Sequence record: OR861626.1 | Direction: 5' to 3' (one strand) | Source of the DNA: Escherichia phage phiA2-1 | DNA length: 44,857 nucleotides | Part shown: in pieces, positions 1 to 44,857 of the stretch | Layout of the letters: every line of letters starts with the position of its first letter | Position numbering within the stretch: position 1 is the first letter of the stretch | Program-made: the position numbers and the translations under genes | The notes under the pieces: generated by a model | What the model was told of the DNA's origin: nothing | The model's database searches: none | What the model saw: the letters and a program-made list of their open reading frames with translations, nothing else

Positions 1-600
1 AAAGGCCTGGCTGAGTTGTGTGATGATAGCGAAGGATTCGGTGCTGCTAGATTGCGGCTTGCCCAGGTTGATAACAATAGCGGAGTTGGTCAGGCAATTG
101 GCATTGACGCGGAGTCTGAAGAGTATAGCGTTCTAAACTCTGATATTGGCGGGATTGATGCGTTCCTGGATAAGAAGTTTGACAGAATCGTTGCGCTGAG
201 CGGTATTCATGAAATCATCCTGAAGAACAAGAACGTTGGTGGAGTGTCATCAAGCCAGAGTACAGCGCTTGAGACATTCCATAAGCTAGTCGACCGCAAG
301 CGTAACGCTGAACTACTGCCGATTCTCGGGTTCCTGATTCCGTTCATTTCAGACGAGCAAGAATGGTCAGTAGAGTTTAACCCCCTCGCTCAGGAGTCGA
401 GCAAGGATAAAGCTGAGATTCTGGAGAAGAACGTAAACAGCATTGCAGCACTAATTGCAGCTGGAGCTATGGATACTAACGAAGCACGTGATACACTACG
501 CACTATCGCACCAGAGATTAAGATTAGTGAAGCTTCAATTGTAACTGAGCAGCCAGTTCAGGAAGAATCACCAAAGGAGGAGATTGTAATTGAAAGCTAA
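1..600 (+). CDS. Portal protein, C-terminal part (continues in-frame from 44192..44857 across the window junction)
   Basis: Reading frame is open from nt 1 with no upstream stop; last complete codon of the 3'-end ORF ends at 44857 and phase continues at nt 1; combined length ~420 aa; sits between terminase large subunit and head genes. Confidence 0.6.
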   Translation, partial: KGLAELCDDSEGFGAARLRLAQVDNNSGVGQAIGIDAESEEYSVLNSDIGGIDAFLDKKFDRIVALSGIHEIILKNKNVGGVSSSQSTALETFHKLVDRKRNAELLPILGFLIPFISDEQEWSVEFNPLAQESSKDKAEILEKNVNSIAALIAAGAMDTNEARDTLRTIAPEIKISEASIVTEQPVQEESPKEEIVIES

Positions 601-1702
601 AATGCGTTACGACAGCGCTAAAGTTAAAGCGCGATTTGACGAAAACGGCTTTCTGGTAGACACGCCAGTTGTTGCTCGTGTAGGCGTGCAATCATACTAC
701 CTGCCAGATGGCTCGGAACGACGCGAATTTAGGCCAGCATCAGAGGTCTTTAAAGCAGATTCACTTGCCAGTTATCAGGGCAAGCCGATTACATTGGGTC
801 ACGTGTTTGTTAACTCTGATAACGCTAAAGATGTGGTTATTGGAGCAGTTTCAGGCGCAGCATTGCGTCAGGATTCAAATGTTGTGGTTCCACTAACAGT
901 TTATGATAAGGAGTCAATCGAGAAAGCTAAATCTGGCCTTGCCGCCGAGTTATCTGTAGGTTACTCAACTGTTGATGTTGAATCTCCAGGCTGGGGTAGC
1001 AATGATACTGGAGAGTACAAGTTAGATGGAGAGTATGATTCTCAAAACGACATTCCGCCTGACTGGGTTCGTTTTGATGCACTGCAAACTAACATTATTG
1101 TTAATCACGTCGCAATGGTATACAAAGGTCGGGCAGGTGTTGCAAAATTGAATATGGACGCAGAACAGGAAAACCCGTATACTGACAGCGTTGATTCTAT
1201 TAAAGAGGATGTTAAAGAAATGGTTAAGATTAAACTGGATGGCGCACAGGAGTTCGAAATCGCTCCAGAAGTTGCCGCACACATTGAAGCTATTAAAAAG
1301 GATGCAGTTGACGCTAAAACCAAAGCTGACTGCATTGAAGCTGAGCGTGACGCACTTAAAGCTAAAGTTGACGCGATGCCTGCTGAAATTGAGAAAGCTG
1401 TCAAGGCTGCTAAAGCTGATTCCGAAGCACTTGCCGCACTGGTTACTGTAGCCGCTGAAGCTGGTGTTAAGACTGATGGTCTGGATACTAAGGGCATCAA
1501 AGTAGCATACGTTAAAGAAGTTTCTGGCCTTGATGTTTCCGAGAAGTCTGACGCATACATCGACGCAGCGTTCGACATTGCCAAAGATTCTGATAAAATG
1601 GCTGAAGTTCGCAAAGCAACCGCAGCTTCCGACAAATCTGACGCTACCGACGCACCTAATAAATTAGACCCGCGCGCTCGTCTGGCTAAAATTAAAAAGT
1701 AA
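590..1702 (+). CDS. Head morphogenesis protein (scaffold/prohead-protease-like; Ala/Lys-rich coiled-coil C-terminal half)
   Basis: 370-aa ORF directly after portal; AAGGAGG 9 nt upstream of TTG start; C-terminal region of low complexity typical of scaffolding proteins. Confidence 0.4.
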   Translation: MKAKMRYDSAKVKARFDENGFLVDTPVVARVGVQSYYLPDGSERREFRPASEVFKADSLASYQGKPITLGHVFVNSDNAKDVVIGAVSGAALRQDSNVVVPLTVYDKESIEKAKSGLAAELSVGYSTVDVESPGWGSNDTGEYKLDGEYDSQNDIPPDWVRFDALQTNIIVNHVAMVYKGRAGVAKLNMDAEQENPYTDSVDSIKEDVKEMVKIKLDGAQEFEIAPEVAAHIEAIKKDAVDAKTKADCIEAERDALKAKVDAMPAEIEKAVKAAKADSEALAALVTVAAEAGVKTDGLDTKGIKVAYVKEVSGLDVSEKSDAYIDAAFDIAKDSDKMAEVRKATAASDKSDATDAPNKLDPRARLAKIKK

Positions 1703-1713
1703 GGAGATAGACA

Positions 1714-2208
1714 ATGGCAATTCGTTCTGTAGCACTGGCAGGCATGGTAGCTGATACTTCCCTGTATAATATCGATGGCGCTTGCGTTGTTGGCGGCACG
1801 GATCCAATCAATGTTGGTGTAGCCGTTTCCGTAACCGAAGACCCTGCAATTGATGGTCACAAGGTTGTTAGCGCAGTAAATAAAGAAGGTAGCGCTTACG
1901 GTGTGGTCGTTCGCTCTCATTACGAGACTCCAGATGGCACCGCTAAAGCTAAGGAGGCTGTTAACGTAATGACAGCTGGTCGCATTTGGATGAAGGCAGC
2001 AGCAGCAATTACCGCCGCAAATCGCGCTGTTGGTAAACCAGTATCTGTTAATGCCGCAGGTTTGGTTGTTAATGAAGCATCCGCTCGTGCAGGAGCTTTC
2101 ACTACCGGATGGACTTTTGCTGGCGGCTACATCGCTAACACTGGTAGTGACCCGCAAAACCTTAGCGTAGATGGCGCTCTGGTTGAGGTTCAGGTCAAGC
2201 AGAAGTAA
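1714..2208 (+). CDS. Putative head structural/decoration protein
   Basis: 164-aa ORF with RBS (AAGGAG), between scaffold-like and capsid genes; Gly/Ala/Val-rich. Confidence 0.3.
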   Translation: MAIRSVALAGMVADTSLYNIDGACVVGGTDPINVGVAVSVTEDPAIDGHKVVSAVNKEGSAYGVVVRSHYETPDGTAKAKEAVNVMTAGRIWMKAAAAITAANRAVGKPVSVNAAGLVVNEASARAGAFTTGWTFAGGYIANTGSDPQNLSVDGALVEVQVKQK

Positions 2209-2227
2209 TAAATATCTCAGCATAAAT

Positions 2228-2252
2228 AAACCTCCTTCGGGAGGTTTTTTTT
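2228..2252 (+). terminator. Rho-independent terminator
   Basis: GC hairpin AAACCTCC-TTCG-GGAGGTTT followed by T8. Confidence 0.55.
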
Positions 2253-2308
2253 GTGATCAAATCACGCCTATGTTATATTTAAACCTCACTTAATAAAGGG
2301 TATTAATT

Positions 2309-2881
2309 ATGGCTTATACCGAAGTTAAGGCTATCAGTGCAGATAGCGAACGATTCAATACACTGCTTCAAGATGCCATCGATGCTGGTTTTCAGCCGGT
2401 AAGTAAAATCACGGTAAATGGCTCTCAGTCATATTCCGTCGTTGTCGCGAAAGGTGCCGACAGTTCGATCACAAATGCAAAGGTGATCACCTCCACCAAT
2501 ATGCGCAAGCTGTTCGAAGCTATTGAAGCTGCATCTGATGACGGCTTCACCATTGACACATCAAACCTGAGCCTTACTGCCGGTCAGTTCTTTGCTTATG
2601 CATATAAAGGCAGTGTTGGCGGTTCTGTTTCTGTGGCGTGGGGAGACGTAACTGGCAAGCCAACCACTTTTGCGCCAATTGTTGGCGCTGGCGCTACTGA
2701 CGCAATGCCAGGTAACAAGTTTGTTGCTGGCGCAGCAGTTGATAAAGTTGGCGACCAGACTGTGACTGGCGCTGATGCAGGAGAGGTGGCAGAAACAGCT
2801 ACAAAAGCTGTTAACGCGGTAGCTGCCAAGTTAAATGAACTTCTCGAACAGCTGCGAGTCACCAAGATCATTGCGGGCTAA
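2309..2881 (+). CDS. Hypothetical structural protein
   Basis: 190-aa ORF in head gene block. Confidence 0.3.
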   Translation: MAYTEVKAISADSERFNTLLQDAIDAGFQPVSKITVNGSQSYSVVVAKGADSSITNAKVITSTNMRKLFEAIEAASDDGFTIDTSNLSLTAGQFFAYAYKGSVGGSVSVAWGDVTGKPTTFAPIVGAGATDAMPGNKFVAGAAVDKVGDQTVTGADAGEVAETATKAVNAVAAKLNELLEQLRVTKIIAG

Positions 2882-2972
2882 CACCAGATGGCGGCCAACT
2901 TATCTGTTGATTTGTGGTCGCCCTGCTGTATAATTGATTCGTACATACCTAACTGAAAAGGAATAAACAAGA

Positions 2973-3914
2973 ATGGCCATTAAATTTGATGCAGAACAAG
3001 CAAAAATCACCGCTCACCTTGAGCAAATGGGTGTAGATAAAGCTGATGCTGCTGGTATCTGGACTGTCAAGCAGTTGACCGCCAACCTGGCGCGTGCGTA
3101 CGAAGCAGAGTATTCGGAAAACTCCGTAGTTAATATCTTCCCAGTAACTAACGAAATCCCGGCCCACGCAAAGTATTTTGAGTATCCTGAGTTTGACGGA
3201 ACCGCAATCGCACAGATTATCGCTGATTACTCTGATGACTTGCCGCTGGTTGATGCGTTCATGACTGAGAAACAAGGTAAAGTGTTCCGTTTTGGTAACG
3301 CATTCCTGATCTCCACTGATGAAATTAAAGCTGGTGCAGCAACTGGTCAGTCACTGTCATCTCGCAAACAGGCTCTGGCATTCGAAGCGCACGACAACCT
3401 GCTCGACAAACTGGTATGGTCTGGATCTGCACCGCACGGCATTCCTAGCGTATTCAATGCGCCGAACGTTAACCAGGTTGTTGCTGGTGTGTGGAACTCC
3501 GCGGCTGCTGCTATGACTGATATCACGGCACTTATCGATGCTATCGAAACAGCGACAAATGGCGCCCATACCGCGACTGATATCCTGCTGCCTGCTTCTG
3601 CTCGCCGCCTGATGCAAGAACTGGTTCCGAACACCTCTATCAGCTACGCGCAGTTGTTTGCAACCAATAACTCCGGCATTACTCTGCGCTATCTGCAGTT
3701 CCTGGATAACTACGATGGTGCTGGCGGTAAGGCTGCACTGGCATTTGAAAAGAATCCTCTCAACATGAGTATTGAGATTCCGGAAGCTACTAATGTGCTC
3801 CCTGGTCAGGCGAAAGATTTGCACTTCAAGTACCCAGTCACCTCAAAAGCGACAGGTTTGATTATCTATAGACCGCTAACTGTTTCCGTCCTTAAAGGTA
3901 TCACCTACGCCTAA
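2973..3914 (+). CDS. Major capsid protein (putative)
   Basis: 313-aa ORF in the expected position; preceded by a TATAAT -10-like element and followed by a strong terminator, consistent with a highly expressed late gene. Confidence 0.55.
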   Translation: MAIKFDAEQAKITAHLEQMGVDKADAAGIWTVKQLTANLARAYEAEYSENSVVNIFPVTNEIPAHAKYFEYPEFDGTAIAQIIADYSDDLPLVDAFMTEKQGKVFRFGNAFLISTDEIKAGAATGQSLSSRKQALAFEAHDNLLDKLVWSGSAPHGIPSVFNAPNVNQVVAGVWNSAAAAMTDITALIDAIETATNGAHTATDILLPASARRLMQELVPNTSISYAQLFATNNSGITLRYLQFLDNYDGAGGKAALAFEKNPLNMSIEIPEATNVLPGQAKDLHFKYPVTSKATGLIIYRPLTVSVLKGITYA

Positions 3915-3920
3915 TAAATT

Positions 3921-3943
3921 GCCCTCTACTGAGGGCTTTTTTT
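3921..3943 (+). terminator. Rho-independent terminator
   Basis: GCCCTC-TACT-GAGGGC hairpin plus T7. Confidence 0.55.
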
Positions 3944-4007
3944 CGCCTGTACCAAAATGATATGATGGGTTATAATCAACCATCAATTAATAAAAGGAGA
4001 GCAACAA

Positions 4008-4253
4008 ATGATTCGTTTAGAACACACTGGCGCTTGCATGATTACATTTCGCGGTGTGAATTATATGCCAGGTGAATTCATCGAGGTTGAGGAAATCAAC
4101 GCTGGACTTAAAAGCCTGATTGCAGAAGGCCGCTTGCAGATTGATGGTGACACCAAGGCAACTAAAGAAATTGTCGCAGATGTTAAATCAAAGTCTAAGC
4201 GCAAAGAACCTAAGACTATTGACGAAGCTCAGACTGGTCAGGAATATAAATAA
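4008..4253 (+). CDS. Hypothetical protein
   Basis: 81-aa ORF with AAGGAG RBS; preceded by TATAAT element. Confidence 0.35.
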   Translation: MIRLEHTGACMITFRGVNYMPGEFIEVEEINAGLKSLIAEGRLQIDGDTKATKEIVADVKSKSKRKEPKTIDEAQTGQEYK

Positions 4254-4260
4254 CCAAATG

Positions 4261-4283
4261 GGCGCTTCGGCGTCCGTTTTTTT
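4261..4283 (+). terminator. Rho-independent terminator
   Basis: GGCGC-TTCG-GCGTCC hairpin plus T7, followed by GGAGG RBS of the next gene. Confidence 0.5.
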
Positions 4284-4294
4284 ATGGAGGTTTT

Positions 4295-4693
4295 ATGAAC
4301 GAACAAGCATTAGCCTTTATGAGGTCACTTGTTCCTGCTCTGCGTAATGTTCCAGATGAAACGTTGGACGTATGGCTTGAACTGGCTAAGCTTTACATCT
4401 GCACAGGTAAGTTTGGTGACGACGCTTACAAGGCTCTGGCGCTATACACTTTGCACATTGCCTTTCTTGACGGCGCGCTTAAGCAGAATGAGTCGCTGGA
4501 TGATTACGGGAAGAAAGTGGCAAGTTACTCTCTGAGCGGTGAATTCTCTATTAGCTATGAATCTACATCTCAAACTCAATCATCGCTTACGGCTACCCCA
4601 TGGGGACGACTTTACTGGAATCTTCTGCGTAAGAAAGGTGGCGGCTTTGGGTTGATTACTTCCGCTTCTGGCGGTGGGTGCGGTTGCCGATGA
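4295..4693 (+). CDS. Head-tail connector protein (putative)
   Basis: 132-aa ORF between capsid and tail genes; stop overlaps next start (ATGA). Confidence 0.35.
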   Translation: MNEQALAFMRSLVPALRNVPDETLDVWLELAKLYICTGKFGDDAYKALALYTLHIAFLDGALKQNESLDDYGKKVASYSLSGEFSISYESTSQTQSSLTATPWGRLYWNLLRKKGGGFGLITSASGGGCGCR

Positions 4694-5061
4694 ACTACAA
4701 CGAAATCGAATCAATCACTCGCGCTGGCATTAACTTCTTTAGTGATGCAAATGGCGTTTACGAAATGAGCACTGGCGATGGATATGTTGAAATCGTTAAC
4801 GGCGTTGAAGTAGAGGTGCCAGCGCAAACATTTCAGCTTAATGGTTTGGTGCGAGAAATAAAGACGCGAGATATCGATGGTGAGTTTATCCAGTTTGGCG
4901 ATAAGCGCGGAATCTTCACGGCCCAGGCAGAAATCAAGCAGGGTTATCAGATTAAGGTTGATGGTGAGACTTTTGTTGTTGTTGATCCCCGCCCAGTTAA
5001 ACCGACTGGTACAGTTGTTGGGTATAGACCGATTCTTCGTAGGGTGGCTACTTATGGCTAG
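4690..5061 (+). CDS. Head-tail adaptor / head closure protein (putative)
   Basis: ORF in track from 4678; ATG at 4690 overlaps the upstream stop (ATGA). Confidence 0.3.
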   Translation: MNYNEIESITRAGINFFSDANGVYEMSTGDGYVEIVNGVEVEVPAQTFQLNGLVREIKTRDIDGEFIQFGDKRGIFTAQAEIKQGYQIKVDGETFVVVDPRPVKPTGTVVGYRPILRRVATYG

Positions 5062-5491
5062 AAATATTGGAAGCGTCGCTACGTTTGAGAAATCTATTGC
5101 TGACTGGATTAACAGAGCAGATAATGGATTTGAAATTGTAGTCGCCAGCACGGTTACCAAGACAGCCAACGCAATTGTGGACCTATCCCCGGTCGATACT
5201 GGTAGGTTCAAGGCTAACTGGCAAATCACCGCAAACTCACCAGCTCAGCAATCACTGAATGAGTACGATCAGACTGGTGGGCAGACAAAAACATATCTCG
5301 CCAGACAGGCTAGAGCGGTCGCTAACTCAAAAGCTACTAGTGTTATTTATATTACTAACCGACTTGATTACGCTTCCGACCTTGAGTATGGGGCTTCGAA
5401 TCAGGCTCCGGCTGGCGTACTTGGCGTGGTGCAAGCAAGGTTGGGTAGGTATTTCCAGGAAGCGGTAGAGGAGGCTCGTCGTGCAATATGA
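5054..5491 (+). CDS. Tail component (HK97 gp10-like, putative)
   Basis: Track ORF 4877..5491; likely start ATG 5054 (MARNIGSV...) overlapping upstream stop. Confidence 0.35.
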   Translation: MARNIGSVATFEKSIADWINRADNGFEIVVASTVTKTANAIVDLSPVDTGRFKANWQITANSPAQQSLNEYDQTGGQTKTYLARQARAVANSKATSVIYITNRLDYASDLEYGASNQAPAGVLGVVQARLGRYFQEAVEEARRAI

Positions 5492-5882
5492 ATTATCATT
5501 GGCAGCAAGGGCATTCGTCGACGATTTGTTGGTAAATGAATTTCCGGTCAGATATCCAGTTGCTTGGGAGAACGCTGCCTTTGCGCCTCCTGCGGACGGC
5601 TCAATCTGGCTTAAGTACGACTACACAGAAGTTGACACAGTAACATACGGGTTAAGCAGGAAGTGCAAATACTACGTTGGCATGGTGCAGATTTCAGTGT
5701 TCTTCAGTCCGGGGACTGGGATTGATAAGCCGAGACAAATAGCTAATCAATTGGCAGAATCTATCGTTGATGGTACAATGCTTGACAGCGGGACCATTTA
5801 TGAGTCTGGAGTTGTTAACCCGGTTATCAAATCCAAGTCTGGGTGGTTTATCCCGGTTCGTTTTTATGTTCGTCTAGACTAA
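5481..5882 (+). CDS. Tail completion/terminator protein (putative)
   Basis: 133-aa ORF, GTG start with GAGGAGG RBS, directly before major tail protein. Confidence 0.3.
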   Translation: MQYELSLAARAFVDDLLVNEFPVRYPVAWENAAFAPPADGSIWLKYDYTEVDTVTYGLSRKCKYYVGMVQISVFFSPGTGIDKPRQIANQLAESIVDGTMLDSGTIYESGVVNPVIKSKSGWFIPVRFYVRLD

Positions 5883-5897
5883 CAAAAGGAAAAATAA

Positions 5898-6554
5898 ATG
5901 GCCCATCTCAGCAATGGCACGCAGGTCTTCGTAGAAGGCTCTCGCGGAGCTGCAATCGACGTAACTGCAATTTCTAACGCAGTTACCCCTGTTTTAACTG
6001 TATCTGACGCGTCTGGTTTGGTCGTTGGTGATTACCTGCTTTTCACCTCTTCTGCTTCAACGCTTCTAGCTGACAAGCAAGTTCGAGTGACTGCAATCAC
6101 TGGTACGTCAGTAACTGTTGAAGGTATTGATACCTCCAGCACCACAAAGTTCCCGGCTGGCTTAACTGGTGAAGTTGTCAAGATCACCTCCTGGTTCGAA
6201 GTTCCGTGCGTTCAGGACGTATCTACTGACGGTGGCGAACAGCAATTCGTTAACTTCCAGTGCTTGTCCGATGACCGTGAACAGCAGATTCCGACCTATA
6301 AATCTGCGGTAACTAACACCTTCACCTTCGCTCACGAGTACACCAACCCTGTATATCCGGTTCTGCGTAACTACGATGAGTCTGGCCAGGTTGTTGCGAT
6401 TCGTCTGTTCGTACCTCGAGCTAGCGAAATGCGCTTGCAGTCCGGCACTATCTCTTTCAACGACACCCCTACCATTGGTGTTAACGAAATCGAAACGGTA
6501 TCCATCGCAGTATCAATTCGTGGTCGCCTGTCCTCTGTGGCAGCTGAAGTTTAA
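5898..6554 (+). CDS. Major tail protein
   Basis: 218-aa ORF upstream of the chaperone and tape-measure genes; AAGGAAA RBS; strong terminator downstream. Confidence 0.5.
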   Translation: MAHLSNGTQVFVEGSRGAAIDVTAISNAVTPVLTVSDASGLVVGDYLLFTSSASTLLADKQVRVTAITGTSVTVEGIDTSSTTKFPAGLTGEVVKITSWFEVPCVQDVSTDGGEQQFVNFQCLSDDREQQIPTYKSAVTNTFTFAHEYTNPVYPVLRNYDESGQVVAIRLFVPRASEMRLQSGTISFNDTPTIGVNEIETVSIAVSIRGRLSSVAAEV

Positions 6555-6559
6555 AACAC

Positions 6560-6582
6560 AAACCCTCTTCGGAGGGTTTTTT
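6560..6582 (+). terminator. Rho-independent terminator
   Basis: AAACCCTC-TTCG-GAGGGTTT hairpin plus T-run. Confidence 0.55.
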
Positions 6583-6587
6583 ATTGC

Positions 6588-6650
6588 ATAGCACTTTTTG
6601 CTAAAGCACTTATTCAGCTTTACTGTATAGTTATCTCATCGAAACGAAAT
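6588..6650 (+). promoter_or_regulatory. Conserved promoter-like cassette (ATAGCAC-N4-TTGCTA box, 22-nt spacer, TATAGT, CATCGAAACGAAA leader)
   Basis: ATAGCACTTTTTGCTAAAG at 6588; TATAGT 22 nt after TTGCTA; ATCGAAACGAA at 6638..6648; ATG at 6665. Confidence 0.5.
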
Positions 6651-6664
6651 GAGAGATTAAAGAA

Positions 6665-6913
6665 ATGAATAACGTTAAAAACATCATCAAACTTGCTGCA
6701 GTTCTTGTTGCTTTTTATGCAGTAGTTCAGATTGTTAACCCAACTGGTGAGGCTGATGCCAATAGCAAGGCAAACAAATATACCGTTGAGTTCGCTAAAG
6801 CTGAGCGAGCATGTCAGGAGCTTGTGGGTAGTAAAGTTGACCAAATCATGAAATATGGCAAAGAGGTCTGCAAGGACTCAGCTGCTAAGATTGCAAAAGA
6901 AAACACTAAGTAA
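6665..6913 (+). CDS. Small secreted protein (signal peptide, no lipobox)
   Basis: 82-aa ORF; N-terminal hydrophobic segment KLAAVLVAFYAVVQIV; own promoter-like cassette upstream. Confidence 0.45.
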   Translation: MNNVKNIIKLAAVLVAFYAVVQIVNPTGEADANSKANKYTVEFAKAERACQELVGSKVDQIMKYGKEVCKDSAAKIAKENTK

Positions 6914-6952
6914 TAGAATACATACTCACAAACAATAAGAGGATTAACTAAG

Positions 6953-7267
6953 ATGGCTAAGTTCAAACTTTCACTGGCAGCACTCCCTGACTTCAAGCTT
7001 CCGGTAAAATTCAAGCTGGCTAACGACCAGGATGTAGAGGTTATCTTTACAGTCAAGCATAAGAAAACATCTGAGCTTCAGGAGCTTTTGCAGAAAGAAG
7101 ACTTGAGTACTAAAGAATTGATTATGGCAATCGCCTCTGATTGGGATTTGGAAGAAGAATACAACGAGGATAACGTTAATGAGTTCTCCGACCTGTTCCC
7201 AGCGTCAACGGTTGCACTGACTACCGCTTACATGCAGGCACTGGCAGGCCAGCGGGTAAAAAACTAA
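6953..7267 (+). CDS. Tail assembly chaperone (lambda G-like)
   Basis: 104-aa acidic ORF immediately before tape measure; downstream ORF in the -1 frame. Confidence 0.5.
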   Translation: MAKFKLSLAALPDFKLPVKFKLANDQDVEVIFTVKHKKTSELQELLQKEDLSTKELIMAIASDWDLEEEYNEDNVNEFSDLFPASTVALTTAYMQALAGQRVKN

Positions 7268-7587
7268 AGAGGGCGGTGTATCTACAGTACCAGTCAGATC
7301 CAACTGATGCCGAACTGGAAGCTATTGGGATGCGCCGCTCTGATTACGAAGATGAAGAGCCTGAAGTTTTACACTTCGACGACAACATGATGAAGGCTTG
7401 GGACATTTATTGTTCAATGGCCACGCAATGGAGGGTTGGAGCTAACGGAGCTACAGGGTTAGATTACAACGTGCTAAATTTCCTCTTTAGAGTGTATAAT
7501 GTCTCAGAAGAAGAATTGGTGCTCAGTGATTTACGCATCCTTGAAGCTAAGGCTCTCGAGATGATGGATAATCTGAGAAAAAAATAA
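7258..7587 (+). CDS. Tail assembly chaperone frameshift extension (lambda GT-like; expressed by -1 frameshift from 6953)
   Basis: Slippery heptamer A_AAA_AAC at 7258..7264 just before the G stop; -1 frame is open through to 7587. Confidence 0.4.
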   Translation, partial: KKLKRAVYLQYQSDPTDAELEAIGMRRSDYEDEEPEVLHFDDNMMKAWDIYCSMATQWRVGANGATGLDYNVLNFLFRVYNVSEEELVLSDLRILEAKALEMMDNLRKK

Positions 7588-7608
7588 CCCGCTTCGGCGG
7601 GTTTTCTA
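7588..7608 (+). terminator. Terminator-like hairpin
   Basis: CCCGC-TTCG-GCGGG plus TTTTCTATT; followed by GGAGG RBS of tape measure gene. Confidence 0.4.
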
Positions 7609-7622
7609 TTATGGAGGCTTAG

Positions 7623-10598
7623 ATGGCAACAAATGAATTAGCCGGAATCACACTAGCCGTAGACGTCTCGCAGGTAGACAGAGGTACACAGTCCCTGCGG
7701 AAGTTCAGGCAGGCAAACCAGCAGGCCGCTTCCGGCATTAGTGAGTTCGTCAACGCCGAGCAGGTTGCAAAGAATCAAGCCAGAGACACAGCTCGCGCAC
7801 TGGCTGAACAGCAATCATCTTTGGCTAAATTGCAAACGGCTATTGACCCAACTGCGGCAAAGTTCCGTAAACTCCAGGAGGCTGCTGTAGGTCTTGATAA
7901 GGCTTTCGCGGCTGGAGTAGTTCCTGATGAGGAGTTTTTCCGCTTAGGTGAGGCGCTTGAAACGCAGAACGCAAAACTTGCTCGTTCACGTGCGGCACTA
8001 ACTGAAGAGGGTAGAGCGGCGGCGCAAGCTGCAAAGGATAAGGCAAAGGCAAAGGCTGAAGCGGATAGATTCATTGCATCACTTGAGCGTCAGGCTCAGG
8101 CGGCAACATTGACGCGAGAGGAGTACCTAAAGTTACAAGCGGCCCAGCTTGGCGTAAGTTCTCAGGCGGCGCCTATTATTGACAGAATCGCCGATGCATC
8201 ACGGAAGGCAAACACCCAGCTAATTGCTCAGAGCAAGGCCTTTCAACGCTCTGGCTTAAGCGCAGGTCAATACAAGGCTGCAATCTCTCAATTGCCAGCG
8301 CAGATTACAGATATTGGGACATCACTTGCTGGCGGCATTCCGATTTGGCTTATTGCAATTCAGCAAGGTGGACAAATTAAGGATGCATTTGGAGGTATTG
8401 GTAACACATTTAGTTTTGCGCTTGCTGCTTTAAACCCGTTCAACGTAGCAGTTGGGGTTCTCGGTGGCGCGCTTGTTGCTTTAGGCGTCGGTGCTGCGCA
8501 GGCTGAAAGTGAATTCAGGGCGTTAAACTCCGCCATTGCGTTCTCAAACAACTCCACAATCGCATCAATCTCGCAGGTTAGAGAGTTGGTTAGCTCTGTT
8601 TCTGATGCCACTGGTGCAACCAGAGGACTTGTGACTAGCATCGCAACAAGCCTTGTTGAGCAAGGAAACCTTACGCTAACGCAGATTGACAAGATTACTA
8701 AATCAACAGCCAGATGGGCTCAGTTGACAGGTAAGGATGCAAAGGAAATTACTGGTTACTATAACCAGATTGCGAGCGACCCAATTCAAGGACTTGCTGA
8801 TTTAGACAAGAGGTTTAACTTCCTTACACAGGGGCAGTTAACAACAATTGAAAGATTGAGAGAGACTAGGGGTGAGGTTGAAGCCGTAACTGCTGCTATT
8901 GATATATTTAGCAAATCACAAGAGGCAAACCTTAACGATATTGCAGCCCAGCTTACTCCTCTTGAATTGGCCTGGAATGACTTCAGGAAGTACATATCTG
9001 ATGTATGGGATGCAATTAGTCGCAGAACGGTTGGGGCGCTAAACCTGTTTGTTGACGTAATCGCCGGAACAATTGAGCAAATTAGGGTCTTCATCAACCA
9101 GGGTGATGTGCTGATTGGTGAATTCGTAATTAGCGCAACACAGGCACTGCAGAACATCCCCGGCCTTGATGGTGTTGGTGATGATGTTGTCAAGGGACAG
9201 CAGAAGATTATCGATGCCGCTAAGAAGCAAAACATTGAGCTAGAGAAGTCTATCAAGGAGCGCGATGCCAGAATCAGAGAAGGAGAACTTGGCTACGTTA
9301 CTCGCAGAGAAAATCAGAATACCAATGAGCAGTCAGGCACGGATGAGGAGTTTGCAAAAAGGAAGAAAGCGCTTCAGGATGAACTTGATGCGATCAAGAA
9401 GAGCAGGAAAGAAGAAAATGGTAGGGTTAAAGAGCAAAGAGACCTTACAATTGGTTACGAATCTGGCGTACTTGCACTACAGGCACAACTCAAGGTGCTT
9501 CAGGAAAACAGGGATATTGGCGCAGTAATAAGCAATGAGCGCAAGCAGTATCTTCAGGAGGTTGCAAAATTCCAGATTCTTGAGCAAAGGCAGCGTGATG
9601 GCTCAATAAAAAAAGAGCAAGCAAGACTTCTCATTGAAAAGGATAAAGTTCTTGAGTTGGCCAGGCAGAAGGCTGAGCTAGGTGATCAGATTGTTTTGCA
9701 AGAAAGAGCCAATAAGTTGGCTGAAGATAACCGCAAGAAGATTCTTCAGATTAACAATGAGGCAAGCAATATTGATTTGGGTACTGGATTATCATCTCGT
9801 GAACTGCAAAGAGCCAAAGAGATTCAGGCTCTTCAGTCCAATCAGGTCAATGCTGGTGGCTCTCTTGATGACGTTGATTTTCAGCAGCTACTGGAAGCAA
9901 GACGTAACTTTTATGCCCAGGAGGATGCGCTACGTGAAAACTGGCTCGCTGGTGTTAATCAATCCTTTGCCAATTGGGCTGAGAGCGCGACGGATGCATT
10001 CTCAATTGCTGGAAGTTTAACCACAACAGTCTTTGAAGGCATTACCGACCAGATTACAAACCTCGTAACAACTGGCGAAACAAACTTCAGAGAGTTTACT
10101 GTTAGCATCCTTAAACAGATTGCTAAGATTGCAACTCAGCTTCTTGTTGTAAAGGCCATCGAATCTAGCTTAAGTAGCTTCGGTGGTACTGGTGGCGCTA
10201 TTGGATCGATTGCATCTGGCTTGGGTTTTGCTGGTGGCGGCTACACCGGCAATGGCGGCAAGTACCAACCGGCAGGAACGGTACACCGTGGTGAATTTGT
10301 ATTCACAAAAGAAGCGACGAGCCGAATTGGTGTGAAAAACCTTTACGCGCTAATGAAAGGTTACGCAAACGGCTGCGCTGTAGGTGGTCCTTCAGGCTAT
10401 GCAAATGGGGGTTTGGTTTCTGGTGGAACAGATGTTAATGTTAGCGGAATAACTGTTAACGTTAATGGCGGTGTTGGTAGCGACCCAGAACAAGCCAAAG
10501 CATTGCAGAGTGGCGTTAAGGCAATCGTAGCGGAAGAGATTGCTCAGTCCTTCCAGCAAGGAGGAAAAGCGTATGCCTATCTGAGAGGTTTTAACTAA
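7623..10598 (+). CDS. Tail tape measure protein
   Basis: 991-aa ORF; long Ala/Gln/Lys-rich coiled-coil regions; follows the G/GT chaperone pair. Confidence 0.75.
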   Translation: MATNELAGITLAVDVSQVDRGTQSLRKFRQANQQAASGISEFVNAEQVAKNQARDTARALAEQQSSLAKLQTAIDPTAAKFRKLQEAAVGLDKAFAAGVVPDEEFFRLGEALETQNAKLARSRAALTEEGRAAAQAAKDKAKAKAEADRFIASLERQAQAATLTREEYLKLQAAQLGVSSQAAPIIDRIADASRKANTQLIAQSKAFQRSGLSAGQYKAAISQLPAQITDIGTSLAGGIPIWLIAIQQGGQIKDAFGGIGNTFSFALAALNPFNVAVGVLGGALVALGVGAAQAESEFRALNSAIAFSNNSTIASISQVRELVSSVSDATGATRGLVTSIATSLVEQGNLTLTQIDKITKSTARWAQLTGKDAKEITGYYNQIASDPIQGLADLDKRFNFLTQGQLTTIERLRETRGEVEAVTAAIDIFSKSQEANLNDIAAQLTPLELAWNDFRKYISDVWDAISRRTVGALNLFVDVIAGTIEQIRVFINQGDVLIGEFVISATQALQNIPGLDGVGDDVVKGQQKIIDAAKKQNIELEKSIKERDARIREGELGYVTRRENQNTNEQSGTDEEFAKRKKALQDELDAIKKSRKEENGRVKEQRDLTIGYESGVLALQAQLKVLQENRDIGAVISNERKQYLQEVAKFQILEQRQRDGSIKKEQARLLIEKDKVLELARQKAELGDQIVLQERANKLAEDNRKKILQINNEASNIDLGTGLSSRELQRAKEIQALQSNQVNAGGSLDDVDFQQLLEARRNFYAQEDALRENWLAGVNQSFANWAESATDAFSIAGSLTTTVFEGITDQITNLVTTGETNFREFTVSILKQIAKIATQLLVVKAIESSLSSFGGTGGAIGSIASGLGFAGGGYTGNGGKYQPAGTVHRGEFVFTKEATSRIGVKNLYALMKGYANGCAVGGPSGYANGGLVSGGTDVNVSGITVNVNGGVGSDPEQAKALQSGVKAIVAEEIAQSFQQGGKAYAYLRGFN

Positions 10599-10650
10599 TA
10601 GCACTAAATGGTAAAGCCAAAAGGATTTGGCTTGCTACAATTAGTGAAAA
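10598..10650 (+). promoter_or_regulatory. Promoter-like cassette variant (ATAGCACTAAATGGTAAAG, 22 nt, TACAAT)
   Basis: Box overlaps tape measure stop; TACAAT at 22-nt spacing; hairpin GCCAAA-AGGA-TTTGGC in the spacer. Confidence 0.4.
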
Positions 10651-10669
10651 TTAACATGAGGTTTAAAAG

Positions 10670-11140
10670 ATGAACTGGAATTATGTTTTTGAGTATAGAG
10701 AGGGTGTTCTTTATTGGAAGGTAAAACCAGCCATACAATACAATATTGGCGATGTTGCTGGTTTCTTTTGTGAAAAGAGAGGTTACATAATCGTTCAATA
10801 CAGGCGTGTAAAGGTAATGGCCCATAGGGTTGTATGGGAAATGTTTAATGGAAGAATAGCTGATGACATGGAAATTGATCACATTGACCACTCTAGAAAA
10901 AACAACAACATATCAAACCTAAGACTGGTAACGAAGAGTGATAACATGAAAAACAAAAGCATGTACTCATCAAATAAAACTGGCGTTGTCGGGGTTAGTT
11001 ACTGCAAAACAAAGAAAAAATTTATATCAAAGATAGGTAAGAGAATTCTATTAACAACAAGCAATTTTGAAGAGGCTGTAAAAGCGAGAAAAATCGCAGA
11101 GATAGCCCTTAATTATCACAAAAATCACGGGAGTAAATAA
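10670..11140 (+). CDS. HNH homing endonuclease (HNH plus AP2-like DNA-binding region)
   Basis: Motifs HRVVWE, IDHIDH, NLRLV...N..N; AT-rich gene inserted between tape measure and tail protein M. Confidence 0.7.
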   Translation: MNWNYVFEYREGVLYWKVKPAIQYNIGDVAGFFCEKRGYIIVQYRRVKVMAHRVVWEMFNGRIADDMEIDHIDHSRKNNNISNLRLVTKSDNMKNKSMYSSNKTGVVGVSYCKTKKKFISKIGKRILLTTSNFEEAVKARKIAEIALNYHKNHGSK

Positions 11141-11141
11141 T

Positions 11142-11492
11142 ATGGCTCTAGATACGTTTAATTTTTGTACTCAGGTTCAGAGTGGCGGCGGCTCATTTAC
11201 CAACGCAAGCAACGTGAGGAGTGTTTCATTCGGTAATGGCTACACCCAAATTGGAACCGGAGGCTACAGAACTAACAAGCGCACTTACAACATGACCTAC
11301 ACCAACACTAACTGGAAGGAAGTGTTAGACTTCTGTTTTGCGCACATCATTACACCTTTTGCGTGGACCACGCCACAAGGCGATACATCAATGTTTGTTA
11401 TTCAGCAGGATAGCATTAGCGTCACACCACTCAGTAAGGAAGTTCAGACTGTAAATATGCAATTCGTAGAAGTTTTTAGCTCAATGCGTTAA
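11142..11492 (+). CDS. Minor tail protein M (lambda gpM-like)
   Basis: 116-aa ORF; RSVSFGNGYTQ and WTTPQGD resemble lambda M; position before L. Confidence 0.6.
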   Translation: MALDTFNFCTQVQSGGGSFTNASNVRSVSFGNGYTQIGTGGYRTNKRTYNMTYTNTNWKEVLDFCFAHIITPFAWTTPQGDTSMFVIQQDSISVTPLSKEVQTVNMQFVEVFSSMR

Positions 11493-11497
11493 ACTAA

Positions 11498-11519
11498 GCC
11501 CCATTAGGGGCTTTTTTTA
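11498..11519 (+). terminator. Rho-independent terminator
   Basis: AGCCCC-ATTA-GGGGCT plus T7. Confidence 0.55.
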
Positions 11520-11531
11520 TTGGAGAAATAT

Positions 11532-12287
11532 ATGTTAAGTCCAAAGTTTGAAAATCAGTTGCAAAGCCTTTTCCCTGGAGAGATTGTGACTCTAATTCAG
11601 GTTGACGGCACGTCGTTTGGTTCTCGCGTTTACAATTTCCACAATGAGAACATTTCATACACACCTGAAGAAATCATGCTAGCCCAAATGAATGGCGAGC
11701 CACTACCAGAGAAAACCATCACCTTTCGTGGTGAAGAGTATGGCCCCAGACCTTTTGGTATCTCGGGCATCAATATGACCTCTGACGGCAAAGCCAACAA
11801 AGTGACGCTAACGGTGTCAAACGTAGACCAGCGCATTAGCGCATTGATTCGAACATACAACGGACTTGTTAAAGCTAAGGTTACCATCTGGATTACTACG
11901 CGAGATAACATCAATGAAGACGGAAGCATTGCTGATGGGGATTATCGCAGATTCGTTTACTTCATTGAGCGACCTAAGCAGGTTGATTACAAGACGGCAT
12001 CGTTTGAGCTAAGTAGCCCGATGGATATGGATGGTATTTACATTCCAGCAAGACTTGTTCAGTCTGTTTGCTACTGGGCTTCAAGGGGCTGGTATCGCAG
12101 CGGTAATGGTTGTGCTTATGCTGGTAATAGATACTTCAATAAGGATGATGAGCCAGTGTCAGACCCTTCATTGGATTTCTGCGCCGGAACGGTAAATAGC
12201 TGCAAGATTAGGTTTGGTGAGAATAATCAGTTGGATTTCGGTGGCTGCGCTGCAGCAAGTCTTCAGGCTAAAGCCAATCAATCATAA
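11532..12287 (+). CDS. Minor tail protein L (lambda gpL-like)
   Basis: Track ORF from 11520; ATG at 11532 after GGAG; ...TLTVSNV... motif resembling lambda L. Confidence 0.6.
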   Translation: MLSPKFENQLQSLFPGEIVTLIQVDGTSFGSRVYNFHNENISYTPEEIMLAQMNGEPLPEKTITFRGEEYGPRPFGISGINMTSDGKANKVTLTVSNVDQRISALIRTYNGLVKAKVTIWITTRDNINEDGSIADGDYRRFVYFIERPKQVDYKTASFELSSPMDMDGIYIPARLVQSVCYWASRGWYRSGNGCAYAGNRYFNKDDEPVSDPSLDFCAGTVNSCKIRFGENNQLDFGGCAAASLQAKANQS

Positions 12288-12311
12288 AAAAGGCCCCGAA
12301 AGGGGCCAAAA
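12286..12311. terminator. Bidirectional terminator between L (+) and rha-like gene (-)
   Basis: GGCCCC-GAAA-GGGGCC hairpin flanked by A-run and T/A-run. Confidence 0.5.
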
Positions 12312-12809
12312 TTACCATCCAAGAGTTAACTGTGCTTCCTTGTAAAGGTTCTCCATTTCTTCTTTCCGCTGCTTCTTGACCCTCTTCCACTCAGATAGTG
12401 TCTTTCCGCAACTGCTAGCAATCTCAACCTCTGACTTTAACGTTCCGATTAACTCATTGCATTTCTGCATTACTGATTTATTTTCTTCTTTATACTCCTC
12501 TTTAAGAATTCGCTCCATTTCGTTAAAAGCATTAATGTAAGCTTCCTTCCACTTTGCTGCCTCCTTTCCGGTAAAGCCCATTGCTAGGAATGAGAAACCA
12601 TCACGTGTAATGTCATAGCAATCTAACTTCTTGTTTTGCTTGGAAATATAAGATGAGGGCCGAAAATTAGGCTCTCTAAATTCTTCGCTACAATCAAGTC
12701 CTCGAATAGCATCAAGCACGTGCTTGTGCGACTTACCAAACTTTTCTGAAACATCCTTTGATGTGACTGTAATGCGACCATCTTTGCCTAAAGATACTAA
12801 ATCGTTCAT
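12312..12809 (-). CDS. Phage regulatory protein, Rha family (antirepressor-like)
   Basis: Track ORF 12312..12854; likely start ATG 12809 (MNDLVSL...); Rha-type motifs SEKFGKSHKHVLDAIRGL and FLAMGFTGKEAAKWKEAYINAF. Confidence 0.65.
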   Translation of the reverse strand: MNDLVSLGKDGRITVTSKDVSEKFGKSHKHVLDAIRGLDCSEEFREPNFRPSSYISKQNKKLDCYDITRDGFSFLAMGFTGKEAAKWKEAYINAFNEMERILKEEYKEENKSVMQKCNELIGTLKSEVEIASSCGKTLSEWKRVKKQRKEEMENLYKEAQLTLGW

Positions 12810-12853
12810 AATATACCTACCTGGTGAGTTGATTATTTGTTTATGGAGATTCA

Positions 12854-12882
12854 AATATAAAACTCCTAATAGGATTTGTCAA
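12854..12882 (-). promoter_or_regulatory. Sigma70-type promoter for the rha-like gene
   Basis: On minus strand: TTGACA, 17-nt spacer, TATATT, about 45 nt upstream of ATG 12809. Confidence 0.5.
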
Positions 12883-12905
12883 ATCTTAAAATCATAGAGG
12901 TGAAG

Positions 12906-13664
12906 ATGTTAACACCAAAAGTTAAACTGGAAATCTTCCAGCACGCAAAAGAAGTTTACCCGCACGAATGTTGCGGGGTTGTCACGCAGAAAGGTCGCGC
13001 GCAGAAATACCACAGAATCAAGAACGCCAGCAAAGACCCAGAGAATGAATTCATCCTTGATTCAAATGAGTATGCAGACGTTCTCTTTGAGTTGGCTCAC
13101 AACGAGTCAATTGTTTATGTAGTTCACTCTCATACAGGCGATGGAGCCACAACAAGACCAAGCCCAGCGGACATTTGCAGCTGCAATGAGTGCGAGATTC
13201 CTTACGTTATCGTCAGCATTCCGGAAGGAGACATGCGGATCCTTGAACCTTCAACCATGCCACTGATTGGTCGCCCATGGGGTCTTGGTAGCTTTGACTG
13301 CTGGGAGTTGGTAATGGCATTTCACAAGAAATACGGCGTCAAACTGAATGACTACCGCGTTAATTACCCGTGGTGGGAGAAGCGATACAATGAGAATATC
13401 TATGAAGACAACTGGATTAAGGAAGGATTTGAGCTAGTAAAAACTTCAGATATTCCTATTGGCTCAATGATTATGATGCAGGTTCAAAGTGAGGTGACAA
13501 ACCACGCCGGAATCTATATTGGCAACAACAGATTCATTCATCACCTTTATGGTAAAATGAGTTCAGTTGATATCTACTCCGATTACTGGCGAGAGCGCAC
13601 TGTGCGAATCGTTCGCCATAAGGATTTACCAGAGGATGTAATTTATGACCCAGAAACTGATTGA
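12906..13664 (+). CDS. Minor tail protein K (lambda gpK-like)
   Basis: Track ORF from 12876; ATG 12906 after GAGGTG; starts MLTPKVKLEIFQHA; HECCG and HSH motifs as in lambda K. Confidence 0.65.
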   Translation: MLTPKVKLEIFQHAKEVYPHECCGVVTQKGRAQKYHRIKNASKDPENEFILDSNEYADVLFELAHNESIVYVVHSHTGDGATTRPSPADICSCNECEIPYVIVSIPEGDMRILEPSTMPLIGRPWGLGSFDCWELVMAFHKKYGVKLNDYRVNYPWWEKRYNENIYEDNWIKEGFELVKTSDIPIGSMIMMQVQSEVTNHAGIYIGNNRFIHHLYGKMSSVDIYSDYWRERTVRIVRHKDLPEDVIYDPETD

Positions 13665-14217
13665 TATTAAGTTAGGCTTGTCTCTAGGCCGCAAGTTTGG
13701 AAAGATTCACCAGATGGCAGTGAATAGCGTGCCAGAGGCTATGCGAGCGCTTTGCTCTCAGATTCCTGCATTCAAGGAGTTCATGAGCAGCCACGTTGGG
13801 CAGAACACAAGATACGCAGTCTTTGTAGATGGTAAAAATGTGAACGAGCATCAAATCTCTGATTTTAGTGCCGTTCAGGAGATACGCATCTTGCCAATCC
13901 CGCAAGGCCGAAAGTCCGGCGGTTTGTTTCAGACAATTTTAGGTGCAGCGCTTATCACGGTTGGCATCTTCACTGGGCAGATTTATCTTGTTGGTGCTGG
14001 CGTATCTTTGGCAGCAGGTGGTATTTCCCAGCTACTCTCACCGCAGGCAACTGGATTAAAGACCCAGAACAACCAAACAAGCAACAGAGCATCTTACGCA
14101 TTTGGCTCGGCCGTGAACACTGTAGCTGCTGGTTATCCAGTTTGCCTTCCATACGGCTATCGAACTGTTGGCGGGTCTGTATTTAGTGCAGGCAGTTATA
14201 GTGAAGATATTTCTTGA
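13645..14217 (+). CDS. Tail assembly protein I (lambda gpI-like)
   Basis: 190-aa ORF overlapping K stop; Gly-rich hydrophobic C-terminal half; position between K and J. Confidence 0.5.
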   Translation: MTQKLIDIKLGLSLGRKFGKIHQMAVNSVPEAMRALCSQIPAFKEFMSSHVGQNTRYAVFVDGKNVNEHQISDFSAVQEIRILPIPQGRKSGGLFQTILGAALITVGIFTGQIYLVGAGVSLAAGGISQLLSPQATGLKTQNNQTSNRASYAFGSAVNTVAAGYPVCLPYGYRTVGGSVFSAGSYSEDIS

Positions 14218-14274
14218 TAATTAAATTATTCTGCATTACAGTCACCTTAAGATTTACTCTTTTGGTGACTTAAA

Positions 14275-14763
14275 ATGCAAAAATTCGAGAATTACCTTTA
14301 CGAGATTGATGGAAAGCTATACTGGAAGGAGGCGAGAAACAACTCGGCCAAAATAGAGTCAGAGGCTGGATTTATTCATCATTCTGGCTATAGGTATGTT
14401 AAATTGAATGACAAACAGACTTCATCTCACAGGATTCTTTGGTACTTAAGAAATGGATTCAAGATGCCACCTAAAGGCATGGAGATTGACCATATAAATG
14501 GAAACAGGCTTGACAACTCAGCTAGTAACTTACGGATTGTATCTTCATCGGTAAACTCAAAAAACAGGTCAAAAAGGTCAGATAACTCAAGCGGCGTTGC
14601 GGGAGTTGGATTTCATAAGTTAACTGGAACGTGGTGGGCTACGATATCAATAAACAAAAAGAGAAAGCACTTGGGGCTATTCGTTGATTGGTTTGAAGCA
14701 GTGTGCGCCAGAAAGAGCGCTGAGAACTTAAATGGTGAGTACACCTATAGACATGGTAAGTAA
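14275..14763 (+). CDS. HNH homing endonuclease (HNH plus AP2-like region)
   Basis: Motifs HRILWY, IDHINGN, NLRIV...N..N; inserted between I and J; inverted repeat AGTCACC/GGTGACT (14240..14270) just upstream of start. Confidence 0.7.
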   Translation: MQKFENYLYEIDGKLYWKEARNNSAKIESEAGFIHHSGYRYVKLNDKQTSSHRILWYLRNGFKMPPKGMEIDHINGNRLDNSASNLRIVSSSVNSKNRSKRSDNSSGVAGVGFHKLTGTWWATISINKKRKHLGLFVDWFEAVCARKSAENLNGEYTYRHGK

Positions 14764-14769
14764 AATCAG

Positions 14770-14792
14770 AACCCGCCTGGCGCGGGTTTTTT
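14770..14792 (+). terminator. Rho-independent terminator
   Basis: AACCCGC-CTGG-CGCGGGTT plus T-run. Confidence 0.55.
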
Positions 14793-14804
14793 ATTTACTG
14801 TAGA

Positions 14805-17800
14805 ATGGCACAAATGATCAAAACAAACATGAGGCTTTGTGATATGGCTGAAGAGATTAAGATTTATGGTGCCAAGGGTGGTAGCCAAAAGCAGCATCAA
14901 CCAGTGGAGCAGGAAGATAACCTAATTTCACTTAACAAGGTTAAGGTTCTTTTGGCGGTTGCTGACGGTGAGGTGGATCCTAACTTCTCATTGAAGGATT
15001 TATACCTTGCTGACGTTCCGGTACAAAATCAGGATGGTAGCTACAACTATGAAGGTGTTCGCGCTGAGTTCCGTGCTGGCACGCAGTATCAGGACTATAT
15101 CGCCGGGCTTGACGGTGCTAACTCAGAGATTCAGGCATCCAGAGAAATCAAGAACGATACCCCGTACATCATTGCAGTTAACAATACTCAGCTTTCAGCA
15201 ATTCGAGTTAAGCTATTCTGGCCTCGACTGGTTAAGCAAGAAAGCAATGGAGACCTGAACGGAACAACCTGCGAGTATGCAATTGACCTTTCTGTTAATG
15301 GTGGCGCTTACCAGGAATACACTCGCGGAGTTGCTAACGGAAAGACCACTACAGGTTACGACCGAAGCATTCGCGTAAACCTTCCGGCAGAATTTGATAG
15401 CGCGCTTGTTCGCATCCGTAAGATTACGCCGGATTCAACAAGTAGCACCCTGGTTAACGGTATGCAGATTACAACCTATCAGGAAGTAATTGACGCTAAA
15501 TTCCGCTATCCGCTTACGGCTCTGGTTTACGTTGAGTTTGGTTCTGACTTGTTCCCTAACGGCATCCCAACAATCTCAATCAAGAAGAGATGGAAGTTGA
15601 TTCAGGTTCCTACAAACTATAACCCTGAAACCAGAACTTATAGCGGCACATGGAATGGTCTATTCAAGATGGCATGGTCAAACAACCCAGCATGGGTTCT
15701 TTATGACCTAGTAACAAACCGCCGTTACGGACTTGACCAGCGAGAGCTGGGTGTAGAGATTGATAAGTGGGGCCTGTACGAAGCTGCACAATTCTGTGAC
15801 CAGATGGTTCCAGATGGCAAGGGTGGCTTAGAGCCGCGTTACCTTTGCGATATGGTTGTACAGAACAAGGTTGAGGCTTACACGCTAATTCGTGATATCT
15901 GTTCAATCTTTCGCGGCCTGACTTTCTATGACGGCGAAAAGATTGGCATCGTGGTTGATAAGCCTCGCAACCCATCTTACATCTTCACCAATGATAACGT
16001 TGTAAACGGATTGTTCAGTCGCACATTTGCCAGCGATAAAAGTCTTTACACCACGGCAAACGTTCAGTTTGATGATGTAGAGAACAACTATCAGCAGGAT
16101 GTTGAGCCAGTATTTGAGCTTGAGGCTACTCGCAGGTTCGGGTTTAATCCAGTCGACCTTACGGCAATTGGCTGCACTCGCAGAAGTGAAGCAAACAGAC
16201 GCGGCAGATGGCTCCTAAAAACCAACCTGAGAAGCGAAACTATCAGCTTCACTACCGGGTTGGAAGGCATGATTCCGATGATTGGCGAGGTTATTGCAGT
16301 TAATGATGCGGCATGGTCGAGCAACTATCAGTTGAACCTTTCCGGCCGCATTGAATCAGTGCAGGGGCTACAGGTTTTTACACCGTTTAAAGTTGACGCA
16401 GCGCCGGGTGACAGAATTCTTCTTAACAAGCCAGACGGAAGCCCGGAGGCAAGAACTATTGCCAGTGTTTCGGAAGACGGCAGAACAATCAACCTTAACA
16501 CTGCTTTCAGTTTTGTAGCTCAGCCAGACACTGTGTTCGCAATTGATAAGGATAACCTTGCGCTTCAGCAGTATGTTGTGACCGGGATTCAAAAGGCAGA
16601 TACTGACGGCTCTGATTCATTTCAGTACACGATTACTGCGGTGGAGTATGACCCTAACAAGTATGACGAGATTGACTACGGCGTTAATATTGTTGACCGT
16701 CCAACTTCAGTCGTAGAGCCTGATAGATTGTCGCCACCTGAGAATTTAACAGTGTCAAGCTACAGCAAGGTTGTTCAAGGATTATCAGTTGAGACGATGG
16801 TTATCGGGTGGGATAAAGCGCCATACGCTAAAACCTACAATGTTCAGTGGAGAAAAGAGAATGGCAACTGGATTAACGTACCAAGAACAGCTAGCACAGA
16901 GGTTGATATCGAAGGTATTTACGCAGGAATTTATGACGTTAGGGTTCGCAGCGTATCAGATACTGAAAACGTGTCTGCCTGGTCTGGTATTGTAACGGTA
17001 TCGCTAACTGGCAAGATTGGTCGCCCATCGGCACCTACGGTTATCACGGCGTCAACTGATGAAGTATTTGGTATCCGTGTTAAATGGGGATTCCCTGAAG
17101 GCTCTGGCGATACTGCTTACACTGAGCTTCAGCAGGTTCCAGATAATGGTGATGGTACTTACAATCCTGATAATGCAAGTTTGCTTACGTTACTTCCTTA
17201 TCCTGCCTACGAATACTGGCATACGCCAATTCAGCCAGGTAAGGTGATTTGGTATCGCGCAAGATTGATTGACAGAATCGGAAATACCTCTGATTGGTCT
17301 AATTTCGCAAGAGGCATGAGTACTGACGACGCAAACATTATCAATGATTTCATCAAGGTTGATATTGAAGGTTCAGAAGGATTCAAATACCTCGAGCAGA
17401 ATGCGATTCAAAAGAATCAGGACATTCAGAATCAAGCTGAGGCAATTATCGAGAACGCACTGGCTAATGATGGCGATGTTCGCAGAATGACAAAGGAGAA
17501 CGGCAAGCGTAAGGCTGAATATGTTCAGGCTGTGAATCTCATAGCCGATGAAACTCAGGCGCGCGTAGAGGCTCTAACGGCCCTTAAGGCGCAGATAGAT
17601 GATGAAGTTGTAGCATCGATTACAGAAGTTCAGACTGCATTAGCCACAGAGACAGAAGCAAGGACTACTGCAGACACGACTCTATCAGCAAGACTTGGTG
17701 AAAATGAGGCGGCTTTAAACCAGAAGCTGGACGCATTCTCTAATGCCACATCGACTGGTGTGCAGTACGGAATTAGTCTTGGCCTGAAATACAATGGACA

Positions 17801-18161
17801 GACTTATTCATCCGGTATGAGCATGGAGCTTGTCGGCACTGGTGACAATGTTCGTAGTCAATTCATTTTTGACGCAAACAGATTCGCTATCAGTAACGGC
17901 ATTGGTTACGGCTCCGGTCAGTGGCAACTCCCCTTCGTTGTCGAGAATGGAAACGTAATCATCAAGAGTGCAGTTATCGGCGATGGCTCAATCAGTAACG
18001 CGAAGATTGGTAACTTTATTCAGTCTAATGACTGGGGTACAAATTCAGGCTGGAGGCTAGATAAGGATGATGGATTGACGCTTAGGGGTTCCGATCGTGG
18101 CAAGATGAGAGTCCTGGACCGGAATGGAGTGGTTAGGGTAAAATTAGGATACTTGGGTTAA
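14805..18161 (+). CDS. Tail tip / host specificity protein (lambda J-like central tail fiber)
   Basis: 1118 aa; strong resemblance to lambda J, e.g. NYNPETRTYSGTWNG...AWVLYDL...RYG...DKWGLYEAAQFCDQMVPDGKGGLEPRY; ATG at 14844 is a plausible alternative start. Confidence 0.8.
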   Translation: MAQMIKTNMRLCDMAEEIKIYGAKGGSQKQHQPVEQEDNLISLNKVKVLLAVADGEVDPNFSLKDLYLADVPVQNQDGSYNYEGVRAEFRAGTQYQDYIAGLDGANSEIQASREIKNDTPYIIAVNNTQLSAIRVKLFWPRLVKQESNGDLNGTTCEYAIDLSVNGGAYQEYTRGVANGKTTTGYDRSIRVNLPAEFDSALVRIRKITPDSTSSTLVNGMQITTYQEVIDAKFRYPLTALVYVEFGSDLFPNGIPTISIKKRWKLIQVPTNYNPETRTYSGTWNGLFKMAWSNNPAWVLYDLVTNRRYGLDQRELGVEIDKWGLYEAAQFCDQMVPDGKGGLEPRYLCDMVVQNKVEAYTLIRDICSIFRGLTFYDGEKIGIVVDKPRNPSYIFTNDNVVNGLFSRTFASDKSLYTTANVQFDDVENNYQQDVEPVFELEATRRFGFNPVDLTAIGCTRRSEANRRGRWLLKTNLRSETISFTTGLEGMIPMIGEVIAVNDAAWSSNYQLNLSGRIESVQGLQVFTPFKVDAAPGDRILLNKPDGSPEARTIASVSEDGRTINLNTAFSFVAQPDTVFAIDKDNLALQQYVVTGIQKADTDGSDSFQYTITAVEYDPNKYDEIDYGVNIVDRPTSVVEPDRLSPPENLTVSSYSKVVQGLSVETMVIGWDKAPYAKTYNVQWRKENGNWINVPRTASTEVDIEGIYAGIYDVRVRSVSDTENVSAWSGIVTVSLTGKIGRPSAPTVITASTDEVFGIRVKWGFPEGSGDTAYTELQQVPDNGDGTYNPDNASLLTLLPYPAYEYWHTPIQPGKVIWYRARLIDRIGNTSDWSNFARGMSTDDANIINDFIKVDIEGSEGFKYLEQNAIQKNQDIQNQAEAIIENALANDGDVRRMTKENGKRKAEYVQAVNLIADETQARVEALTALKAQIDDEVVASITEVQTALATETEARTTADTTLSARLGENEAALNQKLDAFSNATSTGVQYGISLGLKYNGQTYSSGMSMELVGTGDNVRSQFIFDANRFAISNGIGYGSGQWQLPFVVENGNVIIKSAVIGDGSISNAKIGNFIQSNDWGTNSGWRLDKDDGLTLRGSDRGKMRVLDRNGVVRVKLGYLG

Positions 18162-18202
18162 TAAATTATTGGCGGGTAAATCCCGCCTAAGGTTTTATTT
18201 GT

Positions 18203-18574
18203 ATGGCTGGTTTGTATGGTTGGGAGATGTACGATTCTGCGGGGCGGCTTGTAGCTGACAATAGCAGCATAATGAGCAGGAGGCTATTCACTTATAGCGT
18301 GCCACTGATAAGGGCTTTATCTGCAAACATACCATGGGAAGTCTCATTTAATGTTAACTTCTCAAATGGAACGCCTTATGCGCATTGCAATACCAGAACA
18401 GGGGTGGTGGTCCCTGCATCTACTAACTGGTATCCAGTATCACCTGATATAATAATATCTGGAAATGCAGTTACACTCAGGTATACAAACAGGCATGTTT
18501 CCTATCCGGACGATCTTGGGTACATACTTGCAGTTGGTGGTGTTGATGTTCACTTAGGAGTTTATAATAAATGA
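18203..18574 (+). CDS. Hypothetical protein (tail-associated by position)
   Basis: 123-aa ORF downstream of J; stop overlaps next start. Confidence 0.3.
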   Translation: MAGLYGWEMYDSAGRLVADNSSIMSRRLFTYSVPLIRALSANIPWEVSFNVNFSNGTPYAHCNTRTGVVVPASTNWYPVSPDIIISGNAVTLRYTNRHVSYPDDLGYILAVGGVDVHLGVYNK

Positions 18575-19368
18575 GTGATTATGGTGTTGAACTAATAAAT
18601 GACTATGGTTTAAAGGTTGCTGACGCAGAGGATGTAAATTACGTACTAAGAAGTTCTGGTACATTTAATGATTCAAATTTCTACTCATATGCAAACTCCA
18701 CATCTGCAATTAGCCTCATGACCACAGGAATGAATTCGCCTCTTCTATTTCTAAAGATGAACGAAAGTAGGTCAAGGATAAGCCAGAAGCCTGGAGTTAA
18801 CAAAATATCACCTGATTTTGTTAACCCAAATACCACAATAACAAAGACAAGCATAGACCTATTCAAGTGGTGGAACATACCGCTAGGAACTGTAGAGTAT
18901 TACATATTTGACAAGTGGATCCCGCCAGAAAGAAGTGATTATGGAATGCAGATATTTAATGAATCTGGTTCTATAATCTTTGATTCTGGCTGGTACTTCC
19001 TCAAACTTAGGGATGTGCTATGGCTTGATCCAAGTTATCCAAACCATTCAGATCAGGAAGGTGGTAGTAACTGGACTAACGTCGGGAATATTGTCAACTC
19101 CGCGAACGTATCAAACTCAGCATTATCAATGCCTGTTGGTAGGGGGTGGGTTGAAACATCATTGCAGGGTGGGTACTACTATAATGAATGCTGTCACCTT
19201 GACTCATCCGGTAATCTATTTATATCCATAATACCTACAGGTATATACCTTGATGTTTCACCAACTGGCGGCTGGGTTGGCAATATGAGGACGCAAGTTA
19301 TGGTTTGCGACACCTCGAGGCTGCCTCTTAATTACAATCCAGTTGAGATAAGAAAGGAAAACAAATAA
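18571..19368 (+). CDS. Hypothetical protein, Asn/Ser/Gly/Trp/Tyr-rich (tail-associated by position)
   Basis: 265-aa ORF, last gene of the plus-strand late block. Confidence 0.3.
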   Translation: MSDYGVELINDYGLKVADAEDVNYVLRSSGTFNDSNFYSYANSTSAISLMTTGMNSPLLFLKMNESRSRISQKPGVNKISPDFVNPNTTITKTSIDLFKWWNIPLGTVEYYIFDKWIPPERSDYGMQIFNESGSIIFDSGWYFLKLRDVLWLDPSYPNHSDQEGGSNWTNVGNIVNSANVSNSALSMPVGRGWVETSLQGGYYYNECCHLDSSGNLFISIIPTGIYLDVSPTGGWVGNMRTQVMVCDTSRLPLNYNPVEIRKENK

Positions 19369-19390
19369 AAATAAGGCCCTTAATGGGCCT
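19362..19390. terminator. Bidirectional terminator-like hairpin
   Basis: AAGGCCC-TTAAT-GGGCCTT between convergent genes. Confidence 0.4.
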
Positions 19391-19565
19391 TCTTGTTAAA
19401 ACAATATCCAGCTGGTAAAACCGAATAAAGATTTTGATTTACCTCTCCATTGCTGTATTCACAACCTCTAATTGTAACTGAGTAGTCACTGATAAGAACT
19501 ATAGTTCTTTCACCGCCTGAACAACCAGCTAAAATCATTGCAGTGATAACGATTAATTTTTTCAT
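19380..19565 (-). CDS. Small outer-membrane lipoprotein, Cor-like superinfection-exclusion candidate
   Basis: 61 aa; lipoprotein signal MKKLIVITAMILAGC (lipobox LAGC); last gene of a minus-strand operon. Confidence 0.45.
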   Translation of the reverse strand: MKKLIVITAMILAGCSGGERTIVLISDYSVTIRGCEYSNGEVNQNLYSVLPAGYCFNKKAH

Positions 19566-19566
19566 C

Positions 19567-19671
19567 TTAGAACCCTTTAAAGTTGCTAGCCAGCATCAGA
19601 AGCCATACGAAGAAACCAGTAGCTGCTACACCGAAGATTGCAGAGATTACGTTAGTAGTTAAGTTAGTCAT
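19567..19671 (-). CDS. Small hydrophobic membrane peptide (34 aa), not in ORF track
   Basis: Hand translation MTNLTTNVISAIFGVAATGFFVWLLMLASNFKGF; AAGGAA RBS; stop 1 nt before the lipoprotein ATG. Confidence 0.3.
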   Translation of the reverse strand: MTNLTTNVISAIFGVAATGFFVWLLMLASNFKGF

Positions 19672-19689
19672 TTTGTATTCCTTAGTAAG

Positions 19690-19755
19690 TGTGTTTCGTT
19701 TCGATGGAAAGATAATACCGCATCCTTGCGATAAGTGTTTAGCAATTAGTGCTAT
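19690..19755 (-). promoter_or_regulatory. Promoter-like cassette (minus orientation)
   Basis: Minus strand reads AATAGCACTAATTGCTAAA, 22 nt, TATTAT, then CATCGAAACGAAACACAC leader before the small peptide gene. Confidence 0.5.
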
Positions 19756-20024
19756 TAGTGAATATCCTCACAGCCAGGAATGGACTTAACATTGTAATGC
19801 CGATAAGCGAATATCAAGTTAAGAGCCTGCTCGACCGTGCATTTAAGGGCGCCAGAGATAATAAATGAAGACTCAGTGATGTGATTTATTAACTCATTTC
19901 TGACAGGGTCGTCATCTGCTAGTAACTCTGCGCGCTTAACAAAAAGAGCGTTGTTTACCAGGATTGTCACAACCTTTTCATTGAGCTCTTTCTTCGCTTT
20001 TGCAATCTCTTTCTCGTAGTTCAT
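19755..20024 (-). CDS. Hypothetical protein
   Basis: 89-aa ORF; stop codon lies inside the downstream cassette box. Confidence 0.35.
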   Translation of the reverse strand: MNYEKEIAKAKKELNEKVVTILVNNALFVKRAELLADDDPVRNELINHITESSFIISGALKCTVEQALNLIFAYRHYNVKSIPGCEDIH

Positions 20025-20166
20025 CTTATACCGCCTTGTTTTCGATTTGCATTACGCTATTAACTGACATCATAACATTCCGATTCTGCTGCTGAGTAGT
20101 GGTTACTACATGCTGCATTTTATTGCAGTCACTTTAAATGACCACATCTTATTGTGGTCATTAGTG

Positions 20167-20832
20167 CTACTTATCTTTAAGTAGCAACTTGATATCAATT
20201 CCTAGATTATTCTCAATCAATCCAGTCAGTGCACCTACCTTTTCCTTAAGTGCGAAGCACTGTGTTTCATACTTGAATCTCAACTCCATCTCATCAGAGC
20301 GACTTGACCAGCACTGCCGAGCCTCGCACGCTAGCTCATCAATCTTCTTGTCAAGTTCCTTATCTGACAGGGTGATTTCAGTAATTCGCTGCTCAGCTAC
20401 GATTCTCTGGATCAAGTGAGCATTCTGCGCTTGCAGGTATCCATTCTTCATTCTTTCCTCTTTAAGTTCATCAATGCTTACCATCTGACTGATTACTTCC
20501 GCTTGCTTGTTGATGGTGCTTTGCATTTCTTTAAGCTTAGCAAGCACTGCGCGACGAACGAACTTTGATTCTCTCATCCCAATCAAAAGCATCTGTTCCA
20601 TATTGAGCACTGGTGAGTTGATTGACTTTCTATAACCTCCTCTACCCTCACTCTTGATTACGAAACTTTCGTAGTCAAACTCAAACCCTTCAAGCTCATC
20701 CTCTATTCTCTCAACAAAGTCATTGTGTCGAACATTGGACTCCCCAGCGATCAACCTCGCTGGGTTGATAACTTCATTTAAAAACTGATAACTATTCATT
20801 TTTACGTCTTCATTAAGTAATGCTAAGTTCAT
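20167..20832 (-). CDS. Rha-family-like regulatory protein with coiled-coil C-terminal half (putative)
   Basis: Track ORF to 20856; likely start ATG 20832; SNVRHNDFVERIEDEL and MLLIGMRESKFVRRAVLAKL resemble Rha motifs. Confidence 0.4.
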   Translation of the reverse strand: MNLALLNEDVKMNSYQFLNEVINPARLIAGESNVRHNDFVERIEDELEGFEFDYESFVIKSEGRGGYRKSINSPVLNMEQMLLIGMRESKFVRRAVLAKLKEMQSTINKQAEVISQMVSIDELKEERMKNGYLQAQNAHLIQRIVAEQRITEITLSDKELDKKIDELACEARQCWSSRSDEMELRFKYETQCFALKEKVGALTGLIENNLGIDIKLLLKDK

Positions 20833-20856
20833 TTTCGTCTCTCTTTTGTTTTTCAT

Positions 20857-21467
20857 TCCTAAGATTTGAGGAGTTAACTAAGTTCTTTTCCTCAATTTGA
20901 GGAGGAGTTGACAGCACCATTGCCGCCACGCGCCTAAATATACCTAAAGATAGCCAGTTGTCTTTAGCAAATCGTGCTATTTATCGACAATTTCACCATA
21001 AATCACAGTTACACGTAACCGATGTAACTCGATGTATACAATCTCATCCGCGGGAAATGATATACGCGCTGTTACGCCAATTTACGCATTGGTTACATTA
21101 AAATATCTATATATATCAACCTTTTACTCTTATTATTATTATTATATATATTACTGTGTATATCATGTAACTACTTCTATAGAGTGTTCCGGTTATAATT
21201 TTAATATCATGTGGATTTATACAGTATTGCGCGGCAGCTATACCAATGCACCCTCAGCGAGAAACGGCATACACGATATACACGATGTTTACATTGAGCT
21301 ATGGCTGGCTTGAGATGCCAAAAAGCGTAACTAGTGCCAATGCCTACACGAAATTACAAAGATTCACGCGTAAACTTAAATCAACGATTTGCAAAACCAA
21401 TTGGACTGGTTACGGTGCTGAATATATAGTTACCTCATCGAAAGCAATCAACCAGAGAGATATATAA
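20857..21467. promoter_or_regulatory. Large AT-rich divergent control region with (TTA)n and (TA)n tracts
   Basis: 611 nt without a credible ORF; (TTA)5 near 21127..21145; TATATATAT; palindrome CCTCAAATTGAGG; separates minus-strand block from plus-strand early block. Confidence 0.4.
20920..20981 (-). promoter_or_regulatory. Promoter-like cassette (minus orientation) for the 20832 gene
   Basis: Minus strand AATAGCACGATTTGCTAAAG, 22 nt, TATATT. Confidence 0.45.
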
Positions 21468-21662
21468 ATGACCTACTACATTATCAAAGAGAAAAACAAT
21501 GCACTGTTCGGCGACTGCTACTTTGGCGGCCAGGCTGGATACACCACAGATAAGAGTGAGGCCGACAGGTTCGAGACAAAGGAAGAGGCCAAAGGACTGC
21601 TGACAGGATACTTCACTGAAGAAGATTTGAAGGCAATCAAGATTGTTAAAATTAAGGTTTGA
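21468..21662 (+). CDS. Hypothetical protein (first gene of plus-strand early block)
   Basis: 64-aa ORF after GAGAGA RBS-like sequence. Confidence 0.35.
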   Translation: MTYYIIKEKNNALFGDCYFGGQAGYTTDKSEADRFETKEEAKGLLTGYFTEEDLKAIKIVKIKV

Positions 21663-21665
21663 GCC

Positions 21666-22637
21666 ATGACATTTAAAGTTTACACGAACGACGAACTAAC
21701 CAACGAGGCTTATCACGAAGAGCAAGACCATATCTCTGGCTCATCACTGGCTGAGATTCTCGCAACCTCACCAGCTAAATGGAAATTCAAGCAGCGCAAT
21801 AACTCCAGCGCAGCACTTAAGTTTGGCACTCTGAGTCATACGATGATGCTAGAGCGCGAGGTTTTCGATTCAACCTACATGCGAGCCACTGACTTTGACG
21901 AAGTTGAAGGATTGATCACAAGCCAAACAGCTTTATCAGCAGCACTTAAGAAAGTTGGTGTTTCTGGTACGTCAGGAGAGGGCTATAACGAGCTCGTGGA
22001 GATGATGTATAAGTCTGGCGAGGATTGGCCTGTTAAATGGCTAATTGAGCAGCAGGAGAGCGCTGAGGCATTGATTAGTGGCAAGGAGTTGGTTACTGCG
22101 AAAGATTACGACAAGGTAATCTCAATGCGCGAGGTTCTGACCAATATTCCAGCTTACGATTCGGTCATTAATTCACCAACAGCACAGAAAGAGTTATCCA
22201 TCTTTGGTGAGATTTTAGGTTGTGGCGTAAAGGTTAGGCTTGATCACGTTGATGTTGTTGATGGCGTTGTCTACATTACTGACTATAAAACGACGGCAGA
22301 CGCAAGCCCTCGATGGTTTGGTAAGTCGGCTTATGACCATGGATACCTTTGCAAGATGGCACTTCAACGCGATTTGTTTGTGAATGCATTCAGCGAGAAG
22401 CGCAAGGTTGTGGTTCGCCTCCTGGCGCAGGAGAAAACTGAGCCTTACTTACCTATGTGCTACACGCTTACAGATGAGCAGCTTCGCATTGGGCGCATTC
22501 AGTATCTTGAAGCACTGGCTACATACAAACAGTGCAAGGAACTTGATGTGTGGCCTGGTTACAGTAATGGGATTACAGAGCAAGATTTAATGATTCCTGA
22601 GTGGGTAAGTAAAAAGTATCAAGAATTGCTGAAATAG
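21666..22637 (+). CDS. PD-(D/E)XK-family exonuclease (recombination exonuclease, putative)
   Basis: RLDHVDVVDGVVYITDYKT contains a D...D/E-x-K nuclease signature; adjacent to Erf-family gene. Confidence 0.55.
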   Translation: MTFKVYTNDELTNEAYHEEQDHISGSSLAEILATSPAKWKFKQRNNSSAALKFGTLSHTMMLEREVFDSTYMRATDFDEVEGLITSQTALSAALKKVGVSGTSGEGYNELVEMMYKSGEDWPVKWLIEQQESAEALISGKELVTAKDYDKVISMREVLTNIPAYDSVINSPTAQKELSIFGEILGCGVKVRLDHVDVVDGVVYITDYKTTADASPRWFGKSAYDHGYLCKMALQRDLFVNAFSEKRKVVVRLLAQEKTEPYLPMCYTLTDEQLRIGRIQYLEALATYKQCKELDVWPGYSNGITEQDLMIPEWVSKKYQELLK

Positions 22638-22700
22638 CACTAATTGCTAAAGAAAAAGTTAACTGGTGGGGTATCATTACCTCACCAAAACGAAAGAGAG
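22634..22700 (+). promoter_or_regulatory. Promoter-like cassette
   Basis: ATAGCACTAATTGCTAAAG, 22 nt, TATCAT, then CCAAAACGAAAGAGAG leader; box overlaps upstream stop TAG. Confidence 0.5.
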
Positions 22701-22707
22701 ATAGGTA

Positions 22708-23358
22708 ATGAAGACTTCAGAGCAAAACAAGCAAGTATTGAAGGCGTTATTTGAGGCTAAATCAAAGTTTGCCAAGGCTGAAAAATCAAAGCAGAACTCG
22801 CACCTAAAGAACAAGTACGCCACTTTAGATGATGTTTTAGCGGCGGTTGAGCCGGGCCTGGCGGATAGCGGATTGGTAATGTTTCAGTCAATGGTTGATG
22901 ATGATGTTAGCTCTCGTATTAAGGTTGAGACTACCGTATACCATGCCGAGTCTGGAGAATGGGTTAGCTTCCTGACAATCGTCCCAATCAGCAAGCAAGA
23001 TGCTCAAGGTTATGGCTCATCACTCACATACGCTCGCCGTTACGCAATTACAGCGGCATTAGGATTAAGCCAAGCAGATGATGATGGTCAGCTGGCAGTT
23101 AAAGGAATTAACTCATTTAAGAAGGATTTGGCTAAGTGCAATACGCTTGATGACCTTCGTGATGTTTACAAAGAAGCGAAACAGTCACTTGATTCAGCAG
23201 GCTGGCTAGTGCTCGAGCCTCACATCATCGAGAGGAAAGCTGAGATTCAGGCTAATGCAACTAACGGTTTTAATCCTGCAAAACCTAAGCAAGTTGCACA
23301 AAAGAATGTTCAAGAAGAAAAAGTTGAAGTACAATCTCAAGAAATCGATACATTCTAA
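22708..23358 (+). CDS. erf: Erf-family single-strand annealing protein
   Basis: 216 aa; GSSLTYARRYAITAALG resembles the Erf signature; sits between exonuclease and SSB. Confidence 0.7.
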   Translation: MKTSEQNKQVLKALFEAKSKFAKAEKSKQNSHLKNKYATLDDVLAAVEPGLADSGLVMFQSMVDDDVSSRIKVETTVYHAESGEWVSFLTIVPISKQDAQGYGSSLTYARRYAITAALGLSQADDDGQLAVKGINSFKKDLAKCNTLDDLRDVYKEAKQSLDSAGWLVLEPHIIERKAEIQANATNGFNPAKPKQVAQKNVQEEKVEVQSQEIDTF

Positions 23359-23398
23359 TTTAACGGGGCTGCGGCCCCAACATTAAGAGAGAAAGAAA

Positions 23399-23830
23399 AT
23401 GAGTCACGTAATCACTGGTGTTATCCGTCGCGCTCCGTTCACTAAAGAAGGTCAGAATGCCAATGGCACCTGGAAGATGTACGCAGTTGATTTAAACGAG
23501 CGATACAAGGATAAAGATGGACAGGCGCATTATAGCAACTATCGCGCCGTGTTCTTCGCCAAAGAATCAATGCTTGCTTGGTACGATGAGGCTTTCCAGG
23601 AGGGGAAGGTTGTTAGCGTAAGTTGTGAAACATTGGCTGTAGACGTTCGTGATAAAGATGGTAAAACTTATGTAACAATCAACATGAACAACCCGCGACT
23701 TGAGTTTAGTCAGCGTGGTGAAGGTGTCCAGCAACAACAGCAACAGCAAAAACCACAACAGCAACAGCAACAACAGCAGCAGCGTCAACCTCAACAGCAG
23801 AAGAACTTCGAGGATGATATCCCCTTCTGA
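23399..23830 (+). CDS. ssb: Single-stranded DNA-binding protein with Gln-rich linker
   Basis: 143 aa; OB-fold-like N-terminus; poly-Q linker; acidic C-terminal tail ending DDIPF. Confidence 0.75.
   Translation: MSHVITGVIRRAPFTKEGQNANGTWKMYAVDLNERYKDKDGQAHYSNYRAVFFAKESMLAWYDEAFQEGKVVSVSCETLAVDVRDKDGKTYVTINMNNPRLEFSQRGEGVQQQQQQQKPQQQQQQQQQRQPQQQKNFEDDIPF
23720..23800 (+). repeat. (CAR)n trinucleotide repeat encoding the poly-Q linker of SSB
   Basis: CAGCAACAACAGCAACAGCAA...CAACAGCAGCAGCGTCAACCTCAACAGCAG. Confidence 0.6.
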
Positions 23831-23839
23831 TAAAAGACA

Positions 23840-23864
23840 AAGCCCCTTTCGGGGGCTTTTTTAT
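23840..23864. terminator. Bidirectional terminator between ssb (+) and tail fiber gene (-)
   Basis: AAGCCCC-TTTC-GGGGGCTT plus T-run. Confidence 0.55.
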
Positions 23865-24949
23865 GGCATATTTACTCGAATTGAAACGAAAGAGTCAGAA
23901 GGAATATCTATAGGATCGCCGTTACTAAAACCTTCAACTTTATTTCTTGCAAAGGACGGGGATGAATCGTGAGTTCGATGGTAAGTTTTTACTACTATTG
24001 ATCCATTAGACTCAACCTCATAATCTAGCCATATTCTTGGCTGCTTGTTTGCATCTAAAGGTATCTCAAAGCCACCATTAACACCACCCCAGGAGGCATC
24101 CGAATTTAGACCAAGCACACCTGATACCCTATAAACACCAGTGGAAACTCTCTCCACTGTAGCTCCCTTTGATTGCTCGTTTGTTTCAAAACCACCATCA
24201 CTGAAGACTTTAATTATAGGAGAAGCCTTTTTAAGGAAACCGTTAGAGTCTACGGTTACGTTTTGTGAGTGGTAAAGTTCCATGAACCCAAGGCCGTTAT
24301 TATAAGTTGAGTTAGCTATATAGCATCTCCTTTCCGCATAAGAAACGGCAAGCTGAGCCCACTCTCTAGCAGTTGGTCCAGGCATATCCATAAATACAAC
24401 ATAATCTAGGTAGTATAAGTTGGTTGGACTAATAGGTTCATATCCATACGTCCAGGTTGTTTTGGGCTTGTCGGTTCGCATTATCCTTGATCCAAAAACT
24501 AGTTGAACTTGCCCAGGTTCATAGCCATGATCAATGACAGCAGAAGTTCCAAGCCCGAGGTTGTTACGCGCTTCAGGTGCTGTACTAGCTCCTGTTCCTC
24601 CGTTCTCTAATTTTACATTCCCATCATCACCACCGCTCACATAATTATTTGACTGATAAAATCTAAGCGTCTCGGCTACGTCCTGTGCCAAACCCTGAAC
24701 TGTAATACCATCATGAAGAAGAATGGCGTAACCAGTTCCAGCAGCAACGGTTTCAGAATTAGGGTTGTAAACATTAATCTGCGTGTCGCTGATGATTTCA
24801 GAGATAGTGTAAATCTTCACTGGTTCAGTCTTGAAAACAATAGTGGCGCCAACACGAATCAGCGTAAGCGGAGCCATCCAGGTAGTCCCAACACCAGTTA
24901 CAGTGCCGTTAGCTGCCAGGCTGGCTGTTCCAGCGTCATAAATTGCCAT
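23861..24949 (-). CDS. Tail fiber protein (putative receptor-binding fiber)
   Basis: Track ORF to 24979; likely start ATG 24949 after GGAG (MAIYDAGTASLAANGTVTG...); GGTGASTAPEARNNLGLG fiber-type motif. Confidence 0.5.
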   Translation of the reverse strand: MAIYDAGTASLAANGTVTGVGTTWMAPLTLIRVGATIVFKTEPVKIYTISEIISDTQINVYNPNSETVAAGTGYAILLHDGITVQGLAQDVAETLRFYQSNNYVSGGDDGNVKLENGGTGASTAPEARNNLGLGTSAVIDHGYEPGQVQLVFGSRIMRTDKPKTTWTYGYEPISPTNLYYLDYVVFMDMPGPTAREWAQLAVSYAERRCYIANSTYNNGLGFMELYHSQNVTVDSNGFLKKASPIIKVFSDGGFETNEQSKGATVERVSTGVYRVSGVLGLNSDASWGGVNGGFEIPLDANKQPRIWLDYEVESNGSIVVKTYHRTHDSSPSFARNKVEGFSNGDPIDIPSDSFVSIRVNMP

Positions 24950-25012
24950 TGTAAGGTCTCCATTTGTAAAATAGCACAATTTGCTAAAACTAATTCTACC
25001 ATCTTTAATGCA

Positions 25013-25036
25013 ATAAAAAACCTCCCGAAGGAGGTT
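25013..25036 (-). terminator. Rho-independent terminator (minus strand) after the primase-like gene
   Basis: ACCTCC-CGAA-GGAGGT hairpin with A-run on plus strand (U-run on minus). Confidence 0.45.
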
Positions 25037-25958
25037 AGTTTATTAAGTCGTTGGCTTTGTACACTTTCTTGCGTATGCCTGTTTTAAATGACTTACCGTC
25101 ATTGGGAATCACCACATCAACATTGCGATCGTCAGCAACAGCAAGGATATCGATATCATAATCATGGCAAGCAATTCTGAACTTCCTTGACTTGTCGCGG
25201 TGTATAACCATCTCCATATTGTAACAGGAGAAAGCAACAAACACCTCGCGACCCCCAGTAGCAAGGTGAACACGTACGCCATCAATATAATTGTCAACAA
25301 CATAAGTATAACTATTGTCCTGCCTAGAACCAATGACAGCAACAGAATCACGAGTATAATCACCAGCAAGGAACTTAACATTTGAATCCTCATCAATAAA
25401 CATTACGTTACAGAACTCATCACCAAGCCCATCCTCATAAACCATGGAGCAAGGCACGGCATGAATCATTGAACCATCTTTAGCTATACCAACATCAAAA
25501 CCAGATTCAGAGTATATACCCTCATATGTCGTGAGTGGACTTGAGTCAACTCGCTGAGTTCTCCCCATGACCTCCAAAACTTTTTCATGGTCTACTTGAG
25601 CGCCCATCTTATAACGATGAGTTCTGGATGCTTGCTTGTTTGCTTTAACTATAACCTCAATTGGTGTTAAGTTCAGCCAGTCACCAAGCAAATTTACTGA
25701 ATCGGCGAAGGACGATCCAGTGCACTTCATGACCCATCCTATACCGGAGTCACTTCCGCATTTCGAACAAACTGCCGCGCCATTTCCTTTTTCACTGCCT
25801 ATTTCGTCGGTAAATCTGAATCTGTCAGTGCCAAAGCAGTATGGGCATGGTCCGTGCTTCTTACTTAGGTGTCTATCATTCCAACCAAGTTCCTTTGCAT
25901 AAAATGATTTCCACAATCCGGCCATCTTAGGTATAACTTCATTCTTATCGTAATTCAT
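25035..25958 (-). CDS. DNA primase-like protein (zinc-ribbon plus TOPRIM-like region)
   Basis: CPYC...CSKCG zinc-binding motif; acidic AVADDRNVD segment; located in replication block. Confidence 0.45.
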   Translation of the reverse strand: MNYDKNEVIPKMAGLWKSFYAKELGWNDRHLSKKHGPCPYCFGTDRFRFTDEIGSEKGNGAAVCSKCGSDSGIGWVMKCTGSSFADSVNLLGDWLNLTPIEVIVKANKQASRTHRYKMGAQVDHEKVLEVMGRTQRVDSSPLTTYEGIYSESGFDVGIAKDGSMIHAVPCSMVYEDGLGDEFCNVMFIDEDSNVKFLAGDYTRDSVAVIGSRQDNSYTYVVDNYIDGVRVHLATGGREVFVAFSCYNMEMVIHRDKSRKFRIACHDYDIDILAVADDRNVDVVIPNDGKSFKTGIRKKVYKANDLIN

Positions 25959-26434
25959 TTGCTTAACCCGTGATTTTCGTGAAAGTTGTATTTTCTCTCT
26001 GCTTCAATTCTTACTTTATACGCCTGCTCTGGAGTATCGAAGTTCCCAAGGTGTAGCTGCTTGCCGTCAACCTTGATGTGAGCCTTAAATTTTCCGTGAT
26101 TTAGCTTTACCACTCCACAATAACCAGTTGTTGATAAAACGCTAAGATTGCAATTTCTTGAGTTACCTTGATTTGTTGTTACTCTTAGGTTTTCTATTCT
26201 GTTATCTAATTTGTTATGGTTTATATGATCAATGTAGTCGCCATTTTGAAGTTCTCCATTAAACATCTCCCACACAACTCTATGTACATAAGTCCTAAGG
26301 CCATTAACAGACACTTTGTAATAGCCAGATGTAGATAGTGAGTTGCACTCATCGCCAACCTTAACACGTCTTGCAGTGCTAATCTTCCAATGCAATTTGC
26401 CATCTACATAGTAAAAATAATCATGCCAGTTCAT
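25955..26434 (-). CDS. HNH homing endonuclease (HNH plus AP2-like region)
   Basis: Motifs HRVVWEMFNG, IDHINHN, NLRVT; third paralog of the same family. Confidence 0.7.
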   Translation of the reverse strand: MNWHDYFYYVDGKLHWKISTARRVKVGDECNSLSTSGYYKVSVNGLRTYVHRVVWEMFNGELQNGDYIDHINHNKLDNRIENLRVTTNQGNSRNCNLSVLSTTGYCGVVKLNHGKFKAHIKVDGKQLHLGNFDTPEQAYKVRIEAERKYNFHENHGLSK

Positions 26435-26449
26435 TTTCTTCTCTCCAAT

Positions 26450-26480
26450 AAAAAAAGGATGTACCGATTATGGCACATCC
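26450..26480 (-). terminator. Rho-independent terminator (minus strand)
   Basis: GGATGTGCC-ATAATC-GGTACATCC hairpin followed by U7 on the minus strand. Confidence 0.45.
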
Positions 26481-26486
26481 AATTAT

Positions 26487-26960
26487 TTAATCTTTAGCTT
26501 TTCGTGCTGCCTCGTTAGCAATCTTATTCTTGCGCCATGGTCGACATGATGGCTTAGTTGCTAGTTCGGCTTCGGTAACTACGCGAAGCATATGGCGTTT
26601 CTTGCATCGAAGTGTTAGCGGCTTTCCATTCCCGTCGAATTGCAAGTCAGGTCGGCAGAATGTAGCTCGAAAACCTTCCTTATTTCGCTTGTACGCATTG
26701 TGAGCTTTCTGCGCACCTCGAGCTGAAATCATGCCGCGATCAAACCACTGCTCTACAGTCTGGTGAGATACATTTAACTGTTTTGCGATGTTCGCCTTTG
26801 TGCCGTAGAAATCAAGAACCATCTCCAGACGTGCCCTGAGGCCAGCCCTCACCTCATCCTTTAATACGTAGTAACCTGAAGGTCGTTTGCGCTGCTTCTT
26901 GTCTTGTGTGCGTACCGTTCCGTTATTACCGTTAATTGTTCTCTTGTCAATTTCACACAT
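26487..26960 (-). CDS. Putative HTH DNA-binding protein
   Basis: 157 aa, basic; HTH-like segment TKANIAKQLNVSHQTVEQWFDRG. Confidence 0.4.
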   Translation of the reverse strand: MCEIDKRTINGNNGTVRTQDKKQRKRPSGYYVLKDEVRAGLRARLEMVLDFYGTKANIAKQLNVSHQTVEQWFDRGMISARGAQKAHNAYKRNKEGFRATFCRPDLQFDGNGKPLTLRCKKRHMLRVVTEAELATKPSCRPWRKNKIANEAARKAKD

Positions 26961-26972
26961 CTCATTACCTCA

Positions 26973-27040
26973 ATAGCACTTTTTGTTAAACAATAGGTTC
27001 GATAATTGTTATTATACAGCAATGCAACGAACTAACAAAC
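26973..27040 (+). promoter_or_regulatory. Promoter-like cassette
   Basis: ATAGCACTTTTTGTTAAA, ~21-22 nt, TATTAT/ATTATA, upstream of helicase ATG 27057. Confidence 0.45.
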
Positions 27041-27056
27041 TGTCAGGATATTTAAA

Positions 27057-29051
27057 ATGCATCCAGTAGAGCGCTTAGTAGCCAACTTTGATCAAGAGAA
27101 GATTAAGCAGATTCAGAAGGATTATCAGTTTGGAAATATTACGCCGTATCCATTCCAGTGCGTGACATTCGACCAAATAGGTAAGCACATTGCTAAGTAC
27201 GAAGCGCCATTCATAGCAGACCTTTCTGTATCTGCTGGTAAGACAATCATTCTTGCCATGATTGGGAAACGCATGGAGCAGCTTGGCCTTCCTTATATGG
27301 TGCTATCTCGCCAGTCTGAGATTATCAGCCAGAACGCTGAAGAGCTTCGTAACTTCGGCATCCGTAATAGCGTATATTGCGCTGGCCTTAACGTTAAATC
27401 AGTTTACTACCCAACTATAGTGGCTAGTGAGGGAACGGCTGCCAACGGCTTGTTTAAGGGCCTTGGTGACTACGTTCCTGCTGTTATCGCGATAGATGAG
27501 GCGCACATGGTGGACCACATGGATATCGTAGAAGCTGAAGAGAACGAGGAAACATTCGAGCAGATGAGCACAAAGAAAGGTGAGATGGTTTTCAAGGATG
27601 GAGTGAATACCGGATTGCTTGGCACTGGTCGTGCGAAGTACACGCTAATCATTACCGAGATGAAGCGACGCTGCAAAGAGAAGTATGGTCGCGAGCTACG
27701 TATTTTCGGTTTGACTGGTAGCCCGTACCGTAACAACGACCACATTGTAGTTAGTAACCCAAATGTTCGTGGATTCTGGCGTAAGACGGTAATGCAGGTT
27801 CCAACCAGTTACCTTGTTGAATTTGGCTTCGTGGTTCCTACTGTTTACGGCGAGGTTGGCGATTTGGGTTATGACCTTAGTGAGTTCGCGCCTGATGGAA
27901 GTGATGGCGTTAAGGATTTCAGCAAAAAAGAAATGGACGCAATGGCTGAAAAGATTCATGAAAACCAGACCATGACGCAGAAAATTATGAAGTTCGTTAT
28001 CAAGCTACTTGAAACGCGTAACGCCGCATTGGTAACTTGCGCTAGCAAAATGCACTGTAGCGAAGCGGCAGCCGCGCTACCTGATGGCTATCCTTACGCG
28101 ATAATCACTGATTCTACTGGTGAGAAGAAAAGAAGGGAGATTCTCGATGAATGCAATAAAGGAAAGTACAAGATCATATTCCAGATTGGGTGCTTAACAA
28201 CAGGCGTGAACCAACCTTTGTGGGATACTAGTGTGATTCTTCGCAAGATTGGTAGCCTTACACTCATGATTCAGTTACTTGGTAGGGGGATGCGTAAGCT
28301 TAAAAAATGTCACGTTGAAGCTGGATTCCAGAAGGATGACCATGTGGTTCTTGACTTCGCTGGCGCTCTTGATGATATGGCTGAGATTTACTTTGACCCG
28401 ATTATTGAAGAGATTCAGAATGAGAAATTCAAATCATCACGCAATGGTGGAGATGAAGTAAGGATGTGTCCTCAATGTGGTTATGAGAATTCACCGTTCG
28501 CTCGACGTTGCAACAATAAGATAGATGGAGTTAGGTGTGATCACTTCTTTACTTTTGCATTATGTGAAGATATAAAGGATACGCAGACTGGAGTTATTAC
28601 CAAGAAGGGTTGTGGTGCTCGTAACGATATAGCAGCTAAGTGCTGTCGAGAATGCGGCGAGCAAATGAAGGACCCGAATGCCAACCTAACCGGTAAGATG
28701 TACCGCCGCGGAGATTACCTTCGTGTTTACGGATTTGAACTTGGACTTAGCAAGAACCAGTCAGGAATCGTAGTTAAGTACGATATCATGGCTCACACCG
28801 GTGAGCGCTTTAATGCATGGGAATTCTTCAATCCAGAGTCTGAACATAGGGTTTGCAGTGTTCTATGGAAGAACTTTTGCCTTGCTCATATAGAGAGTCG
28901 CGCTGAGGCCACAAGAATTGGCATACTTCGCAATGCGAGAATGATTATGACGAATGCCAGCAAGTTTCGAGCGCCAGTACAAGTTACACACAGAAAAAAC
29001 GGCAAGGGTAAAGATGTTATAGCTCATAAAATATTTGGAGAATTGCAATGA
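27057..29051 (+). CDS. ATP-dependent DNA helicase (SF2, DEAH-type) with C-terminal zinc-ribbon motifs
   Basis: Walker A SAGKT, motif II AIDEAHM, QLLGRGMR; C-terminal CPQCG and CCRECG. Confidence 0.7.
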   Translation: MHPVERLVANFDQEKIKQIQKDYQFGNITPYPFQCVTFDQIGKHIAKYEAPFIADLSVSAGKTIILAMIGKRMEQLGLPYMVLSRQSEIISQNAEELRNFGIRNSVYCAGLNVKSVYYPTIVASEGTAANGLFKGLGDYVPAVIAIDEAHMVDHMDIVEAEENEETFEQMSTKKGEMVFKDGVNTGLLGTGRAKYTLIITEMKRRCKEKYGRELRIFGLTGSPYRNNDHIVVSNPNVRGFWRKTVMQVPTSYLVEFGFVVPTVYGEVGDLGYDLSEFAPDGSDGVKDFSKKEMDAMAEKIHENQTMTQKIMKFVIKLLETRNAALVTCASKMHCSEAAAALPDGYPYAIITDSTGEKKRREILDECNKGKYKIIFQIGCLTTGVNQPLWDTSVILRKIGSLTLMIQLLGRGMRKLKKCHVEAGFQKDDHVVLDFAGALDDMAEIYFDPIIEEIQNEKFKSSRNGGDEVRMCPQCGYENSPFARRCNNKIDGVRCDHFFTFALCEDIKDTQTGVITKKGCGARNDIAAKCCRECGEQMKDPNANLTGKMYRRGDYLRVYGFELGLSKNQSGIVVKYDIMAHTGERFNAWEFFNPESEHRVCSVLWKNFCLAHIESRAEATRIGILRNARMIMTNASKFRAPVQVTHRKNGKGKDVIAHKIFGELQ

Positions 29052-29467
29052 AAATTACAGATAAGGTTGATTACCTTGAGTTCTACGGAGGCGCAGTTGA
29101 GTCATGCCCAAAGGAAGACGACGAACAAATCTTTTGCTCTGACTGGGTTAAGTATAACTATCCGCAAGTTGTTTACTGGCACACAGTTAATGAATCAATG
29201 AAGAGTATTGGTCAGGCAAGGAAAGACCAGGCTAAAGGACTCCTTAAAGGAGTATCAGACTGCTTATTCTTAATACCTGAGTCATTGCGAGGTAGTTATC
29301 CATTTGGAGCCATAGAATTGAAGAGGGCAGGTAAAACACAAGCTAGTCCGGTAAGTGACGAGCAGAAGTCATTCCTAAAAAGTGTAAGAGAATCAGGAGG
29401 TTTCGCCGCTGTAGCCTATGGCAGGGAGGGTTTTCTTGCTGCATTCGAAGAGATGATCAGGAAATAG
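29048..29467 (+). CDS. VRR-NUC-like nuclease (PD-(D/E)XK fold, putative)
   Basis: 139 aa; GVSDCLFLIPE...GAIELKR segment; overlaps helicase stop. Confidence 0.5.
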   Translation: MKITDKVDYLEFYGGAVESCPKEDDEQIFCSDWVKYNYPQVVYWHTVNESMKSIGQARKDQAKGLLKGVSDCLFLIPESLRGSYPFGAIELKRAGKTQASPVSDEQKSFLKSVRESGGFAAVAYGREGFLAAFEEMIRK

Positions 29468-29529
29468 CACGAATCGCTAAAGACGAATCGGTGAGTTGGT
29501 GTATTATCAACTCATCGAAACGAAACACA
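29464..29529 (+). promoter_or_regulatory. Promoter-like cassette
   Basis: ATAGCACGAATCGCTAAAG, 22 nt, TATTAT, ATCGAAACGAAACACAC leader identical to the 19690 copy. Confidence 0.5.
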
Positions 29530-29545
29530 CAAAGAGAGAAACAAA

Positions 29546-29740
29546 ATGGATACTATCTATACTGGAAAAATGTACGAATCACGCAAAACTGGTTACGAGT
29601 ACGAATTAGTTATCACCCAGGAAGGATACGTACTTGATGACAATGATGGTTACGCATTCGAAGTTAGCCCGACTTACAAAGACGATTTAGAAACGGTTAA
29701 AAACCAATTTGGCGAAAAATTTGATGAGGTATCAGAATAA
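29546..29740 (+). CDS. Hypothetical acidic protein
   Basis: 64-aa ORF with GAGAGA RBS-like leader. Confidence 0.35.
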   Translation: MDTIYTGKMYESRKTGYEYELVITQEGYVLDDNDGYAFEVSPTYKDDLETVKNQFGEKFDEVSE

Positions 29741-29961
29741 TGGCAATTTTAACTTTTGACAAGCAGTGGGAGCTATTTAAAGCGATTGCGGCCCAGGAGC
29801 TACACAATGCTGGATATAAAGGTGATGTTTGGGATATGGCTCTATGCCTTGACTACAGCTTTGAGGAAGATTATTTGCGAACTGATATCGAGACGTGGCG
29901 CGAACGCATGGTTGCAGACATTAACGAGATGAAAAAAGATTGCCCGGATGATTTCGAATGA
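29740..29961 (+). CDS. Hypothetical acidic protein
   Basis: 73-aa ORF; start overlaps upstream stop. Confidence 0.35.
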   Translation: MAILTFDKQWELFKAIAAQELHNAGYKGDVWDMALCLDYSFEEDYLRTDIETWRERMVADINEMKKDCPDDFE

Positions 29962-30149
29962 TTGGAATCTGCGTGAAAACAAATGGAAGGTTTACACTTC
30001 TTGAGGATTACGAAGTTAACTTTAATTCAGGTGGCGAAATAATAGTAAAAGGAGACGATGAATTACATTGGTTCCTTAGTTATCAAGGTGATGGCTACTA
30101 CGTGTGTATAGATTGTCACGGAAAAGAGGTAAGTTTCTTGGTTGAATAG
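29958..30149 (+). CDS. Hypothetical small protein (member of a three-copy paralog family)
   Basis: 63 aa; shares C-V...G.G.Y...DG.Y pattern with ORFs at 32292 and 32492. Confidence 0.4.
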   Translation: MIGICVKTNGRFTLLEDYEVNFNSGGEIIVKGDDELHWFLSYQGDGYYVCIDCHGKEVSFLVE

Positions 30150-30210
30150 CACTTTTTGTTAAAAAATAAATCCATGGATGGATTATATTAAAAACATCAA
30201 CAACGCAGAG
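30146..30210 (+). promoter_or_regulatory. Promoter-like cassette
   Basis: ATAGCACTTTTTGTTAAAA, 22 nt, TATATT; box overlaps upstream stop TAG. Confidence 0.45.
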
Positions 30211-30219
30211 GATTAAGAG

Positions 30220-30345
30220 ATGAGAATCGTAGATAAAGAGATGTTCGAGATTGCTCAAATTTATGCGAAGCAAGCAGTTAGAGATAATGACAATTATTGC
30301 TGGATGCTGGCAAAAGAGTATATAAAAATGGCATACGGCTTATGA
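30220..30345 (+). CDS. Small ORF (41 aa), not in ORF track
   Basis: GAGGA RBS 8 nt upstream of ATG; stop overlaps next start (ATGA). Confidence 0.3.
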   Translation: MRIVDKEMFEIAQIYAKQAVRDNDNYCWMLAKEYIKMAYGL

Positions 30346-30584
30346 TAGTTGAAACTGGAAGGGACGCAGTATGGGCGCACTGTGCAGAGGCTGGCATTCA
30401 GGATGACATAAAGATGATATCTAAGTACTTCGACATAAAAGATATCAGCGTCATTTTCAACGGTAAGTTTACATACATGGATGAAAGACCTCGCAAGTAT
30501 GTCAGGGTTAAGCCTGGTGTCACGATAAACACGAATGAGTTCCTGAAAGAGCAGGGATTCAAATTTAAGATAACAAAGGGTTAG
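30342..30584 (+). CDS. Hypothetical protein
   Basis: Track ORF from 30297 (TTG); ATG at 30342 coupled to upstream small ORF. Confidence 0.35.
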   Translation: MIVETGRDAVWAHCAEAGIQDDIKMISKYFDIKDISVIFNGKFTYMDERPRKYVRVKPGVTINTNEFLKEQGFKFKITKG

Positions 30585-30586
30585 CT

Positions 30587-30838
30587 ATGTTTGGATTAGA
30601 TTTTCAGCCTGAACACTATGATTTAGTTCATGGTAGTAGTGGCGACAAGTTTAGAGTGATACCTATTTCTGACTGGTTTCCACCTGACTATGTGGATGTT
30701 AATGCGAAGACAAAGGATGGTAAATGGGTACAGATTTACTATTCTCCAGCGTGCGGAAATTTGTGCATGACTGACCTTGACCAGAAATTAGCAATTAGTG
30801 CGGATTTAATCGACTTCTGGTTGAAAGAAGTTGTATGA
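30587..30838 (+). CDS. Hypothetical protein
   Basis: 83-aa ORF. Confidence 0.35.
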   Translation: MFGLDFQPEHYDLVHGSSGDKFRVIPISDWFPPDYVDVNAKTKDGKWVQIYYSPACGNLCMTDLDQKLAISADLIDFWLKEVV

Positions 30839-30919
30839 AGTACGCCACCCTAGTAGCATTAGTACCACTGTTTAGCTTTACTATCTTATATTTTATCGTG
30901 ATGAACTAAGGACTTGAAA

Positions 30920-32056
30920 ATGGCAGTAGCAAAAATTAGCAACGAGCAGTTGACAGAAGAATTGAGAAATGGCCTAACAAACAAGGCGATTGCGGAGAAG
31001 TATGGCATGAACATTCGCAATGTTGAGCTTCGTCGCAGCAAGTTGGCCAAGAGTGGACTATTCGGGCACGGAAATGAAGGTATCAAGAAGCTAGTGCCTG
31101 ATGGCTATATGGTAAAAGGCACTTCGACAATGATTGATGCGGAAGGGAGAGAGAAGCTGCGCTGGGTTAAGACTTCCATTGATTCAGAAAAACAAGAAGA
31201 GATGCTTCAGCAGATTGTTCAGGCCCTTACTGATGAGGTTCCTCGCGAGGCTCCGAAGCCGCTCAGTGAATCAAGCTATGAGGACACTTTAAGTCTCTAC
31301 CCTGTATTTGATATGCACATTGGCGCGATGGCTCACCATGCGGAGTGCGGAGAAAACTACAGCACAGAAATTGCTGAGCGAGTACTTAACCAGTACTTTG
31401 ATTATGCGGTCGCAAAAGCTCCAAATTCATCGAAGGCCGTGTTACTAATTGGGGGTGACTTCTTGCATTCAGATAGTCTGGAGGCTGTGACACCAACAAG
31501 CAGGCACTCATTAGACCAAGATAGTCGATATCATAAGTTAGTCTATGTTGCTGTGCGATCAACTCGCAGAGCTATCAGCAGGATGCTTGATAAGCACAAG
31601 GAGATTGAGGTGCAAATCATCCCAGGCAACCACGATTTAAGTGGTATGATTTGGCTTCGAGCCGCTATGGCCGCTTTTTACATGGATGAGCCGCGCGTAA
31701 ATGTTGATGCTTCACCAGCAGCGCTTCACGTTACACATTTTGGCAAGACGCTTTTGGGTTATTGTCATGGTCATGAGTTGCGTAAGCCTGACACTCGTCT
31801 TTCAACACTTGCGCGAGACCACCGCAAAGCATTTGGTAGTGCTGAGTATGTTTATACACACAGCGGCCATTACCACCATCAGACAGTTACTGAGGGTAAT
31901 TTAGGTATTGATGAGTCGCACGGACAGTTGGGTTGTAAGGATGCGTACAGCGCAAACGGAGGGTATCGTTCTTATCGTCAGGCTTCAGTAATCATCTATA
32001 GCCCAGAGTATGGTGAAGTTGGTCGATTCACTTGCCGTCCTGAAATGTTTAAGTAA
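30920..32056 (+). CDS. Metallophosphoesterase-domain protein with N-terminal HTH-like region
   Basis: Track ORF from 30914; ATG 30920 after AAGGA; GDFLH, GNHD, GHELR, GHYHH motifs; N-terminal LTNKAIAEKYGMNIRNVELRR. Confidence 0.55.
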   Translation: MAVAKISNEQLTEELRNGLTNKAIAEKYGMNIRNVELRRSKLAKSGLFGHGNEGIKKLVPDGYMVKGTSTMIDAEGREKLRWVKTSIDSEKQEEMLQQIVQALTDEVPREAPKPLSESSYEDTLSLYPVFDMHIGAMAHHAECGENYSTEIAERVLNQYFDYAVAKAPNSSKAVLLIGGDFLHSDSLEAVTPTSRHSLDQDSRYHKLVYVAVRSTRRAISRMLDKHKEIEVQIIPGNHDLSGMIWLRAAMAAFYMDEPRVNVDASPAALHVTHFGKTLLGYCHGHELRKPDTRLSTLARDHRKAFGSAEYVYTHSGHYHHQTVTEGNLGIDESHGQLGCKDAYSANGGYRSYRQASVIIYSPEYGEVGRFTCRPEMFK

Positions 32057-32116
32057 TAGCACTTTTTGTCAAAACATAGCGACTAAAAGTCGCTATTATT
32101 GTTTTATCGAAACGAG
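32056..32116 (+). promoter_or_regulatory. Promoter-like cassette containing a perfect 9-bp-arm palindrome in the spacer
   Basis: ATAGCACTTTTTGTCAAAA, 22 nt (includes ATAGCGACT-AAA-AGTCGCTAT), TATTAT, ATCGAAACGAG leader. Confidence 0.5.
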
Positions 32117-32134
32117 ATGAGAGAGGAAAACAAA

Positions 32135-32275
32135 ATGATTCTAATTGGTATACTGACCGCTTTTTTCTATTATGCTACAGGTCTAACCTTTTTGATGTCC
32201 TTAGGTGCAGCCATAGGTACTTACTTCGTATCTGCTTTACTTGCCTTAATCGTGGGGGCACTGCGCAATCGCTAA
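32135..32275 (+). CDS. Small hydrophobic membrane peptide (46 aa), not in ORF track
   Basis: Hand translation MILIGILTAFFYYATGLTFLMSLGAAIGTYFVSALLALIVGALRNR; GAGAGAGG RBS-like leader. Confidence 0.3.
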   Translation: MILIGILTAFFYYATGLTFLMSLGAAIGTYFVSALLALIVGALRNR

Positions 32276-32291
32276 AATGAGAGAGAAAAAA

Positions 32292-32474
32292 ATGAACAAC
32301 GTTAAACTTAAGTGTGTATCAAACTCATCTAAGTCACTTGATTTTATCACTGGTGACACCTATGAGGCTCAGAATCGTGGCGATGGATTGTACAACGTGA
32401 CCACATCAAAAGGTTGGTGCTTGATTTGCCCACTTGACGGTTATTTCGTTAAGTTTGCTGAAGTTTCAGAATAA
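32292..32474 (+). CDS. Hypothetical small protein (paralog family)
   Basis: Track ORF from 32277; ATG 32292 has the better RBS; similar to 29958 and 32492 ORFs. Confidence 0.4.
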   Translation: MNNVKLKCVSNSSKSLDFITGDTYEAQNRGDGLYNVTTSKGWCLICPLDGYFVKFAEVSE

Positions 32475-32491
32475 ACAATAGAGAACTCAAA

Positions 32492-32665
32492 ATGACTAAA
32501 TTATACTGCGTTAAAAACAACTCAAAAACCCTTCCGTTTACCGAAAACCAGCCATATAGCGGAGAGGCTCTTGGCAGTGGTTACTACAAGATTTACGGCG
32601 ATGACATGACGCACATCCTTGCGCCTATTGATGGCTCTTTAGTGGAATTTATTATCGCAGATTAA
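32492..32665 (+). CDS. Hypothetical small protein (paralog family), not in ORF track
   Basis: Hand translation MTKLYCVKNNSKTLPFTENQPYSGEALGSGYYKIYGDDMTHILAPIDGSLVEFIIAD. Confidence 0.35.
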   Translation: MTKLYCVKNNSKTLPFTENQPYSGEALGSGYYKIYGDDMTHILAPIDGSLVEFIIAD

Positions 32666-32689
32666 CACATTAAAAACATATATTTGCAA

Positions 32690-32717
32690 GTGGGGGGCCT
32701 TTTGGCTCCCCTTTTTG
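32690..32717 (+). terminator. Rho-independent terminator
   Basis: GGGGGGCC-TTTT-GGCTCCCC plus T5. Confidence 0.5.
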
Positions 32718-32720
32718 TGC

Positions 32721-32749
32721 TTACAATCCACACCGGCCTAATGTATTAT
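32721..32749 (+). promoter_or_regulatory. Sigma70-type promoter upstream of lysis genes
   Basis: TTACAA, 17 nt, TATTAT. Confidence 0.4.
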
Positions 32750-32792
32750 ATTTACACTATCTATTGACAAATTAGGATTTTAAGGTGATCAC

Positions 32793-33008
32793 ATGAGGGA
32801 AGTACTTAACGCTGCTACGGCATCAACTGGCGGGGCAGCTGTAACTGGCGCCGCAACTGGTCAAATGACCATCGCAATAATCAGTATTATAGCTCTTGTC
32901 GTTTTTGGGTTATGGGGCGCTTACTGGAAGTTTAAGGATAGCCAGGCAATTAGACGGGCGCTTGAATCAGGAGACCTAAAGAAGGCAATAAAGATAAGGA
33001 GTAAGTAA
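32793..33008 (+). CDS. Holin (pinholin-like)
   Basis: 71 aa; Gly/Ala-rich weak TM segment then strong TM (MTIAIISIIALVVFGLWGAYW); charged C-terminus; directly before endolysin. Confidence 0.6.
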   Translation: MREVLNAATASTGGAAVTGAATGQMTIAIISIIALVVFGLWGAYWKFKDSQAIRRALESGDLKKAIKIRSK

Positions 33009-33493
33009 TGAAGCAGAAGCTTGTGATTAGTGCAGCGACGGCAGCGGCAATATACATCGCAGCGCCGATTATTGAGCTTGTTGAAGGTGTTGAGTACAGG
33101 CCTTATAAGGATATAGCAGGGGTGTGGACAATTTGCAGTGGGATAACTGGCCCAGACGTTATTATCGGAAAGACATACACAAAATCAGAGTGTAGGAGAT
33201 TGTTAGAAAAGCACATTCAGATTCACGGAAAGTATGTGCAGGATGCAGTTACCTATCCAATAGCACCAGAAACAATGGCGGCTTTAATCAGCTTTAGCTA
33301 CAACGTTGGCGGTTCCGCGATGAGGAAGTCAACGGCTGTCAGGTTGATTAACCAGGGTAAGATTGAGGAAGGATGCAAGGCTCTCGGGATGTGGAATAAA
33401 GCTATGGTTAATGGCAAGCTGAAGGTTATCAAGGGCCTAGCAAACAGGCGTAACGAGGAAATCAAATTATGCTTAAGCGGGGTGGGTAAATGA
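33008..33493 (+). CDS. SAR endolysin (T4-lysozyme-like muramidase)
   Basis: N-terminal Ala/Ile-rich SAR-like segment; catalytic-type spacing E-x8-D-x5-T (ELVEGVEYRPYKDIAGVWT). Confidence 0.7.
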   Translation: MKQKLVISAATAAAIYIAAPIIELVEGVEYRPYKDIAGVWTICSGITGPDVIIGKTYTKSECRRLLEKHIQIHGKYVQDAVTYPIAPETMAALISFSYNVGGSAMRKSTAVRLINQGKIEEGCKALGMWNKAMVNGKLKVIKGLANRRNEEIKLCLSGVGK

Positions 33494-33876
33494 GGGCTGT
33501 GGTAATTGCTGCGGTAATTCTGCTTTCCGGCTGTTCGGCAACATCTGCACTGACCGGGTTAATTGGCAGCAAACCGGAGATAAGTGCTCAGGCAGGTGCG
33601 GAGAATAACAAGGTTGGCGTTGGCCTGACTAACAAGGTTGATTCAAGTTCCAGCGCAAAGGCTGAAGTGAAGAACTCAAAGGTTGACACCCTTGATAGCT
33701 CGAGCGGAAAGAAGACTGCTGACAACTCAATCAAAGCGTCAACAATCACGGCAGAGAAGATTGAAATCACCAATAATGATTCGTCTGCCATACCGTGGAT
33801 TGGAAGCGGAATCATGTTGTGCATCATCATCATTCTGCTTTTAGTTATATTCAGGAAAAACAAAAAAGCCCCGTAA
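33490..33876 (+). CDS. Unimolecular spanin (lipoprotein signal plus C-terminal TMD)
   Basis: Lipobox LLSGC at N-terminus; C-terminal TM IMLCIIIILLLVIF; last gene of lysis cassette. Confidence 0.6.
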   Translation: MRAVVIAAVILLSGCSATSALTGLIGSKPEISAQAGAENNKVGVGLTNKVDSSSSAKAEVKNSKVDTLDSSSGKKTADNSIKASTITAEKIEITNNDSSAIPWIGSGIMLCIIIILLLVIFRKNKKAP

Positions 33877-33890
33877 TGGGGCTATTTTTA
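33860..33890. terminator. Bidirectional terminator
   Basis: AGCCCC-GTAA-TGGGGCT flanked by A-run and T-run. Confidence 0.5.
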
Positions 33891-34223
33891 TGCAAACAAT
33901 TCTTCGTCACTCATGGTTGTTATGTTCATCATCTCATTTATATAATCACTAGACTTACCATCAAGACTCATGAGCTCAAACTGGAATGGTCTCTTGCTTG
34001 GACCTTTTGACCAGTAAACACCATTAACTCCATCAAGGTATCCAGCCGTTAGCATTCTCGCCATAAACTCCTTCGAGCAACTTGAGGCAAAGTATCTTTC
34101 ATTAACTCCTGCTGCCTTAGCCATCCTTGCACAATCCTTGTGCTTGTAGATGAATCTTGCGAGGTGCTGGCGGTTGAAGTTTTTGTATCCTTCGCAGAAC
34201 TTGTACACGTCGAGTAGAAACAT
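33888..34223 (-). CDS. Hypothetical protein
   Basis: 111-aa ORF. Confidence 0.35.
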   Translation of the reverse strand: MFLLDVYKFCEGYKNFNRQHLARFIYKHKDCARMAKAAGVNERYFASSCSKEFMARMLTAGYLDGVNGVYWSKGPSKRPFQFELMSLDGKSSDYINEMMNITTMSDEELFA

Positions 34224-34226
34224 CTA

Positions 34227-35810
34227 TCACCCCAACAGTCGTGGATTAATGTAAATCTTATCGCCAATCAGGCACGTATAGTTTTTCTCATCAAGCATCG
34301 GAACCAAGTGGTCTTTTATGCGAGTCATGACTCCAGCCTGAGCTTCGAAAGGCTTAACCTTGCGCGCTGCTTCATATAATGAGCGAATACCAACAACGCC
34401 CTTCCCATTCTTGCCCTGCTTAATCAGGATATCAACCAGCTTGTTCATCTCCGCATTGTCACCAGCATGACCAGCAGCACTAGCAGATGACAAATACGTC
34501 TTGCTTAGTTCGTGGAAAATCATAACCGCTTCCTGCATTGTCTCAAGTTCAATCTCTCTGGACTTCTGAGGACTCGACCCGGCTGGCGCGAACCAGTTGC
34601 GAATAACATGCAGAACAGAAGCGATACGAATTGCTTGCTTATCAAACTTACCTAGCGCACCACGTAACATTGTGTGGGAATACTTACCGCCATCACCAAG
34701 ATGCGGCTCCATCTCCTGACGAGCGCGGTTGAGGTAACGCATGGATGACGCACTTACAGTCAGTTTCACTTCAACTTCATTCATAATCTCATGAACGAGC
34801 CGGAAGTAATCAGCCTTCAACCCACCATCAATAGCCTCATAGGTTGAATCTCCATTCTCATCAACAAACACACGGTCGCCAAGGAATGACTTTTCACGCA
34901 CCAGAAGAAAACGTTCAGATACACCAATACCACGCGCACCAGCATTCATAATAGCATTGATTGTTTCATCCTGAGCAATTACAGAAATACATCCCATAGC
35001 CACAAAACTCATGTTGTTTTCTGCGTTAGCGCGCGCAATAGATACGTTACCAGCATCCCACGCCTTAAGCACTAGCTCGCTGTTCGTTTTCTTTGAGCCA
35101 TCTCCGTATGTCATGCCAAGCAGTGAGTTTACGCTTGTTGCCTCATCCGAGATTACAGCAAAGTTTCCCTGTCGGTTGTTTATTCGCGCAAGACCTTCCG
35201 GCGTAGTATCGGAGACCGGGAATACTATATCGCATAGCTTCTCGAGCTTTTCCTCTAAATCCTCCTTCTCTTCAAATAGTGATGCCATCTCAGAAGGTGA
35301 CTTCTCCTGCTTCATCTCTTTTGATAGAGCGGATAGCTTAGCCATAATCTTTTTGCGGTCACGCTTGCGCACTTCATTCAACCGCTCAGTCTCAGCGATC
35401 ATTGGCGCAATAGATAGTGAGTTGATGGCAGATTTACCAGTTGAGGGAGGCTGGCTTGTTACAACGTACAAAGATGTTGGCTGCTGAGTTCCATGATATT
35501 CAACCGTAAAGCGCCCAAGCATTGCAGCAGACACGCAACCCAGAAAGTGCATGTAAGCTGAAGACTCTGGAAACTGAACTGAACGAGCAATATTGGCAGA
35601 TAGCTTACCAACGATATCAATGTCATTACCTAATGATATGACAGGATACTTGTCATTACCTGCATCAATCTCGACAGGTGTTTTCCAGAATGATTGTGAT
35701 TGTCGATAACCATTTGCATTAATGGCCACGCGCAGGGGTGGGAGGTTGTCATTGGCGGCAATTGCCATAACCTGTTCAACAGATAGTTTATCTTCGTTGA
35801 AATCAAACAT
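34227..35810 (-). CDS. P-loop NTPase, putative replicative helicase
   Basis: 527 aa; Walker A-like SQPPSTGKSA; N- and C-termini repeated in the truncated paralog at 38698. Confidence 0.45.
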   Translation of the reverse strand: MFDFNEDKLSVEQVMAIAANDNLPPLRVAINANGYRQSQSFWKTPVEIDAGNDKYPVISLGNDIDIVGKLSANIARSVQFPESSAYMHFLGCVSAAMLGRFTVEYHGTQQPTSLYVVTSQPPSTGKSAINSLSIAPMIAETERLNEVRKRDRKKIMAKLSALSKEMKQEKSPSEMASLFEEKEDLEEKLEKLCDIVFPVSDTTPEGLARINNRQGNFAVISDEATSVNSLLGMTYGDGSKKTNSELVLKAWDAGNVSIARANAENNMSFVAMGCISVIAQDETINAIMNAGARGIGVSERFLLVREKSFLGDRVFVDENGDSTYEAIDGGLKADYFRLVHEIMNEVEVKLTVSASSMRYLNRARQEMEPHLGDGGKYSHTMLRGALGKFDKQAIRIASVLHVIRNWFAPAGSSPQKSREIELETMQEAVMIFHELSKTYLSSASAAGHAGDNAEMNKLVDILIKQGKNGKGVVGIRSLYEAARKVKPFEAQAGVMTRIKDHLVPMLDEKNYTCLIGDKIYINPRLLG

Positions 35811-35829
35811 TACTTCTCTCCGTGTTGTT

Positions 35830-35889
35830 TCTGAGCGGCCATTATATCAACAGCCGCTTATTATGCATTATCAATTCGTGCTAATTATC
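35830..35889 (-). promoter_or_regulatory. Degenerate promoter-like cassette (minus orientation)
   Basis: Minus strand AATTAGCACGAATTGATA, 22 nt, TATAAT, upstream of ATG 35810. Confidence 0.3.
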
Positions 35890-36237
35890 GGTATTGAGCT
35901 TCAAATCTGTAGTCGCCGCAGATTGTAATAAAACCTACCTCCTCATCTCTTAAAAGCTGCCAGGCATTGCCTTCCTTGTCGTAAATATATCCAGCTCGCT
36001 GACCAAGGCCAGCATGGATGTCAACTTGATACCGCTTTCCTTCAGTGAAGTATTTGCGAATAGATGATCGATGGTTAACCTTTGTACAGTAAAGCGTTTT
36101 AGTCTTAATGTATTTGCCGCGCTCTTCAAGATTAATCCACTTGTCATCTTTTTTGATTTGTTCGATACCATCTTTAACGCGAGCTTTAAACAGTTGATTG
36201 TCTTTACTAATCCAGTTTTTTGTAATCGTAGTGGTCA
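35885..36237 (-). CDS. Hypothetical protein
   Basis: Track ORF to 36262 (GTG); ATG at 36237 overlaps stop of upstream small ORF (TAATG). Confidence 0.35.
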
Positions 36238-36399
36238 TTACTTTACTCTCTTTGTTGTCCACATAAATTTGTTTGGTACTGATTTTCGCACGATACGCAC
36301 AACAATCTTATCAGTCTTCTGAACTAATCCGTAAATCTTTCCATCTAGTGAAGCTCTGAAAACAGCCTCTTCCATCGCGTCATAAAAGTTGTCGAACAT
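36238..36399 (-). CDS. Small ORF (53 aa), not in ORF track
   Basis: Hand translation MFDNFYDAMEEAVFRASLDGKIYGLVQKTDKIVVRIVRKSVPNKFMWTTKRVK; follows cassette at 36413..36475. Confidence 0.3.
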   Translation of the reverse strand: MFDNFYDAMEEAVFRASLDGKIYGLVQKTDKIVVRIVRKSVPNKFMWTTKRVK

Positions 36400-36412
36400 G
36401 CTTACTTACTCT

Positions 36413-36475
36413 ATTTCGTTTCGATGAAGTAACTATACAACAAAAGCCCCGAATGGCTTTAGCAATTAGTGCTAT
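36413..36475 (-). promoter_or_regulatory. Promoter-like cassette (minus orientation)
   Basis: Minus strand AATAGCACTAATTGCTAAAG, 22 nt, TATAGT, CATCGAAACGAA leader. Confidence 0.5.
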
Positions 36476-36620
36476 TTCTCGCCTTCTCAATCGCCTTCAG
36501 CATAACCTCGTGAGACTCAAGCAGATCCTCGTTGAACCAGTCTCCGCAAGGCCAACCATTTCCGCTGTATGCGGCCACAACACTTAAGTCGTAGTAGTTA
36601 ATATCAGATGGTAATAGCAT
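36471..36620 (-). CDS. Small ORF (49 aa), not in ORF track
   Basis: Hand translation; stop TAA lies within the cassette box. Confidence 0.25.
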
Positions 36621-36622
36621 TA

Positions 36623-36823
36623 TTAAATCACCTTAAAAGTTGCAATACCGTGGATGATGACGTAATCAAGGCATTTAAGCGCCTGAAACGTATCGTGATG
36701 CTTGTGTGGGCGGTCTCCTGTAACAAGGCACATGTCATCTTTGAAATCGGTAGCATTGTATTCAGACCCCTTATTGAATGCGTCTTTAAAGTCTTTAATG
36801 ATGTTAGTGCAAAGAAGTTTCAT
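36623..36823 (-). CDS. Hypothetical protein
   Basis: 66-aa ORF. Confidence 0.3.
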   Translation of the reverse strand: MKLLCTNIIKDFKDAFNKGSEYNATDFKDDMCLVTGDRPHKHHDTFQALKCLDYVIIHGIATFKVI

Positions 36824-36824
36824 G

Positions 36825-37043
36825 TTAATCCTCTAAAATTTCAAAAATCAATCGACCTTTAATCGCAGCAATAACAAGGCCATTTTCGATGTAGCAGAAA
36901 ATTGGTCTGAAGTTATCGCCAAACACGTAACCATGAACTTCATCATAACTGTAATGCTTCCCACTGCTAAATTCCCAGGTTCCATCATTAAGATTATTTA
37001 AGCACTTAACTTTCATTTCTTCATTCCTTACCAGGGTAAACAT
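36825..37043 (-). CDS. Hypothetical protein
   Basis: 72-aa ORF. Confidence 0.3.
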   Translation of the reverse strand: MFTLVRNEEMKVKCLNNLNDGTWEFSSGKHYSYDEVHGYVFGDNFRPIFCYIENGLVIAAIKGRLIFEILED

Positions 37044-37249
37044 TCATAGCAACCAAGGCCATCACAACATAGATAATCATCATCTGACTGGAATTGCTTA
37101 GCCAGGTCAATATCGATGCGTCCGCGCAAAACCATATCAGTGTAATCATGGTTAAGTCCAATCAGCGAACATTCCTGCTTTAGTTGCTCAAGTGCTTCAC
37201 CTTTAAGTTTCATATTAGCTCCAGGAGTTGATGTAAATTGAGTTGTCAT
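37028..37249 (-). CDS. Hypothetical protein
   Basis: 73-aa ORF. Confidence 0.3.
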   Translation of the reverse strand: MTTQFTSTPGANMKLKGEALEQLKQECSLIGLNHDYTDMVLRGRIDIDLAKQFQSDDDYLCCDGLGCYECLPW

Positions 37250-37439
37250 TTAACAGGATAATCATCTCAGCGCGATTAAGGCTGCGAACGATTGAGCCCG
37301 TGTGAGTGCCAATAACGTATCGGTAGAACTCACGGCGCGTGATGGTGATTTGACTTACTCCAGCCGAACGGCCCAGCTTGATAACTGCGTGACCCCTGGC
37401 TTCGATATGCATCATTACGTTCTGGGCTTTGATTGACAT
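37215..37439 (-). CDS. Hypothetical protein
   Basis: 74-aa ORF, first gene downstream of minus-strand cassette at 37450..37521. Confidence 0.3.
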   Translation of the reverse strand: MSIKAQNVMMHIEARGHAVIKLGRSAGVSQITITRREFYRYVIGTHTGSIVRSLNRAEMIILLNDNSIYINSWS

Positions 37440-37449
37440 TTTTACTTCC

Positions 37450-37521
37450 TCTTATGTACTTCGTTTCGATGAGATGATTATGGTCTCCTTGCCAATGAAT
37501 GTCTTTAGCAAAAAGTGCTAT
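37450..37521 (-). promoter_or_regulatory. Promoter-like cassette (minus orientation)
   Basis: Minus strand AATAGCACTTTTTGCTAAAG, ~24 nt, CATAAT, CATCGAAACGAAG leader. Confidence 0.45.
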
Positions 37522-38149
37522 TCGTTGGATTTATTGATTGTTGAAGCTACTGCAATGATTCACATCATTATTGCACGTATAGCAATATTGCATTTAATGC
37601 AATGATGTTTTTGATTGTTGCAGAATTTGCAATGATTGATGTGGGATTGAATGAATAGAGGATGGACTACCATACAAGTTGATTTTGATTCTGGCTGAGC
37701 CACTTTTCTGTATACGCGTAACGCCTGTATACTCACTGTAGTCACAAAAGTAAGTGACCACTAACATACGTTTTTTACGCAGCATATACACTTGACATAC
37801 ACTATAAGTATATAATATATATATACTTCTTCTTTATTATTATTATTATTATTATATGTATACCGTGTATACCGCTCATTGATGGAATAGTTGATATGTT
37901 CCTCTGTTATATTCTGACACACGTCAGAATTGGATGACACTTGTCAGAATAAAAAGGCGCATATATAGGAAATCAGCTCAAAAAACCGTATACAGAGGAT
38001 ACTGCAAGGTTACAACCAGTGCTGGCGCGGCTTTGAGTGCCGAAGGGCGTAACTATGATGAAATATACTAAAATATACATTGACAGACACGTAAATCACT
38101 GGCACTATAGCAATCACTGAAACGCAGTACACAACAACGAGGTATTGAG
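37522..38149. promoter_or_regulatory. Large divergent control region with direct repeats, inverted repeats and a (TTA)7 tract
   Basis: TGCAATGAT x3 (about 37550, 37597, 37627); TGTATAC x4; GTCACAAAAGTAAGTGAC; TTGACA and TATAAT; (TTA)7 at about 37834..37856; GTCAGAAT x2. Confidence 0.45.
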
Positions 38150-38698
38150 ATGCAGAAAGTAACGCTTGGTGAAGTTATTCGTGAGATGGTACGAAAGGCG
38201 ATGGAATCGGAAAGTGGTGAGTTTAAGGTTCCAGTCAGCCAGATATTCAAAATGATTCGCGGAAGGTCGTACCCGGAAATGGAGTATGACACTGAGACGG
38301 ATGAGATATTGAATTTGGCAGACCGGTCATTACCTGAGCTTAAGAACTCATACATCTACAACACCGTGTCACGAATGACAGACTTACGAGACGCAAACAA
38401 GAGGGCGCGATATAAATTTATCTGGATTGATGACGAAGGAGAGCAGACAAACGCAAGGCAATTTGATGGTGATGGTGCTGATAAGTACTTGGTTATATAC
38501 ATTGAGAACGGTGCGCACTGGACTGGCAATCGGGAGAAGAAGAAACAAGAAGCTCAGAAAGAGGCGACCACCATTGAAAGGTTCAAGGCCAGAATCCTGA
38601 AACTCATGCCATCAGTGACTGAATTTGAAGGCGATGAGATTTCCGGTGCTATCAAGGCAATCAAAATGTACCAGGAAATGATTAAGGAGACAAAATAA
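38150..38698 (+). CDS. Hypothetical protein (first gene after control region)
   Basis: 182-aa ORF. Confidence 0.4.
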   Translation: MQKVTLGEVIREMVRKAMESESGEFKVPVSQIFKMIRGRSYPEMEYDTETDEILNLADRSLPELKNSYIYNTVSRMTDLRDANKRARYKFIWIDDEGEQTNARQFDGDGADKYLVIYIENGAHWTGNREKKKQEAQKEATTIERFKARILKLMPSVTEFEGDEISGAIKAIKMYQEMIKETK

Positions 38699-39120
38699 TG
38701 TTTAACTTTAGCGATAACAAGCTCACCACTGAAGAAATTATTAAAATCGCTGAGAGTGATGGGCTTCCAGTTATCAGCGTGGCAATCGAAGCGAATGGAT
38801 ACAAGCACTCTCAATACTTATGGGGTCACATTGGTGTATATGATGTTTTCAAGGGTAGCGACCTTGCGATTATTATTAAGAATCTCGAAAAGTTCAGCAA
38901 AAGCGGAAGCTATGTGGTTACTGTGAAGACACTGCACGAAAGCGTATTCGCCATGCGAGAAATCGGGCCACATGAAAGGCTTCATGATGAACTTATTCCG
39001 CAACTTGAGGTGATGAACATTGCTTTCCTTATCGGCAATAATATTTACATTAATCCTGCTCTTGCAGATTCAAGCTGGAATCCTAATTTTAAAGCCCGAG
39101 AAGATGAGCACCCTAGTTGA
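38698..39120 (+). CDS. Truncated paralog of the 34227..35810 helicase (N- and C-terminal segments only, no ATPase core)
   Basis: MFNFSDNKLTTEEIIKIAESDGLP...AIEANGYKHSQ aligns with MFDFNEDKLSVEQVMAIAANDNLP...AINANGYRQSQ; C-terminal LIGNNIYINPAL aligns with LIGDKIYINPRL. Confidence 0.45.
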   Translation: MFNFSDNKLTTEEIIKIAESDGLPVISVAIEANGYKHSQYLWGHIGVYDVFKGSDLAIIIKNLEKFSKSGSYVVTVKTLHESVFAMREIGPHERLHDELIPQLEVMNIAFLIGNNIYINPALADSSWNPNFKAREDEHPS

Positions 39121-39205
39121 CTACCATACCACCTACGGCACAATGAGGGAGAGGTTGAGGCTGCAATAGAGTTCTATTGGAAAGCTAAATTACTCCTGAA
39201 CGGAA

Positions 39206-39260
39206 AATGGCACGAATTGTCAAACCTTCCTCAAGGCCATTTGATATAGTGGCCTTATTG
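39206..39260 (+). promoter_or_regulatory. Promoter-like cassette variant
   Basis: AATGGCACGAATTGTCAAAC, 22 nt, TATAGT; inverted repeat AAGGCCA/TGGCCTT spans the -10. Confidence 0.45.
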
Positions 39261-39282
39261 AAGCAAAGTTAGAGAGGATAGA

Positions 39283-39513
39283 ATGGAGAGGAATAAATAT
39301 GAAAGAGAAATTATTGGGCTTAATGGCGAGCGTGCTATTATTGATGTGTATCGCACGCTATCAGCATTCGACGTTACAGACCCAGCGTGCCAACATGCTA
39401 TCAAAAAGCTATTGTGTATGGGGCTGCGAGGCCACAAAGACATTATAACAGACCTTGATGACGCAATAGACTCACTAAACAAGATGAAAACTTACCTGGA
39501 GCAAACGAAATGA
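39283..39513 (+). CDS. Hypothetical protein
   Basis: 76-aa ORF. Confidence 0.35.
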   Translation: MERNKYEREIIGLNGERAIIDVYRTLSAFDVTDPACQHAIKKLLCMGLRGHKDIITDLDDAIDSLNKMKTYLEQTK

Positions 39514-39743
39514 TTACAATTAACCTGTCAGACAAGCAAGCCACAATTCTTAAGCAGCTAATCTCAAGTCAGCCAATGCAGTGCTCGGCGGTCGAGTTCT
39601 CAGAGATGGTCAAAGAGGTTTGTACTCAAATCAACAATCAGCAGTTCGATGTGTCAGACTTCGAGTCATCACGCCAGTACGAATCTCTAAGCATTAAGAA
39701 TGCTGGATACCTCGATAACTGGGATAAGGCGACTAAGAAATGA
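39510..39743 (+). CDS. Hypothetical protein
   Basis: 77-aa ORF overlapping neighbours. Confidence 0.35.
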   Translation: MITINLSDKQATILKQLISSQPMQCSAVEFSEMVKEVCTQINNQQFDVSDFESSRQYESLSIKNAGYLDNWDKATKK

Positions 39744-39928
39744 AAGATATTAAAACTACAGATAGAAGCGATGACGCCATGACGTTCCAGGTGAGCAGCC
39801 AGACAGCAAAAGAGCACATGAACAAACTGGAGTCATTTGGGATTGACGTTTCTGGATTTGGTGTTAATTGCACAAGTGCAGCTAATACAACCAAGAGTTG
39901 GAGATTTGATAAGGAGTTCAATAAATGA
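39740..39928 (+). CDS. Hypothetical protein
   Basis: 62-aa ORF. Confidence 0.35.
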   Translation: MKDIKTTDRSDDAMTFQVSSQTAKEHMNKLESFGIDVSGFGVNCTSAANTTKSWRFDKEFNK

Positions 39929-40074
39929 TTTACATCCACACGTACTACACTGGCAAATTCAACAGCGTTAAGCACGTTTCGGTGCATCAGAAGAAGAGCG
40001 ACGCAATTAAGCAATATGAGGTTCTTGGCGGTGTAGTTATTGAGGTAATGAAAGCCAGATTGATCCTGAGCTAA
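39925..40074 (+). CDS. Small ORF (49 aa), not in ORF track
   Basis: AAGGAG RBS; ATG overlaps upstream stop (ATGA). Confidence 0.3.
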   Translation: MIYIHTYYTGKFNSVKHVSVHQKKSDAIKQYEVLGGVVIEVMKARLILS

Positions 40075-40075
40075 A

Positions 40076-40140
40076 AATAGCACGAATTGCTAAACAATCG
40101 CCGGAGCAATCCGGCATAATTACCACTTCGAAACGACAGG
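40076..40140 (+). promoter_or_regulatory. Promoter-like cassette
   Basis: ATAGCACGAATTGCTAAAC, 22 nt (contains CCGGAGCAATCCGG), CATAAT, CTTCGAAACGACA leader. Confidence 0.45.
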
Positions 40141-40158
40141 AGGAGGGGAGGAGGGGAA

Positions 40159-40338
40159 ATGAGATTTCAACAATCAGAACCAAAACTACAAGCTAACCAC
40201 TTCGATGGTTACGCAACATTCATCATTGCCCAGGTATGCGGGATGAGTGACGAGCCACAGGTTCACACTGTTCACTTAACCGAAGAGCAAGCTCGAGAGA
40301 TGGCATACGAAATTCTTGAGCAATTGAATAAGATTTAA
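40159..40338 (+). CDS. Small ORF (59 aa), not in ORF track
   Basis: Preceded by purine-rich GGAGGAGGGGAGGAGGGG RBS region. Confidence 0.35.
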   Translation: MRFQQSEPKLQANHFDGYATFIIAQVCGMSDEPQVHTVHLTEEQAREMAYEILEQLNKI

Positions 40339-40835
40339 CGCTTCTAGAACGAATTCTAACGAACAATAATTTAAGTAAGGTGATTCATCATGGAAGCACA
40401 AGAAAGCCCTGTAGAGTGGTGCAGGAGAATGCAGGACGAAGCAAAGACTGGTGAAGAGGCGATGGCCTACTACGAGCTGGCTAAAATGTGGATGGAGCGG
40501 GGGAAGAAACAATGAGCTTAACTGAATACGTTATCGCATGTGAACGACTGGTCTTTGATATGAAGACTTTCCACTTGTTCATCATTAATGATTTAATTAA
40601 GCCTTATAAGCAGGGTGTGAAACCTGAGGAATTTATCAAGAACTTCTATAGCACTAAAAGCTAAATACAGCCGCCACGGATGGCATACAATAACCCAATC
40701 AACACAACGAGAGATTGAGATATGACAAGTTATGGTTCTTACACACTTGGTGAGCTATATGACGCTTATTACTCATGGGGTTCAGCATCAGAATGCGATG
40801 CAGACACAAAGTCAGTAATAATTGAGGATTGAGAA

Positions 40836-41072
40836 ATGTTCGGACTAAATGAAGCGATGTTCAATGCGGTAAAGCGTCAGGCAGATAGACTTAACGACGA
40901 GTACGGGAAGCTAGGCACAAAAAAGAAGGATGATAAGGTTGTGGCTGCACTGATTACTCAGGTTTGGGGACCGGTATCAACACTAATTGCTCGAGACAAA
41001 TTTATTTGGATTGCTGGTTATCGAAAAGGTCGCGTTGGTCATGACGAGAATGGGAATAGTCTTTATGAGTAA
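40836..41072 (+). CDS. Hypothetical protein
   Basis: 78-aa ORF. Confidence 0.3.
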   Translation: MFGLNEAMFNAVKRQADRLNDEYGKLGTKKKDDKVVAALITQVWGPVSTLIARDKFIWIAGYRKGRVGHDENGNSLYE

Positions 41073-41655
41073 ATTAGATGACGCTTTAGCATGGTTCGCT
41101 TACGGGTTGATTGTTGGTGGGGGGATAACTTTAATATGCCTGGTGGTGGTGCTATGAGTGAGTTAACAATCTGGTTTATCGCAGGGCTGGTTACTTGGGC
41201 TTACTTCCTGGTGGCAGCATGAGAGCGTTGAGAAAGATTTTTTACGGCTGCAAAAAGCATCACTACGTTTACTTTCGTGATATTGAATGGTTCGAGGAGG
41301 CTAATTGAAAGTATGGTTTTAAAACAAAGTTAATATGCAAGAAATGCCGGCACATTGAGAGCAGCAGGGTTGGCGTGATGATTTGCCGCAGCACACTTGA
41401 CGACATTGCGTATGGAAAGCTCAAACATCCACCAGTTAAGCCTTAACTGTTAAAAAGAGCTTGCATCACTGACTGGAAACTTCTAATATTAACCACGTAG
41501 ACAAACGAGGCCACCATGTGGCAACGGCGCACGGAGCGCAACTACTAAGTCCGTTGCTCATTAAGTAGCGTATGCGGCATTAAGACCTAGCGCAAATAGG
41601 CATATTAACCGGCTGTATCAGGCAACCCCGGAGCCGTAACCGGGACTCATTCAAG

Positions 41656-41733
41656 GCTCTGCTAGCTCAATTGGATAGAAGCAACGACCTTCTAAGTCGT
41701 AGGTTACTGGTTCGAATCCAGTGCGGAGCGCCA
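41656..41733 (+). tRNA. tRNA-Arg (anticodon UCU), CCA encoded
   Basis: Hand-folded cloverleaf: acceptor GCTCTGC/GCGGAGC (one G-U), D-arm with GG, anticodon stem ACGAC/GTCGT with loop CTTCTAA, T-arm ACTGG-TTCGAAT-CCAGT, 3' GCCA. Confidence 0.7.
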
Positions 41734-41748
41734 ATAAAGGAGTTCATT

Positions 41749-41931
41749 ATGTGGGATGTGAAGTTGTCCATTCGCTTAATGGGCCGCAGTTGCAAGAGTT
41801 GCACTCAAGATTACATCGCGTCAGTTGCCGCAATCAGCGCTGAGGATGCGGTAGCGAAAGTAAAAGAGATGTCGGGCGCTGACCCTGGCACTCACAAATT
41901 CCTGGTAGCTTACGTTCGTGAGCGAAAGTAA
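41749..41931 (+). CDS. Hypothetical protein
   Basis: Track ORF from 41671 overlaps the tRNA; ATG 41749 with AAAGGAG RBS is the credible start. Confidence 0.4.
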   Translation: MWDVKLSIRLMGRSCKSCTQDYIASVAAISAEDAVAKVKEMSGADPGTHKFLVAYVRERK

Positions 41932-41975
41932 AAAGTGTTATACCCTCGTTAAGTTTCGTTTCTCTCGTTGTTTTT

Positions 41976-42000
41976 AGCCCTCGCTTGAGGGCTTTTTTTC
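41976..42000 (+). terminator. Rho-independent terminator
   Basis: AGCCCTC-GCTT-GAGGGCT plus T7. Confidence 0.55.
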
Positions 42001-42010
42001 GTCTGTAATA

Positions 42011-42019
42011 TGGTATAAT
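42011..42019 (+). promoter_or_regulatory. Extended -10 promoter element (TGGTATAAT) upstream of the terminase genes
   Basis: TGnTATAAT match; similar terminator/TATAAT/AAGGAG arrangement to that upstream of 4008. Confidence 0.35.
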
Positions 42020-42043
42020 CTGGCATCAACAAAGGAGGATTAA

Positions 42044-42550
42044 ATGAGCAAAGCAGCATTAAAGATGGGTGAGGGAAACTTCAAGGCGCTTTACAACAAG
42101 AAGTATGGCGATATTGCTATGGTTGCAATCAACCGCAAGTACACGCCAGAAGAGGTGTTTAATTTTGCCGTTAGATACTTCTCCTGGGCTGAGGGTGAGG
42201 CAATTAAAGCTATCGAGACAGCGGCTTTCCAGGGTGTGGTTAGTGAAAGCCTGGTGCACAAGCCTCGGGTATTCACCTTAACTGGCCTGGCACTCTTCAT
42301 GGGTGTTAATATCAATAGGTTCGCTCGCTGGCGCGGTGAGGCTGGGTACTCTGACGTGATGGAGTTTATTGATAACGTAATCTATGAGCAGAAATATCAG
42401 CTTGGCGTTGCAGGTATTATCAACTCCACCATCGTTGGTAAAGAGCTTGGCATTGATAAGCCGCAGGAGATTACCATTAGCAACAACTCCACAGCTAACG
42501 ACGTTGATAGCATGAAGGAAGCGCTGGAATCTGTGATAAGTAAGTTATAA
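42044..42550 (+). CDS. Terminase small subunit (putative)
   Basis: 168-aa ORF immediately upstream of terminase large subunit; AAGGAGG RBS; HTH-like FTLTGLALFMGVNINRFARWR. Confidence 0.55.
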   Translation: MSKAALKMGEGNFKALYNKKYGDIAMVAINRKYTPEEVFNFAVRYFSWAEGEAIKAIETAAFQGVVSESLVHKPRVFTLTGLALFMGVNINRFARWRGEAGYSDVMEFIDNVIYEQKYQLGVAGIINSTIVGKELGIDKPQEITISNNSTANDVDSMKEALESVISKL

Positions 42551-42568
42551 CAACAAGAGGGCATAACA

Positions 42569-44143
42569 ATGAGTGACGTTTTGGTCTGGGAGGAACTATC
42601 CCAATCAGAGAAGCAAGCCGTCAAGCTTCTGTCTACGCATAACTTCGAGACTTTCCTTCGGGTATGGTTTAGCCTTACCCAGGGCCAGAAGTACATAATG
42701 AACTGGCATCATAGATACCTGTGCAGAATAGTTGACGAAATTATAAGCGGTGAGAGAAAGGATACAATCATTAACGTATCGCCTGGAGCTGGTAAAACCG
42801 AGATTACATCCATCCACTTTCCAGTTTACAGTTATCTAAAACTACCAAAAGTGCGAAACCTTAGCCTGTCATTCTCTGACAGCCTGGTTAAGCGAAACTC
42901 AAAGCGAGTTCGTGACCTAATTAAGTGCCAGGAGTTTCAGGAGCTATTCCCAAGCAAGTTTGGCACTTGTAAGGATGACGAAATTCAGGTTCTTGATGAG
43001 TCAGGCAAAGTGCGGTTTGAGTCGATATCAAAGGCTATTGGTGGCCAAATAACTGGGTCACGCGGCGGCTACATTACCGACACTTACAGTGGCTGTCTAA
43101 TGCTGGATGACGTTGATAAAGTCGATGATATGCTCAGTAAGGTTCGCCGCGAGTCGGTTCATATGCTTCTGAAGAACACCATTCGCTCTCGTAGGGCCAG
43201 CTCGGTCAAGGGGAGGGCCACGCCAATTATTTCCATACAGCAGCGATTGCATGTTAACGACTCAAGTTGGTTCATGGCTGAATCTGGCGGCATGGGGATA
43301 GATTTCGATGTGGTGAAGATTCCAGCAATCGTAACCGAGGATTACATCGACACACTTCCTGACTGGTTAAGGCCACACTTCGAGGCTGACGTTCTATCTA
43401 GCGAGTACATCGAGCGGGATGGGGTTAAATACTACAGCTACTACCCACAGAAGGAATCAATTCACGATTTAATGGCAATGCAAGACGCCGACCCATACAC
43501 GTTCGCAAGTCAATATATGCAAAGCCCCATAGCTCTCGGCGGCAACATGGTGGATACGGATTGGTTTATTCGTTACGGTGGGGATTTGCGAGCGCCATTG
43601 AAGTATGATTACCGATTCATTACTGCGGATACCGCACTTACCACGAAGTCATACAGTGACTTTAGCGTATTCCAGTTATGGGGAGTAAAAGATAGGAAGC
43701 TATACCTTCTTGATATGGTTAGGGGTAAGTATGAAGCACCCGAGCTTGAGGCGACGCTATTGGATTTTGAAGCAAAAGCAAGAGCCACAAGTCGCGAGGA
43801 GGGAATACTCCGTAAGGTAATTATCGAGAAGAAGGCATCTGGTATTGGCCTAATTCAGTCCGCTGGTAGAGTTATGCGCACACCTATTGAGCCATTCATA
43901 CCAGATACAGATAAGGTTACCAGAGTGCTGTCGGCAATACCTCAGATTAAGGCTGGCAATGTAATGATTCCAGAATCAGCACCGTGGATGAGTGCATTCA
44001 TCTCTGAGTTTTCAGCATTTACAGCAGACATGAGCCACCGCCACGACGACATTGTGGATACAACAACAATGGCAATCAACTGCGAACTAAACCTTGCAGA
44101 TGACCCTAAATCTCGAATGTTACGCCTCGCGGGAATTAAATAA
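42569..44143 (+). CDS. Terminase large subunit
   Basis: 524 aa; Walker A-like VSPGAGKTE; C-terminal nuclease-like acidic residues; followed by portal. Confidence 0.75.
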   Translation: MSDVLVWEELSQSEKQAVKLLSTHNFETFLRVWFSLTQGQKYIMNWHHRYLCRIVDEIISGERKDTIINVSPGAGKTEITSIHFPVYSYLKLPKVRNLSLSFSDSLVKRNSKRVRDLIKCQEFQELFPSKFGTCKDDEIQVLDESGKVRFESISKAIGGQITGSRGGYITDTYSGCLMLDDVDKVDDMLSKVRRESVHMLLKNTIRSRRASSVKGRATPIISIQQRLHVNDSSWFMAESGGMGIDFDVVKIPAIVTEDYIDTLPDWLRPHFEADVLSSEYIERDGVKYYSYYPQKESIHDLMAMQDADPYTFASQYMQSPIALGGNMVDTDWFIRYGGDLRAPLKYDYRFITADTALTTKSYSDFSVFQLWGVKDRKLYLLDMVRGKYEAPELEATLLDFEAKARATSREEGILRKVIIEKKASGIGLIQSAGRVMRTPIEPFIPDTDKVTRVLSAIPQIKAGNVMIPESAPWMSAFISEFSAFTADMSHRHDDIVDTTTMAINCELNLADDPKSRMLRLAGIK

Positions 44144-44149
44144 GCGTGA

Positions 44150-44180
44150 TAAACTAGCCTCGTGTATGGGGCTTTTTTAT
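44150..44180 (+). terminator. Weak terminator-like hairpin plus T-run before portal
   Basis: AGCCTCGTGTATGGGGCTTTTTTATTGGAG, resembling the cassette upstream of gene L (11498..11531). Confidence 0.3.
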
Positions 44181-44191
44181 TGGAGAAAAAC

Positions 44192-44857
44192 ATGGTCAAG
44201 ACAGACAGCTACGCCAACATCTTTCTCGGCGGTAGTGATGGTAGTGAGATTTACGGGAGTTTACAGAATCAGGCACCTACAATTCTGGCCTCGCTTTATG
44301 CGGATAATGCGCTGGTTCGTAGAATTATCGACACAATCCCGGAGACGGCATTAGCGGCAGGATTCCACATTGACGGCATTGATGACGAGCCTGAATTCTG
44401 GTCTCGCTGGGACTACCTCGAACTAACAAAACACATCAATGAAGCATGGTCGTGGGCTAGATTATTCGGCGGTTCTGCTATTGTTGCTATCGTTAAGGAC
44501 AATAGAGCACTGACAAGTCCGGTCAGAGAAGGTGCAGGACTTGAAACCGTTCGCGTTTACGACCGCACACAGGTGAAAGTGCAAGCTCGCGAGGAGAATC
44601 CACGTAACACACGTTTTGGTAAGCCTCTAACCTATCGCATCACCACAAACGAAAGCGATATGTTCTACGATGTGCATTACAGCCGCATTCACATCATCGA
44701 TGGCGAGCGAATCCCTAACGTAATGCGTCGGCAAAACGATGGATGGGGCCTTAGCGTTCTCTCCAGTGATATTCTTGACTCAATTAGGGATTACACCAAC
44801 TGTGAGCGACTTGCCACTCAGTTACTGAAGCGTAAGCAACAGGCGGTATGGAAAGCT
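44192..44857 (+). CDS. Portal protein, N-terminal part (runs off window end; continues at 1..600)
   Basis: ATG 44192 after TTGGAG; no stop before the window end; phase continuous with nt 1. Confidence 0.6.
   Translation, partial: MVKTDSYANIFLGGSDGSEIYGSLQNQAPTILASLYADNALVRRIIDTIPETALAAGFHIDGIDDEPEFWSRWDYLELTKHINEAWSWARLFGGSAIVAIVKDNRALTSPVREGAGLETVRVYDRTQVKVQAREENPRNTRFGKPLTYRITTNESDMFYDVHYSRIHIIDGERIPNVMRRQNDGWGLSVLSSDILDSIRDYTNCERLATQLLKRKQQAVWKA

What the first reader, a model, noticed from the sequence alone, without database searches (positions are those of the whole stretch)
14240..14275. Hairpins positioned over the translation start regions of homing endonuclease genes
An inverted repeat AGTCACC...GGTGACT ends a few nt before the ATG of the HNH gene at 14275, and GCCAAA-AGGA-TTTGGC precedes the HNH gene at 10670. 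RBS occlusion is a known way to keep homing endonucleases at low, late levels.
Basis: inference. Interest (0 to 1): 0.35.

Follow-up and report, generated by a model that had tools for sequence, protein, structure and literature searches.

The report
RBS-hiding hairpin on phage endonuclease gene
One of two mobile HNH endonuclease genes in this T1-like coliphage tail operon has a conserved RNA hairpin predicted to bury its ribosome-binding site and start codon, with a predicted promoter inside the hairpin that would bypass it, as in phage T4 homing endonucleases; the second reported hairpin is real but does not cover a start site.

Summary
The tail module is 100% identical to Escherichia phage vB_EcoS-IME253 (Drexlerviridae).

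It is a three-tier stem-loop (-20.1 kcal/mol, z -5.3) that pairs the SD GGUGA and the AUG of the HNH gene at 14275. It lies inside the ~546-bp mobile cassette, which is absent from related phages. With its Sd1 ortholog it is the most extreme start-region fold among 372 genes in five Drexlerviridae genomes. The stem is kept in nine distinct orthologous leaders while the loop varies, and one leader has a compensatory A-U to G-C change.

New here: a sigma70-like promoter (TTGATA-17-TACAGT, 14214-14242), second best on the window's + strand, has its -10 over the 5' arm. The predicted start (A14249) is just past that arm, so its transcripts would have a free SD. All nine orthologs keep this layout. 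It mirrors T4 I-TevI, segB and Aeh1 mobE, but with a host-type promoter.

Hairpin 1 (10614-10633) is real and conserved. It ends 24 nt upstream of the SD of the 10670 gene, and that start region folds no better than shuffled sequence.

Start-site occlusion is not general among HNH_3 genes. Verdict: a new member of a known kind. All evidence is computational.

The parts
14215..14760 (+). Mobile HNH cassette (~546 bp) between the last codon or stop of tail gene I and the native I-J terminator
   Evidence: Alignment of occupied and empty sites (BEK2, Rtp, Sf12) shows native ...ATTGCT TAA A(A/T)ATCA.. ACCCGCC. The HNH stop TAA sits where the native I stop TAA context resumes.
14214..14219 (+). Predicted -35 hexamer TTGATA (overlaps the gene I stop TGA)
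   Evidence: My own PWM scan scores the site 12.65 bits, second best on the + strand and in the top 3e-5 of all window positions. The tool's consensus scan lists it as 9/12. TTGAnn is kept in all nine orthologous leaders.
14237..14242 (+). Predicted -10 hexamer TACAGT, overlapping the outer stem and the first 3 nt of the core 5' arm
   Evidence: It is TAnnGT in all nine orthologs, with a 16-17 nt spacer of divergent sequence.
14249..14249 (+). Predicted transcription start (A, 7 nt after the -10), 3 nt past the end of the 5' arm (14246) in IME253 and the first nt past it in the extended-stem orthologs
   Evidence: An A at this exact offset is found in all nine orthologs. RNA starting here folds at only -3.5 kcal/mol, z +0.45, so the stable sequestering stem is lost; the weak MFE fold still pairs GGUGA.
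14232..14237 (+). Outer stem, 5' strand UGCAUU (pairs with 14274-14279, including the AUG)
   Evidence: MFE and centroid fold. 87% of alignment cells are paired across nine leaders.
14240..14246 (+). Core stem 5' arm AGUCACC (anti-SD mimic)
   Evidence: It is invariant except for one compensatory change in L169, and it extends to 8-10 bp in orthologs.
14247..14263 (+). Loop of 17 nt with an inner 4-bp helix AAGA/UCUU (14249-14252 with 14258-14261)
   Evidence: The loop is 10-17 nt long and of different sequence in orthologs.
14264..14270 (+). Core stem 3' arm GGUGACU; the SD GGUGA is 14264-14268
   Evidence: Orthologs carry the stronger SD GAGGUGA, matched by the arm extension CCUC.
14274..14279 (+). 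Outer stem, 3' strand AAUGCA containing the start codon (14275-14277)
14275..14763 (+). HNH_3 endonuclease gene (162 aa)
   Evidence: ORF. PF13392, E 1.1e-13. Annotated as HNH or homing endonuclease in IME253, ZL19, Rao1 and Sd1.
14768..14790 (+). Native intrinsic terminator of the I-J junction, now just after the HNH ORF
   Evidence: Terminator scan. It is present in the empty sites of BEK2, Rtp and Sf12.
10614..10633 (+). Hairpin 1: AAGCCAAA-AGGA-UUUGGCUU (8 bp, 4-nt loop). An extended helix spans 10602-10646.
   Evidence: A 29-nt block is invariant in TR1, ACG-M12, JeanPiccard and ECH1. The loop and 3' arm align to the native gene M SD region of empty sites.
10633..10641 (+). Extended -10-like TGCTACAAT (TGCTATAAT in relatives); weak candidate promoter for the 10670 gene
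   Evidence: Conserved in alignment A3. The PWM score is only 5-6 bits without the TG bonus. Unresolved.
10658..10661 (+). SD GAGG of the 10670 HNH gene; not part of hairpin 1
   Evidence: Sequence. The local fold is -6.7 kcal/mol, z -0.93.
10670..11140 (+). HNH_3 endonuclease gene (156 aa). Its last codons provide the SD GGGAG for gene M (ATG 11142).
   Evidence: The empty site in RobRod40, Rtp and Sd1 lacks it.

Best explanation
The HNH endonuclease cassette between tail genes I and J carries its own expression switch in a 57-nt leader.

Transcripts that read through from gene I contain the whole leader. It folds into a stable three-tier hairpin. The core stem pairs the SD (GGUGA) with an anti-SD-like arm (AGUCACC), and an outer stem pairs the AUG with an upstream CAU. 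On the abundant tail-operon mRNA the endonuclease is therefore not translated, or only barely.

A sigma70-type promoter lies in the same leader (TTGATA-17-TACAGT). Its -10 overlaps the 5' arm, and its predicted start (A14249) lies just past that arm. These transcripts cannot form the stem, have a free SD, are translatable, and end at the native I-J terminator (14768-14790). Endonuclease output would then depend on the cassette's own promoter, not on tail-operon transcription.

Shown by computation: the hairpin, its significance, its position inside the cassette, and conservation of the hairpin and promoter layout. Inferred: that it represses translation, that the promoter fires at about 14249, and the timing.

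Hairpin 1 is not an RBS occluder. It is a conserved intercistronic hairpin just after the tape-measure gene. It replaces the native GGGGCUUCGGCCCC hairpin of empty sites and holds the orphaned SD of gene M in its loop. It most likely serves the upstream transcript or silences that orphan SD; confidence in this is low.
For: - Fold: -20.1 kcal/mol, z -5.26, matched by 0 of 200 shuffles; SD and AUG are both paired.
- In the IME253 genome it ranks 2 of 74 for start-region stability and 2 of 74 for lowest SD+AUG accessibility.
- Across five Drexlerviridae genomes it (z -5.4) and its Sd1 ortholog (z -6.0) are the most extreme of 372 start regions. Only 0.8% of non-HNH genes reach z <= -4.
- The hairpin lies inside the cassette, which is absent from empty sites.
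- All six orthologous leaders folded against shuffles are significant (z -4.1 to -6.8, matched by 0 of 200). The three found later fold at -16.6 to -20.7 kcal/mol; L165 lacks the outer helix.
- The core arms are kept in nine distinct leaders from proteins of 74-89% identity, while the loop varies from 10 to 17 nt. Where the SD lengthens to GAGGUGA, the arm lengthens to UCACCUC.
- There is one compensatory A-U to G-C change, in L169. 89.6% of cells are paired, against 33-43% in slid registers.
- Promoter: 12.65 bits, second best on the + strand of the 44.9-kb window, in the same class as sites upstream of the regulator and Rha genes.
- The promoter is kept as TTGATT-16-TACAGT, TTGATT-16-TATAGT, TTGACT-17-TATAGT and TTGACA-17-TATGGT with divergent spacers. 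An A lies exactly 7 nt after the -10 in 9 of 9.
- RNA starting at 14249 folds at -3.5 kcal/mol, z +0.45.
- No terminator was found between gene I and the leader.
- The T4 precedent is described in PMC2988022.
- T1-like phages are reported to use 5-10 host sigma70 promoters (PMC4070988).
Against: - There are no transcript, structure-probing or expression data.
- Each arm has its own reason to be conserved: the 5' arm overlaps the -10, and the 3' arm is the SD. Invariance is therefore weaker evidence for pairing than it looks.
- Only one compensatory event was seen, and 54 of 500 shuffles reach the same covariation score.
- My PWM uses base frequencies recalled from memory. The tool's own consensus scan rates the site an ordinary 9/12 match and finds no excess of such sites over shuffles.
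- Several of the nine leaders are close relatives, so they are not independent.
- It is not known whether tail-operon transcripts read through this junction, or when the promoter would be active in a T1-like infection.
- The genome-wide controls used the IME253 record and four relatives, not the window's own gene set. The window is identical to IME253 only across about 6000-21000.
Confidence: 0.68

Rival explanations
1. Occlusion only, with no internal promoter. The hairpin keeps endonuclease translation at a low, leaky level from read-through tail-operon mRNA, and the promoter-like hexamers are fortuitous.
For: The hairpin evidence is as above. The tool's consensus scan sees the promoter as one of 19 ordinary 9/12 matches in 12 kb. 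TTGA partly overlaps the gene I stop codon in IME253, and AGT of the -10 is part of the stem, so some hexamer conservation has other causes.
Against: In L079-L081 and L169 the gene I stop is a TAG upstream of TTGAC(T/A), so the -35 is not explained by the stop codon. The spacer length of 16-17 nt and the A at +7 are kept in 9 of 9 while the spacer sequence diverges. Ortholog scores reach 14.6 bits, above any site in the window.
Confidence: 0.2
2. The stem-loops are RNA processing or stability elements, such as RNase III or RNase E sites or 3'-end protectors. They would separate or stabilise tail-operon mRNA segments, and start-site burial would be incidental.
For: The Sd1 version extends to about 30 paired positions with small internal loops (-30 to -34 kcal/mol), which resembles an RNase III substrate. 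Hairpin 1 and the native GGGGCUUCGGCCCC hairpin occupy the same place just after the tape-measure stop in occupied and empty sites. RNase E processing is known for T4 segB and segG and for Aeh1 mobE (PMC2988022).
Against: For hairpin 2 the paired partners are specifically the SD and the AUG, and the stem grows when the SD grows. A pure processing site does not predict that. No tool here can test for cleavage motifs.
Confidence: 0.07
3. Hairpin 1 is a DNA operator rather than an RNA element. It would be a palindrome over the -35 and spacer of a cassette promoter (TGCTAYAAT), derived from the endonuclease's own target site. The HNH protein or a phage regulator would bind it to repress transcription, as I-TevI autorepresses.
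For: It is a perfect 8-bp palindrome inside a 29-nt invariant block that runs into an extended -10-like TGCTA(T/C)AAT. The block aligns with the empty-site sequence AATGG...AAGGATTT..GGCT. I-TevI binds an operator that resembles its homing site and overlaps its promoter (PMC2988022).
Against: The promoter score is weak, 5-6 bits, about the top 1% of positions. Similarity to the empty site is equally explained by descent from the insertion site. No second copy of the palindrome occurs in the window, and there is no binding evidence.
Confidence: 0.1
4. Both inverted repeats are chance features of AT-rich intergenic DNA with no function.
For: Perfect 7-bp inverted repeats are frequent: 76 in the window against about 57 in random sequence. 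By that density, roughly two genes per genome could have such an arm over their SD by chance.
Against: The full hairpin 2 fold is the most extreme of 372 start regions. It is kept in nine distinct orthologous leaders with variable loops and one compensatory change. The hairpin 1 block is invariant where the flanks and ORF have diverged to about 76% identity.
Confidence: 0.03

Closest known systems
[quoted passage not shown]
   Same: The endonuclease gene sits inside a longer host transcription unit. A stable hairpin sequesters the SD on read-through transcripts. A promoter immediately upstream is placed so that its transcripts lack the 5' part of the hairpin and are translatable.
   Different: Here the gene is free-standing in an intergenic site of a tail operon, not intron-encoded. 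The enzyme is HNH_3; I-TevI and I-TevII are GIY-YIG. The promoter is a host sigma70-type -35/-10 pair, not a T4 late promoter, so the timing logic may differ. The phage is a T1-like siphovirus with no known late sigma factor. Nothing has been tested experimentally.
Aeromonas phage Aeh1 mobE and T4 segB: free-standing endonucleases with the same hairpin and promoter arrangement (Gibb and Edgell 2007 and 2009, cited in PMC2988022; the 2009 paper was not held)
   Same: A free-standing endonuclease gene (HNH for mobE) inserted between or within host genes. An RNA hairpin sequesters the RBS, and a promoter is positioned to bypass it.
   Different: The phage family, promoter class and insertion context differ (tail module, not nucleotide-metabolism genes). 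The stem here also pairs the AUG through a second helix. There is no sequence relationship between the leaders.
seg43(25) of Aeromonas phage 25: a stable hairpin just upstream of, but not covering, the RBS (PMC2988022)
   Same: Like hairpin 1, a conserved stem-loop in the endonuclease leader leaves the RBS free, and its role is unknown.
   Different: The seg43(25) stem ends directly at the RBS. Hairpin 1 ends 24 nt upstream of it and appears partly derived from the native tape-measure/M intergenic region.
General RBS-occluding leader hairpins of late genes on polycistronic phage mRNAs (T4 soc, e, 39, 25, 26; PMC2988022)
   Same: An SD paired in a local hairpin on long transcripts, relieved on shorter transcripts.
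   Different: Those are phage host genes. Here the element travels with a mobile cassette.

Membership tests
T4-type hairpin-regulated homing endonuclease genes (I-TevI/II/III, segB, Aeh1 mobE) | The gene encodes a homing-endonuclease-family protein that is mobile (present or absent at a fixed site among related genomes) | tested here: met
   PF13392 HNH_3, E 1.1e-13. The I-J junction is occupied in IME253, ZL19, Rao1, Sd1 and several metagenomic contigs, and empty in BEK2, Rtp, Sf12, phiEB49 and many others. Cleavage and homing activity were not tested.
T4-type hairpin-regulated homing endonuclease genes (I-TevI/II/III, segB, Aeh1 mobE) | A stable RNA hairpin includes the Shine-Dalgarno sequence | tested here: met
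   The core stem pairs GGUGA(CU), and an outer stem pairs the AUG. The fold is -20.1 kcal/mol, z -5.26. It is the most extreme of 372 start regions together with its Sd1 ortholog and is conserved in nine leaders. This is a prediction only, with no probing.
T4-type hairpin-regulated homing endonuclease genes (I-TevI/II/III, segB, Aeh1 mobE) | The gene is embedded in a longer upstream transcription unit, so read-through transcripts contain the full hairpin | tested here: inconclusive
   It is on the same strand as tail genes K and I. There is a 57-nt gap after the gene I stop with no terminator-like site in it. No transcript data are available.
T4-type hairpin-regulated homing endonuclease genes (I-TevI/II/III, segB, Aeh1 mobE) | A promoter is positioned so that its transcripts start inside the hairpin and lack the 5' arm | tested here: met
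   At sequence level: TTGATA-17-TACAGT with the -10 overlapping the 5' arm and a predicted +1 at A14249. It is second best on the + strand of the window and is kept with 16-17 nt spacing and an A at +7 in 9 of 9 orthologs. RNA from 14249 is unstructured. The start site was not mapped.
T4-type hairpin-regulated homing endonuclease genes (I-TevI/II/III, segB, Aeh1 mobE) | The bypassing promoter is a phage late or middle promoter, giving late-only translation | tested here: not met
   The element is a host sigma70-type -35/-10 pair. No T4-late-type TATAAATA is present. Timing is unknown.
T4-type hairpin-regulated homing endonuclease genes (I-TevI/II/III, segB, Aeh1 mobE) | Disrupting the stem raises translation, and compensatory changes restore repression | not testable with these tools
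   This needs reporter fusions or phage mutants.
Intrinsic (rho-independent) terminator | A GC-rich stem with a short loop, followed directly by a U-tract | tested here: not met
   Neither hairpin is reported by the terminator scan. Hairpin 2 is followed by UAAAAUG and hairpin 1 by GCUACAAUUAG. True terminators were found at 7586-7603, 11496-11513 and 14768-14790.
RBS-occluding hairpin (applied to hairpin 1 and the 10670 gene) | The stem includes the SD or start codon, and the start region is more structured than chance | tested here: not met
   The stem ends at 10633, and the SD is at 10658-10661. The local start-region fold has z -0.93. Five relatives have z -0.67 to +1.33.
Curated RNA families (Rfam 15) | A match at or above a family's gathering score | tested here: not met
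   Across 10000-15500 there are only two sub-threshold chance hits, both on terminators.

The most novel reading that the evidence does not exclude
The I-J HNH cassette is a self-contained, portable expression module: its own host-type promoter, an anti-SD hairpin whose 5' arm is skipped by that promoter, and capture of the resident terminator. It would insulate endonuclease synthesis from the very strong late transcription of the tail operon. It would instead tie synthesis to unmodified host RNA polymerase, making it 'on from its own promoter, silent on late read-through RNA'. That is the reverse of the T4 'late-only' logic. It would show that the hairpin-plus-embedded-promoter design evolved independently in mobile endonucleases of unrelated phage families.
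Probability: 0.4. Interest if true: 0.5.

Novelty: new member of a known kind. Interest (0 to 1): 0.4.

Why it matters
Homing endonuclease cassettes must be expressed enough to spread without harming the operon they invade. The only worked-out solutions come from T4-like phages.

Finding the same architecture in a T1-like siphovirus, built from unrelated sequence and a host-type promoter, would suggest convergent evolution of this control logic. It would also give a compact, testable 60-nt element: a promoter, an anti-SD arm and an SD.

On the practical side, HNH insertions in Drexlerviridae tail modules can evidently bring their own promoters and translational controls. That is relevant to annotation and to engineering these common laboratory and fermentation contaminant phages.

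The negative results are useful too. Start-site occlusion is not a general property of HNH_3 genes, and the second hairpin should not be annotated as an RBS occluder.

Tried and rejected
- A search of viral contigs for the hairpin 1 palindrome (AAGCCAAA-N4-TTTGGCTT) returned 49 loci. Apart from IME253 and IME542 they look like chance matches in unrelated contigs, so the result was uninformative.
- The protein-pattern scan of JGI metagenome contigs for HNH2 orthologs found only one distant relative at 42% identity. Orthologs came from the protein database and contig look-ups instead.
- Rfam gave no relevant family.
- On the first six leaders, formal covariation showed no double changes. After adding L165, L167 and L169 there was a single compensatory pair. 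The support is therefore conservation and thermodynamics, not covariation statistics.
- I tested whether start-site occlusion is general for HNH genes. In five genomes HNH genes have somewhat less accessible SDs (Mann-Whitney p 1.3e-4; 12 against 360 genes). The signal comes from the I-J lineage and from terminator hairpins upstream of other cassettes, and orthologs are not independent. z-scores show only the I-J genes as outliers. The 59 distinct distant paralogues average z -0.13, though their start codons were assigned heuristically.
- I tested whether HNH cassettes generally bring strong promoters. The effect is weak (p 0.036), and only three of twelve score at least 11 bits, two of them the I-J orthologs.
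- The ACG-M12-type HNH1 leaders have a small SD-pairing stem (AUCAACUCAU/AUGAGGUGAU) just after TATAAT, a miniature of the same design. It is not more stable than shuffles (z -0.2 to +1.3), so I make no claim for it.
- Translational coupling from gene I as a way to open hairpin 2 was rejected. The stop codon (14215-14217) is 15 nt upstream of the first paired base.
- The Gibb and Edgell 2009 mobE paper (PMC2655525) is not held. It is cited only through the review.
Full report
**Context**

Window 10300-15000 is 100% identical to Escherichia phage vB_EcoS-IME253 (Rtpvirus, Drexlerviridae). The window as a whole matches that record exactly only across about 6000-21000, so it is a mosaic close relative.

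The region is a lambda-like tail module on the + strand:
- tape-measure gene, 7623-10598
- HNH gene, 10670-11140
- M, 11142-11492
- L, 11520-12287
- a Rha-family gene on the minus strand, 12312-12854
- K, 12876-13664
- I, 13645-14217
- HNH gene, 14275-14763
- J, from 14805

Both HNH proteins match PF13392 HNH_3. Both are present or absent at fixed junctions among related phages.

**Check of the observation**

Both inverted repeats exist where stated. AGTCACC (14240-14246) and GGTGACT (14264-14270) flank a 17-nt loop, and the 3' arm ends 4 nt before the ATG at 14275. The second repeat is really 8 bp, AAGCCAAA/TTTGGCTT at 10614-10633 with loop AGGA. It ends 36 nt before the ATG at 10670 and 24 nt before its SD (GAGG, 10658-10661).

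Repeats of this size are common. The window has 76 perfect 7-bp repeats with loops of 3-20 nt against about 57 in random sequence. The bare observation is therefore not significant, and any weight must come from context.

**Hairpin 2: anatomy and significance**

Folding 14218-14300 gives a three-tier structure at -20.1 kcal/mol. Shuffles average -7.3, which gives z -5.26, and none of 200 shuffles fold as well.
- The outer helix UGCAUU (14232-14237) with AAUGCA (14274-14279) pairs the start codon.
- The core helix pairs the SD GGUGA.
- A small inner helix closes the loop.
- The 5' arm (G)UCACC resembles the 3' end of 16S rRNA, so it acts as a cis anti-SD. This last point rests on established knowledge.

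Among the 74 annotated genes of IME253 this start region ranks second for stability and second for lowest SD+AUG accessibility. Across 372 genes of five Drexlerviridae genomes (IME253, Rtp, ACG-M12, phiEB49, Sd1), this gene (z -5.4) and its Sd1 ortholog (z -6.0) are the two most extreme. Only 0.8% of non-HNH genes reach z <= -4.

**Hairpin 2 belongs to the mobile cassette**

Empty I-J junctions in BEK2, Rtp and Sf12 read ...GAAGATATTGCT TAA A(A/T)ATCA.. ACCCGCC, running straight into a conserved intrinsic terminator. In the window about 546 bp (14215-14760) are inserted between the last codon of I and that TAA context. The leader with the hairpin therefore arrived with the endonuclease gene. 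The terminator at 14768-14790 is native.

**Conservation**

Phage databases hold only IME253, ZL19 and Rao1 (near-identical to each other) and Sd1 (82% nucleotide identity). The protein database added orthologs at the same I-J locus with 74-75% protein identity, and cluster variants. Together these give nine distinct leader sequences.
- All nine keep CACC...GGUGAC.
- The stem is 7 bp in IME253, 8 bp in Sd1 and 9-10 bp in the others.
- The extension CCUC/GAGG appears together with a longer SD, GAGGUGA.
- The loop varies from 10 to 17 nt with different sequence.
- L169 carries a compensatory change at the base of the core stem, A-U to G-C (TATGGTCACC...GGTGACC).
- On the nine-sequence alignment 89.6% of cells are paired, against 33-43% when the 3' strand is slid by 1-3 columns.

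The six leaders folded against shuffles are all significant, z -4.1 to -6.8. The three found later (L165, L167, L169) fold at -16.6 to -20.7 kcal/mol without a shuffle control, and L165 lacks the outer helix.

Two caveats apply. Most stem pairs never vary, which says nothing either way. There is only one compensatory event, and 54 of 500 shuffles match the covariation score. Each arm also has an independent reason to be conserved, as described next.

**A promoter embedded in the hairpin**

The tool's consensus scan listed TTGATA (14214-14219), a 17-nt spacer and TACAGT (14237-14242) as one of many 9/12 matches. I then applied a position-weighted score, using base frequencies recalled from the classic E. 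coli promoter compilations, so it is approximate. By that score the site reaches 12.65 bits. It is second best on the + strand of the whole window and in the top 3e-5 of positions on both strands.

Across the five genomes only about five to seven genes per genome have an upstream site of at least 11 bits. These include sensible places: the transcriptional-regulator gene, the Rha gene and operon starts. That count fits the 5-10 sigma70 promoters reported for T1-like phages (PMC4070988).

The orthologs carry TTGATT-16-TACAGT, TTGATT-16-TATAGT, TTGACT-17-TATAGT (14.6 bits, above anything in the window) and TTGACA-17-TATGGT. Their spacers differ in sequence but are always 16-17 nt. In the latter two forms the gene I stop codon is a TAG upstream of the -35, so the -35 is not a by-product of the stop codon.

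The -10 overlaps the first bases of the 5' arm. The nucleotide 7 nt after the -10 is an A in 9 of 9 leaders. It lies just past the 5' arm, as the first nucleotide in the extended-stem orthologs and the third in IME253. RNA beginning at 14249 folds at only -3.5 kcal/mol, z +0.45, so the stable sequestering stem is lost.

**Mechanism proposed**

Read-through RNA from gene I carries the closed hairpin and should be translationally silent. Transcripts from the cassette promoter lack the anti-SD arm, should be translatable, and end at the native terminator.

Coupling to gene I translation cannot open the stem. The stop codon at 14215-14217 is 15 nt upstream of the first paired base; this is inference from ribosome footprint size.

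This arrangement matches the one described for T4 I-TevI, I-TevII, I-TevIII and segB and for Aeh1 mobE (PMC2988022). The difference is the promoter: a host-type -35/-10 pair here, a T4 late promoter there.

**Hairpin 1**

It lies inside the leader of the HNH cassette at the tape-measure/M junction. Empty sites (RobRod40, Rtp, Sd1) read TAA TTAATGGGGCTTCGGCCCCTAAGGATTTTTATGGCT. That is a GC hairpin followed by the SD and ATG of gene M.

In occupied sites the block TGGTAAAGCCAAAAGGATTTGGCTTGCTA is invariant in IME253, TR1, ACG-M12, JeanPiccard and ECH1, although the ORFs are only about 76% identical. phiEB49 differs at four positions, one of which opens the innermost pair.

MAFFT aligns the AAGGATTT of the hairpin loop and 3' arm with the native gene M SD region. 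Hairpin 1 therefore seems to be built partly from the old junction, with the orphaned SD of M held in its 4-nt loop.

It does not touch the HNH SD. The start regions of this gene and of five relatives fold no better than shuffles, z -0.93 to +1.33. It has no U-tract and is not called as a terminator.

An extended -10-like TGCTA(T/C)AAT follows it, but this scores weakly.

My best guess is a hairpin serving the upstream tape-measure transcript or silencing the orphan SD. An I-TevI-style operator is a minority alternative. The closest published parallel is the unexplained upstream hairpin of seg43(25) (PMC2988022).

**Is occlusion general?**

No.
- Of twelve HNH genes in five Drexlerviridae genomes, only the I-J lineage has a sequestering hairpin.
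- Several others sit just downstream of terminator hairpins, which explains a modest group-wide shift in fold statistics.
- Fifty-nine distinct distant HNH_3 paralogues from viral contigs have start-region z-scores centred on zero. Their start codons were assigned heuristically.

**Verdict**

The element at 14214-14279 is best read as a T4-style hairpin-plus-embedded-promoter switch carried by a free-standing HNH cassette in a T1-like phage. I found no report of this in the searched literature. It is a new member of a known kind, of moderate interest, and every claim rests on computation.

Noticed in passing
window 12292-12882 (minus strand): A Rha-family regulator gene (PF09669 and ORF11CD3; 12312-12854, minus strand) sits antisense between tail genes L and K. 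It has the best sigma70 match in the region (TTGACA-17-TATATT, 12882-12854) and its own terminator (12307-12292), so it looks like a moron-like cassette. The same L-K junction holds an HNH gene in Rtp (rtp40) and a small 'virion structural protein' gene in ACG-M12 and phiEB49, which suggests an insertion hot spot.
   Followed up: partly
window 11125-11145: The last codons of the 10670 HNH gene (...CAC GGG AGT AAA TAA) supply the SD GGGAG for tail gene M, whose ATG (11142) lies 1 nt after the HNH stop. The cassette replaced M's native SD (AAGGA) with one inside its own coding sequence. That makes loss of the cassette costly to the phage. TR1 and phiEB49 are similar, and in ACG-M12 the two ORFs overlap.
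   Followed up: partly
window 14768-14790; empty sites L004-L006 around 470-500: A conserved bidirectional-looking intrinsic terminator (AACCCGCC..GGCGGGTT followed by T-run) lies between tail genes I and J in all relatives, with or without the cassette. How J is transcribed past it is unclear; read-through or a promoter are possible.
   Followed up: no
L077 (Sd1) 29616-, L076 (phiEB49) 35377-, L075 (ACG-M12) 39194+, L093, L088: Several other HNH_3 cassettes sit immediately downstream of canonical intrinsic terminators, for example AGCACCCUUCGGGGUGCU followed by a U-run and UAGCCGCGAAAGCGGCUA. They could be promoterless cassettes placed after terminators, or cassettes with a preference for inserting there.
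   Followed up: partly
L009, L010 (ACG-M12, JeanPiccard) leader about 600-630: In the ACG-M12-type leader of the tape-measure/M cassette, a perfect TGCTATAAT is followed by a small stem AUCAACUCAU/AUGAGGUGAU that pairs the SD. It is a miniature of the hairpin 2 design but is no more stable than shuffled sequence (z about 0).
   Followed up: partly
whole window: Exact 60-mers of the window match the IME253 record only across about 6000-21000. The rest is diverged, so the window comes from a mosaic relative sharing an identical tail module with IME253.
   Followed up: partly
window 14205-14220 against empty sites: Cassette-bearing genomes end gene I with ...ATT TCT TGA or ...ATT TCA TAG (Ser). 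Empty genomes end it with ...ATT GCT TAA (Ala). The last codon of I therefore travels with the cassette. This could reflect co-conversion, or a change that protects against the endonuclease's own cleavage.
   Followed up: no
L082/L083 (about 50%-identical HNH paralogue next to a tail-terminator gene): This paralogue lies next to a GIY-YIG/NUMOD3 endonuclease gene in the same phage contigs. Its leader is unstructured (-4.3 kcal/mol).
   Followed up: no

What the first reader, a model, noticed from the sequence alone, without database searches (positions are those of the whole stretch)
19380..20024. Minus-strand moron-like operon: cassette, 34-aa membrane peptide, then Cor-like lipoprotein
A 34-aa hydrophobic peptide (19567..19671, not in the ORF track) is translationally coupled (1-nt gap) to a 61-aa lipoprotein with lipobox LAGC. 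Both are driven by a promoter-like cassette and end at a terminator, opposite in orientation to the adjacent tail genes. Small outer-membrane lipoproteins in this position (Cor, Llp) block the phage receptor after infection. The coupled membrane peptide is an unexplained partner and could make this a two-component exclusion module.
Basis: partly seen in the sequence, partly recalled or inferred. Interest (0 to 1): 0.6.

Follow-up and report, generated by a model that had tools for sequence, protein, structure and literature searches.

The report
Receptor-blocking lipoprotein operon with conserved micro-protein
A T1-like coliphage carries a short operon for a small outer-membrane lipoprotein that most likely blocks its own receptor (FepA) after infection, and the 34-residue membrane peptide in front of it is a real, conserved but uncharacterised phage gene that is not a dedicated partner of the lipoprotein.

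Summary
On the minus strand, a repeated promoter-like cassette precedes a 34-aa membrane-peptide ORF (19567..19671). One base later comes a 61-aa lipoprotein ORF (19380..19565, lipobox LAGC), followed by an intrinsic terminator. The region 19300-20200 is 100% identical to Rtpvirus phage IME253, whose published receptor is FepA.

The lipoprotein occupies the slot used for receptor-cognate superinfection-exclusion lipoproteins such as Cor, Llp and Rtp45. Its mature domain is an orphan, found only in the phages that share this receptor-binding locus. Similarity to real Cor genes stops exactly at the lipobox cysteine, so it is not demonstrably a Cor-family member. It most likely works like one, against FepA.

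The peptide is a genuine gene. Its length is conserved, dN/dS is 0.1-0.5, and the C-terminus is invariant (LA(S/G)NFxGF). It is always the first ORF after a cassette, but three different genes follow it in different lineages: cor, a standalone SH3 gene, or dam. T1 and Rtp lack it. The "two-component exclusion module" idea is therefore not supported.

The cassette is the 21-nt direct repeat already described in phage TLS.

Verdict: a new member of a known kind, plus an unstudied micro-protein family. Interest is moderate.

The parts
19738..19756 (-). Direct repeat AATAGCACTAATTGCTAAA, containing the dyad TAGCA-N5-TGCTA. This is the 5' block of the repeated promoter-like cassette.
   Evidence: 12 copies against 0.04 expected. 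It matches the TLS repeat aaATAGCACnnnTTGnTAAAA (PMC11447400).
19716..19733 (-). Short hairpin (CGCAaggaTGCG core) in the 20-nt spacer between the repeat and the -10-like hexamer.
   Evidence: Flagged as terminator-like. Many but not all cassette copies carry a hairpin here.
19712..19717 (-). -10-like hexamer TATTAT. It lies 22 nt downstream of TTGCTA, too far for a normal -35/-10 pair.
   Evidence: The spacing was read from the sequence.
19694..19706 (-). Conserved leader motif CATCGAAACGAAA, which probably lies at or near the 5' end of the transcript.
   Evidence: Present in most cassette copies of the window and in relatives.
19679..19683 (-). Shine-Dalgarno AAGGA for the peptide ORF, 7 nt before the ATG.
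   Evidence: Conserved in Sd1, Phleasolo and MM01.
19567..19671 (-). 34-aa single-pass membrane micro-protein, a Drexlerviridae-wide family with the conserved C-terminus LA(S/G)NF(K/N)GF.
19524..19565 (-). Lipoprotein signal peptide MKKLIVITAMILAG. At nucleotide level it is shared with bona fide cor genes.
   Evidence: Similarity ends at the lipobox Cys.
19380..19523 (-). Mature lipoprotein (47 aa, from the Cys15 codon) plus the stop codon. It is an orphan domain with two further Cys (C35, C55) and Ser at +2. It is the putative FepA-directed exclusion protein.
   Evidence: Receptor from PMC6499177.
19363..19391 (-). Intrinsic terminator (AAGGCCC-ATTAA-GGGCCTT followed by a T run). It overlaps the last codons of the lipoprotein and abuts the end of the convergent 265-aa gene.
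   Evidence: sequence.
18571..19368 (+). 265-aa protein of the receptor-specificity locus downstream of J. It is inherited together with the mature lipoprotein domain.
   Evidence: 100% identical only in IME253, ZL19, TR3 and Rao1. These are the same phages that carry the lipoprotein. It has a weak link to the T1 gp31-type family phrog_425.
18203..18574 (+). 123-aa first gene of the receptor-specificity locus.
   Evidence: Homologous pair in Klebsiella phage VAC2.

Best explanation
This is a short accessory transcription unit of a virulent T1-like phage (Rtpvirus, IME253 group).

**Transcription unit.** A copy of the family-wide repeat cassette precedes a bicistronic message that ends at an intrinsic terminator. 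The cassette has three blocks: the repeat with its dyad centred near -42, a -10-like TATTAT, and the conserved leader CATCGAAACGAAA.

**Second cistron (lipoprotein).** The precursor is exported, lipidated at Cys15 and, with Ser at +2, sorted by the Lol pathway to the inner leaflet of the outer membrane. This step is inferred. There it most likely binds the periplasmic side of FepA, the receptor of this phage. Binding would make FepA unusable for the phage's receptor-binding protein, as Llp does for FhuA and Rtp45 for LptD. The result would be exclusion of superinfecting phages and protection of progeny from adsorbing to debris.

**Origin of the lipoprotein.** Its receptor-specific mature domain arrived together with the receptor-binding genes as one exchangeable module. 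The recombination joint lies at the lipobox.

**First cistron (peptide).** It encodes a genuine 34-aa inner-membrane micro-protein that is conserved across Drexlerviridae. It travels as the first gene behind a cassette and has been placed in front of cor, SH3 or dam in different lineages. It therefore acts independently of receptor identity. Its own function is unknown. My best guess is a general envelope or inner-membrane role, and its tight coupling also delivers ribosomes to the downstream gene.
For: **Anatomy.**

**Identity and position.** The region 19300-20200 is 100% identical to IME253, ZL19 and TR3. The unit lies directly after J (phrog_31) and two receptor-locus genes. This is the same layout as T1 gp33-gp32-gp31-cor.

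**Receptor.** FepA and TonB dependence of IME253 were shown by knockout and complementation (PMC6499177; cited in BASEL).

**Precedent.** Cognate exclusion lipoproteins are encoded in this locus:
- BASEL
- Llp and Cor (PMC9586334)
- the Rtp45-LptDE structure (PMC12685063)
- Cor locus analysis (PMC13164509)

**Co-inheritance.** The lipoprotein and the 265-aa protein are found in exactly the same five records. The lipoprotein is otherwise unique among 5.8 billion proteins.

**Breakpoint.** Similarity to real cor genes ends at the lipobox.

**Peptide is coding.**
- Homologues occur in about 150 records.
- It keeps 34 codons, with dN/dS 0.07-0.5 and saturated dS.
- It has invariant G14, W23, L27, A28, F31, G33 and F34.

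**Peptide is independent of cor.**
- dam context.
- SH3 context.
- cor context.
- Absent from T1 and Rtp.

**Cassette.**; TLS paper.
Against: - No experiment shows exclusion by this lipoprotein.
- Its mature domain has no significant similarity to Cor. Against a local Cor HMM it scores only 4.7 bits, with 13 of 1000 shuffles as good.
- It has no match to any solved structure by sequence.
- The AlphaFold model is unusable, with pLDDT 45.
- Two Klebsiella phages with 47-49% homologues of the receptor-locus protein showed no match to this lipoprotein, and VAC2 has no room for a gene in that slot. The lipoprotein is therefore not obligatory for that locus type.
- Lipidation and outer-membrane sorting are inferred from sequence rules only.
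- The promoter status of the cassette is unproven, because the TTGCTA block is 22 nt from the -10-like hexamer.
- The peptide's function and topology are not established.
Confidence: 0.6

Rival explanations
1. One reading: the peptide and the lipoprotein form a two-component exclusion module. The inner-membrane peptide would be a required partner of the outer-membrane lipoprotein, for example for its maturation, stability or signalling.
For: - The two ORFs are 1 nt apart in one transcript.
- The peptide-then-lipoprotein arrangement recurs in IME253, Sd1, Sf12, Phleasolo, JulesPiccard, BUCT-XGG-1 and MM01.
Against: - Most carriers of the peptide (120 of about 152 records are Klebsiella phages) appear to have it in front of dam. 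All 10 Webervirus/Klebsiella-type loci whose context was examined do. Others have it in front of SH3.
- T1 cor has no such ORF. Rtp45 uses the peptide's start codon instead of following it.
- The peptide does not co-vary with the receptor-specific domain.
Confidence: 0.1
2. The peptide ORF is mainly a translated leader. Its product would be unimportant. Its translation would open the mRNA and deliver ribosomes to the downstream gene, or would target the message to the membrane.
For: - It is always the first ORF after a cassette.
- It is always within -11 to +10 nt of the next start codon, whatever that gene is.
- The window has an unrelated small hydrophobic ORF in the analogous first position before its SH3 genes.
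Against: - There is amino-acid-level constraint: dN/dS is well below 1, and synonymous changes occur inside the invariant C-terminal motif (GGG/GGT/GGA/GGC for Gly33, TTC/TTT for Phe34).
- Length and motif are conserved across subfamilies.
- cor, dam and SH3 in T1 are expressed without it.
Confidence: 0.15
3. The pair is a lysis device, a two-component spanin. The peptide would be a minimal inner-membrane subunit and the lipoprotein the outer-membrane subunit.
For: - A membrane protein followed by an outer-membrane lipoprotein resembles the Rz/Rz1 gene order.
- The lipoprotein precursor hits phrog_6073 'Rz-like spanin' at E=1e-4.
Against: - That hit covers the signal peptide region and disappears for the mature domain.
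- The peptide has almost no extramembrane part, so it cannot reach across the periplasm.
- The window already has a complete lysis cassette with holin, endolysin and a T1-type spanin at 32793..33876.
- The unit sits in the receptor locus, not the lysis locus.
Confidence: 0.02
4. The lipoprotein does something other than receptor blocking, for example it is a decayed remnant or a general envelope factor. Its location would then be a historical accident.
For: - The mature domain is an orphan with no detectable family.
- The related Klebsiella-phage locus examined (VAC2) lacks a lipoprotein.
Against: - The ORF is intact and identical in five records from four different isolates.
- It has a correct lipobox, two extra cysteines as in Llp and Cor, its own Shine-Dalgarno sequence and a terminator.
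- Its distribution matches that of the receptor-binding gene exactly.
Confidence: 0.13

Closest known systems
Cor superinfection-exclusion lipoprotein of T1, phi80 and N15 (PHROG 1119)
   Same: - Same genomic slot: convergent to and directly after the J / receptor-specificity genes, ending at a shared terminator.
- Similar small size, with a lipobox.
- The signal-peptide DNA is homologous, about 85% to Sd1 cor.
- Two extra cysteines.
- Weak motif echo YSV...G...AGYxF.
   Different: - The mature domain is not significantly similar (no PHROG hit; 4.7 bits against a Cor HMM) and is 12-13 residues shorter.
- The phage uses FepA rather than FhuA.
Llp of phage T5 (FhuA) and Rtp45 of phage Rtp (LptDE), the structurally characterised exclusion lipoproteins
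   Same: - A small periplasm-facing outer-membrane lipoprotein encoded next to the receptor-binding gene.
- The expected mechanism is binding to the periplasmic face of the receptor, which prevents receptor-binding-protein docking.
- Rtp belongs to the same genus as this phage. rtp45 sits behind the same cassette.
   Different: - No sequence similarity.
- Different receptor.
- In Rtp the lipoprotein gene starts at the peptide's own start codon and shares its first ~10 codons. Here the peptide is a separate complete ORF.
21-nt direct repeats of phage TLS (aaATAGCACnnnTTGnTAAAA), also noted in T1, Rtp and Rogue1
   Same: Same sequence, same orientation with transcription, and a similar distance from start codons. 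The repeat starts 85 nt upstream here, against about 76 nt in TLS.
   Different: Nothing essential differs. Here I add three points: the repeat contains a dyad (TAGCA-N5-TGCTA), it lies at a fixed 20 nt from a -10-like hexamer, and it is followed by a conserved CATCGAAACGAAA leader.
Small phage inner-membrane exclusion or host-interaction proteins (T4 Imm, HK97 gp15)
   Same: A small hydrophobic phage protein expressed from an accessory unit. It is a possible functional analogy for the 34-aa peptide.
   Different: - No sequence relation.
- Those proteins are larger, and I recall them as having more than one membrane segment (not checked here).
- No functional data exist for the peptide.

Membership tests
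Cor lipoprotein family (PHROG 1119) | N-terminal lipoprotein signal peptide with lipobox | tested here: met
   MKKLIVITAMILAG|C, lipobox LAGC.
Cor lipoprotein family (PHROG 1119) | Sequence homology of the mature domain to Cor | tested here: not met
   The full precursor hits PHROG 1119 at E=7e-5. The mature domain alone gives no hit, while Sd1 Cor mature gives 3.7e-20. Against a local Cor HMM it scores 4.7 bits, and 13 of 1000 shuffles score as high. This is marginal at best.
Cor lipoprotein family (PHROG 1119) | Encoded convergently just after the J-distal receptor-specificity genes | tested here: met
   The window layout is the same as T1 gp33-32-31-cor, Sd1 and JulesPiccard.
Receptor-cognate exclusion lipoproteins of siphophages (functional class: Llp, Cor, Rtp45) | Co-inherited with a particular receptor-binding allele | tested here: met
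   The lipoprotein and the 265-aa locus protein occur at 100% identity in the same records only: IME253 (two records), ZL19, TR3 and Rao1. The breakpoint is at the lipobox.
Receptor-cognate exclusion lipoproteins of siphophages (functional class: Llp, Cor, Rtp45) | Outer-membrane, periplasm-facing localisation | not testable with these tools
   There is only the +2 Ser sorting rule (established knowledge of the Lol pathway). No experiment.
Receptor-cognate exclusion lipoproteins of siphophages (functional class: Llp, Cor, Rtp45) | Binds and inactivates the phage's own receptor | not testable with these tools
   The receptor is known to be FepA for IME253 (PMC6499177). Binding is untested. The single-sequence AlphaFold model is unusable.
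   The peptide occurs with dam or SH3 instead. cor occurs without the peptide in T1. The peptide is absent from Rtp.
   The peptide is 88% identical between the window and Sd1, while the mature lipoproteins have no detectable similarity.
T1-like phage 21-nt direct repeat (TLS DR) | Consensus aaATAGCACnnnTTGnTAAAA, intergenic, co-oriented with the downstream gene, roughly 76 nt from the start codon | tested here: met
   AATAGCACTAATTGCTAAA at 19756..19738, starting 85 nt before the ATG. There are 12 strict copies in the window against 0.04 expected. Literature.
Two-component spanin (Rz/Rz1 type) | An inner-membrane subunit with a long periplasmic domain, an outer-membrane lipoprotein, and a location in the lysis cassette | tested here: not met
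   The peptide is 34 aa with about 5 extramembrane residues at each end. The lysis cassette, with its own spanin (phrog_1804, E=2.6e-46), lies at 32793..33876.

The most novel reading that the evidence does not exclude
The 34-aa peptide could define a new family of phage inner-membrane micro-proteins with a receptor-independent envelope function. Candidates are blocking genome entry, or a TonB/energy-dependent step, of superinfecting phages, or engaging a host periplasmic or membrane protein through its invariant aromatic C-terminus (…LASNFxGF-COOH). Behind cor it would then form a second, generic layer of exclusion. The repeat cassettes would act as recombination joints that let this gene, and the receptor modules, hop between loci.
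Probability: 0.12. Interest if true: 0.65.

Novelty: new member of a known kind. Interest (0 to 1): 0.38.

Why it matters
- If the lipoprotein blocks FepA, it would be a sequence-unrelated example of lipoprotein-mediated inactivation of a TonB-dependent transporter.
- That would be useful for understanding how such small proteins shut receptors from the periplasmic side. It would also help in designing phage cocktails and phage-resistant production strains. IME253-type phages are fermentation contaminants.
- The peptide is a widely conserved gene, often unannotated or mis-annotated, in about 150 sequenced Drexlerviridae, including most Klebsiella Webervirus phages considered for therapy. Knowing what it does would fill a gap in a heavily used phage family.
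- The exact breakpoints illustrate how receptor modules are exchanged. They lie at the lipobox, at the 5' end of the repeat in Rao1, and about 10 codons into the peptide ORF in Rtp.

Tried and rejected
- **Pfam and PHROGs on the peptide.** Pfam was run on the window peptide, and PHROGs on it plus five relatives. Nothing was significant.
- **Exhaustive phmmer of the peptide against 1.84 billion representatives.** It returned one true relative and one spurious hit. Gene callers rarely-aa ORFs, so protein databases under-sample this family. The word-indexed search refuses queries under 40 aa. A 51-aa mis-extended relative as query gave only 8 clusters.
- **Test for a conserved helical face in the peptide.** Not significant: 3208 of 10000 shuffles were as good. 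I make no such claim.
- **AlphaFold2 of the mature lipoprotein without an alignment.** pLDDT was 45, so I ran no fold search.
- **PDB sequence search.** Only a chance hit.
- **Rfam scan of the whole window.** Only a tRNA, and no known RNA family for the cassette or leader.
- **Literature search for the peptide sequence.** No paper found.
- **Rtp genome paper (PMC1367250).** Not held, so I could not read it.
- **Spanin reading.** Rejected.
- **Reading TTGCTA in the repeat as an ordinary -35.** Rejected, because it lies 22 nt from the -10-like hexamer in the copies where I counted the spacing.

Full report
**1. What is in the sequence**

Read on the minus strand, the region contains the following, in order.
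- The stop codon of an 89-aa ORF (19755..20024).
- The 19-nt block AATAGCACTAATTGCTAAA (19756..19738).
- A 20-nt spacer with a small hairpin.
- TATTAT (19717..19712).
- The motif CATCGAAACGAAA (19706..19694).
- AAGGA, then 7 nt later an ATG at 19671 that opens a 34-codon ORF: MTNLTTNVISAIFGVAATGFFVWLLMLASNFKGF.
- One base after its TAA, an ATG at 19565 that opens a 61-codon ORF: MKKLIVITAMILAGCSGGERTIVLISDYSVTIRGCEYSNGEVNQNLYSVLPAGYCFNKKAH.

The consensus scan finds an intrinsic terminator (AAGGCCC-ATTAA-GGGCCTT followed by a T run) at 19391..19373, overlapping the last codons. The tail genes on the plus strand end at 19368.

**2. Where the window comes from**

The 901 bases 19300-20200 are 100% identical to Escherichia phages vB_EcoS-IME253, ZL19 and TR3, and partly to Rao1. 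IME253 is classified as Drexlerviridae, Braunvirinae, Rtpvirus.

The genes upstream on the plus strand are the central tail fibre J (14805..18161, phrog_31) and two proteins of 123 and 265 aa. This is the layout of T1: gp33 (J), gp32, gp31, then the convergent cor gene.

- BASEL paper: PMC8594841.
- A 2026 preprint describes receptor-specific protein families for FhuA, BtuB, LptD and YncD at this locus.

IME253 itself was shown by knockout and complementation to use FepA and to need TonB (PMC6499177).

**3. The lipoprotein**

The precursor has a canonical lipobox (LAGC) and Ser at +2. By the established sorting rule this predicts an outer-membrane lipoprotein. Beyond the lipidated Cys15, the mature part has two further cysteines (C35, C55). 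Llp and Cor likewise carry an intramolecular disulphide (PMC9586334).

By sequence, the mature domain stands alone.
- In 5.8 billion proteins only the identical sequence is found.
- In the phage collection it occurs only in IME253 (two records), ZL19, TR3 and Rao1.
- The PHROG 'Cor' match of the precursor (E=7e-5) comes from the signal peptide. The mature 47 residues give no hit, while the Sd1 Cor mature domain gives 3.7e-20.
- Against a Cor profile I built from five mature sequences it scores 4.7 bits, and 13 of 1000 shuffles do as well. A faint YSV...G...AGYxF echo is all there is.
- It has no PDB relative by sequence.
- The single-sequence AlphaFold model is unusable, with pLDDT 45.

Two comparative facts nevertheless tie it to the receptor locus.
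- The 265-aa locus protein has exactly the same narrow distribution as the lipoprotein.
- Alignment with the cor regions of Sd1, Phleasolo and JulesPiccard shows high nucleotide similarity through the cassette, the peptide ORF and the lipoprotein signal peptide. That similarity collapses at the lipobox cysteine codon.

The mature domain was therefore exchanged together with the receptor-binding genes, as expected for a receptor-cognate exclusion protein.

The mechanism I consider most likely is binding to the periplasmic face of FepA. This rests on the solved Llp-FhuA and Rtp45-LptDE complexes. It is an inference.

**4. The peptide**

A tblastn search finds full-length matches in about 150 phage records: 120 Klebsiella, 20 Escherichia, and others from Shigella, Enterobacter, Pantoea and Citrobacter. 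Every record I opened was Drexlerviridae.

In 13 diverged copies the ORF keeps 34 codons, and other copies have 31-38. Pairwise dN/dS is 0.07-0.5. Synonymous sites are saturated in distant pairs (pS 0.6-0.9 against pN 0.3-0.4). Synonymous variation occurs inside the invariant C-terminal motif.

Invariant positions are G14, W23, L27, A28, F31, G33 and F34. This is a real protein-coding gene. GenBank records either omit it, extend it from an upstream TTG (a 59-aa 'putative lipoprotein' in Phleasolo and 51 aa in JulesPiccard), or annotate it correctly (Rao1 gp39, Sushi gp32).

**5. Is the peptide a partner of the lipoprotein?**

No. In every genome examined it is the first ORF behind a repeat cassette and lies within -11 to +10 nt of the next start codon. 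The next gene differs by lineage.

| Downstream gene | Phages |
|---|---|
| Canonical Cor or the window's lipoprotein | IME253, Sd1, Sf12, Phleasolo, JulesPiccard, BUCT-XGG-1, MM01 |
| Standalone SH3 protein upstream of the holin | IME-JL8, IME347, Ec_L1 and metagenomic contigs |
| Dam methylase | Klebsiella Webervirus (Sushi, StarXobjector and others) |

The SH3 protein itself is described in PMC13164509.

T1 has cor but no such ORF, and neither T1 nor Rtp encodes the peptide anywhere. In Rtp, the LptD-specific lipoprotein gene rtp45 starts at the peptide's own start codon. It shares the cassette, the 5' leader and about the first ten codons (MTNLI...) before diverging. The peptide is 88% identical between the window and Sd1, although the two mature lipoproteins have no detectable similarity.

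The peptide is therefore independent of receptor identity and dispensable for Cor-type genes.

Its function is unknown. A test for a conserved helical face was negative. Conservation instead rises toward the C-terminus, which ends in an aromatic ...NFxGF-COOH. I favour an independent inner-membrane or envelope role, with translational coupling as a side benefit. A pure leader-ORF role is less likely, given the amino-acid constraint.

**6. The cassette**

The strict pattern TAGCACNNNTTGYTAAA occurs 12 times in the window against 0.04 expected. About 17 looser copies all point toward the adjacent downstream ORF.

It is the 21-nt direct repeat already reported for phage TLS: aaATAGCACnnnTTGnTAAAA, 21 copies, about 76 nt before start codons. 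That paper also notes it in T1, Rtp and Rogue1 and leaves its function unresolved (PMC11447400).

I add the following from the window copies.
- The repeat contains a dyad, TAGCA-N5-TGCTA.
- It sits at a fixed distance from a -10-like hexamer. TTGCTA is 22 nt away, so it is not a normal -35. The repeat is centred near -42.
- It is followed by a conserved CATCGAAACGAAA leader.

Whether it is an activator site, an UP-like element or something else cannot be decided here.

The similarity between Rao1 and the window begins exactly at the 5' end of this repeat (19756). That fits cassettes acting as module boundaries.

**7. Rivals**

A spanin reading is excluded. The lysis cassette, with holin, endolysin and a T1-type spanin, lies at 32793..33876, and the peptide has no periplasmic domain.

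A non-exclusion role for the lipoprotein cannot be ruled out. The Webervirus phage VAC2 has a 49% homologue of the 265-aa receptor-locus protein, preceded by a small gene in the position of the 123-aa gene, but no lipoprotein.

**8. Verdict**

The lipoprotein is a new, sequence-orphan member of the known class of receptor-cognate exclusion lipoproteins, most probably directed at FepA. The cassette is already known. Interest is moderate.

Noticed in passing
window, about 17 sites, e.g. 6587, 10597, 20981(-), 22633, 24970, 26972, 29463, 30145, 32055, 36476(-), 37522(-), 40076: The repeat cassette has three blocks: the dyad TAGCA-N5-TGCTA, a -10-like hexamer 20 nt after the repeat, and the leader CATCGAAACGAAA. 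It precedes genes of all functional classes on both strands. The repeat is centred near -42, which would suit a dimeric DNA-binding activator. A conserved helix-turn-helix regulator (phrog_2856) is encoded at 26487..26960.
   Followed up: partly
window 32135..32275 (+): This is a different small hydrophobic ORF (46 aa, MILIGILTAFFYYATG..., phrog_16572, E=2e-4). It is the first ORF after the cassette at 32055 and precedes the SH3 genes. In other Drexlerviridae that position is held by the 34-aa peptide.
   Followed up: partly
window 32277..32474 and 32492..32665 (+): Two tandem copies of the standalone SH3/DUF7244-type gene lie upstream of the holin. The recent KanT1 paper describes this gene but not tandem copies in the sections I read.
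   Followed up: no
L025 (phage Rtp) 27888..27990, minus strand: rtp45, the structurally characterised LptD exclusion lipoprotein, shares the cassette, the 5' leader and its first ~10 codons (MTNLI...) with the 34-aa peptide ORF of JulesPiccard and IME253. The LptD module was therefore grafted into the peptide's start.
   Followed up: partly
L031 (phage Rao1) and window 19756: Nucleotide identity between Rao1 and the window begins exactly at the 5' end of the direct repeat. Upstream, Rao1 has a different gene. This suggests the repeats serve as recombination joints.
   Followed up: partly
L003 (Phleasolo) 2463..2642; L004 (JulesPiccard) 2450..2605; L002 (Sd1) 2538..2642; L032 (MM01) about 1386..1490: The peptide gene is inconsistently annotated in GenBank. 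It is missing in Sd1, MM01, IME253 and IME347. It is extended from an upstream start in Phleasolo (TTG; 59 aa, labelled 'putative lipoprotein') and in JulesPiccard (51 aa).
   Followed up: yes
L029 (Klebsiella phage KshKPC-M) about 1482..2315: The peptide reading frame runs on into the Dam methylase frame without a stop. This is either a frameshift or sequencing error, or a natural fusion.
   Followed up: no
L030 (Klebsiella phage vB_KpnS-VAC2) 1630..2765: This Webervirus phage has a 49% identical homologue of the window's 265-aa receptor-locus protein, preceded by a small gene in the position of the 123-aa gene. No lipoprotein follows. The receptor of that Klebsiella phage might be a FepA-like transporter.
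   Followed up: no
window 19755..20024 (-) and 20167..20856 (-): Upstream of the unit lie an 89-aa ORF with no family match and a 229-aa anti-repressor-like protein (phrog_8235). Another cassette at 20981 lies upstream of them. The stop codon of the 89-aa ORF overlaps the first bases of the repeat.
   Followed up: partly
window 41656..41730 (+): A tRNA gene (Rfam RF00005, 58 bits).
   Followed up: no

What the first reader, a model, noticed from the sequence alone, without database searches (positions are those of the whole stretch)
20857..21467. Second AT-rich control region sharing (TTA)n and (TA)n tracts with the 37.8-kb region
A 611-nt intergenic region between divergent blocks carries (TTA)5, (TA)n, a palindrome CCTCAAATTGAGG in the long 5' leader of the minus-strand Rha-like gene, and a minus-oriented cassette. 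The two track ORFs inside it have implausible composition. A shared microsatellite at both control regions suggests a common protein-binding or DNA-bending element.
Basis: seen in the sequence. Interest (0 to 1): 0.4.

Follow-up and report, generated by a model that had tools for sequence, protein, structure and literature searches.

The report
Conserved duplicated AT-rich phage control module
The (TTA)n/(TA)n tract is not a stray microsatellite: it is the easily melted centre of a non-coding DNA module that every T1-like phage examined keeps in two copies, flanked by short phased protein-binding-type repeats, and it is the best current candidate for the still unmapped replication origin of this phage family.

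Summary
Positions 20857-21467 are a 611-nt gap between a leftward anti-repressor gene and the rightward 64-aa/exoVIII/Erf/SSB block of an Rtp-like (T1-like, Drexlerviridae) coliphage. (TTA)5, the (TA) runs, the palindrome and a minus-oriented promoter repeat are all present.

The two ORFs inside are not coding. They show no third-codon-position excess, and in-frame stops fall at different places in relatives.

The similarity to the 37.8-kb region goes far beyond a microsatellite. About 175 nt (21008-21184) are paralogous to 37711-37873, and a profile finds exactly two same-oriented copies per genome. The core is more conserved than the neighbouring genes.

In six Drexlerviridae genomes from four subfamilies or genera, the two copies are the two least stable duplex stretches of the genome. 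They are flanked by lineage-specific short repeats that occur almost only there: TGTATAC/GTAAC here, TGTAACA in T1, and GTAAGAT in a Klebsiella phage (14 of 19 copies).

Best reading (about 0.45): an origin-type assembly site, with iteron-like arrays plus an unwinding element, present twice. Rivals are a sigma70 early promoter with (TTA)5 as spacer, or operator arrays. No experiment settles this.

The parts
20857..20962 (-). Promoter-proximal region and 5' leader of the anti-repressor gene. Contains a -10-like TATATT at 20942-20937, the direct repeat ATTTGAGGAG (20864-20873 and 20895-20904), and the palindrome.
   Evidence: This stretch is present only in IME253-type relatives.
20891..20903 (.). 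13-nt perfect palindrome CCTCAATTTGAGG in the leader of the minus-strand gene.
   Evidence: Read directly. Not conserved outside the closest relatives. RNA folding of the leader is unremarkable (z -0.8).
20963..20980 (-). T1-family 21-nt direct repeat (ATAGCACGATTTGCTAAA), the upstream half of a phage-specific promoter class. It points leftward.
   Evidence: 17 copies in the window against 0.57 expected. Each is followed about 20 nt later by a -10-like hexamer, and most are then followed by the leader motif CATCGAAACGAAA. The repeat is described for TLS, T1 and Rtp in PMC11447400.
21008..21184 (+). Core module, copy A: an ultra-conserved non-coding element.
   Evidence: nhmmer finds two copies per genome. 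Mean pairwise divergence is 0.054, and 0-0.02 at 21108-21167, against 0.22 in exoVIII. The module is conserved into Rogunavirinae.
21015..21039 (+). Left repeat array: GTAAC (21015), GTAAC (21024) and GTATAC (21034), 9-10 nt apart.
   Evidence: Invariant block CGTAAC.GATGTAACTCGATGTATACAAT in the alignment.
21048..21053 (.). Conserved CCGCGG palindrome between the two arrays.
   Evidence: In Rtp, TCCGCGG occurs 6 times in the genome, all within the two control regions.
21063..21098 (+). Phased array: TACGC at 21063, 21073 and 21083 (exactly 10 nt apart), then TTACAT at 21093.
   Evidence: The same 10-nt phasing is read in the Rtp B copy, the T1 B copy (ATTACGCC x2) and Rogunavirinae (spacings 9, 10 and 11 nt).
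21099..21152 (.). A+T-rich tract and candidate DNA unwinding element. Contains (TA)4 at 21108-21116, an IHF-consensus TATCAACCTTTTA at 21114-21126, (TTA)5 at 21130-21144, and TATATATT.
   Evidence: Second least stable 60-nt duplex window of the genome (z 5.0); the least stable is copy B (z 5.6) and the next best is 3.1. IHF pattern.
21123..21152 (+). Candidate sigma70 promoter TTTACT-18-TATATT, with (TTA)5 as its spacer (rival reading).
   Evidence: 9 of 12 matches; the number of such sites in the region is not above shuffles. phiSITE predictions at the same place in phage EC3a.
21155..21171 (+). Right-hand boundary motif TGTGTATATCATGTAAC. The form TGTATAnCnTGT is kept in the A and B copies of Braunvirinae, Rogunavirinae and T1.
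21185..21400 (.). Less conserved right flank carrying further motif copies: ATACACGAT x2 at 21269-21286, TTTACATTGAGCTATGGCTGG at 21288-21308, and CGTAAC at 21326.
   Evidence: Blocks are shared with the B copies of Rtp, CY1, DTL, BEK2 and AugustePiccard.
21032..21313 (+). ORF of 93 aa. Not a gene; it reads through (TTA)5 as YYYYY.
   Evidence: Divergence by codon position is 0.079/0.114/0.117. It overlaps the DNA-level conserved module, which is also kept in the non-coding B paralog.
21246..21467 (+). ORF of 73 aa. Not a gene. It is in frame with the 64-aa gene and separated from it by TAA.
   Evidence: It is annotated as an N-terminal extension (132-143 aa proteins) in Rtp and EC3a, but stops at -1, -39, -71, -85 and -96 codons break it in different phages.
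21384..21447 (+). Proximal rightward promoter and leader: degenerate repeat ACGATTTGCAAAA (21384-21396), TGGACT-17-TATAGT (21402-21430), and leader CATCGAAAGCAA (21436-21447).
   Evidence: (I8).
21468..21662 (+). Real 64-aa gene, the first gene of the rightward recombination operon.
   Evidence: Third-position excess of 0.286. PHROG 5247 and 35664.
37711..37873 (+). Core module, copy B. Contains (TA)5 at 37816-37825, (TTA)7 at 37834-37854, and TGTATACCG x2 at 37857-37874.
   Evidence: Least stable duplex window of the genome.
37504..37640 (.). Left part of control region B: leftward repeat (37504-37521, minus strand), then a block of TGCAATGAT-type repeats that relatives use as the genome start or pac site.
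34227..35810 (-). DUF3987 protein: an MCM-like AAA+ ATPase with a C-terminal winged helix. It is a candidate (unproven) origin-binding helicase.

Best explanation
The gap is one of two paralogous copies of the non-coding control region of T1-like phages. Between a leftward phage-specific promoter (repeat at 20963-20980) and a rightward proximal promoter (21402-30) lies a 175-nt module.

The module consists of arrays of short motifs (GTAAC/GTATAC, and TACGC x3 exactly 10 bp apart), a 55-nt tract that is over 90% A+T ((TA)4...(TTA)5...TATATATT), and the boundary motif TGTATATCATGTAAC, with more motif copies further right.

I propose that it is an origin-type nucleoprotein assembly site. A phage-encoded sequence-specific protein would load on the phased repeats on both sides and open the A+T tract, which is the easiest DNA in the genome to melt. 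Negative supercoiling from flanking transcription may help. The phage primase, the MCM-like helicase and the host polymerase could then start replication.

On this reading (TTA)n is merely this lineage's version of the unwinding element. The 37.8-kb copy would be a second origin or an auxiliary cis site, as in SPP1 oriL/oriR or P4 ori/crr.

**Shown:** non-coding status, paralogy, conservation, minimal duplex stability, and motif confinement. **Inferred:** protein binding, unwinding, and replication function.
For: - **Two copies.** Exactly two same-oriented copies per genome in the window, Rtp, TR1 and Rogue1. T1 and TLS each have their own A/B pair (scores 66 and 63 against about 23 +/- 2.7).
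- **Least stable DNA.** In the window, Rtp, T1, Rogue1, TR1 and Klebsiella phage KP1801, the two copies are the two least stable 60-nt duplex windows (z 4.5-5.8, next best 3.1-3.8). This holds even where the primary sequence has diverged.
- **Conservation.** The core is more conserved than the adjacent genes (0.054 against 0.13-0.22).
- **Motifs confined to the two regions, differing by lineage.**
  - Window: TGTATAC, 7 of 9 genome copies; TGTATA, 12 of 29.
  - T1: TGTAACA, 6 of 6.
  - Rtp: TCCGCGG, 6 of 6.
  - KP1801: GTAAGAT, 14 of 19, p 4e-19, in roughly 10-bp-spaced clusters on both sides of the A+T tract.
  - TLS: GTGAACA/GAACA repeats.
- **Phasing.** 10-bp phasing is kept in paralogs.
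- **Own promoters.** Flanking genes have their own promoters.
- **Position in KP1801.** There the module lies between two co-oriented genes, next to the primase gene, so a divergent junction is not the conserved property.
- **Replication genes.** The phage encodes a P4-alpha-like primase (E 3e-14) and an MCM-like helicase with a winged helix, but no polymerase. A 2024 paper states that no origin or iterons are known for this family (PMC11447400).
- **Analogous architecture.** The annotated P4 origin has the same layout: 8-mers 10-11 bp apart flanking an A+T tract, plus a second cis site.
Against: - There is no experimental evidence of any kind for replication initiation here.
- In this window the motifs are short and degenerate. 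The apparent dyad symmetry of the left array is not significant (score 16 against 16.2 +/- 3.8).
- There are no DnaA boxes and no GATC sites.
- An unwinding element does not need a fixed length or near-100% identity, yet (TTA)5 is invariant in every Braunvirinae A copy seen. That fits a spacing constraint such as a promoter spacer.
- Copy B lies about 200 nt from the presumed pac site, so another DNA transaction cannot be excluded.
- The candidate binding protein is unidentified. The winged helix of the DUF3987 protein resembles MCM winged helices, not the P4 origin-binding domain.
Confidence: 0.45

Rival explanations
1. The module is a strong host-sigma70 early promoter. TTTACT (21123) is the -35 element, the 18-nt (TTA)5-containing stretch is the spacer, TATATT (21147-21152) is the -10 element, the (TA)-rich DNA upstream acts as an UP element, and the phased TACGC sites bind an activator or repressor. 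It would fire rightward and give a long-leader transcript of the recombination operon. It might also prime replication, as at T7 or T4 origins.
For: - Consensus scan hit with 9 of 12 matches.
- Independent in-silico promoter calls in EC3a and AHP42 within the module.
- The hexamers and the 17-18 nt spacing are kept in the Braunvirinae and Rogunavirinae A copies and in the Rtp and Rogue1 B copies.
Against: - The number of promoter-like sites in the region is not above shuffles (6 against 3.0 +/- 1.9).
- In 5 of 9 B copies the tract has 6-8 units, and in most of the nine no -35 element lies at the right distance.
- KP1801-B keeps TTTTTACTC(TTA)4 but has no -10 element 17-18 nt away.
- The operon has its own proximal promoter and conserved leader.
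- The roughly 300-nt leader would show no coding and no RNA-structure signal.
- Conservation covers every spacer base and about 100 nt upstream, more than a promoter needs.
Confidence: 0.25
2. The arrays are operators or enhancer sites for a phage transcription factor, for example the gp23/rtp52-type HTH regulator (26487-26960). This factor would switch the two early rightward promoters and the leftward repeat-type promoters, possibly by looping across the flexible A+T tract. On this reading there is no role in replication.
For: - The motif sets are confined to the two control regions and differ by lineage, as expected for sites that co-evolve with a phage DNA-binding protein.
- GTTAC and CGTAA copies also overlap the proximal promoters: 21409 and 21429 in A, and 38074-38095 in B.
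- Both regions head early operons.
- An HTH regulator is encoded.
Against: - It does not explain why the two modules are the least stable DNA of the genome in all six genomes examined, across four subfamilies or genera.
- It does not explain why the A+T tract is the most conserved part.
- Most motif copies lie 250-400 nt from the promoters.
Confidence: 0.2
3. The region encodes small proteins (ORFs 21032-21313 and 21246-21467) or a structured non-coding RNA.
For: - ORF 21246-21467 is annotated in IME253, and as part of longer proteins in Rtp and EC3a.
- PHROG 35664 contains such long forms.
Against: - No third-position excess.
- Frame-breaking stops at different positions.
- The same sequence blocks are kept in the B paralog upstream of an unrelated gene.
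- No Rfam family matches in this region.
- Folding z-scores lie between -1.2 and +1.9.
Confidence: 0.04
4. Chance or neutral microsatellites in A+T-rich intergenic DNA, with no specific function.
For: Intergenic DNA is often A+T-rich. Copy B's repeat number drifts between 4 and 8.
Against: - (TTA)4 is expected 0.03 times in the window and occurs only at these two sites.
- The flanks are paralogous.
- The core shows 0-2% divergence among genera whose genes differ by about 20%.
- The arrangement recurs from E. coli to Klebsiella phages.
Confidence: 0.02

Closest known systems
Satellite phage P4 ori plus crr (alpha-protein type-1 iterons TGTTCACC)
   Same: - 8-mer repeats 10-11 bp apart in both orientations flank an A+T-rich stretch.
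- A second cis-acting copy of the repeats lies kilobases away (P4 record).
- The window's primase is homologous to the primase domain of P4 alpha (E 3e-14).
- TLS's repeats (GTGAACA) share 7 of 8 bases with the P4 iteron.
   Different: - TGTTCACC does not occur in this window's two regions.
- No homolog of the alpha helicase or origin-binding domain was found.
- Here the two copies are full paralogs that each include the A+T tract, whereas crr is only a repeat array.
Bacillus phage SPP1 oriL / oriR
   Same: From my own knowledge: a pac-type siphovirus with two separated, related origin sequences. Each consists of repeated boxes bound by the initiator plus an A+T-rich region.
   Different: There is no sequence or protein homology (SPP1 uses G38P and a DnaB-type helicase). 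The comparison rests on memory and was not tested here.
Lambda ori and SaPI ori (iterons plus an A+T-rich unwinding region)
   Same: Phased short repeats lie next to, or on both sides of, an easily melted tract. The arrangement in KP1801 (clusters on both sides) resembles the SaPI layout as I recall it.
   Different: Lambda ori lies inside the initiator gene. The motifs here are shorter and more degenerate, and the initiator is unknown.
T7 primary origin and T4 oriF/oriG (a promoter coupled to an A+T-rich unwinding element)
   Same: A promoter-like element is embedded in or next to an A+T tract. This would reconcile the promoter reading and the origin reading.
   Different: No phage RNA polymerase or MotA-type activator is known here, and no transcription start has been mapped.
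T1-family 21-nt intergenic direct repeat (TLS DR1-18; PMC11447400)
   Same: The copy at 20963-20980 (minus strand), and the one at 37504-37521, match the published consensus aaATAGCACnnnTTGnTAAAA. They point in the direction of transcription.
   Different: This repeat is only the left border of the finding. The (TTA)n module is a separate element that the paper does not describe.

Membership tests
Iteron-type replication origin | Several copies of a short motif, helically phased, concentrated at the site | tested here: met
   - TACGC x3 exactly 10 nt apart, plus TTACAT; GTAAC/GTAAC/GTATAC 9-10 nt apart.
- TGTATAC: 7 of 9 genome copies lie in the two regions.
- The pattern is much clearer in KP1801: GTAAGAT, 14 of 19 copies.
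- In this window the motifs are short and degenerate.
Iteron-type replication origin | Adjacent A+T-rich DNA unwinding element | tested here: met
   The two modules are the two least stable 60-nt duplex windows in six genomes. This is a nearest-neighbour energy estimate, not a supercoiling (SIDD) calculation.
Iteron-type replication origin | Bound and opened by a cognate initiator; supports initiation of DNA synthesis | not testable with these tools
   Only candidates can be named: the MCM-like DUF3987 protein with a winged helix, the HTH regulator, and the primase.
P4 ori/crr system | Type-1 iteron TGTTCACC and an alpha-type origin-binding domain | tested here: not met
   There are no GTGAACA/GTTCAC copies in the window's regions. 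Only the primase domain of alpha has a homolog. The winged helix does not match the P4 domain.
Sigma70 promoter | -35 and -10 hexamers 16-18 nt apart, kept in homologous copies | tested here: inconclusive
   TTTACT-18-TATATT is present and kept in A copies. It is lost in most B copies and in KP1801-B. The count of sites is not above shuffles.
T1-family direct repeat / phage-specific promoter | ATAGCACnnnTTGnTAAA oriented with transcription, followed by a -10-like hexamer | tested here: met
   The copy at 20963-20980 (minus strand) has 0 mismatches, with TATATT downstream.
Variable (contingency) microsatellite | Repeat number differs among close isolates | tested here: not met
   Copy A has 5 units in all Braunvirinae sequences, including 8 metagenome contigs. 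Copy B differs between species, from 4 to 8 units.
Protein-coding gene | Excess of third-position substitutions and a conserved open frame | tested here: not met
Structured RNA family | Rfam match or unusually stable fold | tested here: not met
Host-factor sites (DnaA, IHF) | Consensus boxes, conserved | tested here: inconclusive
   No DnaA box lies in A or B. IHF consensus occurs at 21114-21126 and 21379-21391 (2 of 5 in the window), but the first is not kept in Rogunavirinae or in the Rtp B copy.

The most novel reading that the evidence does not exclude
T1-like phages (Drexlerviridae) carry two paralogous replication origins, or an origin plus an obligatory second cis site. Each would be an unwinding element flanked by lineage-specific iterons, read by a rapidly co-evolving phage initiator, possibly the MCM-like DUF3987 helicase through its winged helix. 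If so, this window's 21.1-kb and 37.8-kb modules give the first map position for the origin of a classic but neglected phage family.
Probability: 0.35. Interest if true: 0.6.

Novelty: new member of a known kind. Interest (0 to 1): 0.5.

Why it matters
T1 is one of the original T phages, yet the most recent family-level description states that no origin or iterons have been found (PMC11447400). The paired modules give a concrete site of under 200 bp that can be tested.

The lineage-specific motifs (GTAAC/TGTATAC, TGTAACA, GTGAACA, GTAAGAT) offer a natural covariation handle for finding the protein that reads them.

On the practical side:
- Annotation pipelines currently call spurious proteins across this DNA, such as the 132-143-aa 'hypothetical proteins' and PHROG 35664.
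- The module is a stable, highly conserved marker for Rtp-like phages, which are notorious fermentation contaminants.

Tried and rejected
- **Coding ORFs.** Rejected by codon-position divergence and by stops at variable positions.
- **Structured RNA.** No Rfam match in this region and unremarkable folding z-scores.
- **LexA box.** TACTGT...ACAGTA half-sites are 49 nt apart and not conserved in Rogunavirinae, so this idea was dropped after reading.
- **Dyad symmetry.** A large dyad symmetry of the left array around CCGCGG is not significant in the window.
- **DnaA boxes and GATC clusters.** None.
- **Copies elsewhere.** No copies of the module in E. coli chromosomes or plasmids, for example in satellites.
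- **Search for relatives.** The search for related loci with exoVIII on viral contigs returned nothing usable.
- **P4-type origin-binding domain.** Not found by BLAST or tblastn or by fold search of the C-terminal winged helix.
- **Literature.**
  - A search for the P4 iteron string was uninformative.
  - The Rtp genome paper is not held.
  - No paper held describes an origin or a transcription map for this family.
- **Metagenome pattern scan.** Most of the 95 hits were chance matches; only 8 were true modules.
Full report
**What the window is.** The 1.6 kb around the finding is 92% identical to Escherichia phages IME253 and TR3. It is 82-87% identical to Rtp and other Braunvirinae (Drexlerviridae, the T1-like siphoviruses). 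The gap 20857-21467 lies between a leftward anti-repressor gene (PHROG 8235, E 6e-83) and a rightward block. That block is a 64-aa gene followed by exonuclease VIII, an Erf-type annealing protein and SSB.

**Checking the observation.**
- (TTA)5.3 is at 21130-21145 and (TTA)7.3 at 37834-37855. These are the only two sites with (TTA)4 or more in the window, against 0.03 expected.
- (TA) runs flank both tracts.
- The 13-nt palindrome is at 20891-20903. It occurs only in the closest relatives.
- The 'minus-oriented cassette' is a copy (20963-20980) of the T1-family repeat ATAGCACnnnTTGnTAAA. The window has 17 copies against 0.57 expected. The repeat was published for TLS, T1 and Rtp as an element of unknown function (PMC11447400).

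**The ORFs are not genes.**
- Among seven distinct Braunvirinae sequences, the real 64-aa gene and exoVIII show the expected excess of third-position change (0.064/0.046/0.286 and 0.144/0.111/0.41).
- ORF 21246-21467 shows 0.157/0.158/0.117, and ORF 21032-21313 shows 0.079/0.114/0.117.
- ORF 21246-21467 is in frame with the 64-aa gene. In Rtp and EC3a the two are annotated as one protein of 132-143 aa.
- The upstream frame is nevertheless closed at codons -1, -39, -71, -85 or -96 in different phages, while the ATG at 21468 is kept in all.

**The shared element is a paralogous module, not a microsatellite.**
- A local alignment of the two gaps gives a colinear match of about 70 nt (score 62; shuffles 22.8 +/- 2.9).
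- A profile built from region-A copies of relatives (21000-21185) finds exactly two same-oriented copies in each complete genome examined:
  - window: 21008-21184 and 37711-37873 (E 7e-9, full length);
  - Rtp: 28004-28180 and 131-301 (E 2e-30);
  - likewise TR1 and Rogue1.
- In Rtp, CY1, DTL, BEK2 and AugustePiccard the paralogy continues rightward through blocks such as TACATTGAGCTATAGCTGG and GCGTAAC, as far as the proximal rightward promoter.
- The whole control region is therefore an ancient duplication. Copy B has an extra block of TGCAATGAT-type repeats, which several records use as the genome start or label as the packaging initiation site.

**Conservation.**
- The core 21010-21180 has a mean pairwise divergence of 0.054. 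At 21108-21167 this falls to 0-0.02. The 64-aa gene is at 0.13 and exoVIII at 0.22.
- BLAST finds 21010-21182 at about 80-84% identity in Rogunavirinae as well.
- The string TATTATTATTATTATATATATTACT[GA]TGTATAT is invariant in the 14 aligned copies of Braunvirinae and Rogunavirinae (13 A copies plus the Rtp B copy). AHP42 departs from it.
- The module has no match in E. coli chromosomes or in plasmids.

**Anatomy of copy A.** From left to right:

| Position | Feature |
|---|---|
| 20963-20980 | leftward promoter repeat |
| 21015, 21024, 21034 | GTAAC, GTAAC, GTATAC |
| 21048-21053 | conserved CCGCGG |
| 21063, 21073, 21083 | TACGC, exactly 10 nt apart |
| 21093 | TTACAT |
| 21099-21152 | tract over 90% A+T, containing (TA)4, an IHF-consensus site, (TTA)5 and TATATATT |
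| 21155-21171 | TGTGTATATCATGTAAC |
| 21185-21400 | less conserved flank with more copies of the same words, mostly in the opposite orientation |
| 21384-21396 | degenerate rightward repeat |
| 21402-21430 | TGGACT-17-TATAGT |
| 21436-21447 | leader CATCGAAAGCAA |
| 21468 | start of the 64-aa gene |

The 10-nt phasing of the TACGC-type words is kept in the Rtp B copy, in the T1 B copy (ATTACGCC twice) and in Rogunavirinae. An apparent large dyad symmetry of the left array is not significant in this window.

**A family-wide property.**
- T1 (Tunavirinae) and TLS (Tempevirinae) have the same two long gaps. Within each genome the two gaps share a 90-130-nt A+T-rich module (scores 66 and 63 against about 23 +/- 2.7). 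T1 has no pure (TTA)n run; TLS keeps only a short one.
- In the window, Rtp, T1, Rogue1, TR1 and the Klebsiella Webervirus KP1801, the two modules are the two least stable 60-nt duplex windows of the genome (z 4.5-5.8; next best 3.1-3.8).
- In each genome examined for this, some short words occur almost only in the two regions, and these words differ by lineage:
  - window: TGTATAC, 7 of 9 copies, and TGTATA, 12 of 29;
  - T1: TGTAACA, 6 of 6;
  - Rtp: TCCGCGG, 6 of 6;
  - TLS: GTGAACA/GAACA;
  - KP1801: GTAAGAT, 14 of 19 (p 4e-19), in clusters about 10 bp apart on both sides of the A+T tract.
- In KP1801 copy A lies between the primase and exonuclease genes, which point the same way. A divergent junction is therefore not the conserved feature. 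The conserved feature is repeats plus meltable DNA.

**Repeat number.** Copy A has five TTA units in every Braunvirinae sequence seen. This includes eight metagenome contigs found with a pattern that allowed 2-10 units. Rogunavirinae have four. Copy B has 4, 4, 4, 6, 6, 7, 8, 8 and 8 units in nine phages.

**Promoters.**
- Each T1-family repeat is followed about 20 nt later by a -10-like hexamer. Most are then followed by a conserved leader CATCGAAACGAAA. These repeats are therefore the upstream halves of a phage-specific promoter class.
- The rightward operon of region A has its own proximal promoter and leader. TLS's published sigma70-like promoters P01 and P51 sit at the corresponding places.
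- Inside the module, TTTACT-18-TATATT (21123-21152) is a candidate sigma70 promoter with (TTA)5 as its spacer. Other annotators predicted promoters there.
- Its geometry is kept in the A copies and in the Rtp and Rogue1 B copies. It is lost in most other B copies and in KP1801-B.

**Candidate proteins.**
- The primase (25035-25958) is homologous to the primase domain of P4 alpha (E 3e-14).
- The DUF3987 protein (34227-35810) gives a confident model (pLDDT 88). Its best structural matches are MCM helicases (E 1e-5 to 1e-3), with weaker matches to Orc1/Cdc6. Its last 88 residues form a winged helix closest to the MCM4 winged helix.
- No P4-type origin-binding domain was found.
- A 157-aa HTH regulator is also encoded.

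**Interpretation.** Five properties are shown directly: the region is non-coding, duplicated, ultra-conserved, minimal in duplex stability, and flanked by phased lineage-specific motifs that are confined to the two sites. Together they match the architecture of iteron-plus-unwinding-element origins. The annotated P4 origin is an example. A two-site arrangement has precedents in P4 ori/crr and, from my own knowledge, SPP1 oriL/oriR.

I therefore rank an origin-type assembly site first, at about 0.45. The fixed length of (TTA)5 in copy A is the best argument for the rival promoter reading (about 0.25). The two readings are compatible if a promoter primes or activates the origin, as in T7 and T4. 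A purely transcriptional operator or enhancer array is third (about 0.2). No experiment or transcript map for this family was found in the literature held. A 2024 paper says the origin is unknown.

**Verdict.** This is a real, conserved and apparently undescribed cis element of a known general kind. It is moderately interesting because it makes the unmapped origin of T1-like phages directly testable.

Noticed in passing
window 6588, 19755(-), 22634, 29464, 32056, 36475(-), 37521(-), 40077 and others: Each T1-family repeat ATAGCACnnnTTGnTAAA is followed about 20 nt later by a -10-like hexamer. About 5 nt after that, most are followed by a conserved leader CATCGAAACGAAA, then an AGAGAG-type ribosome-binding site. 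The TTGCTA-to--10 spacing of about 22 nt is too long for a sigma70 -35 element. This looks like a phage-specific (middle or late?) promoter class plus a shared 5'-UTR element of unknown role.
   Followed up: partly
window 37530-37640: A highly conserved block of TGCAATGAT / TATTGCA / GATTGTTGC repeats lies just left of module B. Several relatives' records start or end inside it (the Rtp record's end corresponds to window 37580). The TR1 record labels the spot as the initial packaging site, so this is probably pac, about 4.4 kb upstream of the terminase genes.
   Followed up: partly
window 21246-21662; Rtp rtp46; EC3a gp44; PHROG 35664: Public annotations fuse the non-coding stretch to the real 64-aa gene, giving 132-143 aa 'hypothetical proteins'. 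One PHROG family is built on these over-extended forms.
   Followed up: yes
window 34227-35810 (-): The DUF3987 'DNA helicase' of T1-like phages folds like an MCM-type AAA+ ATPase with a C-terminal winged helix (Foldseek E 1e-5 to MCM5; winged helix TM 0.70 to the MCM4 winged helix).
   Followed up: partly
window 37912-37929 and 37936-37947: Two related palindromes (TTCTGACACACGTCAGAA and TGACACTTGTCA) lie between module B and the first rightward gene. They are shared with TR1 and Sd1 but not with the other B copies. They may be operators.
   Followed up: no
window 23729-23799: The SSB gene carries an imperfect CAG/CAA repeat encoding a poly-glutamine linker before the acidic DDIPF tail.
   Followed up: no
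window 41656-41733: A tRNA-Arg(TCT) gene lies upstream of the terminase genes.
   Followed up: no
phage records MG065688.1 and PP134917.1 (hits H17, H24): Records named 'Campylobacter phage A110b' and 'Pseudomonas phage PsgS01F' are 81-83% identical to this E. coli Rtp-like phage across the region. The host attribution looks doubtful (contaminant coliphage?).
   Followed up: no
L026-L028 (TLS 28707-29117; 49708-588): TLS's repeats around its two modules (CGTGAACA, GTTCAC) share 7 of 8 bases with the P4 type-1 iteron TGTTCACC. This may be coincidence, or it may hint at a shared type of origin-binding domain.
   Followed up: partly

What the first reader, a model, noticed from the sequence alone, without database searches (positions are those of the whole stretch)
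23720..23800. SSB carries a poly-glutamine linker encoded by a (CAR)n repeat
The linker before the acidic DDIPF tail is QQQQQQKPQQQQQQQQQRQPQQQ, encoded by a near-perfect CAA/CAG repeat. Bacterial-type SSB linkers are usually Gly/Pro-rich, so a poly-Q linker is unusual. The repeat is also a likely hotspot for slippage and length polymorphism, and it creates the spurious antisense poly-Leu ORF at 23567..23794.
Basis: seen in the sequence. Interest (0 to 1): 0.45.

Follow-up and report, generated by a model that had tools for sequence, protein, structure and literature searches.

The report
Glutamine-rich linker in phage SSB

Summary
Observation confirmed. Gene 23399..23830 (+) encodes a 143-aa SSB. 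It has an OB domain (residues 1-~101), a linker of which 20 of 24 residues are Gln (7Q-KP-9Q-R-Q-P-3Q, nt 23729..23800) and the tip FEDDIPF.

The window is Escherichia phage phiA2-1 (Drexlerviridae, Braunvirinae). The gene ends the exonuclease-Erf-SSB module, as in phages Rtp and T1.

- The Q-rich linker is not an assembly artefact. All 120 closest homologues have one (61.5% Gln pooled, length 23-35), and so does phage Rtp.
- "Unusual" is overstated. Gln is the commonest linker residue across most of this phage SSB family. The E. coli SSB linker is itself described as Gly/Gln/Pro-rich. At 69% Gln and almost Gly-free, the Rtp-like group is the compositional extreme.
- Slippage-type length polymorphism is seen among relatives: (CAGCAA)3 versus (CAGCAA)5, and a 3-nt indel between near-identical contigs.
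- Composition is still filtered. Glu and Leu are almost absent and net charge is always positive.
- The antisense poly-Leu ORF is a by-product of the repeat.

Verdict: ordinary, low-to-moderate interest, a new member of a known kind.

The parts
23399..23830 (+). SSB gene (143 aa plus TGA stop; a second stop TAA follows at 23831-23833). It is 100% identical to 'ssDNA binding protein [Escherichia phage phiA2-1]'.
23399..23701 (+). OB-fold ssDNA-binding domain, residues 1-~101.
   Evidence: AlphaFold2 gives pLDDT of about 77-92 per 10-residue block, with beta strands and one helix at 56-65. The top Foldseek hits are bacterial SSB and PriB. Family profile A1 matches PDB SSBs 7f2n (6.7e-12), 1eqq (6.4e-8) and yeast Rim1, whose match reaches only profile position 121 of 160 (5.4e-6).
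23720..23806 (+). Predicted disordered linker, residues 108-136 (EGVQQQQQQQKPQQQQQQQQQRQPQQQKN), 69% Gln, net basic, no PxxP motif.
   Evidence: pLDDT is below 50 for residues 102-139.
23729..23800 (+). Mixed CAA/CAG tract (10 CAA and 10 CAG, interrupted by AAA CCA, CGT and CCT) encoding 7Q-KP-9Q-R-Q-P-3Q. It is a slippage-prone repeat.
23807..23827 (+). Acidic C-terminal tip FEDDIPF. Its last five residues are identical to the E. coli SSB tip ...DFDDDIPF.
   Evidence: alignment to 1eqq; tip variants in relatives
23839..23859 (.). GC-rich hairpin AAAGCCCC-TTTCG-GGGGCTTT flanked by T runs. It is a likely bidirectional terminator between ssb and the convergent tail-fibre gene.
23567..23794 (-). 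Antisense 75-aa ORF with poly-Leu. It is a by-product of CAR read on the opposite strand as YTG, not a gene.
22708..23358 (+). Erf-family single-strand annealing protein, directly upstream in the same module.
   Evidence: PF04404 E=4.8e-28; phrog_155
21666..22637 (+). RecE/exonuclease VIII-like PD-(D/E)XK nuclease, the first gene of the recombination module.
   Evidence: PF12684 E=7e-22; phrog_412 E=2e-100; synteny with Rtp rtp47-49

Best explanation
The tract is the intrinsically disordered linker of a Drexlerviridae (T1/Rtp-type) phage SSB.

The protein has a remote but genuine bacterial-type OB domain that binds ssDNA. A linker of about 30 residues, polar and mildly basic, follows it. The protein ends in an acidic tip (FEDDIPF) that copies the tip of the host E. 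coli SSB.

Inferred mechanism:
- The linker acts as a flexible tether that presents the host-like tip to partners. These partners would be the host proteins that dock on the SSB tip, and probably the phage's own exonuclease and Erf recombination proteins.
- This would matter for a phage whose relative Rtp has a primase and a helicase annotated but no DNA polymerase.
- By analogy with the Gly/Gln/Pro-rich E. coli linker, it may also contribute amide-rich contacts between SSB molecules.

The near-homopolymeric Gln composition is a lineage-specific extreme of that low-complexity design. Replication slippage in the mixed CAA/CAG repeat generates it and keeps it variable. Selection holds length at 23-35 residues, excludes acidic and hydrophobic residues, and keeps a QPQQQ element before the tip.

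Shown here: identity, fold, predicted disorder, conservation, polymorphism and the compositional filter. Inferred: partner recruitment and cooperativity.
For: Identity and fold:
- phrog_44 'single strand DNA binding protein', E=5.3e-29.
- The family profile hits Klebsiella SSB, E. coli SSB and yeast Rim1.
- AlphaFold2 gives a confident OB domain and pLDDT below 50 for residues 102-139. The top Foldseek hits are all SSB or PriB.

Context:
- The exonuclease-Erf-SSB order, convergent with a tail-fibre gene, matches Rtp rtp47-49, which the Rtp record describes as similar to T1 gp29-gp27.
- The Rtp record annotates a primase and a helicase but no polymerase.

Conservation:
- All 120 homologues at 80% identity or more carry a Q-rich linker and an F..IPF tip.
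- Q130, P131 and Q133 are at least 90% conserved.

Hypervariability and slippage:
- Some pairs have identical 104-aa OB domains but different linkers.
- L013 and L014 differ by (CAGCAA)3 versus (CAGCAA)5.
- L015 and L016 differ over 903 nt only by one 3-nt indel and one substitution, both inside the repeat.

Compositional filter:
- The tract core is Q 75.5%, P 8.6%, R 4.9%, K 4.3% and H 2.0%.
- Glu and Leu are 0.1% each, although both lie one base from CAA/CAG.
- Net charge is +1 to +5 in every homologue.

Literature:
- The E. coli linker is Gly/Gln/Pro-rich and hypervariable and is needed for cooperativity and condensation (PMC7290993, PMC7584906, bioRxiv 10.1101/2021.08.19.456831).
Against: - There is no experimental information on this protein or on any Rtp-like SSB. 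ssDNA binding, oligomeric state and partner binding are all inferred.
- Similarity to canonical SSB is remote for the single sequence. Pfam PF00436 gives no hit at E<=1 and TIGR00621 scores 19.3 bits against a cut-off of 53.95.
- The cited E. coli work attributes most of the linker effect to Gly, which is nearly absent from this tract. Transfer of the cooperativity and condensation role is therefore uncertain.
- The homologue set is clustered at 90% identity and its members are phylogenetically related. Counts of variable linkers and residue frequencies are not independent observations.
- The L015 and L016 contigs have low coverage (1.6x and 3.3x), so their indel could be a sequencing error.
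Confidence: 0.78

Rival explanations
1. Adaptive poly-Gln module. The Gln-rich composition would itself be the functional element rather than a mere spacer. It might drive co-condensation or cooperative assembly with the host SSB's Gln/Gly/Pro linker. Alternatively it might be a fast-evolving surface that tunes partner choice or helps evade host defences that respond to phage SSBs. Slippage would supply the variation.
For: - Gln richness is kept in all 120 close relatives despite rapid turnover of the exact sequence.
- Glu and Leu are excluded and the net charge is always positive.
- Linker amides are implicated in E. coli SSB condensation (bioRxiv 10.1101/2022.01.17.476650).
- Several defence systems respond to phage SSBs (bioRxiv 10.1101/2022.08.27.505566; bioRxiv 10.64898/2026.02.22.705581).
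Against: - The defence work concerns unrelated SSB families (T7 gp2.5-like, T5, T4), and its escape mutations are not reported in linkers.
- The same family functions with Gly/Asn/Ser/Ala-rich linkers containing 5-50% Gln, so Gln is not essential.
- Nothing here tests condensation.
Confidence: 0.2
2. Neutral runaway repeat. The linker needs only to be disordered and roughly the right length. Gln dominance would then simply reflect slippage-driven expansion of CAR codons, with no selection on composition.
For: - Clean repeat-unit indels occur between relatives.
- Linkers differ greatly between proteins with identical OB domains.
- Linker composition differs widely across the family.
Against: - Glu and Leu are one base from CAA/CAG, as are Lys, Pro, Arg and His. 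Yet Glu and Leu are about 40-80 times rarer than Lys, Arg or Pro.
- The length range is narrow, 23-35 with median 30.
- The QPQQQ element before the tip is conserved.
- These three points indicate purifying selection on composition, length and part of the sequence.
Confidence: 0.15
3. Contingency or phase-variation locus. Repeat slippage would switch SSB, or its tip, on and off by frameshifting.
For: A tandem repeat lies inside a coding region. A +1-frame ORF (23700..23972) runs through the repeat.
Against: - The repeat unit is 3 or 6 nt.
- Both indels examined at the DNA level are multiples of 3 (3 and 12 nt).
- All 120 homologues keep the frame through to the tip.
- SSB is a core replication and recombination protein.
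Confidence: 0.02
4. Assembly or sequencing artefact, or the antisense poly-Leu ORF is the real gene.
For: Low-complexity repeats can be mis-assembled, and the antisense ORF is 75 aa long.
Against: - The tract is only 72 nt.
- It is present in frame in more than 120 independent assemblies and in isolate genomes, Rtp among them.
- The sense frame has strong family support.
- The antisense open stretch is broken at different places in relatives, ranging from 44 to 168 aa.
Confidence: 0.01

Closest known systems
SSB of Escherichia phage Rtp (rtp49, CAJ42253.1) and the T1 gp27 lineage of Drexlerviridae SSBs
   Same: - Same position at the end of the exonuclease-Erf-SSB module, convergent with a tail-fibre gene.
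- Same 143-aa length.
- OB domain about 88% identical.
- Same type of Gln linker; Rtp has a run of 12 Gln.
- D-IPF tip.
   Different: - The exact linker sequence differs: 7Q-KP-9Q-R-Q-P-3Q here, against QPQQNNR-12Q-RQQP-5Q in Rtp.
- The tip is FEDDIPF here and FDSDIPF in Rtp.
- More distant Drexlerviridae SSBs (tonn, HazelMika, Opt-79) have longer linkers that mix Gln with Gly, Asn and Pro and carry a host-like GWGQPQQP motif.
Escherichia coli SSB (PDB 1eqq; Pfam PF00436 / TIGR00621)
   Same: - Three-part design: OB domain, disordered low-complexity linker, acidic tip ending DDIPF.
- The family profile aligns across the whole protein.
- Gln is one of the three over-represented linker residues in E. 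coli (PMC7290993).
   Different: - The single sequence does not reach the Pfam or TIGRFAM thresholds.
- The linker is about half as long: about 29 residues against about 54.
- It is 69% Gln against 20%.
- It has 1 Gly against 15.
- It has no PxxP motif.
- Oligomeric state is unknown.
Eukaryotic poly-glutamine tracts encoded by CAG/CAA repeats
   Same: Gln runs are encoded by mixed CAG/CAA codons, vary in length in frame through slippage, and lie in a disordered segment.
   Different: - The runs are short (9 Gln or fewer here, 12 or fewer in the relatives seen).
- They are interrupted by Pro, Lys and Arg.
- There is no evidence of large expansions or aggregation.
- The context is a phage replication and recombination protein.

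Membership tests
Bacterial-type SSB (OB-fold SSB; Pfam PF00436 / NCBIfam TIGR00621) | The sequence matches the curated family model above its threshold. | tested here: not met
   Pfam gives no PF00436 hit at E<=1. TIGR00621 gives E=0.0011 and 19.3 bits against a cut-off of 53.95. Only 2 of 36 family members touch PF00436, with a best E of 2.7e-4.
Bacterial-type SSB (OB-fold SSB; Pfam PF00436 / NCBIfam TIGR00621) | The OB-fold domain is homologous to SSB at profile or structure level. | tested here: met
   Profile A1 against PDB gives 7f2n at 6.7e-12, 1eqq at 6.4e-8 and Rim1 at 5.4e-6; the Rim1 match reaches only profile position 121 of 160, so it owes little to the linker and nothing to the tip. 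The AlphaFold2 OB domain has pLDDT around 90. The top Foldseek hits are SSB and PriB at probability 0.9-1.0, although TM-scores are low at 0.3-0.5.
Bacterial-type SSB (OB-fold SSB; Pfam PF00436 / NCBIfam TIGR00621) | An intrinsically disordered, low-complexity linker follows the OB domain. | tested here: met
   pLDDT is below 50 for residues 102-139. The linker is 69% Gln.
Bacterial-type SSB (OB-fold SSB; Pfam PF00436 / NCBIfam TIGR00621) | A conserved acidic C-terminal tip ends in D-I-P-F with a free C-terminus. | tested here: met
   FEDDIPF is followed directly by TGA TAA. It aligns to DFDDDIPF of E. coli SSB.
Bacterial-type SSB (OB-fold SSB; Pfam PF00436 / NCBIfam TIGR00621) | The protein forms a homotetramer (or dimer of two-OB chains), binds ssDNA with high affinity, and its tip binds partner proteins. 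| not testable with these tools
   This needs biochemistry. No multimer prediction was available.
PHROG 44 (phage single-strand DNA binding protein) | The sequence matches the family profile. | tested here: met
   E=5.3e-29, 102.8 bits, residues 1-143.
Drexlerviridae (T1/Rtp-type) recombination module | Gene order RecE-like exonuclease, Erf, SSB, next to a convergent tail-fibre gene. | tested here: met
   for the window. The same order is found in Rtp, Opt-79, HazelMika and tonn, and in metagenomic contigs.
Repeat-based contingency (phase-variable) locus | Repeat-length change shifts the reading frame or switches expression. | tested here: not met
   The repeat unit is 3 or 6 nt. Observed indels are 3 and 12 nt. 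All 120 homologues stay in frame through to the tip.

The most novel reading that the evidence does not exclude
The Gly-free, roughly 70% Gln linker of Rtp-like phage SSBs could be a selected, fast-evolving functional module. It might let the phage SSB mix with, or out-compete, host SSB assemblies and so capture host proteins that bind the SSB tip. Slippage in the CAA/CAG tract would provide rapid length tuning, and possibly a way to escape host systems that sense phage SSB-ssDNA complexes.
Probability: 0.12. Interest if true: 0.55.

Novelty: new member of a known kind. Interest (0 to 1): 0.25.

Why it matters
The practical value is small. The result fixes the annotation: a divergent SSB that Pfam misses, with domain, linker and tip boundaries, and an antisense ORF that should not be called.

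For people who study SSB linkers, the Rtp-like clade is a natural series of short linkers that are nearly free of Gly and acidic residues, vary by single repeat units and sit on almost identical OB domains. That series could help separate the contribution of Gln side-chain amides from that of Gly backbone amides to cooperativity and condensation, which the E. coli literature leaves open.

For phage genomics, the tract is a predictable site of in-frame length differences between otherwise identical isolates.

Tried and rejected
- Single-sequence searches against Pfam, NCBIfam and PDB sequences gave no significant SSB hit. Only the PHROG profile and a family profile built from distant relatives did.
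- The search for related loci with the single protein found nothing in IMG/VR. With alignment A2 it gave 8 loci.
- Megablast of the region against the phage collection gave at best 87.7% identity over 72% of the query, so no near-identical isolate genome was found there for this region. I used metagenomic contigs for the DNA-level comparisons instead.
- I tested for avoidance of pure repeats. The longest same-codon run is 3 among 20 Gln codons, which I judge (not computed) close to what a random CAA/CAG mix would give, so there is no evidence for it.
- CAA is enriched in linkers: 53% in 13 loci against 30% in the window's long ORFs (Fisher p=2e-8). The loci are related, and I draw no functional conclusion.
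- I looked for a link to defence systems triggered by phage SSBs. Those papers concern gp2.5-like, T5 and T4 SSBs, not this family, and give no linker evidence. The idea is kept only as the speculative reading.
- Literature searches for a described poly-Gln phage SSB linker found none.
- The phase-variation, artefact and antisense-gene readings were rejected, as set out under the rival explanations.

Full report
**What is in the sequence.**
The + strand ORF 23399..23830 encodes 143 residues ending ...NPRLEFSQRGEGVQQQQQQQKPQQQQQQQQQRQPQQQKNFEDDIPF. The Gln tract spans residues 111-134 (nt 23729..23800).

The codons are 10 CAA and 10 CAG. At the DNA level this is a mixed tract, not a pure repeat. 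The longest single-codon run is (CAG)3, and CAACAG occurs twice as 2.5 copies. Tandem Repeats Finder reports periods 6, 9, 15 and 21 with 70-83% matches.

The tract is far beyond chance. A (CAR)7 pattern matches only here, against none in 100 shuffles. At the genome's 3.8% Gln frequency, the chance of 20 or more Gln in 24 residues is about 3e-25. The next longest Gln run in any frame is 4. The antisense ORF 23567..23794 with poly-Leu is present as described.

**What the gene is.**
The protein is 100% identical to 'ssDNA binding protein [Escherichia phage phiA2-1]', found on a 44,857-bp contig. That phage is an unclassified member of Braunvirinae, Drexlerviridae. The gene is the last of a module:
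- a RecE-like PD-(D/E)XK exonuclease, 21666..22637;
- an Erf annealing protein, 22708..23358;
- the SSB.

A GC hairpin at 23839..23859 and a convergent tail-fibre gene follow. Phage Rtp has the same arrangement in rtp47-49, which its record describes as similar to T1 gp29-gp27. So do other Drexlerviridae.

The single sequence misses the curated SSB models. Pfam PF00436 gives no hit, TIGR00621 scores 19.3 bits against a cut-off of 53.95, and there is no PDB hit by phmmer. Other evidence establishes the family:
- It matches phrog_44 at 5e-29.
- A profile of 36 diverse family members (A1) hits Klebsiella SSB (6.7e-12), E. coli SSB (6.4e-8) and the mitochondrial SSB Rim1 (5.4e-6). The Rim1 match reaches only profile position 121 of 160.
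- AlphaFold2 gives a confident OB domain for residues 1-~101 and pLDDT below 50 for residues 102-139.
- The best Foldseek matches are all bacterial SSB or PriB OB folds, though with modest TM-scores.

The protein is therefore a divergent bacterial-type SSB with a disordered linker. Its tip shares the last five residues with E. coli SSB.

**Is the Gln linker unusual?**
Within its own clade it is not.
- All 120 closest cluster representatives (80% identity or more) have a Q-rich linker. Pooled, it is 61.5% Gln. Length is 23-35 residues with a median of 30.
- Rtp itself carries a run of 12 Gln.

Across the whole family, 62 representatives at 50% clustering were found by an exhaustive search with the OB domain alone. 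Among 28 of them with a recognisable tip, Gln is the commonest linker residue in most, at 5-51% of the linker. Several members carry a GWGQPQQP motif and an EPPMDFDDDIPF end, both like the host SSB.

The literature describes the E. coli linker as over-represented in Gly, Gln and Pro (PMC7290993). It also describes it as hypervariable (bioRxiv 10.1101/2021.08.19.456831). In my count the E. coli linker is 20% Gln and has 15 Gly.

What sets the Rtp-like group apart is degree. The linker is about 69% Gln, has almost no Gly, is about half the E. coli length, and has no PxxP motif in the window or in 110 of 120 relatives.

**Repeat dynamics.**
- Proteins with identical 104-residue OB domains carry different linkers.
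- L013 and L014 differ in the gene region by a single 12-nt indel that turns (CAGCAA)3 into (CAGCAA)5.
- L015 and L016 align over 903 nt with one 3-nt indel and one substitution, both inside the tract.
- Both indels examined at the DNA level are multiples of three, and all homologues stay in frame through to the tip. The tract is therefore a source of in-frame length variation, not a frameshift switch.

Two caveats apply. The database is clustered at 90% identity, which enriches for linker differences. The L015 and L016 contigs also have low coverage.

**Evidence for constraint.**
- In the tract core of the 120 homologues, the non-Gln residues are Pro 8.6%, Arg 4.9%, Lys 4.3% and His 2.0%.
- Glu and Leu are 0.1% each, although they are equally one base away from CAA/CAG.
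- Net charge is +1 to +5 in every case.
- Q130, P131 and Q133 are at least 90% conserved.
- The length range is narrow.

The linker is therefore not free to drift. It is kept polar, non-acidic and of limited length.

**How it most likely works.**
Shown here: a three-part SSB design, with an OB core, a disordered Gln linker and a host-type tip.

Inferred from established knowledge of E. coli SSB (PMC7290993, PMC7584906, PMC10164576):
- The tip docks onto host proteins that bind SSB.
- The linker provides reach.
- By analogy, the linker may add amide-rich contacts between SSB molecules that favour cooperative binding or condensation (bioRxiv 10.1101/2022.01.17.476650).

The Rtp record annotates a primase and a helicase but no DNA polymerase. 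This makes use of host replication proteins through a host-like tip plausible. The position next to the exonuclease and Erf genes suggests a role in phage recombination.

That study attributes most of the linker effect to Gly, which is scarce here. Whether a Gln-only linker behaves alike is open.

**Antisense ORF.**
CAA/CAG read on the other strand gives TTG/CTG, both Leu, with no stop codons. The open stretch ranges from 44 to 168 residues among relatives, and in Rtp it is limited to the repeat. It is a by-product of the repeat.

**Verdict.**
The 'unusual' label is overstated. The slippage prediction is supported by comparison with relatives. This is an ordinary, already-annotated phage SSB whose linker is a compositional extreme of a known design. 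Interest is low to moderate, mainly as a natural series of linker variants.

Noticed in passing
L018 2501-3404 (relative of the window; also proteins P0009 and P0125); the corresponding window site is 23828-23860: In some relatives the SSB ORF runs 15-18 residues past DIPF (A[SP][LF]GLQY..H.I..L). A 142-aa endonuclease gene (phrog_2340, E=4.9e-40; no Pfam hit) sits directly after and overlapping the ssb 3' end. The same extension occurs in a relative only 46% identical in the OB domain. This looks like a homing-endonuclease insertion aimed at the conserved tip-coding end, and it would mask the free C-terminal Phe. It is absent from the window.
   Followed up: partly
window 23729-23800 and the same tract in 12 related loci: CAA makes up 53% of Gln codons in the linkers, against 30% in the window's long ORFs (Fisher p=2e-8, non-independent sequences). 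The cause is unknown.
   Followed up: partly
L003 and L004 (phages HazelMika and tonn); proteins P0121, P0151, P0164: More distant Drexlerviridae SSB linkers contain GWGQPQQP and EPPMDFDDDIPF, nearly identical to segments of the E. coli SSB tail. This suggests either shared ancestry with, or copying of, the host tail.
   Followed up: no
window 23366-23379: A small GC hairpin (ggggc-tgc-gcccc) lies in the 40-nt gap between the erf stop and the ssb start, with no T tract. It may be an RNA processing or attenuation element.
   Followed up: no
window 21130-21145 and 37834-37855: There are perfect (TTA)5 and (TTA)7 microsatellites elsewhere in the genome.
   Followed up: no
window 23861-24979 (-): The convergent neighbour is a 372-aa tail-fibre protein with a Phage_tail_C_2 domain (E=6e-59). 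It is much shorter than the 2.9-kb Rtp tail-fibre gene at the same position, which indicates receptor-binding module exchange.
   Followed up: no

What the first reader, a model, noticed from the sequence alone, without database searches (positions are those of the whole stretch)
23861..24979. Tail fiber gene located on the minus strand away from the tail module
A fiber-like protein (N-terminal MAIYDAGTASLAANGTVTG, GGTGASTAPEARNNLGLG motif) is encoded on the minus strand between ssb and the primase-like gene, about 6 kb from the J-like gene. It is preceded by an extended -10 (TGcTATTTT) and a cassette-like box at 24971. A separately regulated receptor-binding gene is a natural hotspot for host-range swapping.
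Basis: partly seen in the sequence, partly recalled or inferred. Interest (0 to 1): 0.35.

Follow-up and report, generated by a model that had tools for sequence, protein, structure and literature searches.

The report
Lateral tail fibre gene of T1-like phage
This is the ordinary side (lateral) tail fibre gene that all T1-like phages keep between their ssb and primase genes, here as an unusually short, recombinant version; its position is a known family hallmark, not a surprise.

Summary
A 362-aa protein is encoded on the minus strand at 23861-24949; the true start is ATG 24949, not TTG 24979. It lies between ssb and primase, 5.7 kb from the J-like gene.

The window is Escherichia phage phiA2-1, an Rtp-like member of Drexlerviridae. 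There the protein is annotated only as 'hypothetical'.

It is the family's lateral tail fibre (LTF).
- Residues 1-100 are the conserved virion-anchor domain shared with T1, Rtp, TLS and Webervirus depolymerases.
- Residues 230-362 are Pfam PF25670 (E 6e-59).
- The exo-erf-ssb-(fibre)-(primase) order is identical in T1, Rtp, Rao1, ETEP102, AugustePiccard, MM01 and SA32RD, and was described by Maffei et al. 2021.
- The allele is a three-way DNA mosaic, with a crossover inside the GGTGA..ARxNLGLG repeat.

The 'cassette-like box' is real. It is one copy of the known 21-nt Drexlerviridae repeat (aaATAGCACnnnTTGnTAAAA), whose function is unknown.

A better conserved extended -10 (TGnTAnAAT, 25001-24993) sits 5 nt upstream of the box. 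This -10/box composite precedes only the fibre gene in related phages.

Verdict: a new member of a known kind, of low interest. The fibre-specific inverted box is a modest lead.

The parts
23861..24949 (-). Lateral tail fibre (LTF) coding sequence, 362 aa plus stop. The true start is ATG 24949.
   Evidence: ORF. The start is fixed by alignment with homologues that all begin MAIYD. PF25670, PHROG 1591. 100% identical to a 'hypothetical protein' of Escherichia phage phiA2-1.
24650..24949 (-). N-terminal anchor domain (aa 1-100): a beta-barrel plus helix that attaches the fibre to the virion.
   Evidence: 90-92% identical to many Drexlerviridae fibres and 52-60% identical to Klebsiella Webervirus tail fibres/spikes. 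Matches residues 1-103 of the depolymerases 7LZJ/7VYV, which PMC10581125 calls the 'conserved N-terminal anchor domain'. AF2 pLDDT is 81-95 for residues 1-80, falling to 52-59 for 81-100. BFVD matches to the Rtp, TLS and JK06 fibres at rmsd 2-3 A.
24548..24601 (-). Single copy of the GGTGAxxAxxARxNLGLG shaft repeat (aa 117-134). It holds the recombination junction.
   Evidence: Homologues carry 1-3 tandem copies (A1) and SU10 gp12 carries two. Similarity to L012 ends, and similarity to L011 begins, inside this motif.
24263..24547 (-). Variable middle domain (aa 135-229). It is the least conserved part and a candidate specificity region.
   Evidence: Shared with P0002-P0004 and with lambdoid prophage fibres, but replaced by an unrelated module in P0005/P0007/P0008. 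Low pLDDT in the monomer model.
23864..24262 (-). C-terminal PF25670 (Phage_tail_C_2) domain (aa 230-362).
   Evidence: E 5.9e-59, profile positions 1-132 of 133. 31 invariant columns among 54 homologues. Also found at the C-terminus of SU10 gp12, a T1 tail fibre, phi80 gp25, KarlBarth bas17_0031 and the APK116 tailspike. pLDDT mostly 76-94, with a dip to 56 at residues 281-290. No significant PDB fold match.
24957..24961 (-). Ribosome-binding site GGAGA, 7 nt before the ATG.
   Evidence: Read directly from the sequence. An AGGAG/GGAG-type site is aligned in the relatives.
24969..24989 (+). One copy of the 21-nt Drexlerviridae intergenic repeat (AAATAGCACAATTTGCTAAAA; palindromic core 24972-24987). 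It is oriented against the fibre gene.
   Evidence: Motif enrichment of 23 matches against 1.5 expected. It matches the TLS consensus aaATAGCACnnnTTGnTAAAA (PMC11447400). It is nearly invariant at this site in 8 aligned phages plus T1 and Rtp. It is the only well-matched copy in the window without a -10 hexamer 22 nt downstream.
24993..25001 (-). Candidate extended -10 promoter TGgTAGAAT for the fibre gene, 5 nt upstream of the box.
   Evidence: TGnTAnAAT is kept in 7 of the 8 aligned phages, with ETEP102 reading TGcTATACT, and in T1 and Rtp. In IMG/VR the exact composite TGnTAnAAT-N5-TTAGCA-N5-TGCTA occurs once per Drexlerviridae-like contig (about 43-52 kb); in 12 of 13 it is followed 22-25 nt later by an MAIY.. 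fibre ORF, and the 13th locus is cut off. Promoter function is inferred, not shown.
25019..25036 (-). Intrinsic terminator after primase, which isolates the fibre gene from the primase transcript.
   Evidence: The hairpin and T-run are conserved in the relatives, and a terminator is annotated at the same place in ETEP102, MM01 and SA32RD.
23839..23859 (.). Bidirectional terminator between the convergent fibre and ssb genes.
   Evidence: Equivalent terminators are annotated in T1, ETEP102, MM01 and SA32RD.

Best explanation
The gene encodes the lateral (side) tail fibre of a T1/Rtp-like siphovirus.

How it most likely works. This model is inferred from homologues, except where marked as shown.
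- The protein trimerises.
- Its N-terminal 100 residues dock it to the tail tip region of the virion.
- A minimal shaft follows, with one GGTGA..ARxNLGLG repeat and no coiled coil.
- The distal part is a variable middle domain plus the conserved PF25670 C-terminal domain. It makes the first, reversible contact with a surface glycan (LPS or O-antigen).
- Irreversible binding is left to the J-associated central fibre module at 14805-19368.

Evolution (shown).
- The gene sits at the fixed Drexlerviridae locus between ssb and primase.
- The conserved 5' 300 nt and the flanking replication genes provide homology arms, so everything 3' of codon ~100 is exchanged between phages.
- This allele is a three-way mosaic with a junction inside the repeat motif.

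Expression (anatomy shown, function inferred).
- The gene is an autonomous unit: terminator, extended -10 (TGgTAGAAT), an inverted copy of the family's 21-nt box overlapping the predicted transcription start, ribosome-binding site, coding sequence, bidirectional terminator.
- At about 12 other places in this genome the same box sits 22 nt upstream of a -10 hexamer, so its centre is near -42. That is the geometry of a class II activator site.
- At the fibre gene the box lies downstream of the -10. Whatever binds it would be expected to damp or delay fibre transcription rather than activate it.
For: Identity.
- PF25670 E 5.9e-59 and PHROG 1591 'tail fiber' E 4.8e-114.
- N-terminal residues 1-100 are 75-92% identical to Escherichia Drexlerviridae fibres.
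- PDB sequence hits: SU10 gp12 C-terminus (E 5.5e-70) and the N-terminal anchor of Webervirus depolymerases (E ~5e-28).
- BFVD fold matches to the Rtp, TLS, JK06 and T1 fibres.

Locus.
- Synteny is identical in ETEP102, Rao1, AugustePiccard, MM01, SA32RD, Rtp and T1 and in two metagenomic contigs.
- Maffei 2021 describes exactly this pattern.

Virion and host-range role in relatives.
- The authors of the TLS paper link TLS Gp55, encoded next to the primase gene (Gp56), to a 78 kDa virion protein.
- Two residue changes in the putative tail fibre gp28 of the Drexlerviridae phages CRES7/9 change the O-serotype range. Orthology of gp28 to this locus is inferred from their relative CS01, whose tail fibre shares this N-terminus.

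Mosaic.

Regulation.
- Terminators.
- Conserved extended -10 and box with a rigid 5-6 nt spacing.
- The composite is found only in front of the fibre gene in IMG/VR Drexlerviridae-like contigs.
- 12 of 16 window boxes and 17 of 21 Rtp boxes have a -10 hexamer at exactly 22 nt.
- In Rtp, gene starts lie 54-72 nt downstream of the boxes.
Against: - There is no direct evidence here for virion incorporation, trimerisation or receptor binding.
- The PF25670 domain is unusually conserved for a receptor-binding tip. In SU10 it ends the proximal half-fibre, so it may be structural rather than the adhesin.
- The protein is the shortest in the family (362 aa against 439-960), so function could be reduced.
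- The promoter and operator roles are sequence inference only. The simple sigma-70 scan reports no minus-strand promoter there, because there is no -35.
- What binds the box is unknown, which PMC11447400 lists as an open question.
- In T1, inverted boxes also precede the ST40 and ST47 genes, so the inverted layout is not fibre-exclusive across the whole family.
Confidence: 0.82

Rival explanations
1. The protein is only a proximal adaptor. Its PF25670 C-terminal domain would be a docking platform for a separate distal receptor-binding protein, as in Kuravirus SU10, where gp12 (proximal) carries gp13 (distal).
For: - The C-terminus of SU10 gp12, the 786-residue long-tail-fibre proximal protein, is the best PDB sequence match (PMC9509320).
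- In SkaterBoy the PF25670-ending fibre gene is followed directly by a second fibre gene.
- PF25670 is highly conserved across phages of different hosts, which is unusual for an adhesin tip.
Against: - There is no second fibre gene at the locus. Only 30 nt, holding a terminator, separate the fibre stop from ssb.
- No other fibre-like gene was found among the ten other window ORFs scanned.
- MM01, SA32RD and Phc also have single-gene loci ending in PF25670.
- The same domain ends a stand-alone fibre (phi80 gp25) and a capsule-depolymerase tailspike (APK116).
Confidence: 0.1
2. The gene is a shortened, functionally decayed fibre. It would be comparable to the defective stf of laboratory lambda, retained but dispensable.
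For: - It is the shortest allele seen: 362 aa against 439-960 aa in relatives.
- It lacks the coiled-coil shaft present in its closest C-terminal relatives P0002/P0003.
- Maffei 2021 regard lateral fibres as non-essential on rough K-12 hosts.
Against: - The reading frame is intact from the conserved start to the conserved ..VNMP end.
- All 31 invariant PF25670 columns are kept.
- Independent phages carry similarly short alleles (379-412 aa: P0007, P0008, P0013, P0019).
- The promoter/box composite and the ribosome-binding site are intact.
Confidence: 0.07
3. On regulation: the fibre gene is transcribed from the reader's TGcTATTTT inside the box, or simply by read-through from the primase transcript. 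In either case the box would have no regulatory role at this site.
For: - TGcTATTTT (24976-24968) is a formal extended -10 match 18 nt before the ATG.
- The primase terminator could be leaky.
- No experiment defines any Drexlerviridae promoter (PMC11447400).
Against: - After the invariant GTGCTA, the bases that would form the rest of the -10 vary between phages (TATTTT, TAAACA, TATCAA, TATTAA), including the critical last T.
- In T1 the ribosome-binding site starts 5 nt after that hexamer.
- At the regulator gene the ribosome-binding site overlaps that hexamer.
- The upstream TGnTAnAAT is kept with fixed 5-6 nt spacing to the box in every phage examined, with ETEP102 reading TATACT.
Confidence: 0.15

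Closest known systems
Drexlerviridae lateral tail fibre (T1 ST26/gp26, Rtp rtp50, TLS Gp55, BASEL 'lateral tail fiber protein' such as bas01_0038)
   Same: - The same N-terminal ~100-aa anchor domain.
- The same locus and strand between ssb and primase.
- The same terminator, extended -10, box and ribosome-binding-site layout upstream.
- The same pattern of a conserved 5' end and an unrelated remainder (PMC8594841).
   Different: - Much shorter: 362 aa against 498-960 aa.
- Its distal part is PF25670 rather than the beta-helix (Rtp) or the Peptidase_S74/T5-like tip (TLS).
- Some T1 records do carry a PF25670-ending fibre.
Kuravirus SU10 gp12, the long tail fibre proximal protein (PDB 7Z47 and related entries)
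   Same: GGTGA..ARxNLGLG repeats followed by a C-terminal PF25670 domain, matching residues 224-362 at E 3e-65.
   Different: - A different N-terminal anchor, which binds the podovirus adaptor.
- 786 aa long.
- It is followed by a distal fibre protein, gp13.
- Only residues 1-90 were built, so the shared domain has no experimental structure.
Webervirus (KP36-like) capsule depolymerases Depo32 / DpK2 (PDB 7VYV, 7VZ3, 7LZJ)
   Same: Homologous N-terminal anchor domain, residues 1-104 against 1-103 (PMC10581125).
   Different: The remainder is a beta-helix depolymerase, and no enzymatic domain is detectable here. The anchor domain was invisible in the cryo-EM maps.
Short side tail fibres of lambdoid phages and prophages (phi80 gp25, mEp234, HK446; E. 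coli, Enterobacter and Salmonella 'phage tail protein' of 419-446 aa)
   Same: Full-length collinear similarity: 34-42% identity over 94-99% of the protein, with the same three-part layout and no downstream chaperone gene.
   Different: They are encoded after J/cor in the tail module on the same strand. They carry a 20-30 aa C-terminal extension, and their N-terminal domain is diverged.
21-nt intergenic direct repeat of T1-like phages (TLS 'DR' elements, consensus aaATAGCACnnnTTGnTAAAA)
   Same: The box at 24969-24989 fits the consensus. The window has about 14 copies and Rtp about 19.
   Different: - Typical copies point in the direction of transcription. In Rtp they lie 54-72 nt before the start codon, and most have a -10 hexamer 22 nt downstream.
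- The fibre-locus copy points against both flanking genes.
- It has no -10 at that distance.
- It lies 22 nt before the fibre ATG, just after an extended -10.

Membership tests
Drexlerviridae lateral tail fibre | N-terminal ~100-residue anchor domain homologous to that of the T1, Rtp and TLS fibres | tested here: met
   74-92% identity to the Rtp, FP, Sd1 and JK06 fibres and 52-56% to the TLS and Klebsiella ones. HMMER E ~5e-28 to the Depo32/DpK2 N-termini. Confident AF2 domain.
Drexlerviridae lateral tail fibre | Encoded between ssb and primase, on the primase strand, convergent with exo-erf-ssb | tested here: met
   for the window. The same order is seen in seven annotated phages and two contigs.
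Drexlerviridae lateral tail fibre | Only the 5' end is conserved between phages; the rest is variable or mosaic | tested here: met
   Megablast hits stop at about nt 24666. Sliding identity is and the junction.
Drexlerviridae lateral tail fibre | Component of the virion | not testable with these tools
   Indirect only: the authors of the TLS paper link TLS Gp55 to a 78 kDa structural protein.
Drexlerviridae lateral tail fibre | Binds a surface glycan (O-antigen or LPS) as primary receptor and modulates host range | not testable with these tools
   Proposed but 'never directly demonstrated' for the family (PMC8594841). Shown genetically for CRES7/9 gp28.
Pfam PF25670 Phage_tail_C_2 | Score above the gathering threshold with full-length domain coverage | tested here: met
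   198.3 bits against a cut-off of 27, covering profile positions 1-132 of 133.
Two-component (proximal + distal) long tail fibre, SU10 type | A second, distal fibre gene adjacent to the PF25670-ending gene | tested here: not met
   A 30-nt gap holding a terminator lies before ssb. By contrast, SkaterBoy has Bas90_0009.
T1-like 21-nt intergenic repeat | Sequence fits aaATAGCACnnnTTGnTAAAA | tested here: met
   AAATAGCACAATTTGCTAAAA at 24969-24989, plus strand.
T1-like 21-nt intergenic repeat | Oriented in the direction of transcription, about 55-76 nt before a start codon, with a -10 hexamer 22 nt downstream | tested here: not met
   It points against the fibre and primase genes. The hexamer at +22 is TGCAAT (GGCATA in Rtp) and is followed by a terminator.
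Sigma-70 extended -10 promoter | TGnTATAAT-like element upstream of the gene, conserved, with a mapped transcription start | tested here: inconclusive
   The sequence is conserved in every phage examined, but there are no transcript data.

The most novel reading that the evidence does not exclude
The fibre gene may be wired the opposite way from the rest of the genome.
- The family-wide 21-nt box sits at about -42 of most phage promoters, the position of an activator site.
- At the fibre gene it is inverted and placed over the transcription start of a dedicated extended -10 promoter.
- One box-binding factor could therefore switch most transcription units on while holding the lateral fibre down or delaying it. 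A candidate is the conserved HTH protein encoded at 26487-26960, the Rtp52/T1 gp23 homologue.

This would give a concrete, testable function to the repeat that the TLS authors list as an open question.
Probability: 0.2. Interest if true: 0.45.

Novelty: new member of a known kind. Interest (0 to 1): 0.2.

Why it matters
Practically, the result re-annotates a 'hypothetical protein' of phage phiA2-1 as its lateral tail fibre. It also shows where the exchangeable module begins: codon ~100, with a junction in the GGTGA..ARxNLGLG repeat. That is useful for engineering the host range of T1-like phages.

Conceptually it adds little, because the locus and its mosaicism are already documented.

The one lead of wider interest is regulatory. 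The fibre gene carries a family-conserved, fibre-specific composite of an extended -10 and an inverted copy of the unexplained 21-nt Drexlerviridae repeat. That repeat is otherwise rigidly spaced 22 nt from -10 hexamers. This makes the repeat's function experimentally approachable.

Tried and rejected
- **Foldseek against the PDB:** no match at E<=0.001. Neither shared domain has a solved structure: the Depo32 anchor is invisible in the maps and only SU10 gp12 residues 1-90 were built.
- **NCBIfam:** no family for the fibre.
- **Rfam on 23300-25500:** nothing.
- **Antisense and overlapping ORFs** (24713-25087 +, 23700-23972 +, 25109-25396 -): no PHROG match.
- **Literature:** nothing found on 'phiA2-1' or on the NLGLG motif. 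A search for Drexlerviridae transcript maps was uninformative.
- **PF25670 as an N-terminal docking domain in Friunavirus tailspikes:** rejected. In APK116 the match is at the C-terminus of the 861-aa tailspike.
- **The box as a sigma-54 promoter (TGGCAC-N5-TTGC):** rejected. The spacing is 2 nt too short, the GG is AG, and TATAAT-like hexamers follow at 22 nt.
- **TTGCTA as a -35 hexamer:** rejected because the spacer is 22 nt.
- **The box as an RNA hairpin:** a 5-bp stem, invariant arms and no covariation, and in most copies it lies upstream of the -10, so this was not pursued.
- **The other IMG/VR matches to the composite pattern:** most are near-identical environmental contigs, and the five non-Drexlerviridae matches inspected appeared to lie in unrelated coding sequence. 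They are irrelevant.
- **Regulator protein against the PDB:** only a marginal Cro hit, E 0.42.
Full report
**What is there**

The finding's ORF is real. Its listed start, TTG 24979, is only the first in-frame start after a stop. All homologues begin at MAIYD.., so the gene starts at ATG 24949 and ends at 23861 on the minus strand (362 aa). A GGAGA ribosome-binding site lies 7 nt upstream.

The neighbours are as described:
- ssb (23399-23830, +; PHROG 44) is convergent downstream.
- A zinc-ribbon primase (25035-25958, -) is upstream.
- The J-like gene (14805-18161) lies 5.7 kb away.

**Where the window comes from**

The protein is 100% identical to a 'hypothetical protein' of Escherichia phage phiA2-1, found on a contig of 44,857 bp, which is the window length. 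The nearest phage in the collection is Rao1 (89.6% identity over 81% of 24 kb), followed by TR3, CY1, Rtp and the BASEL phages AugustePiccard and JulesPiccard. The window is therefore an Rtp-like member of Drexlerviridae.

**Identity of the protein**

- Pfam gives PF25670 (Phage_tail_C_2) for residues 230-362, E 5.9e-59.
- PHROGs gives 'tail fiber' families for both ends, with PHROG 1591 at E 4.8e-114.
- tblastn finds 1119 phage records. Residues 1-100 are 75-92% identical to the fibres of many Escherichia Drexlerviridae and 51-60% identical to Klebsiella Webervirus tail fibres and spikes.
- Residues 225-362 match Kuravirus, Dhillonvirus, lambdoid and Acinetobacter phage fibres.

Against the PDB by sequence:
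- The N-terminus matches residues 1-103 of the Klebsiella depolymerases 7VYV, 7VZ3 and 7LZJ. The Depo32 paper calls this the 'conserved N-terminal anchor domain' of KP36-like viruses, and it was invisible in their map.
- The C-terminus matches the end of the 786-residue SU10 'putative tail fiber'. The SU10 paper identifies this as gp12, the long-tail-fibre proximal protein, of which only residues 1-90 were built.

The AlphaFold monomer model is confident for most of residues 1-100 and 241-362 and poor in between. Foldseek finds no significant PDB fold. In BFVD it matches the Rtp, TLS, JK06 and KLPN1 fibres through the N-domain and a T1 tail fibre (47% identity) through the C-domain.

**The position is a family hallmark**

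The order exonuclease - Erf recombinase - ssb - (fibre, opposite strand) - (primase) - regulator - helicase is identical in several annotated phages:
- ETEP102, annotated 'putative lateral tail fiber'.
- Rao1.
- AugustePiccard, annotated 'lateral tail fiber protein'.
- MM01 and SA32RD.
- Rtp rtp50. Its note reads 'sequence similarity to gp26 of phage T1 limited to N-terminal region'.
- T1 ST26.

The same order holds in two metagenomic contigs.

Maffei et al. 2021 describe the same thing: conserved, syntenic recombination and primase/helicase flanks, with only the far 5' end of the fibre gene similar among genomes.

In TLS, Gp55 is encoded next to the primase gene (Gp56), and the authors link it to a 78 kDa structural protein. 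In the Drexlerviridae phages CRES7 and CRES9, two residue changes in the putative tail fibre gp28 change the O-serotype range. Their relative CS01 has a tail fibre with this N-terminus.

**Architecture and mosaicism**

The alignment shows five parts:
1. An anchor domain (residues 1-100).
2. A short linker.
3. One copy of a ~30-aa GGTGAxxAxxARxNLGLG repeat. Relatives have 1-3 copies or an alanine-rich coiled coil instead.
4. A variable middle domain (135-229).
5. The highly conserved PF25670 domain, with 31 invariant columns in 54 sequences.

At 362 aa this is the shortest allele seen.

At the DNA level:
- Identity to Rao1 is 80-93% through the first ~300 nt of the fibre gene. It falls to ~40% for the rest and recovers in ssb.
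- The linker is 90% identical to contig L012.
- The 3' 700 nt are 83-97% identical to contig L011.
- The L012-to-L011 switch lies inside the ARxNLGLG codons, near 24565.

No chaperone or second fibre gene follows: 30 nt, holding a terminator, separate the stop codon from ssb.

**Is PF25670 the adhesin?**

This is unresolved.
- It ends the proximal half-fibre in SU10 and SkaterBoy, where a distal fibre gene follows.
- It also ends single-gene fibres in MM01, SA32RD, Phc and phi80.
- It ends a small separate protein in KarlBarth.
- It ends a capsule depolymerase tailspike in APK116.

Its conservation suggests a structural, folding or conserved-ligand role. The variable middle domain is the more likely specificity determinant. 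This last point is inference.

**Regulation**

The gene is bracketed by intrinsic terminators at 25036-25019 and 23859-23839.

Eight phages from at least three subfamilies were aligned across the primase-fibre spacer. Two conserved elements stand out:
- TGnTAnAAT, which reads TGgTAGAAT at 25001-24993 in the window.
- Five nucleotides later, the near-invariant palindrome TTAGCA-N5-TGCTA (24987-24972).

T1 and Rtp have the same layout, with a spacing of 6 and 5 nt respectively. The bases after GTGCTA vary between phages, and in T1 the ribosome-binding site begins 5 nt after that hexamer. It is therefore an unlikely promoter.

**The repeated box**

It gives 23 matches in the window against 1.5 expected, corresponding to about 14 well-matched sites. 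It is the 21-nt repeat aaATAGCACnnnTTGnTAAAA reported for TLS, T1, Rtp and Rogue1. Those authors list its function as an open question.

New here is the geometry:
- 12 of 16 boxes in the window and 17 of 21 in Rtp have a -10-like hexamer exactly 22 nt after TTGCTA.
- In Rtp, gene starts lie 54-72 nt downstream of the boxes.
- A CATCGAAACGAAA-like leader often follows the -10 hexamer.
- The box is therefore centred near -42, the geometry of a class II activator site. That reading is inference.

The fibre-locus copy is the exception in the window, Rtp and T1:
- It points against both flanking genes.
- It lacks the -10 hexamer at 22 nt.
- It runs into a terminator.
- It overlaps the predicted start of the fibre transcript.

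**Is the composite specific to the fibre gene?**

The exact composite TGnTAnAAT-N5-TTAGCA-N5-TGCTA was scanned across IMG/VR. It occurs once per Drexlerviridae-like contig (about 43-52 kb). In 12 of 13 it is followed 22-25 nt later by an MAIY.. fibre ORF, and the 13th locus is truncated. The remaining matches come from other, mostly near-identical environmental contigs, and the five inspected appeared to lie in coding sequence.

A conserved HTH protein (26487-26960; PHROG 2856; Rtp52/T1 gp23 homologue) has a box 13 nt before its own start codon, shared with the divergent helicase promoter. It is a candidate binder. This is speculation.

T1 also has inverted boxes before ST40 and ST47, so the inverted layout is not exclusive to the fibre gene across the family.

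**Verdict**

The feature is the well-known lateral tail fibre locus of T1-like phages, present here as a short, recombinant, previously unnamed allele. Novelty: a new member of a known kind. Interest is low. The fibre-specific -10/inverted-box composite is a modest, testable lead.

Noticed in passing
window 6589-6604, 10599-10614, 19739-19754, 20964-20979, 22635-22650, 26974-26989, 29465-29480, 30147-30162, 32057-32072, 35868-35883, 36459-36474, 37505-37520, 40078-40093, 40649-40664: These are copies of the 21-nt Drexlerviridae repeat (ATAGCACnnnTTGCTAAAA). Each is co-oriented with the downstream gene. Twelve of these 14 copies have a TATAAT-like hexamer exactly 22 nt downstream; at 26974 and 37505 the best hexamer is offset by a nucleotide or two. 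Many have a CATCGAAACGAAA leader. They look like the phage's general promoters, with the box centred near -42. The function of the repeat is an open question in PMC11447400.
   Followed up: partly
window 25955-26434 (-) and the adjacent primase 5' end, about 25660-25958: An HNH homing-endonuclease gene (PHROG 99) sits directly upstream of primase. The first ~300 nt of primase are about 100% identical to AugustePiccard and to metagenomic contig L011, while the rest of the gene is only 55-85% identical. This is consistent with recent homing and co-conversion of the flank.
   Followed up: partly
window 14275-14763 (+): A second HNH endonuclease of the same PHROG (99) is inserted between the tail-assembly I-like gene and the J-like gene.
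   Followed up: no
window 12312-12854 (-): A Rha/anti-repressor-like regulator gene (PHROG 518, E 2e-57) lies on the opposite strand inside the tail gene cluster, between the L-like and K-like minor tail genes. It looks like an inserted moron.
   Followed up: no
window 20167-20856 (-): An anti-repressor-like protein (PHROG 8235, E 6e-83) with its own box-type promoter (box at 20964-20979). This is unexpected in a virulent T1-like phage.
   Followed up: no
window 23399-23830 (+): The ssb gene ends in a long glutamine-rich tract (QQQQQQKPQQQQQQQQQRQPQQQ) before the usual acidic ..DDIPF tip. The low-complexity DNA also creates spurious antisense ORFs (23567-23794, 23706-23840).
   Followed up: no
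L015 (T1, NC_005833) 5192-5335 and 3096-5282: In the T1 reference record the N-terminal anchor of the lateral fibre (MALYRRGTASMDADG..) is annotated as a separate 47-aa ORF, ST25, overlapping ST26. This is probably a frameshift or an annotation artefact in the record.
   Followed up: no
window 26960-27057: This is the divergent regulator/helicase control region. A single box (26974-26989) lies 13 nt before the start codon of the HTH regulator and at the usual distance upstream of the helicase gene. The layout suggests autoregulation coupled to helicase activation.
   Followed up: partly
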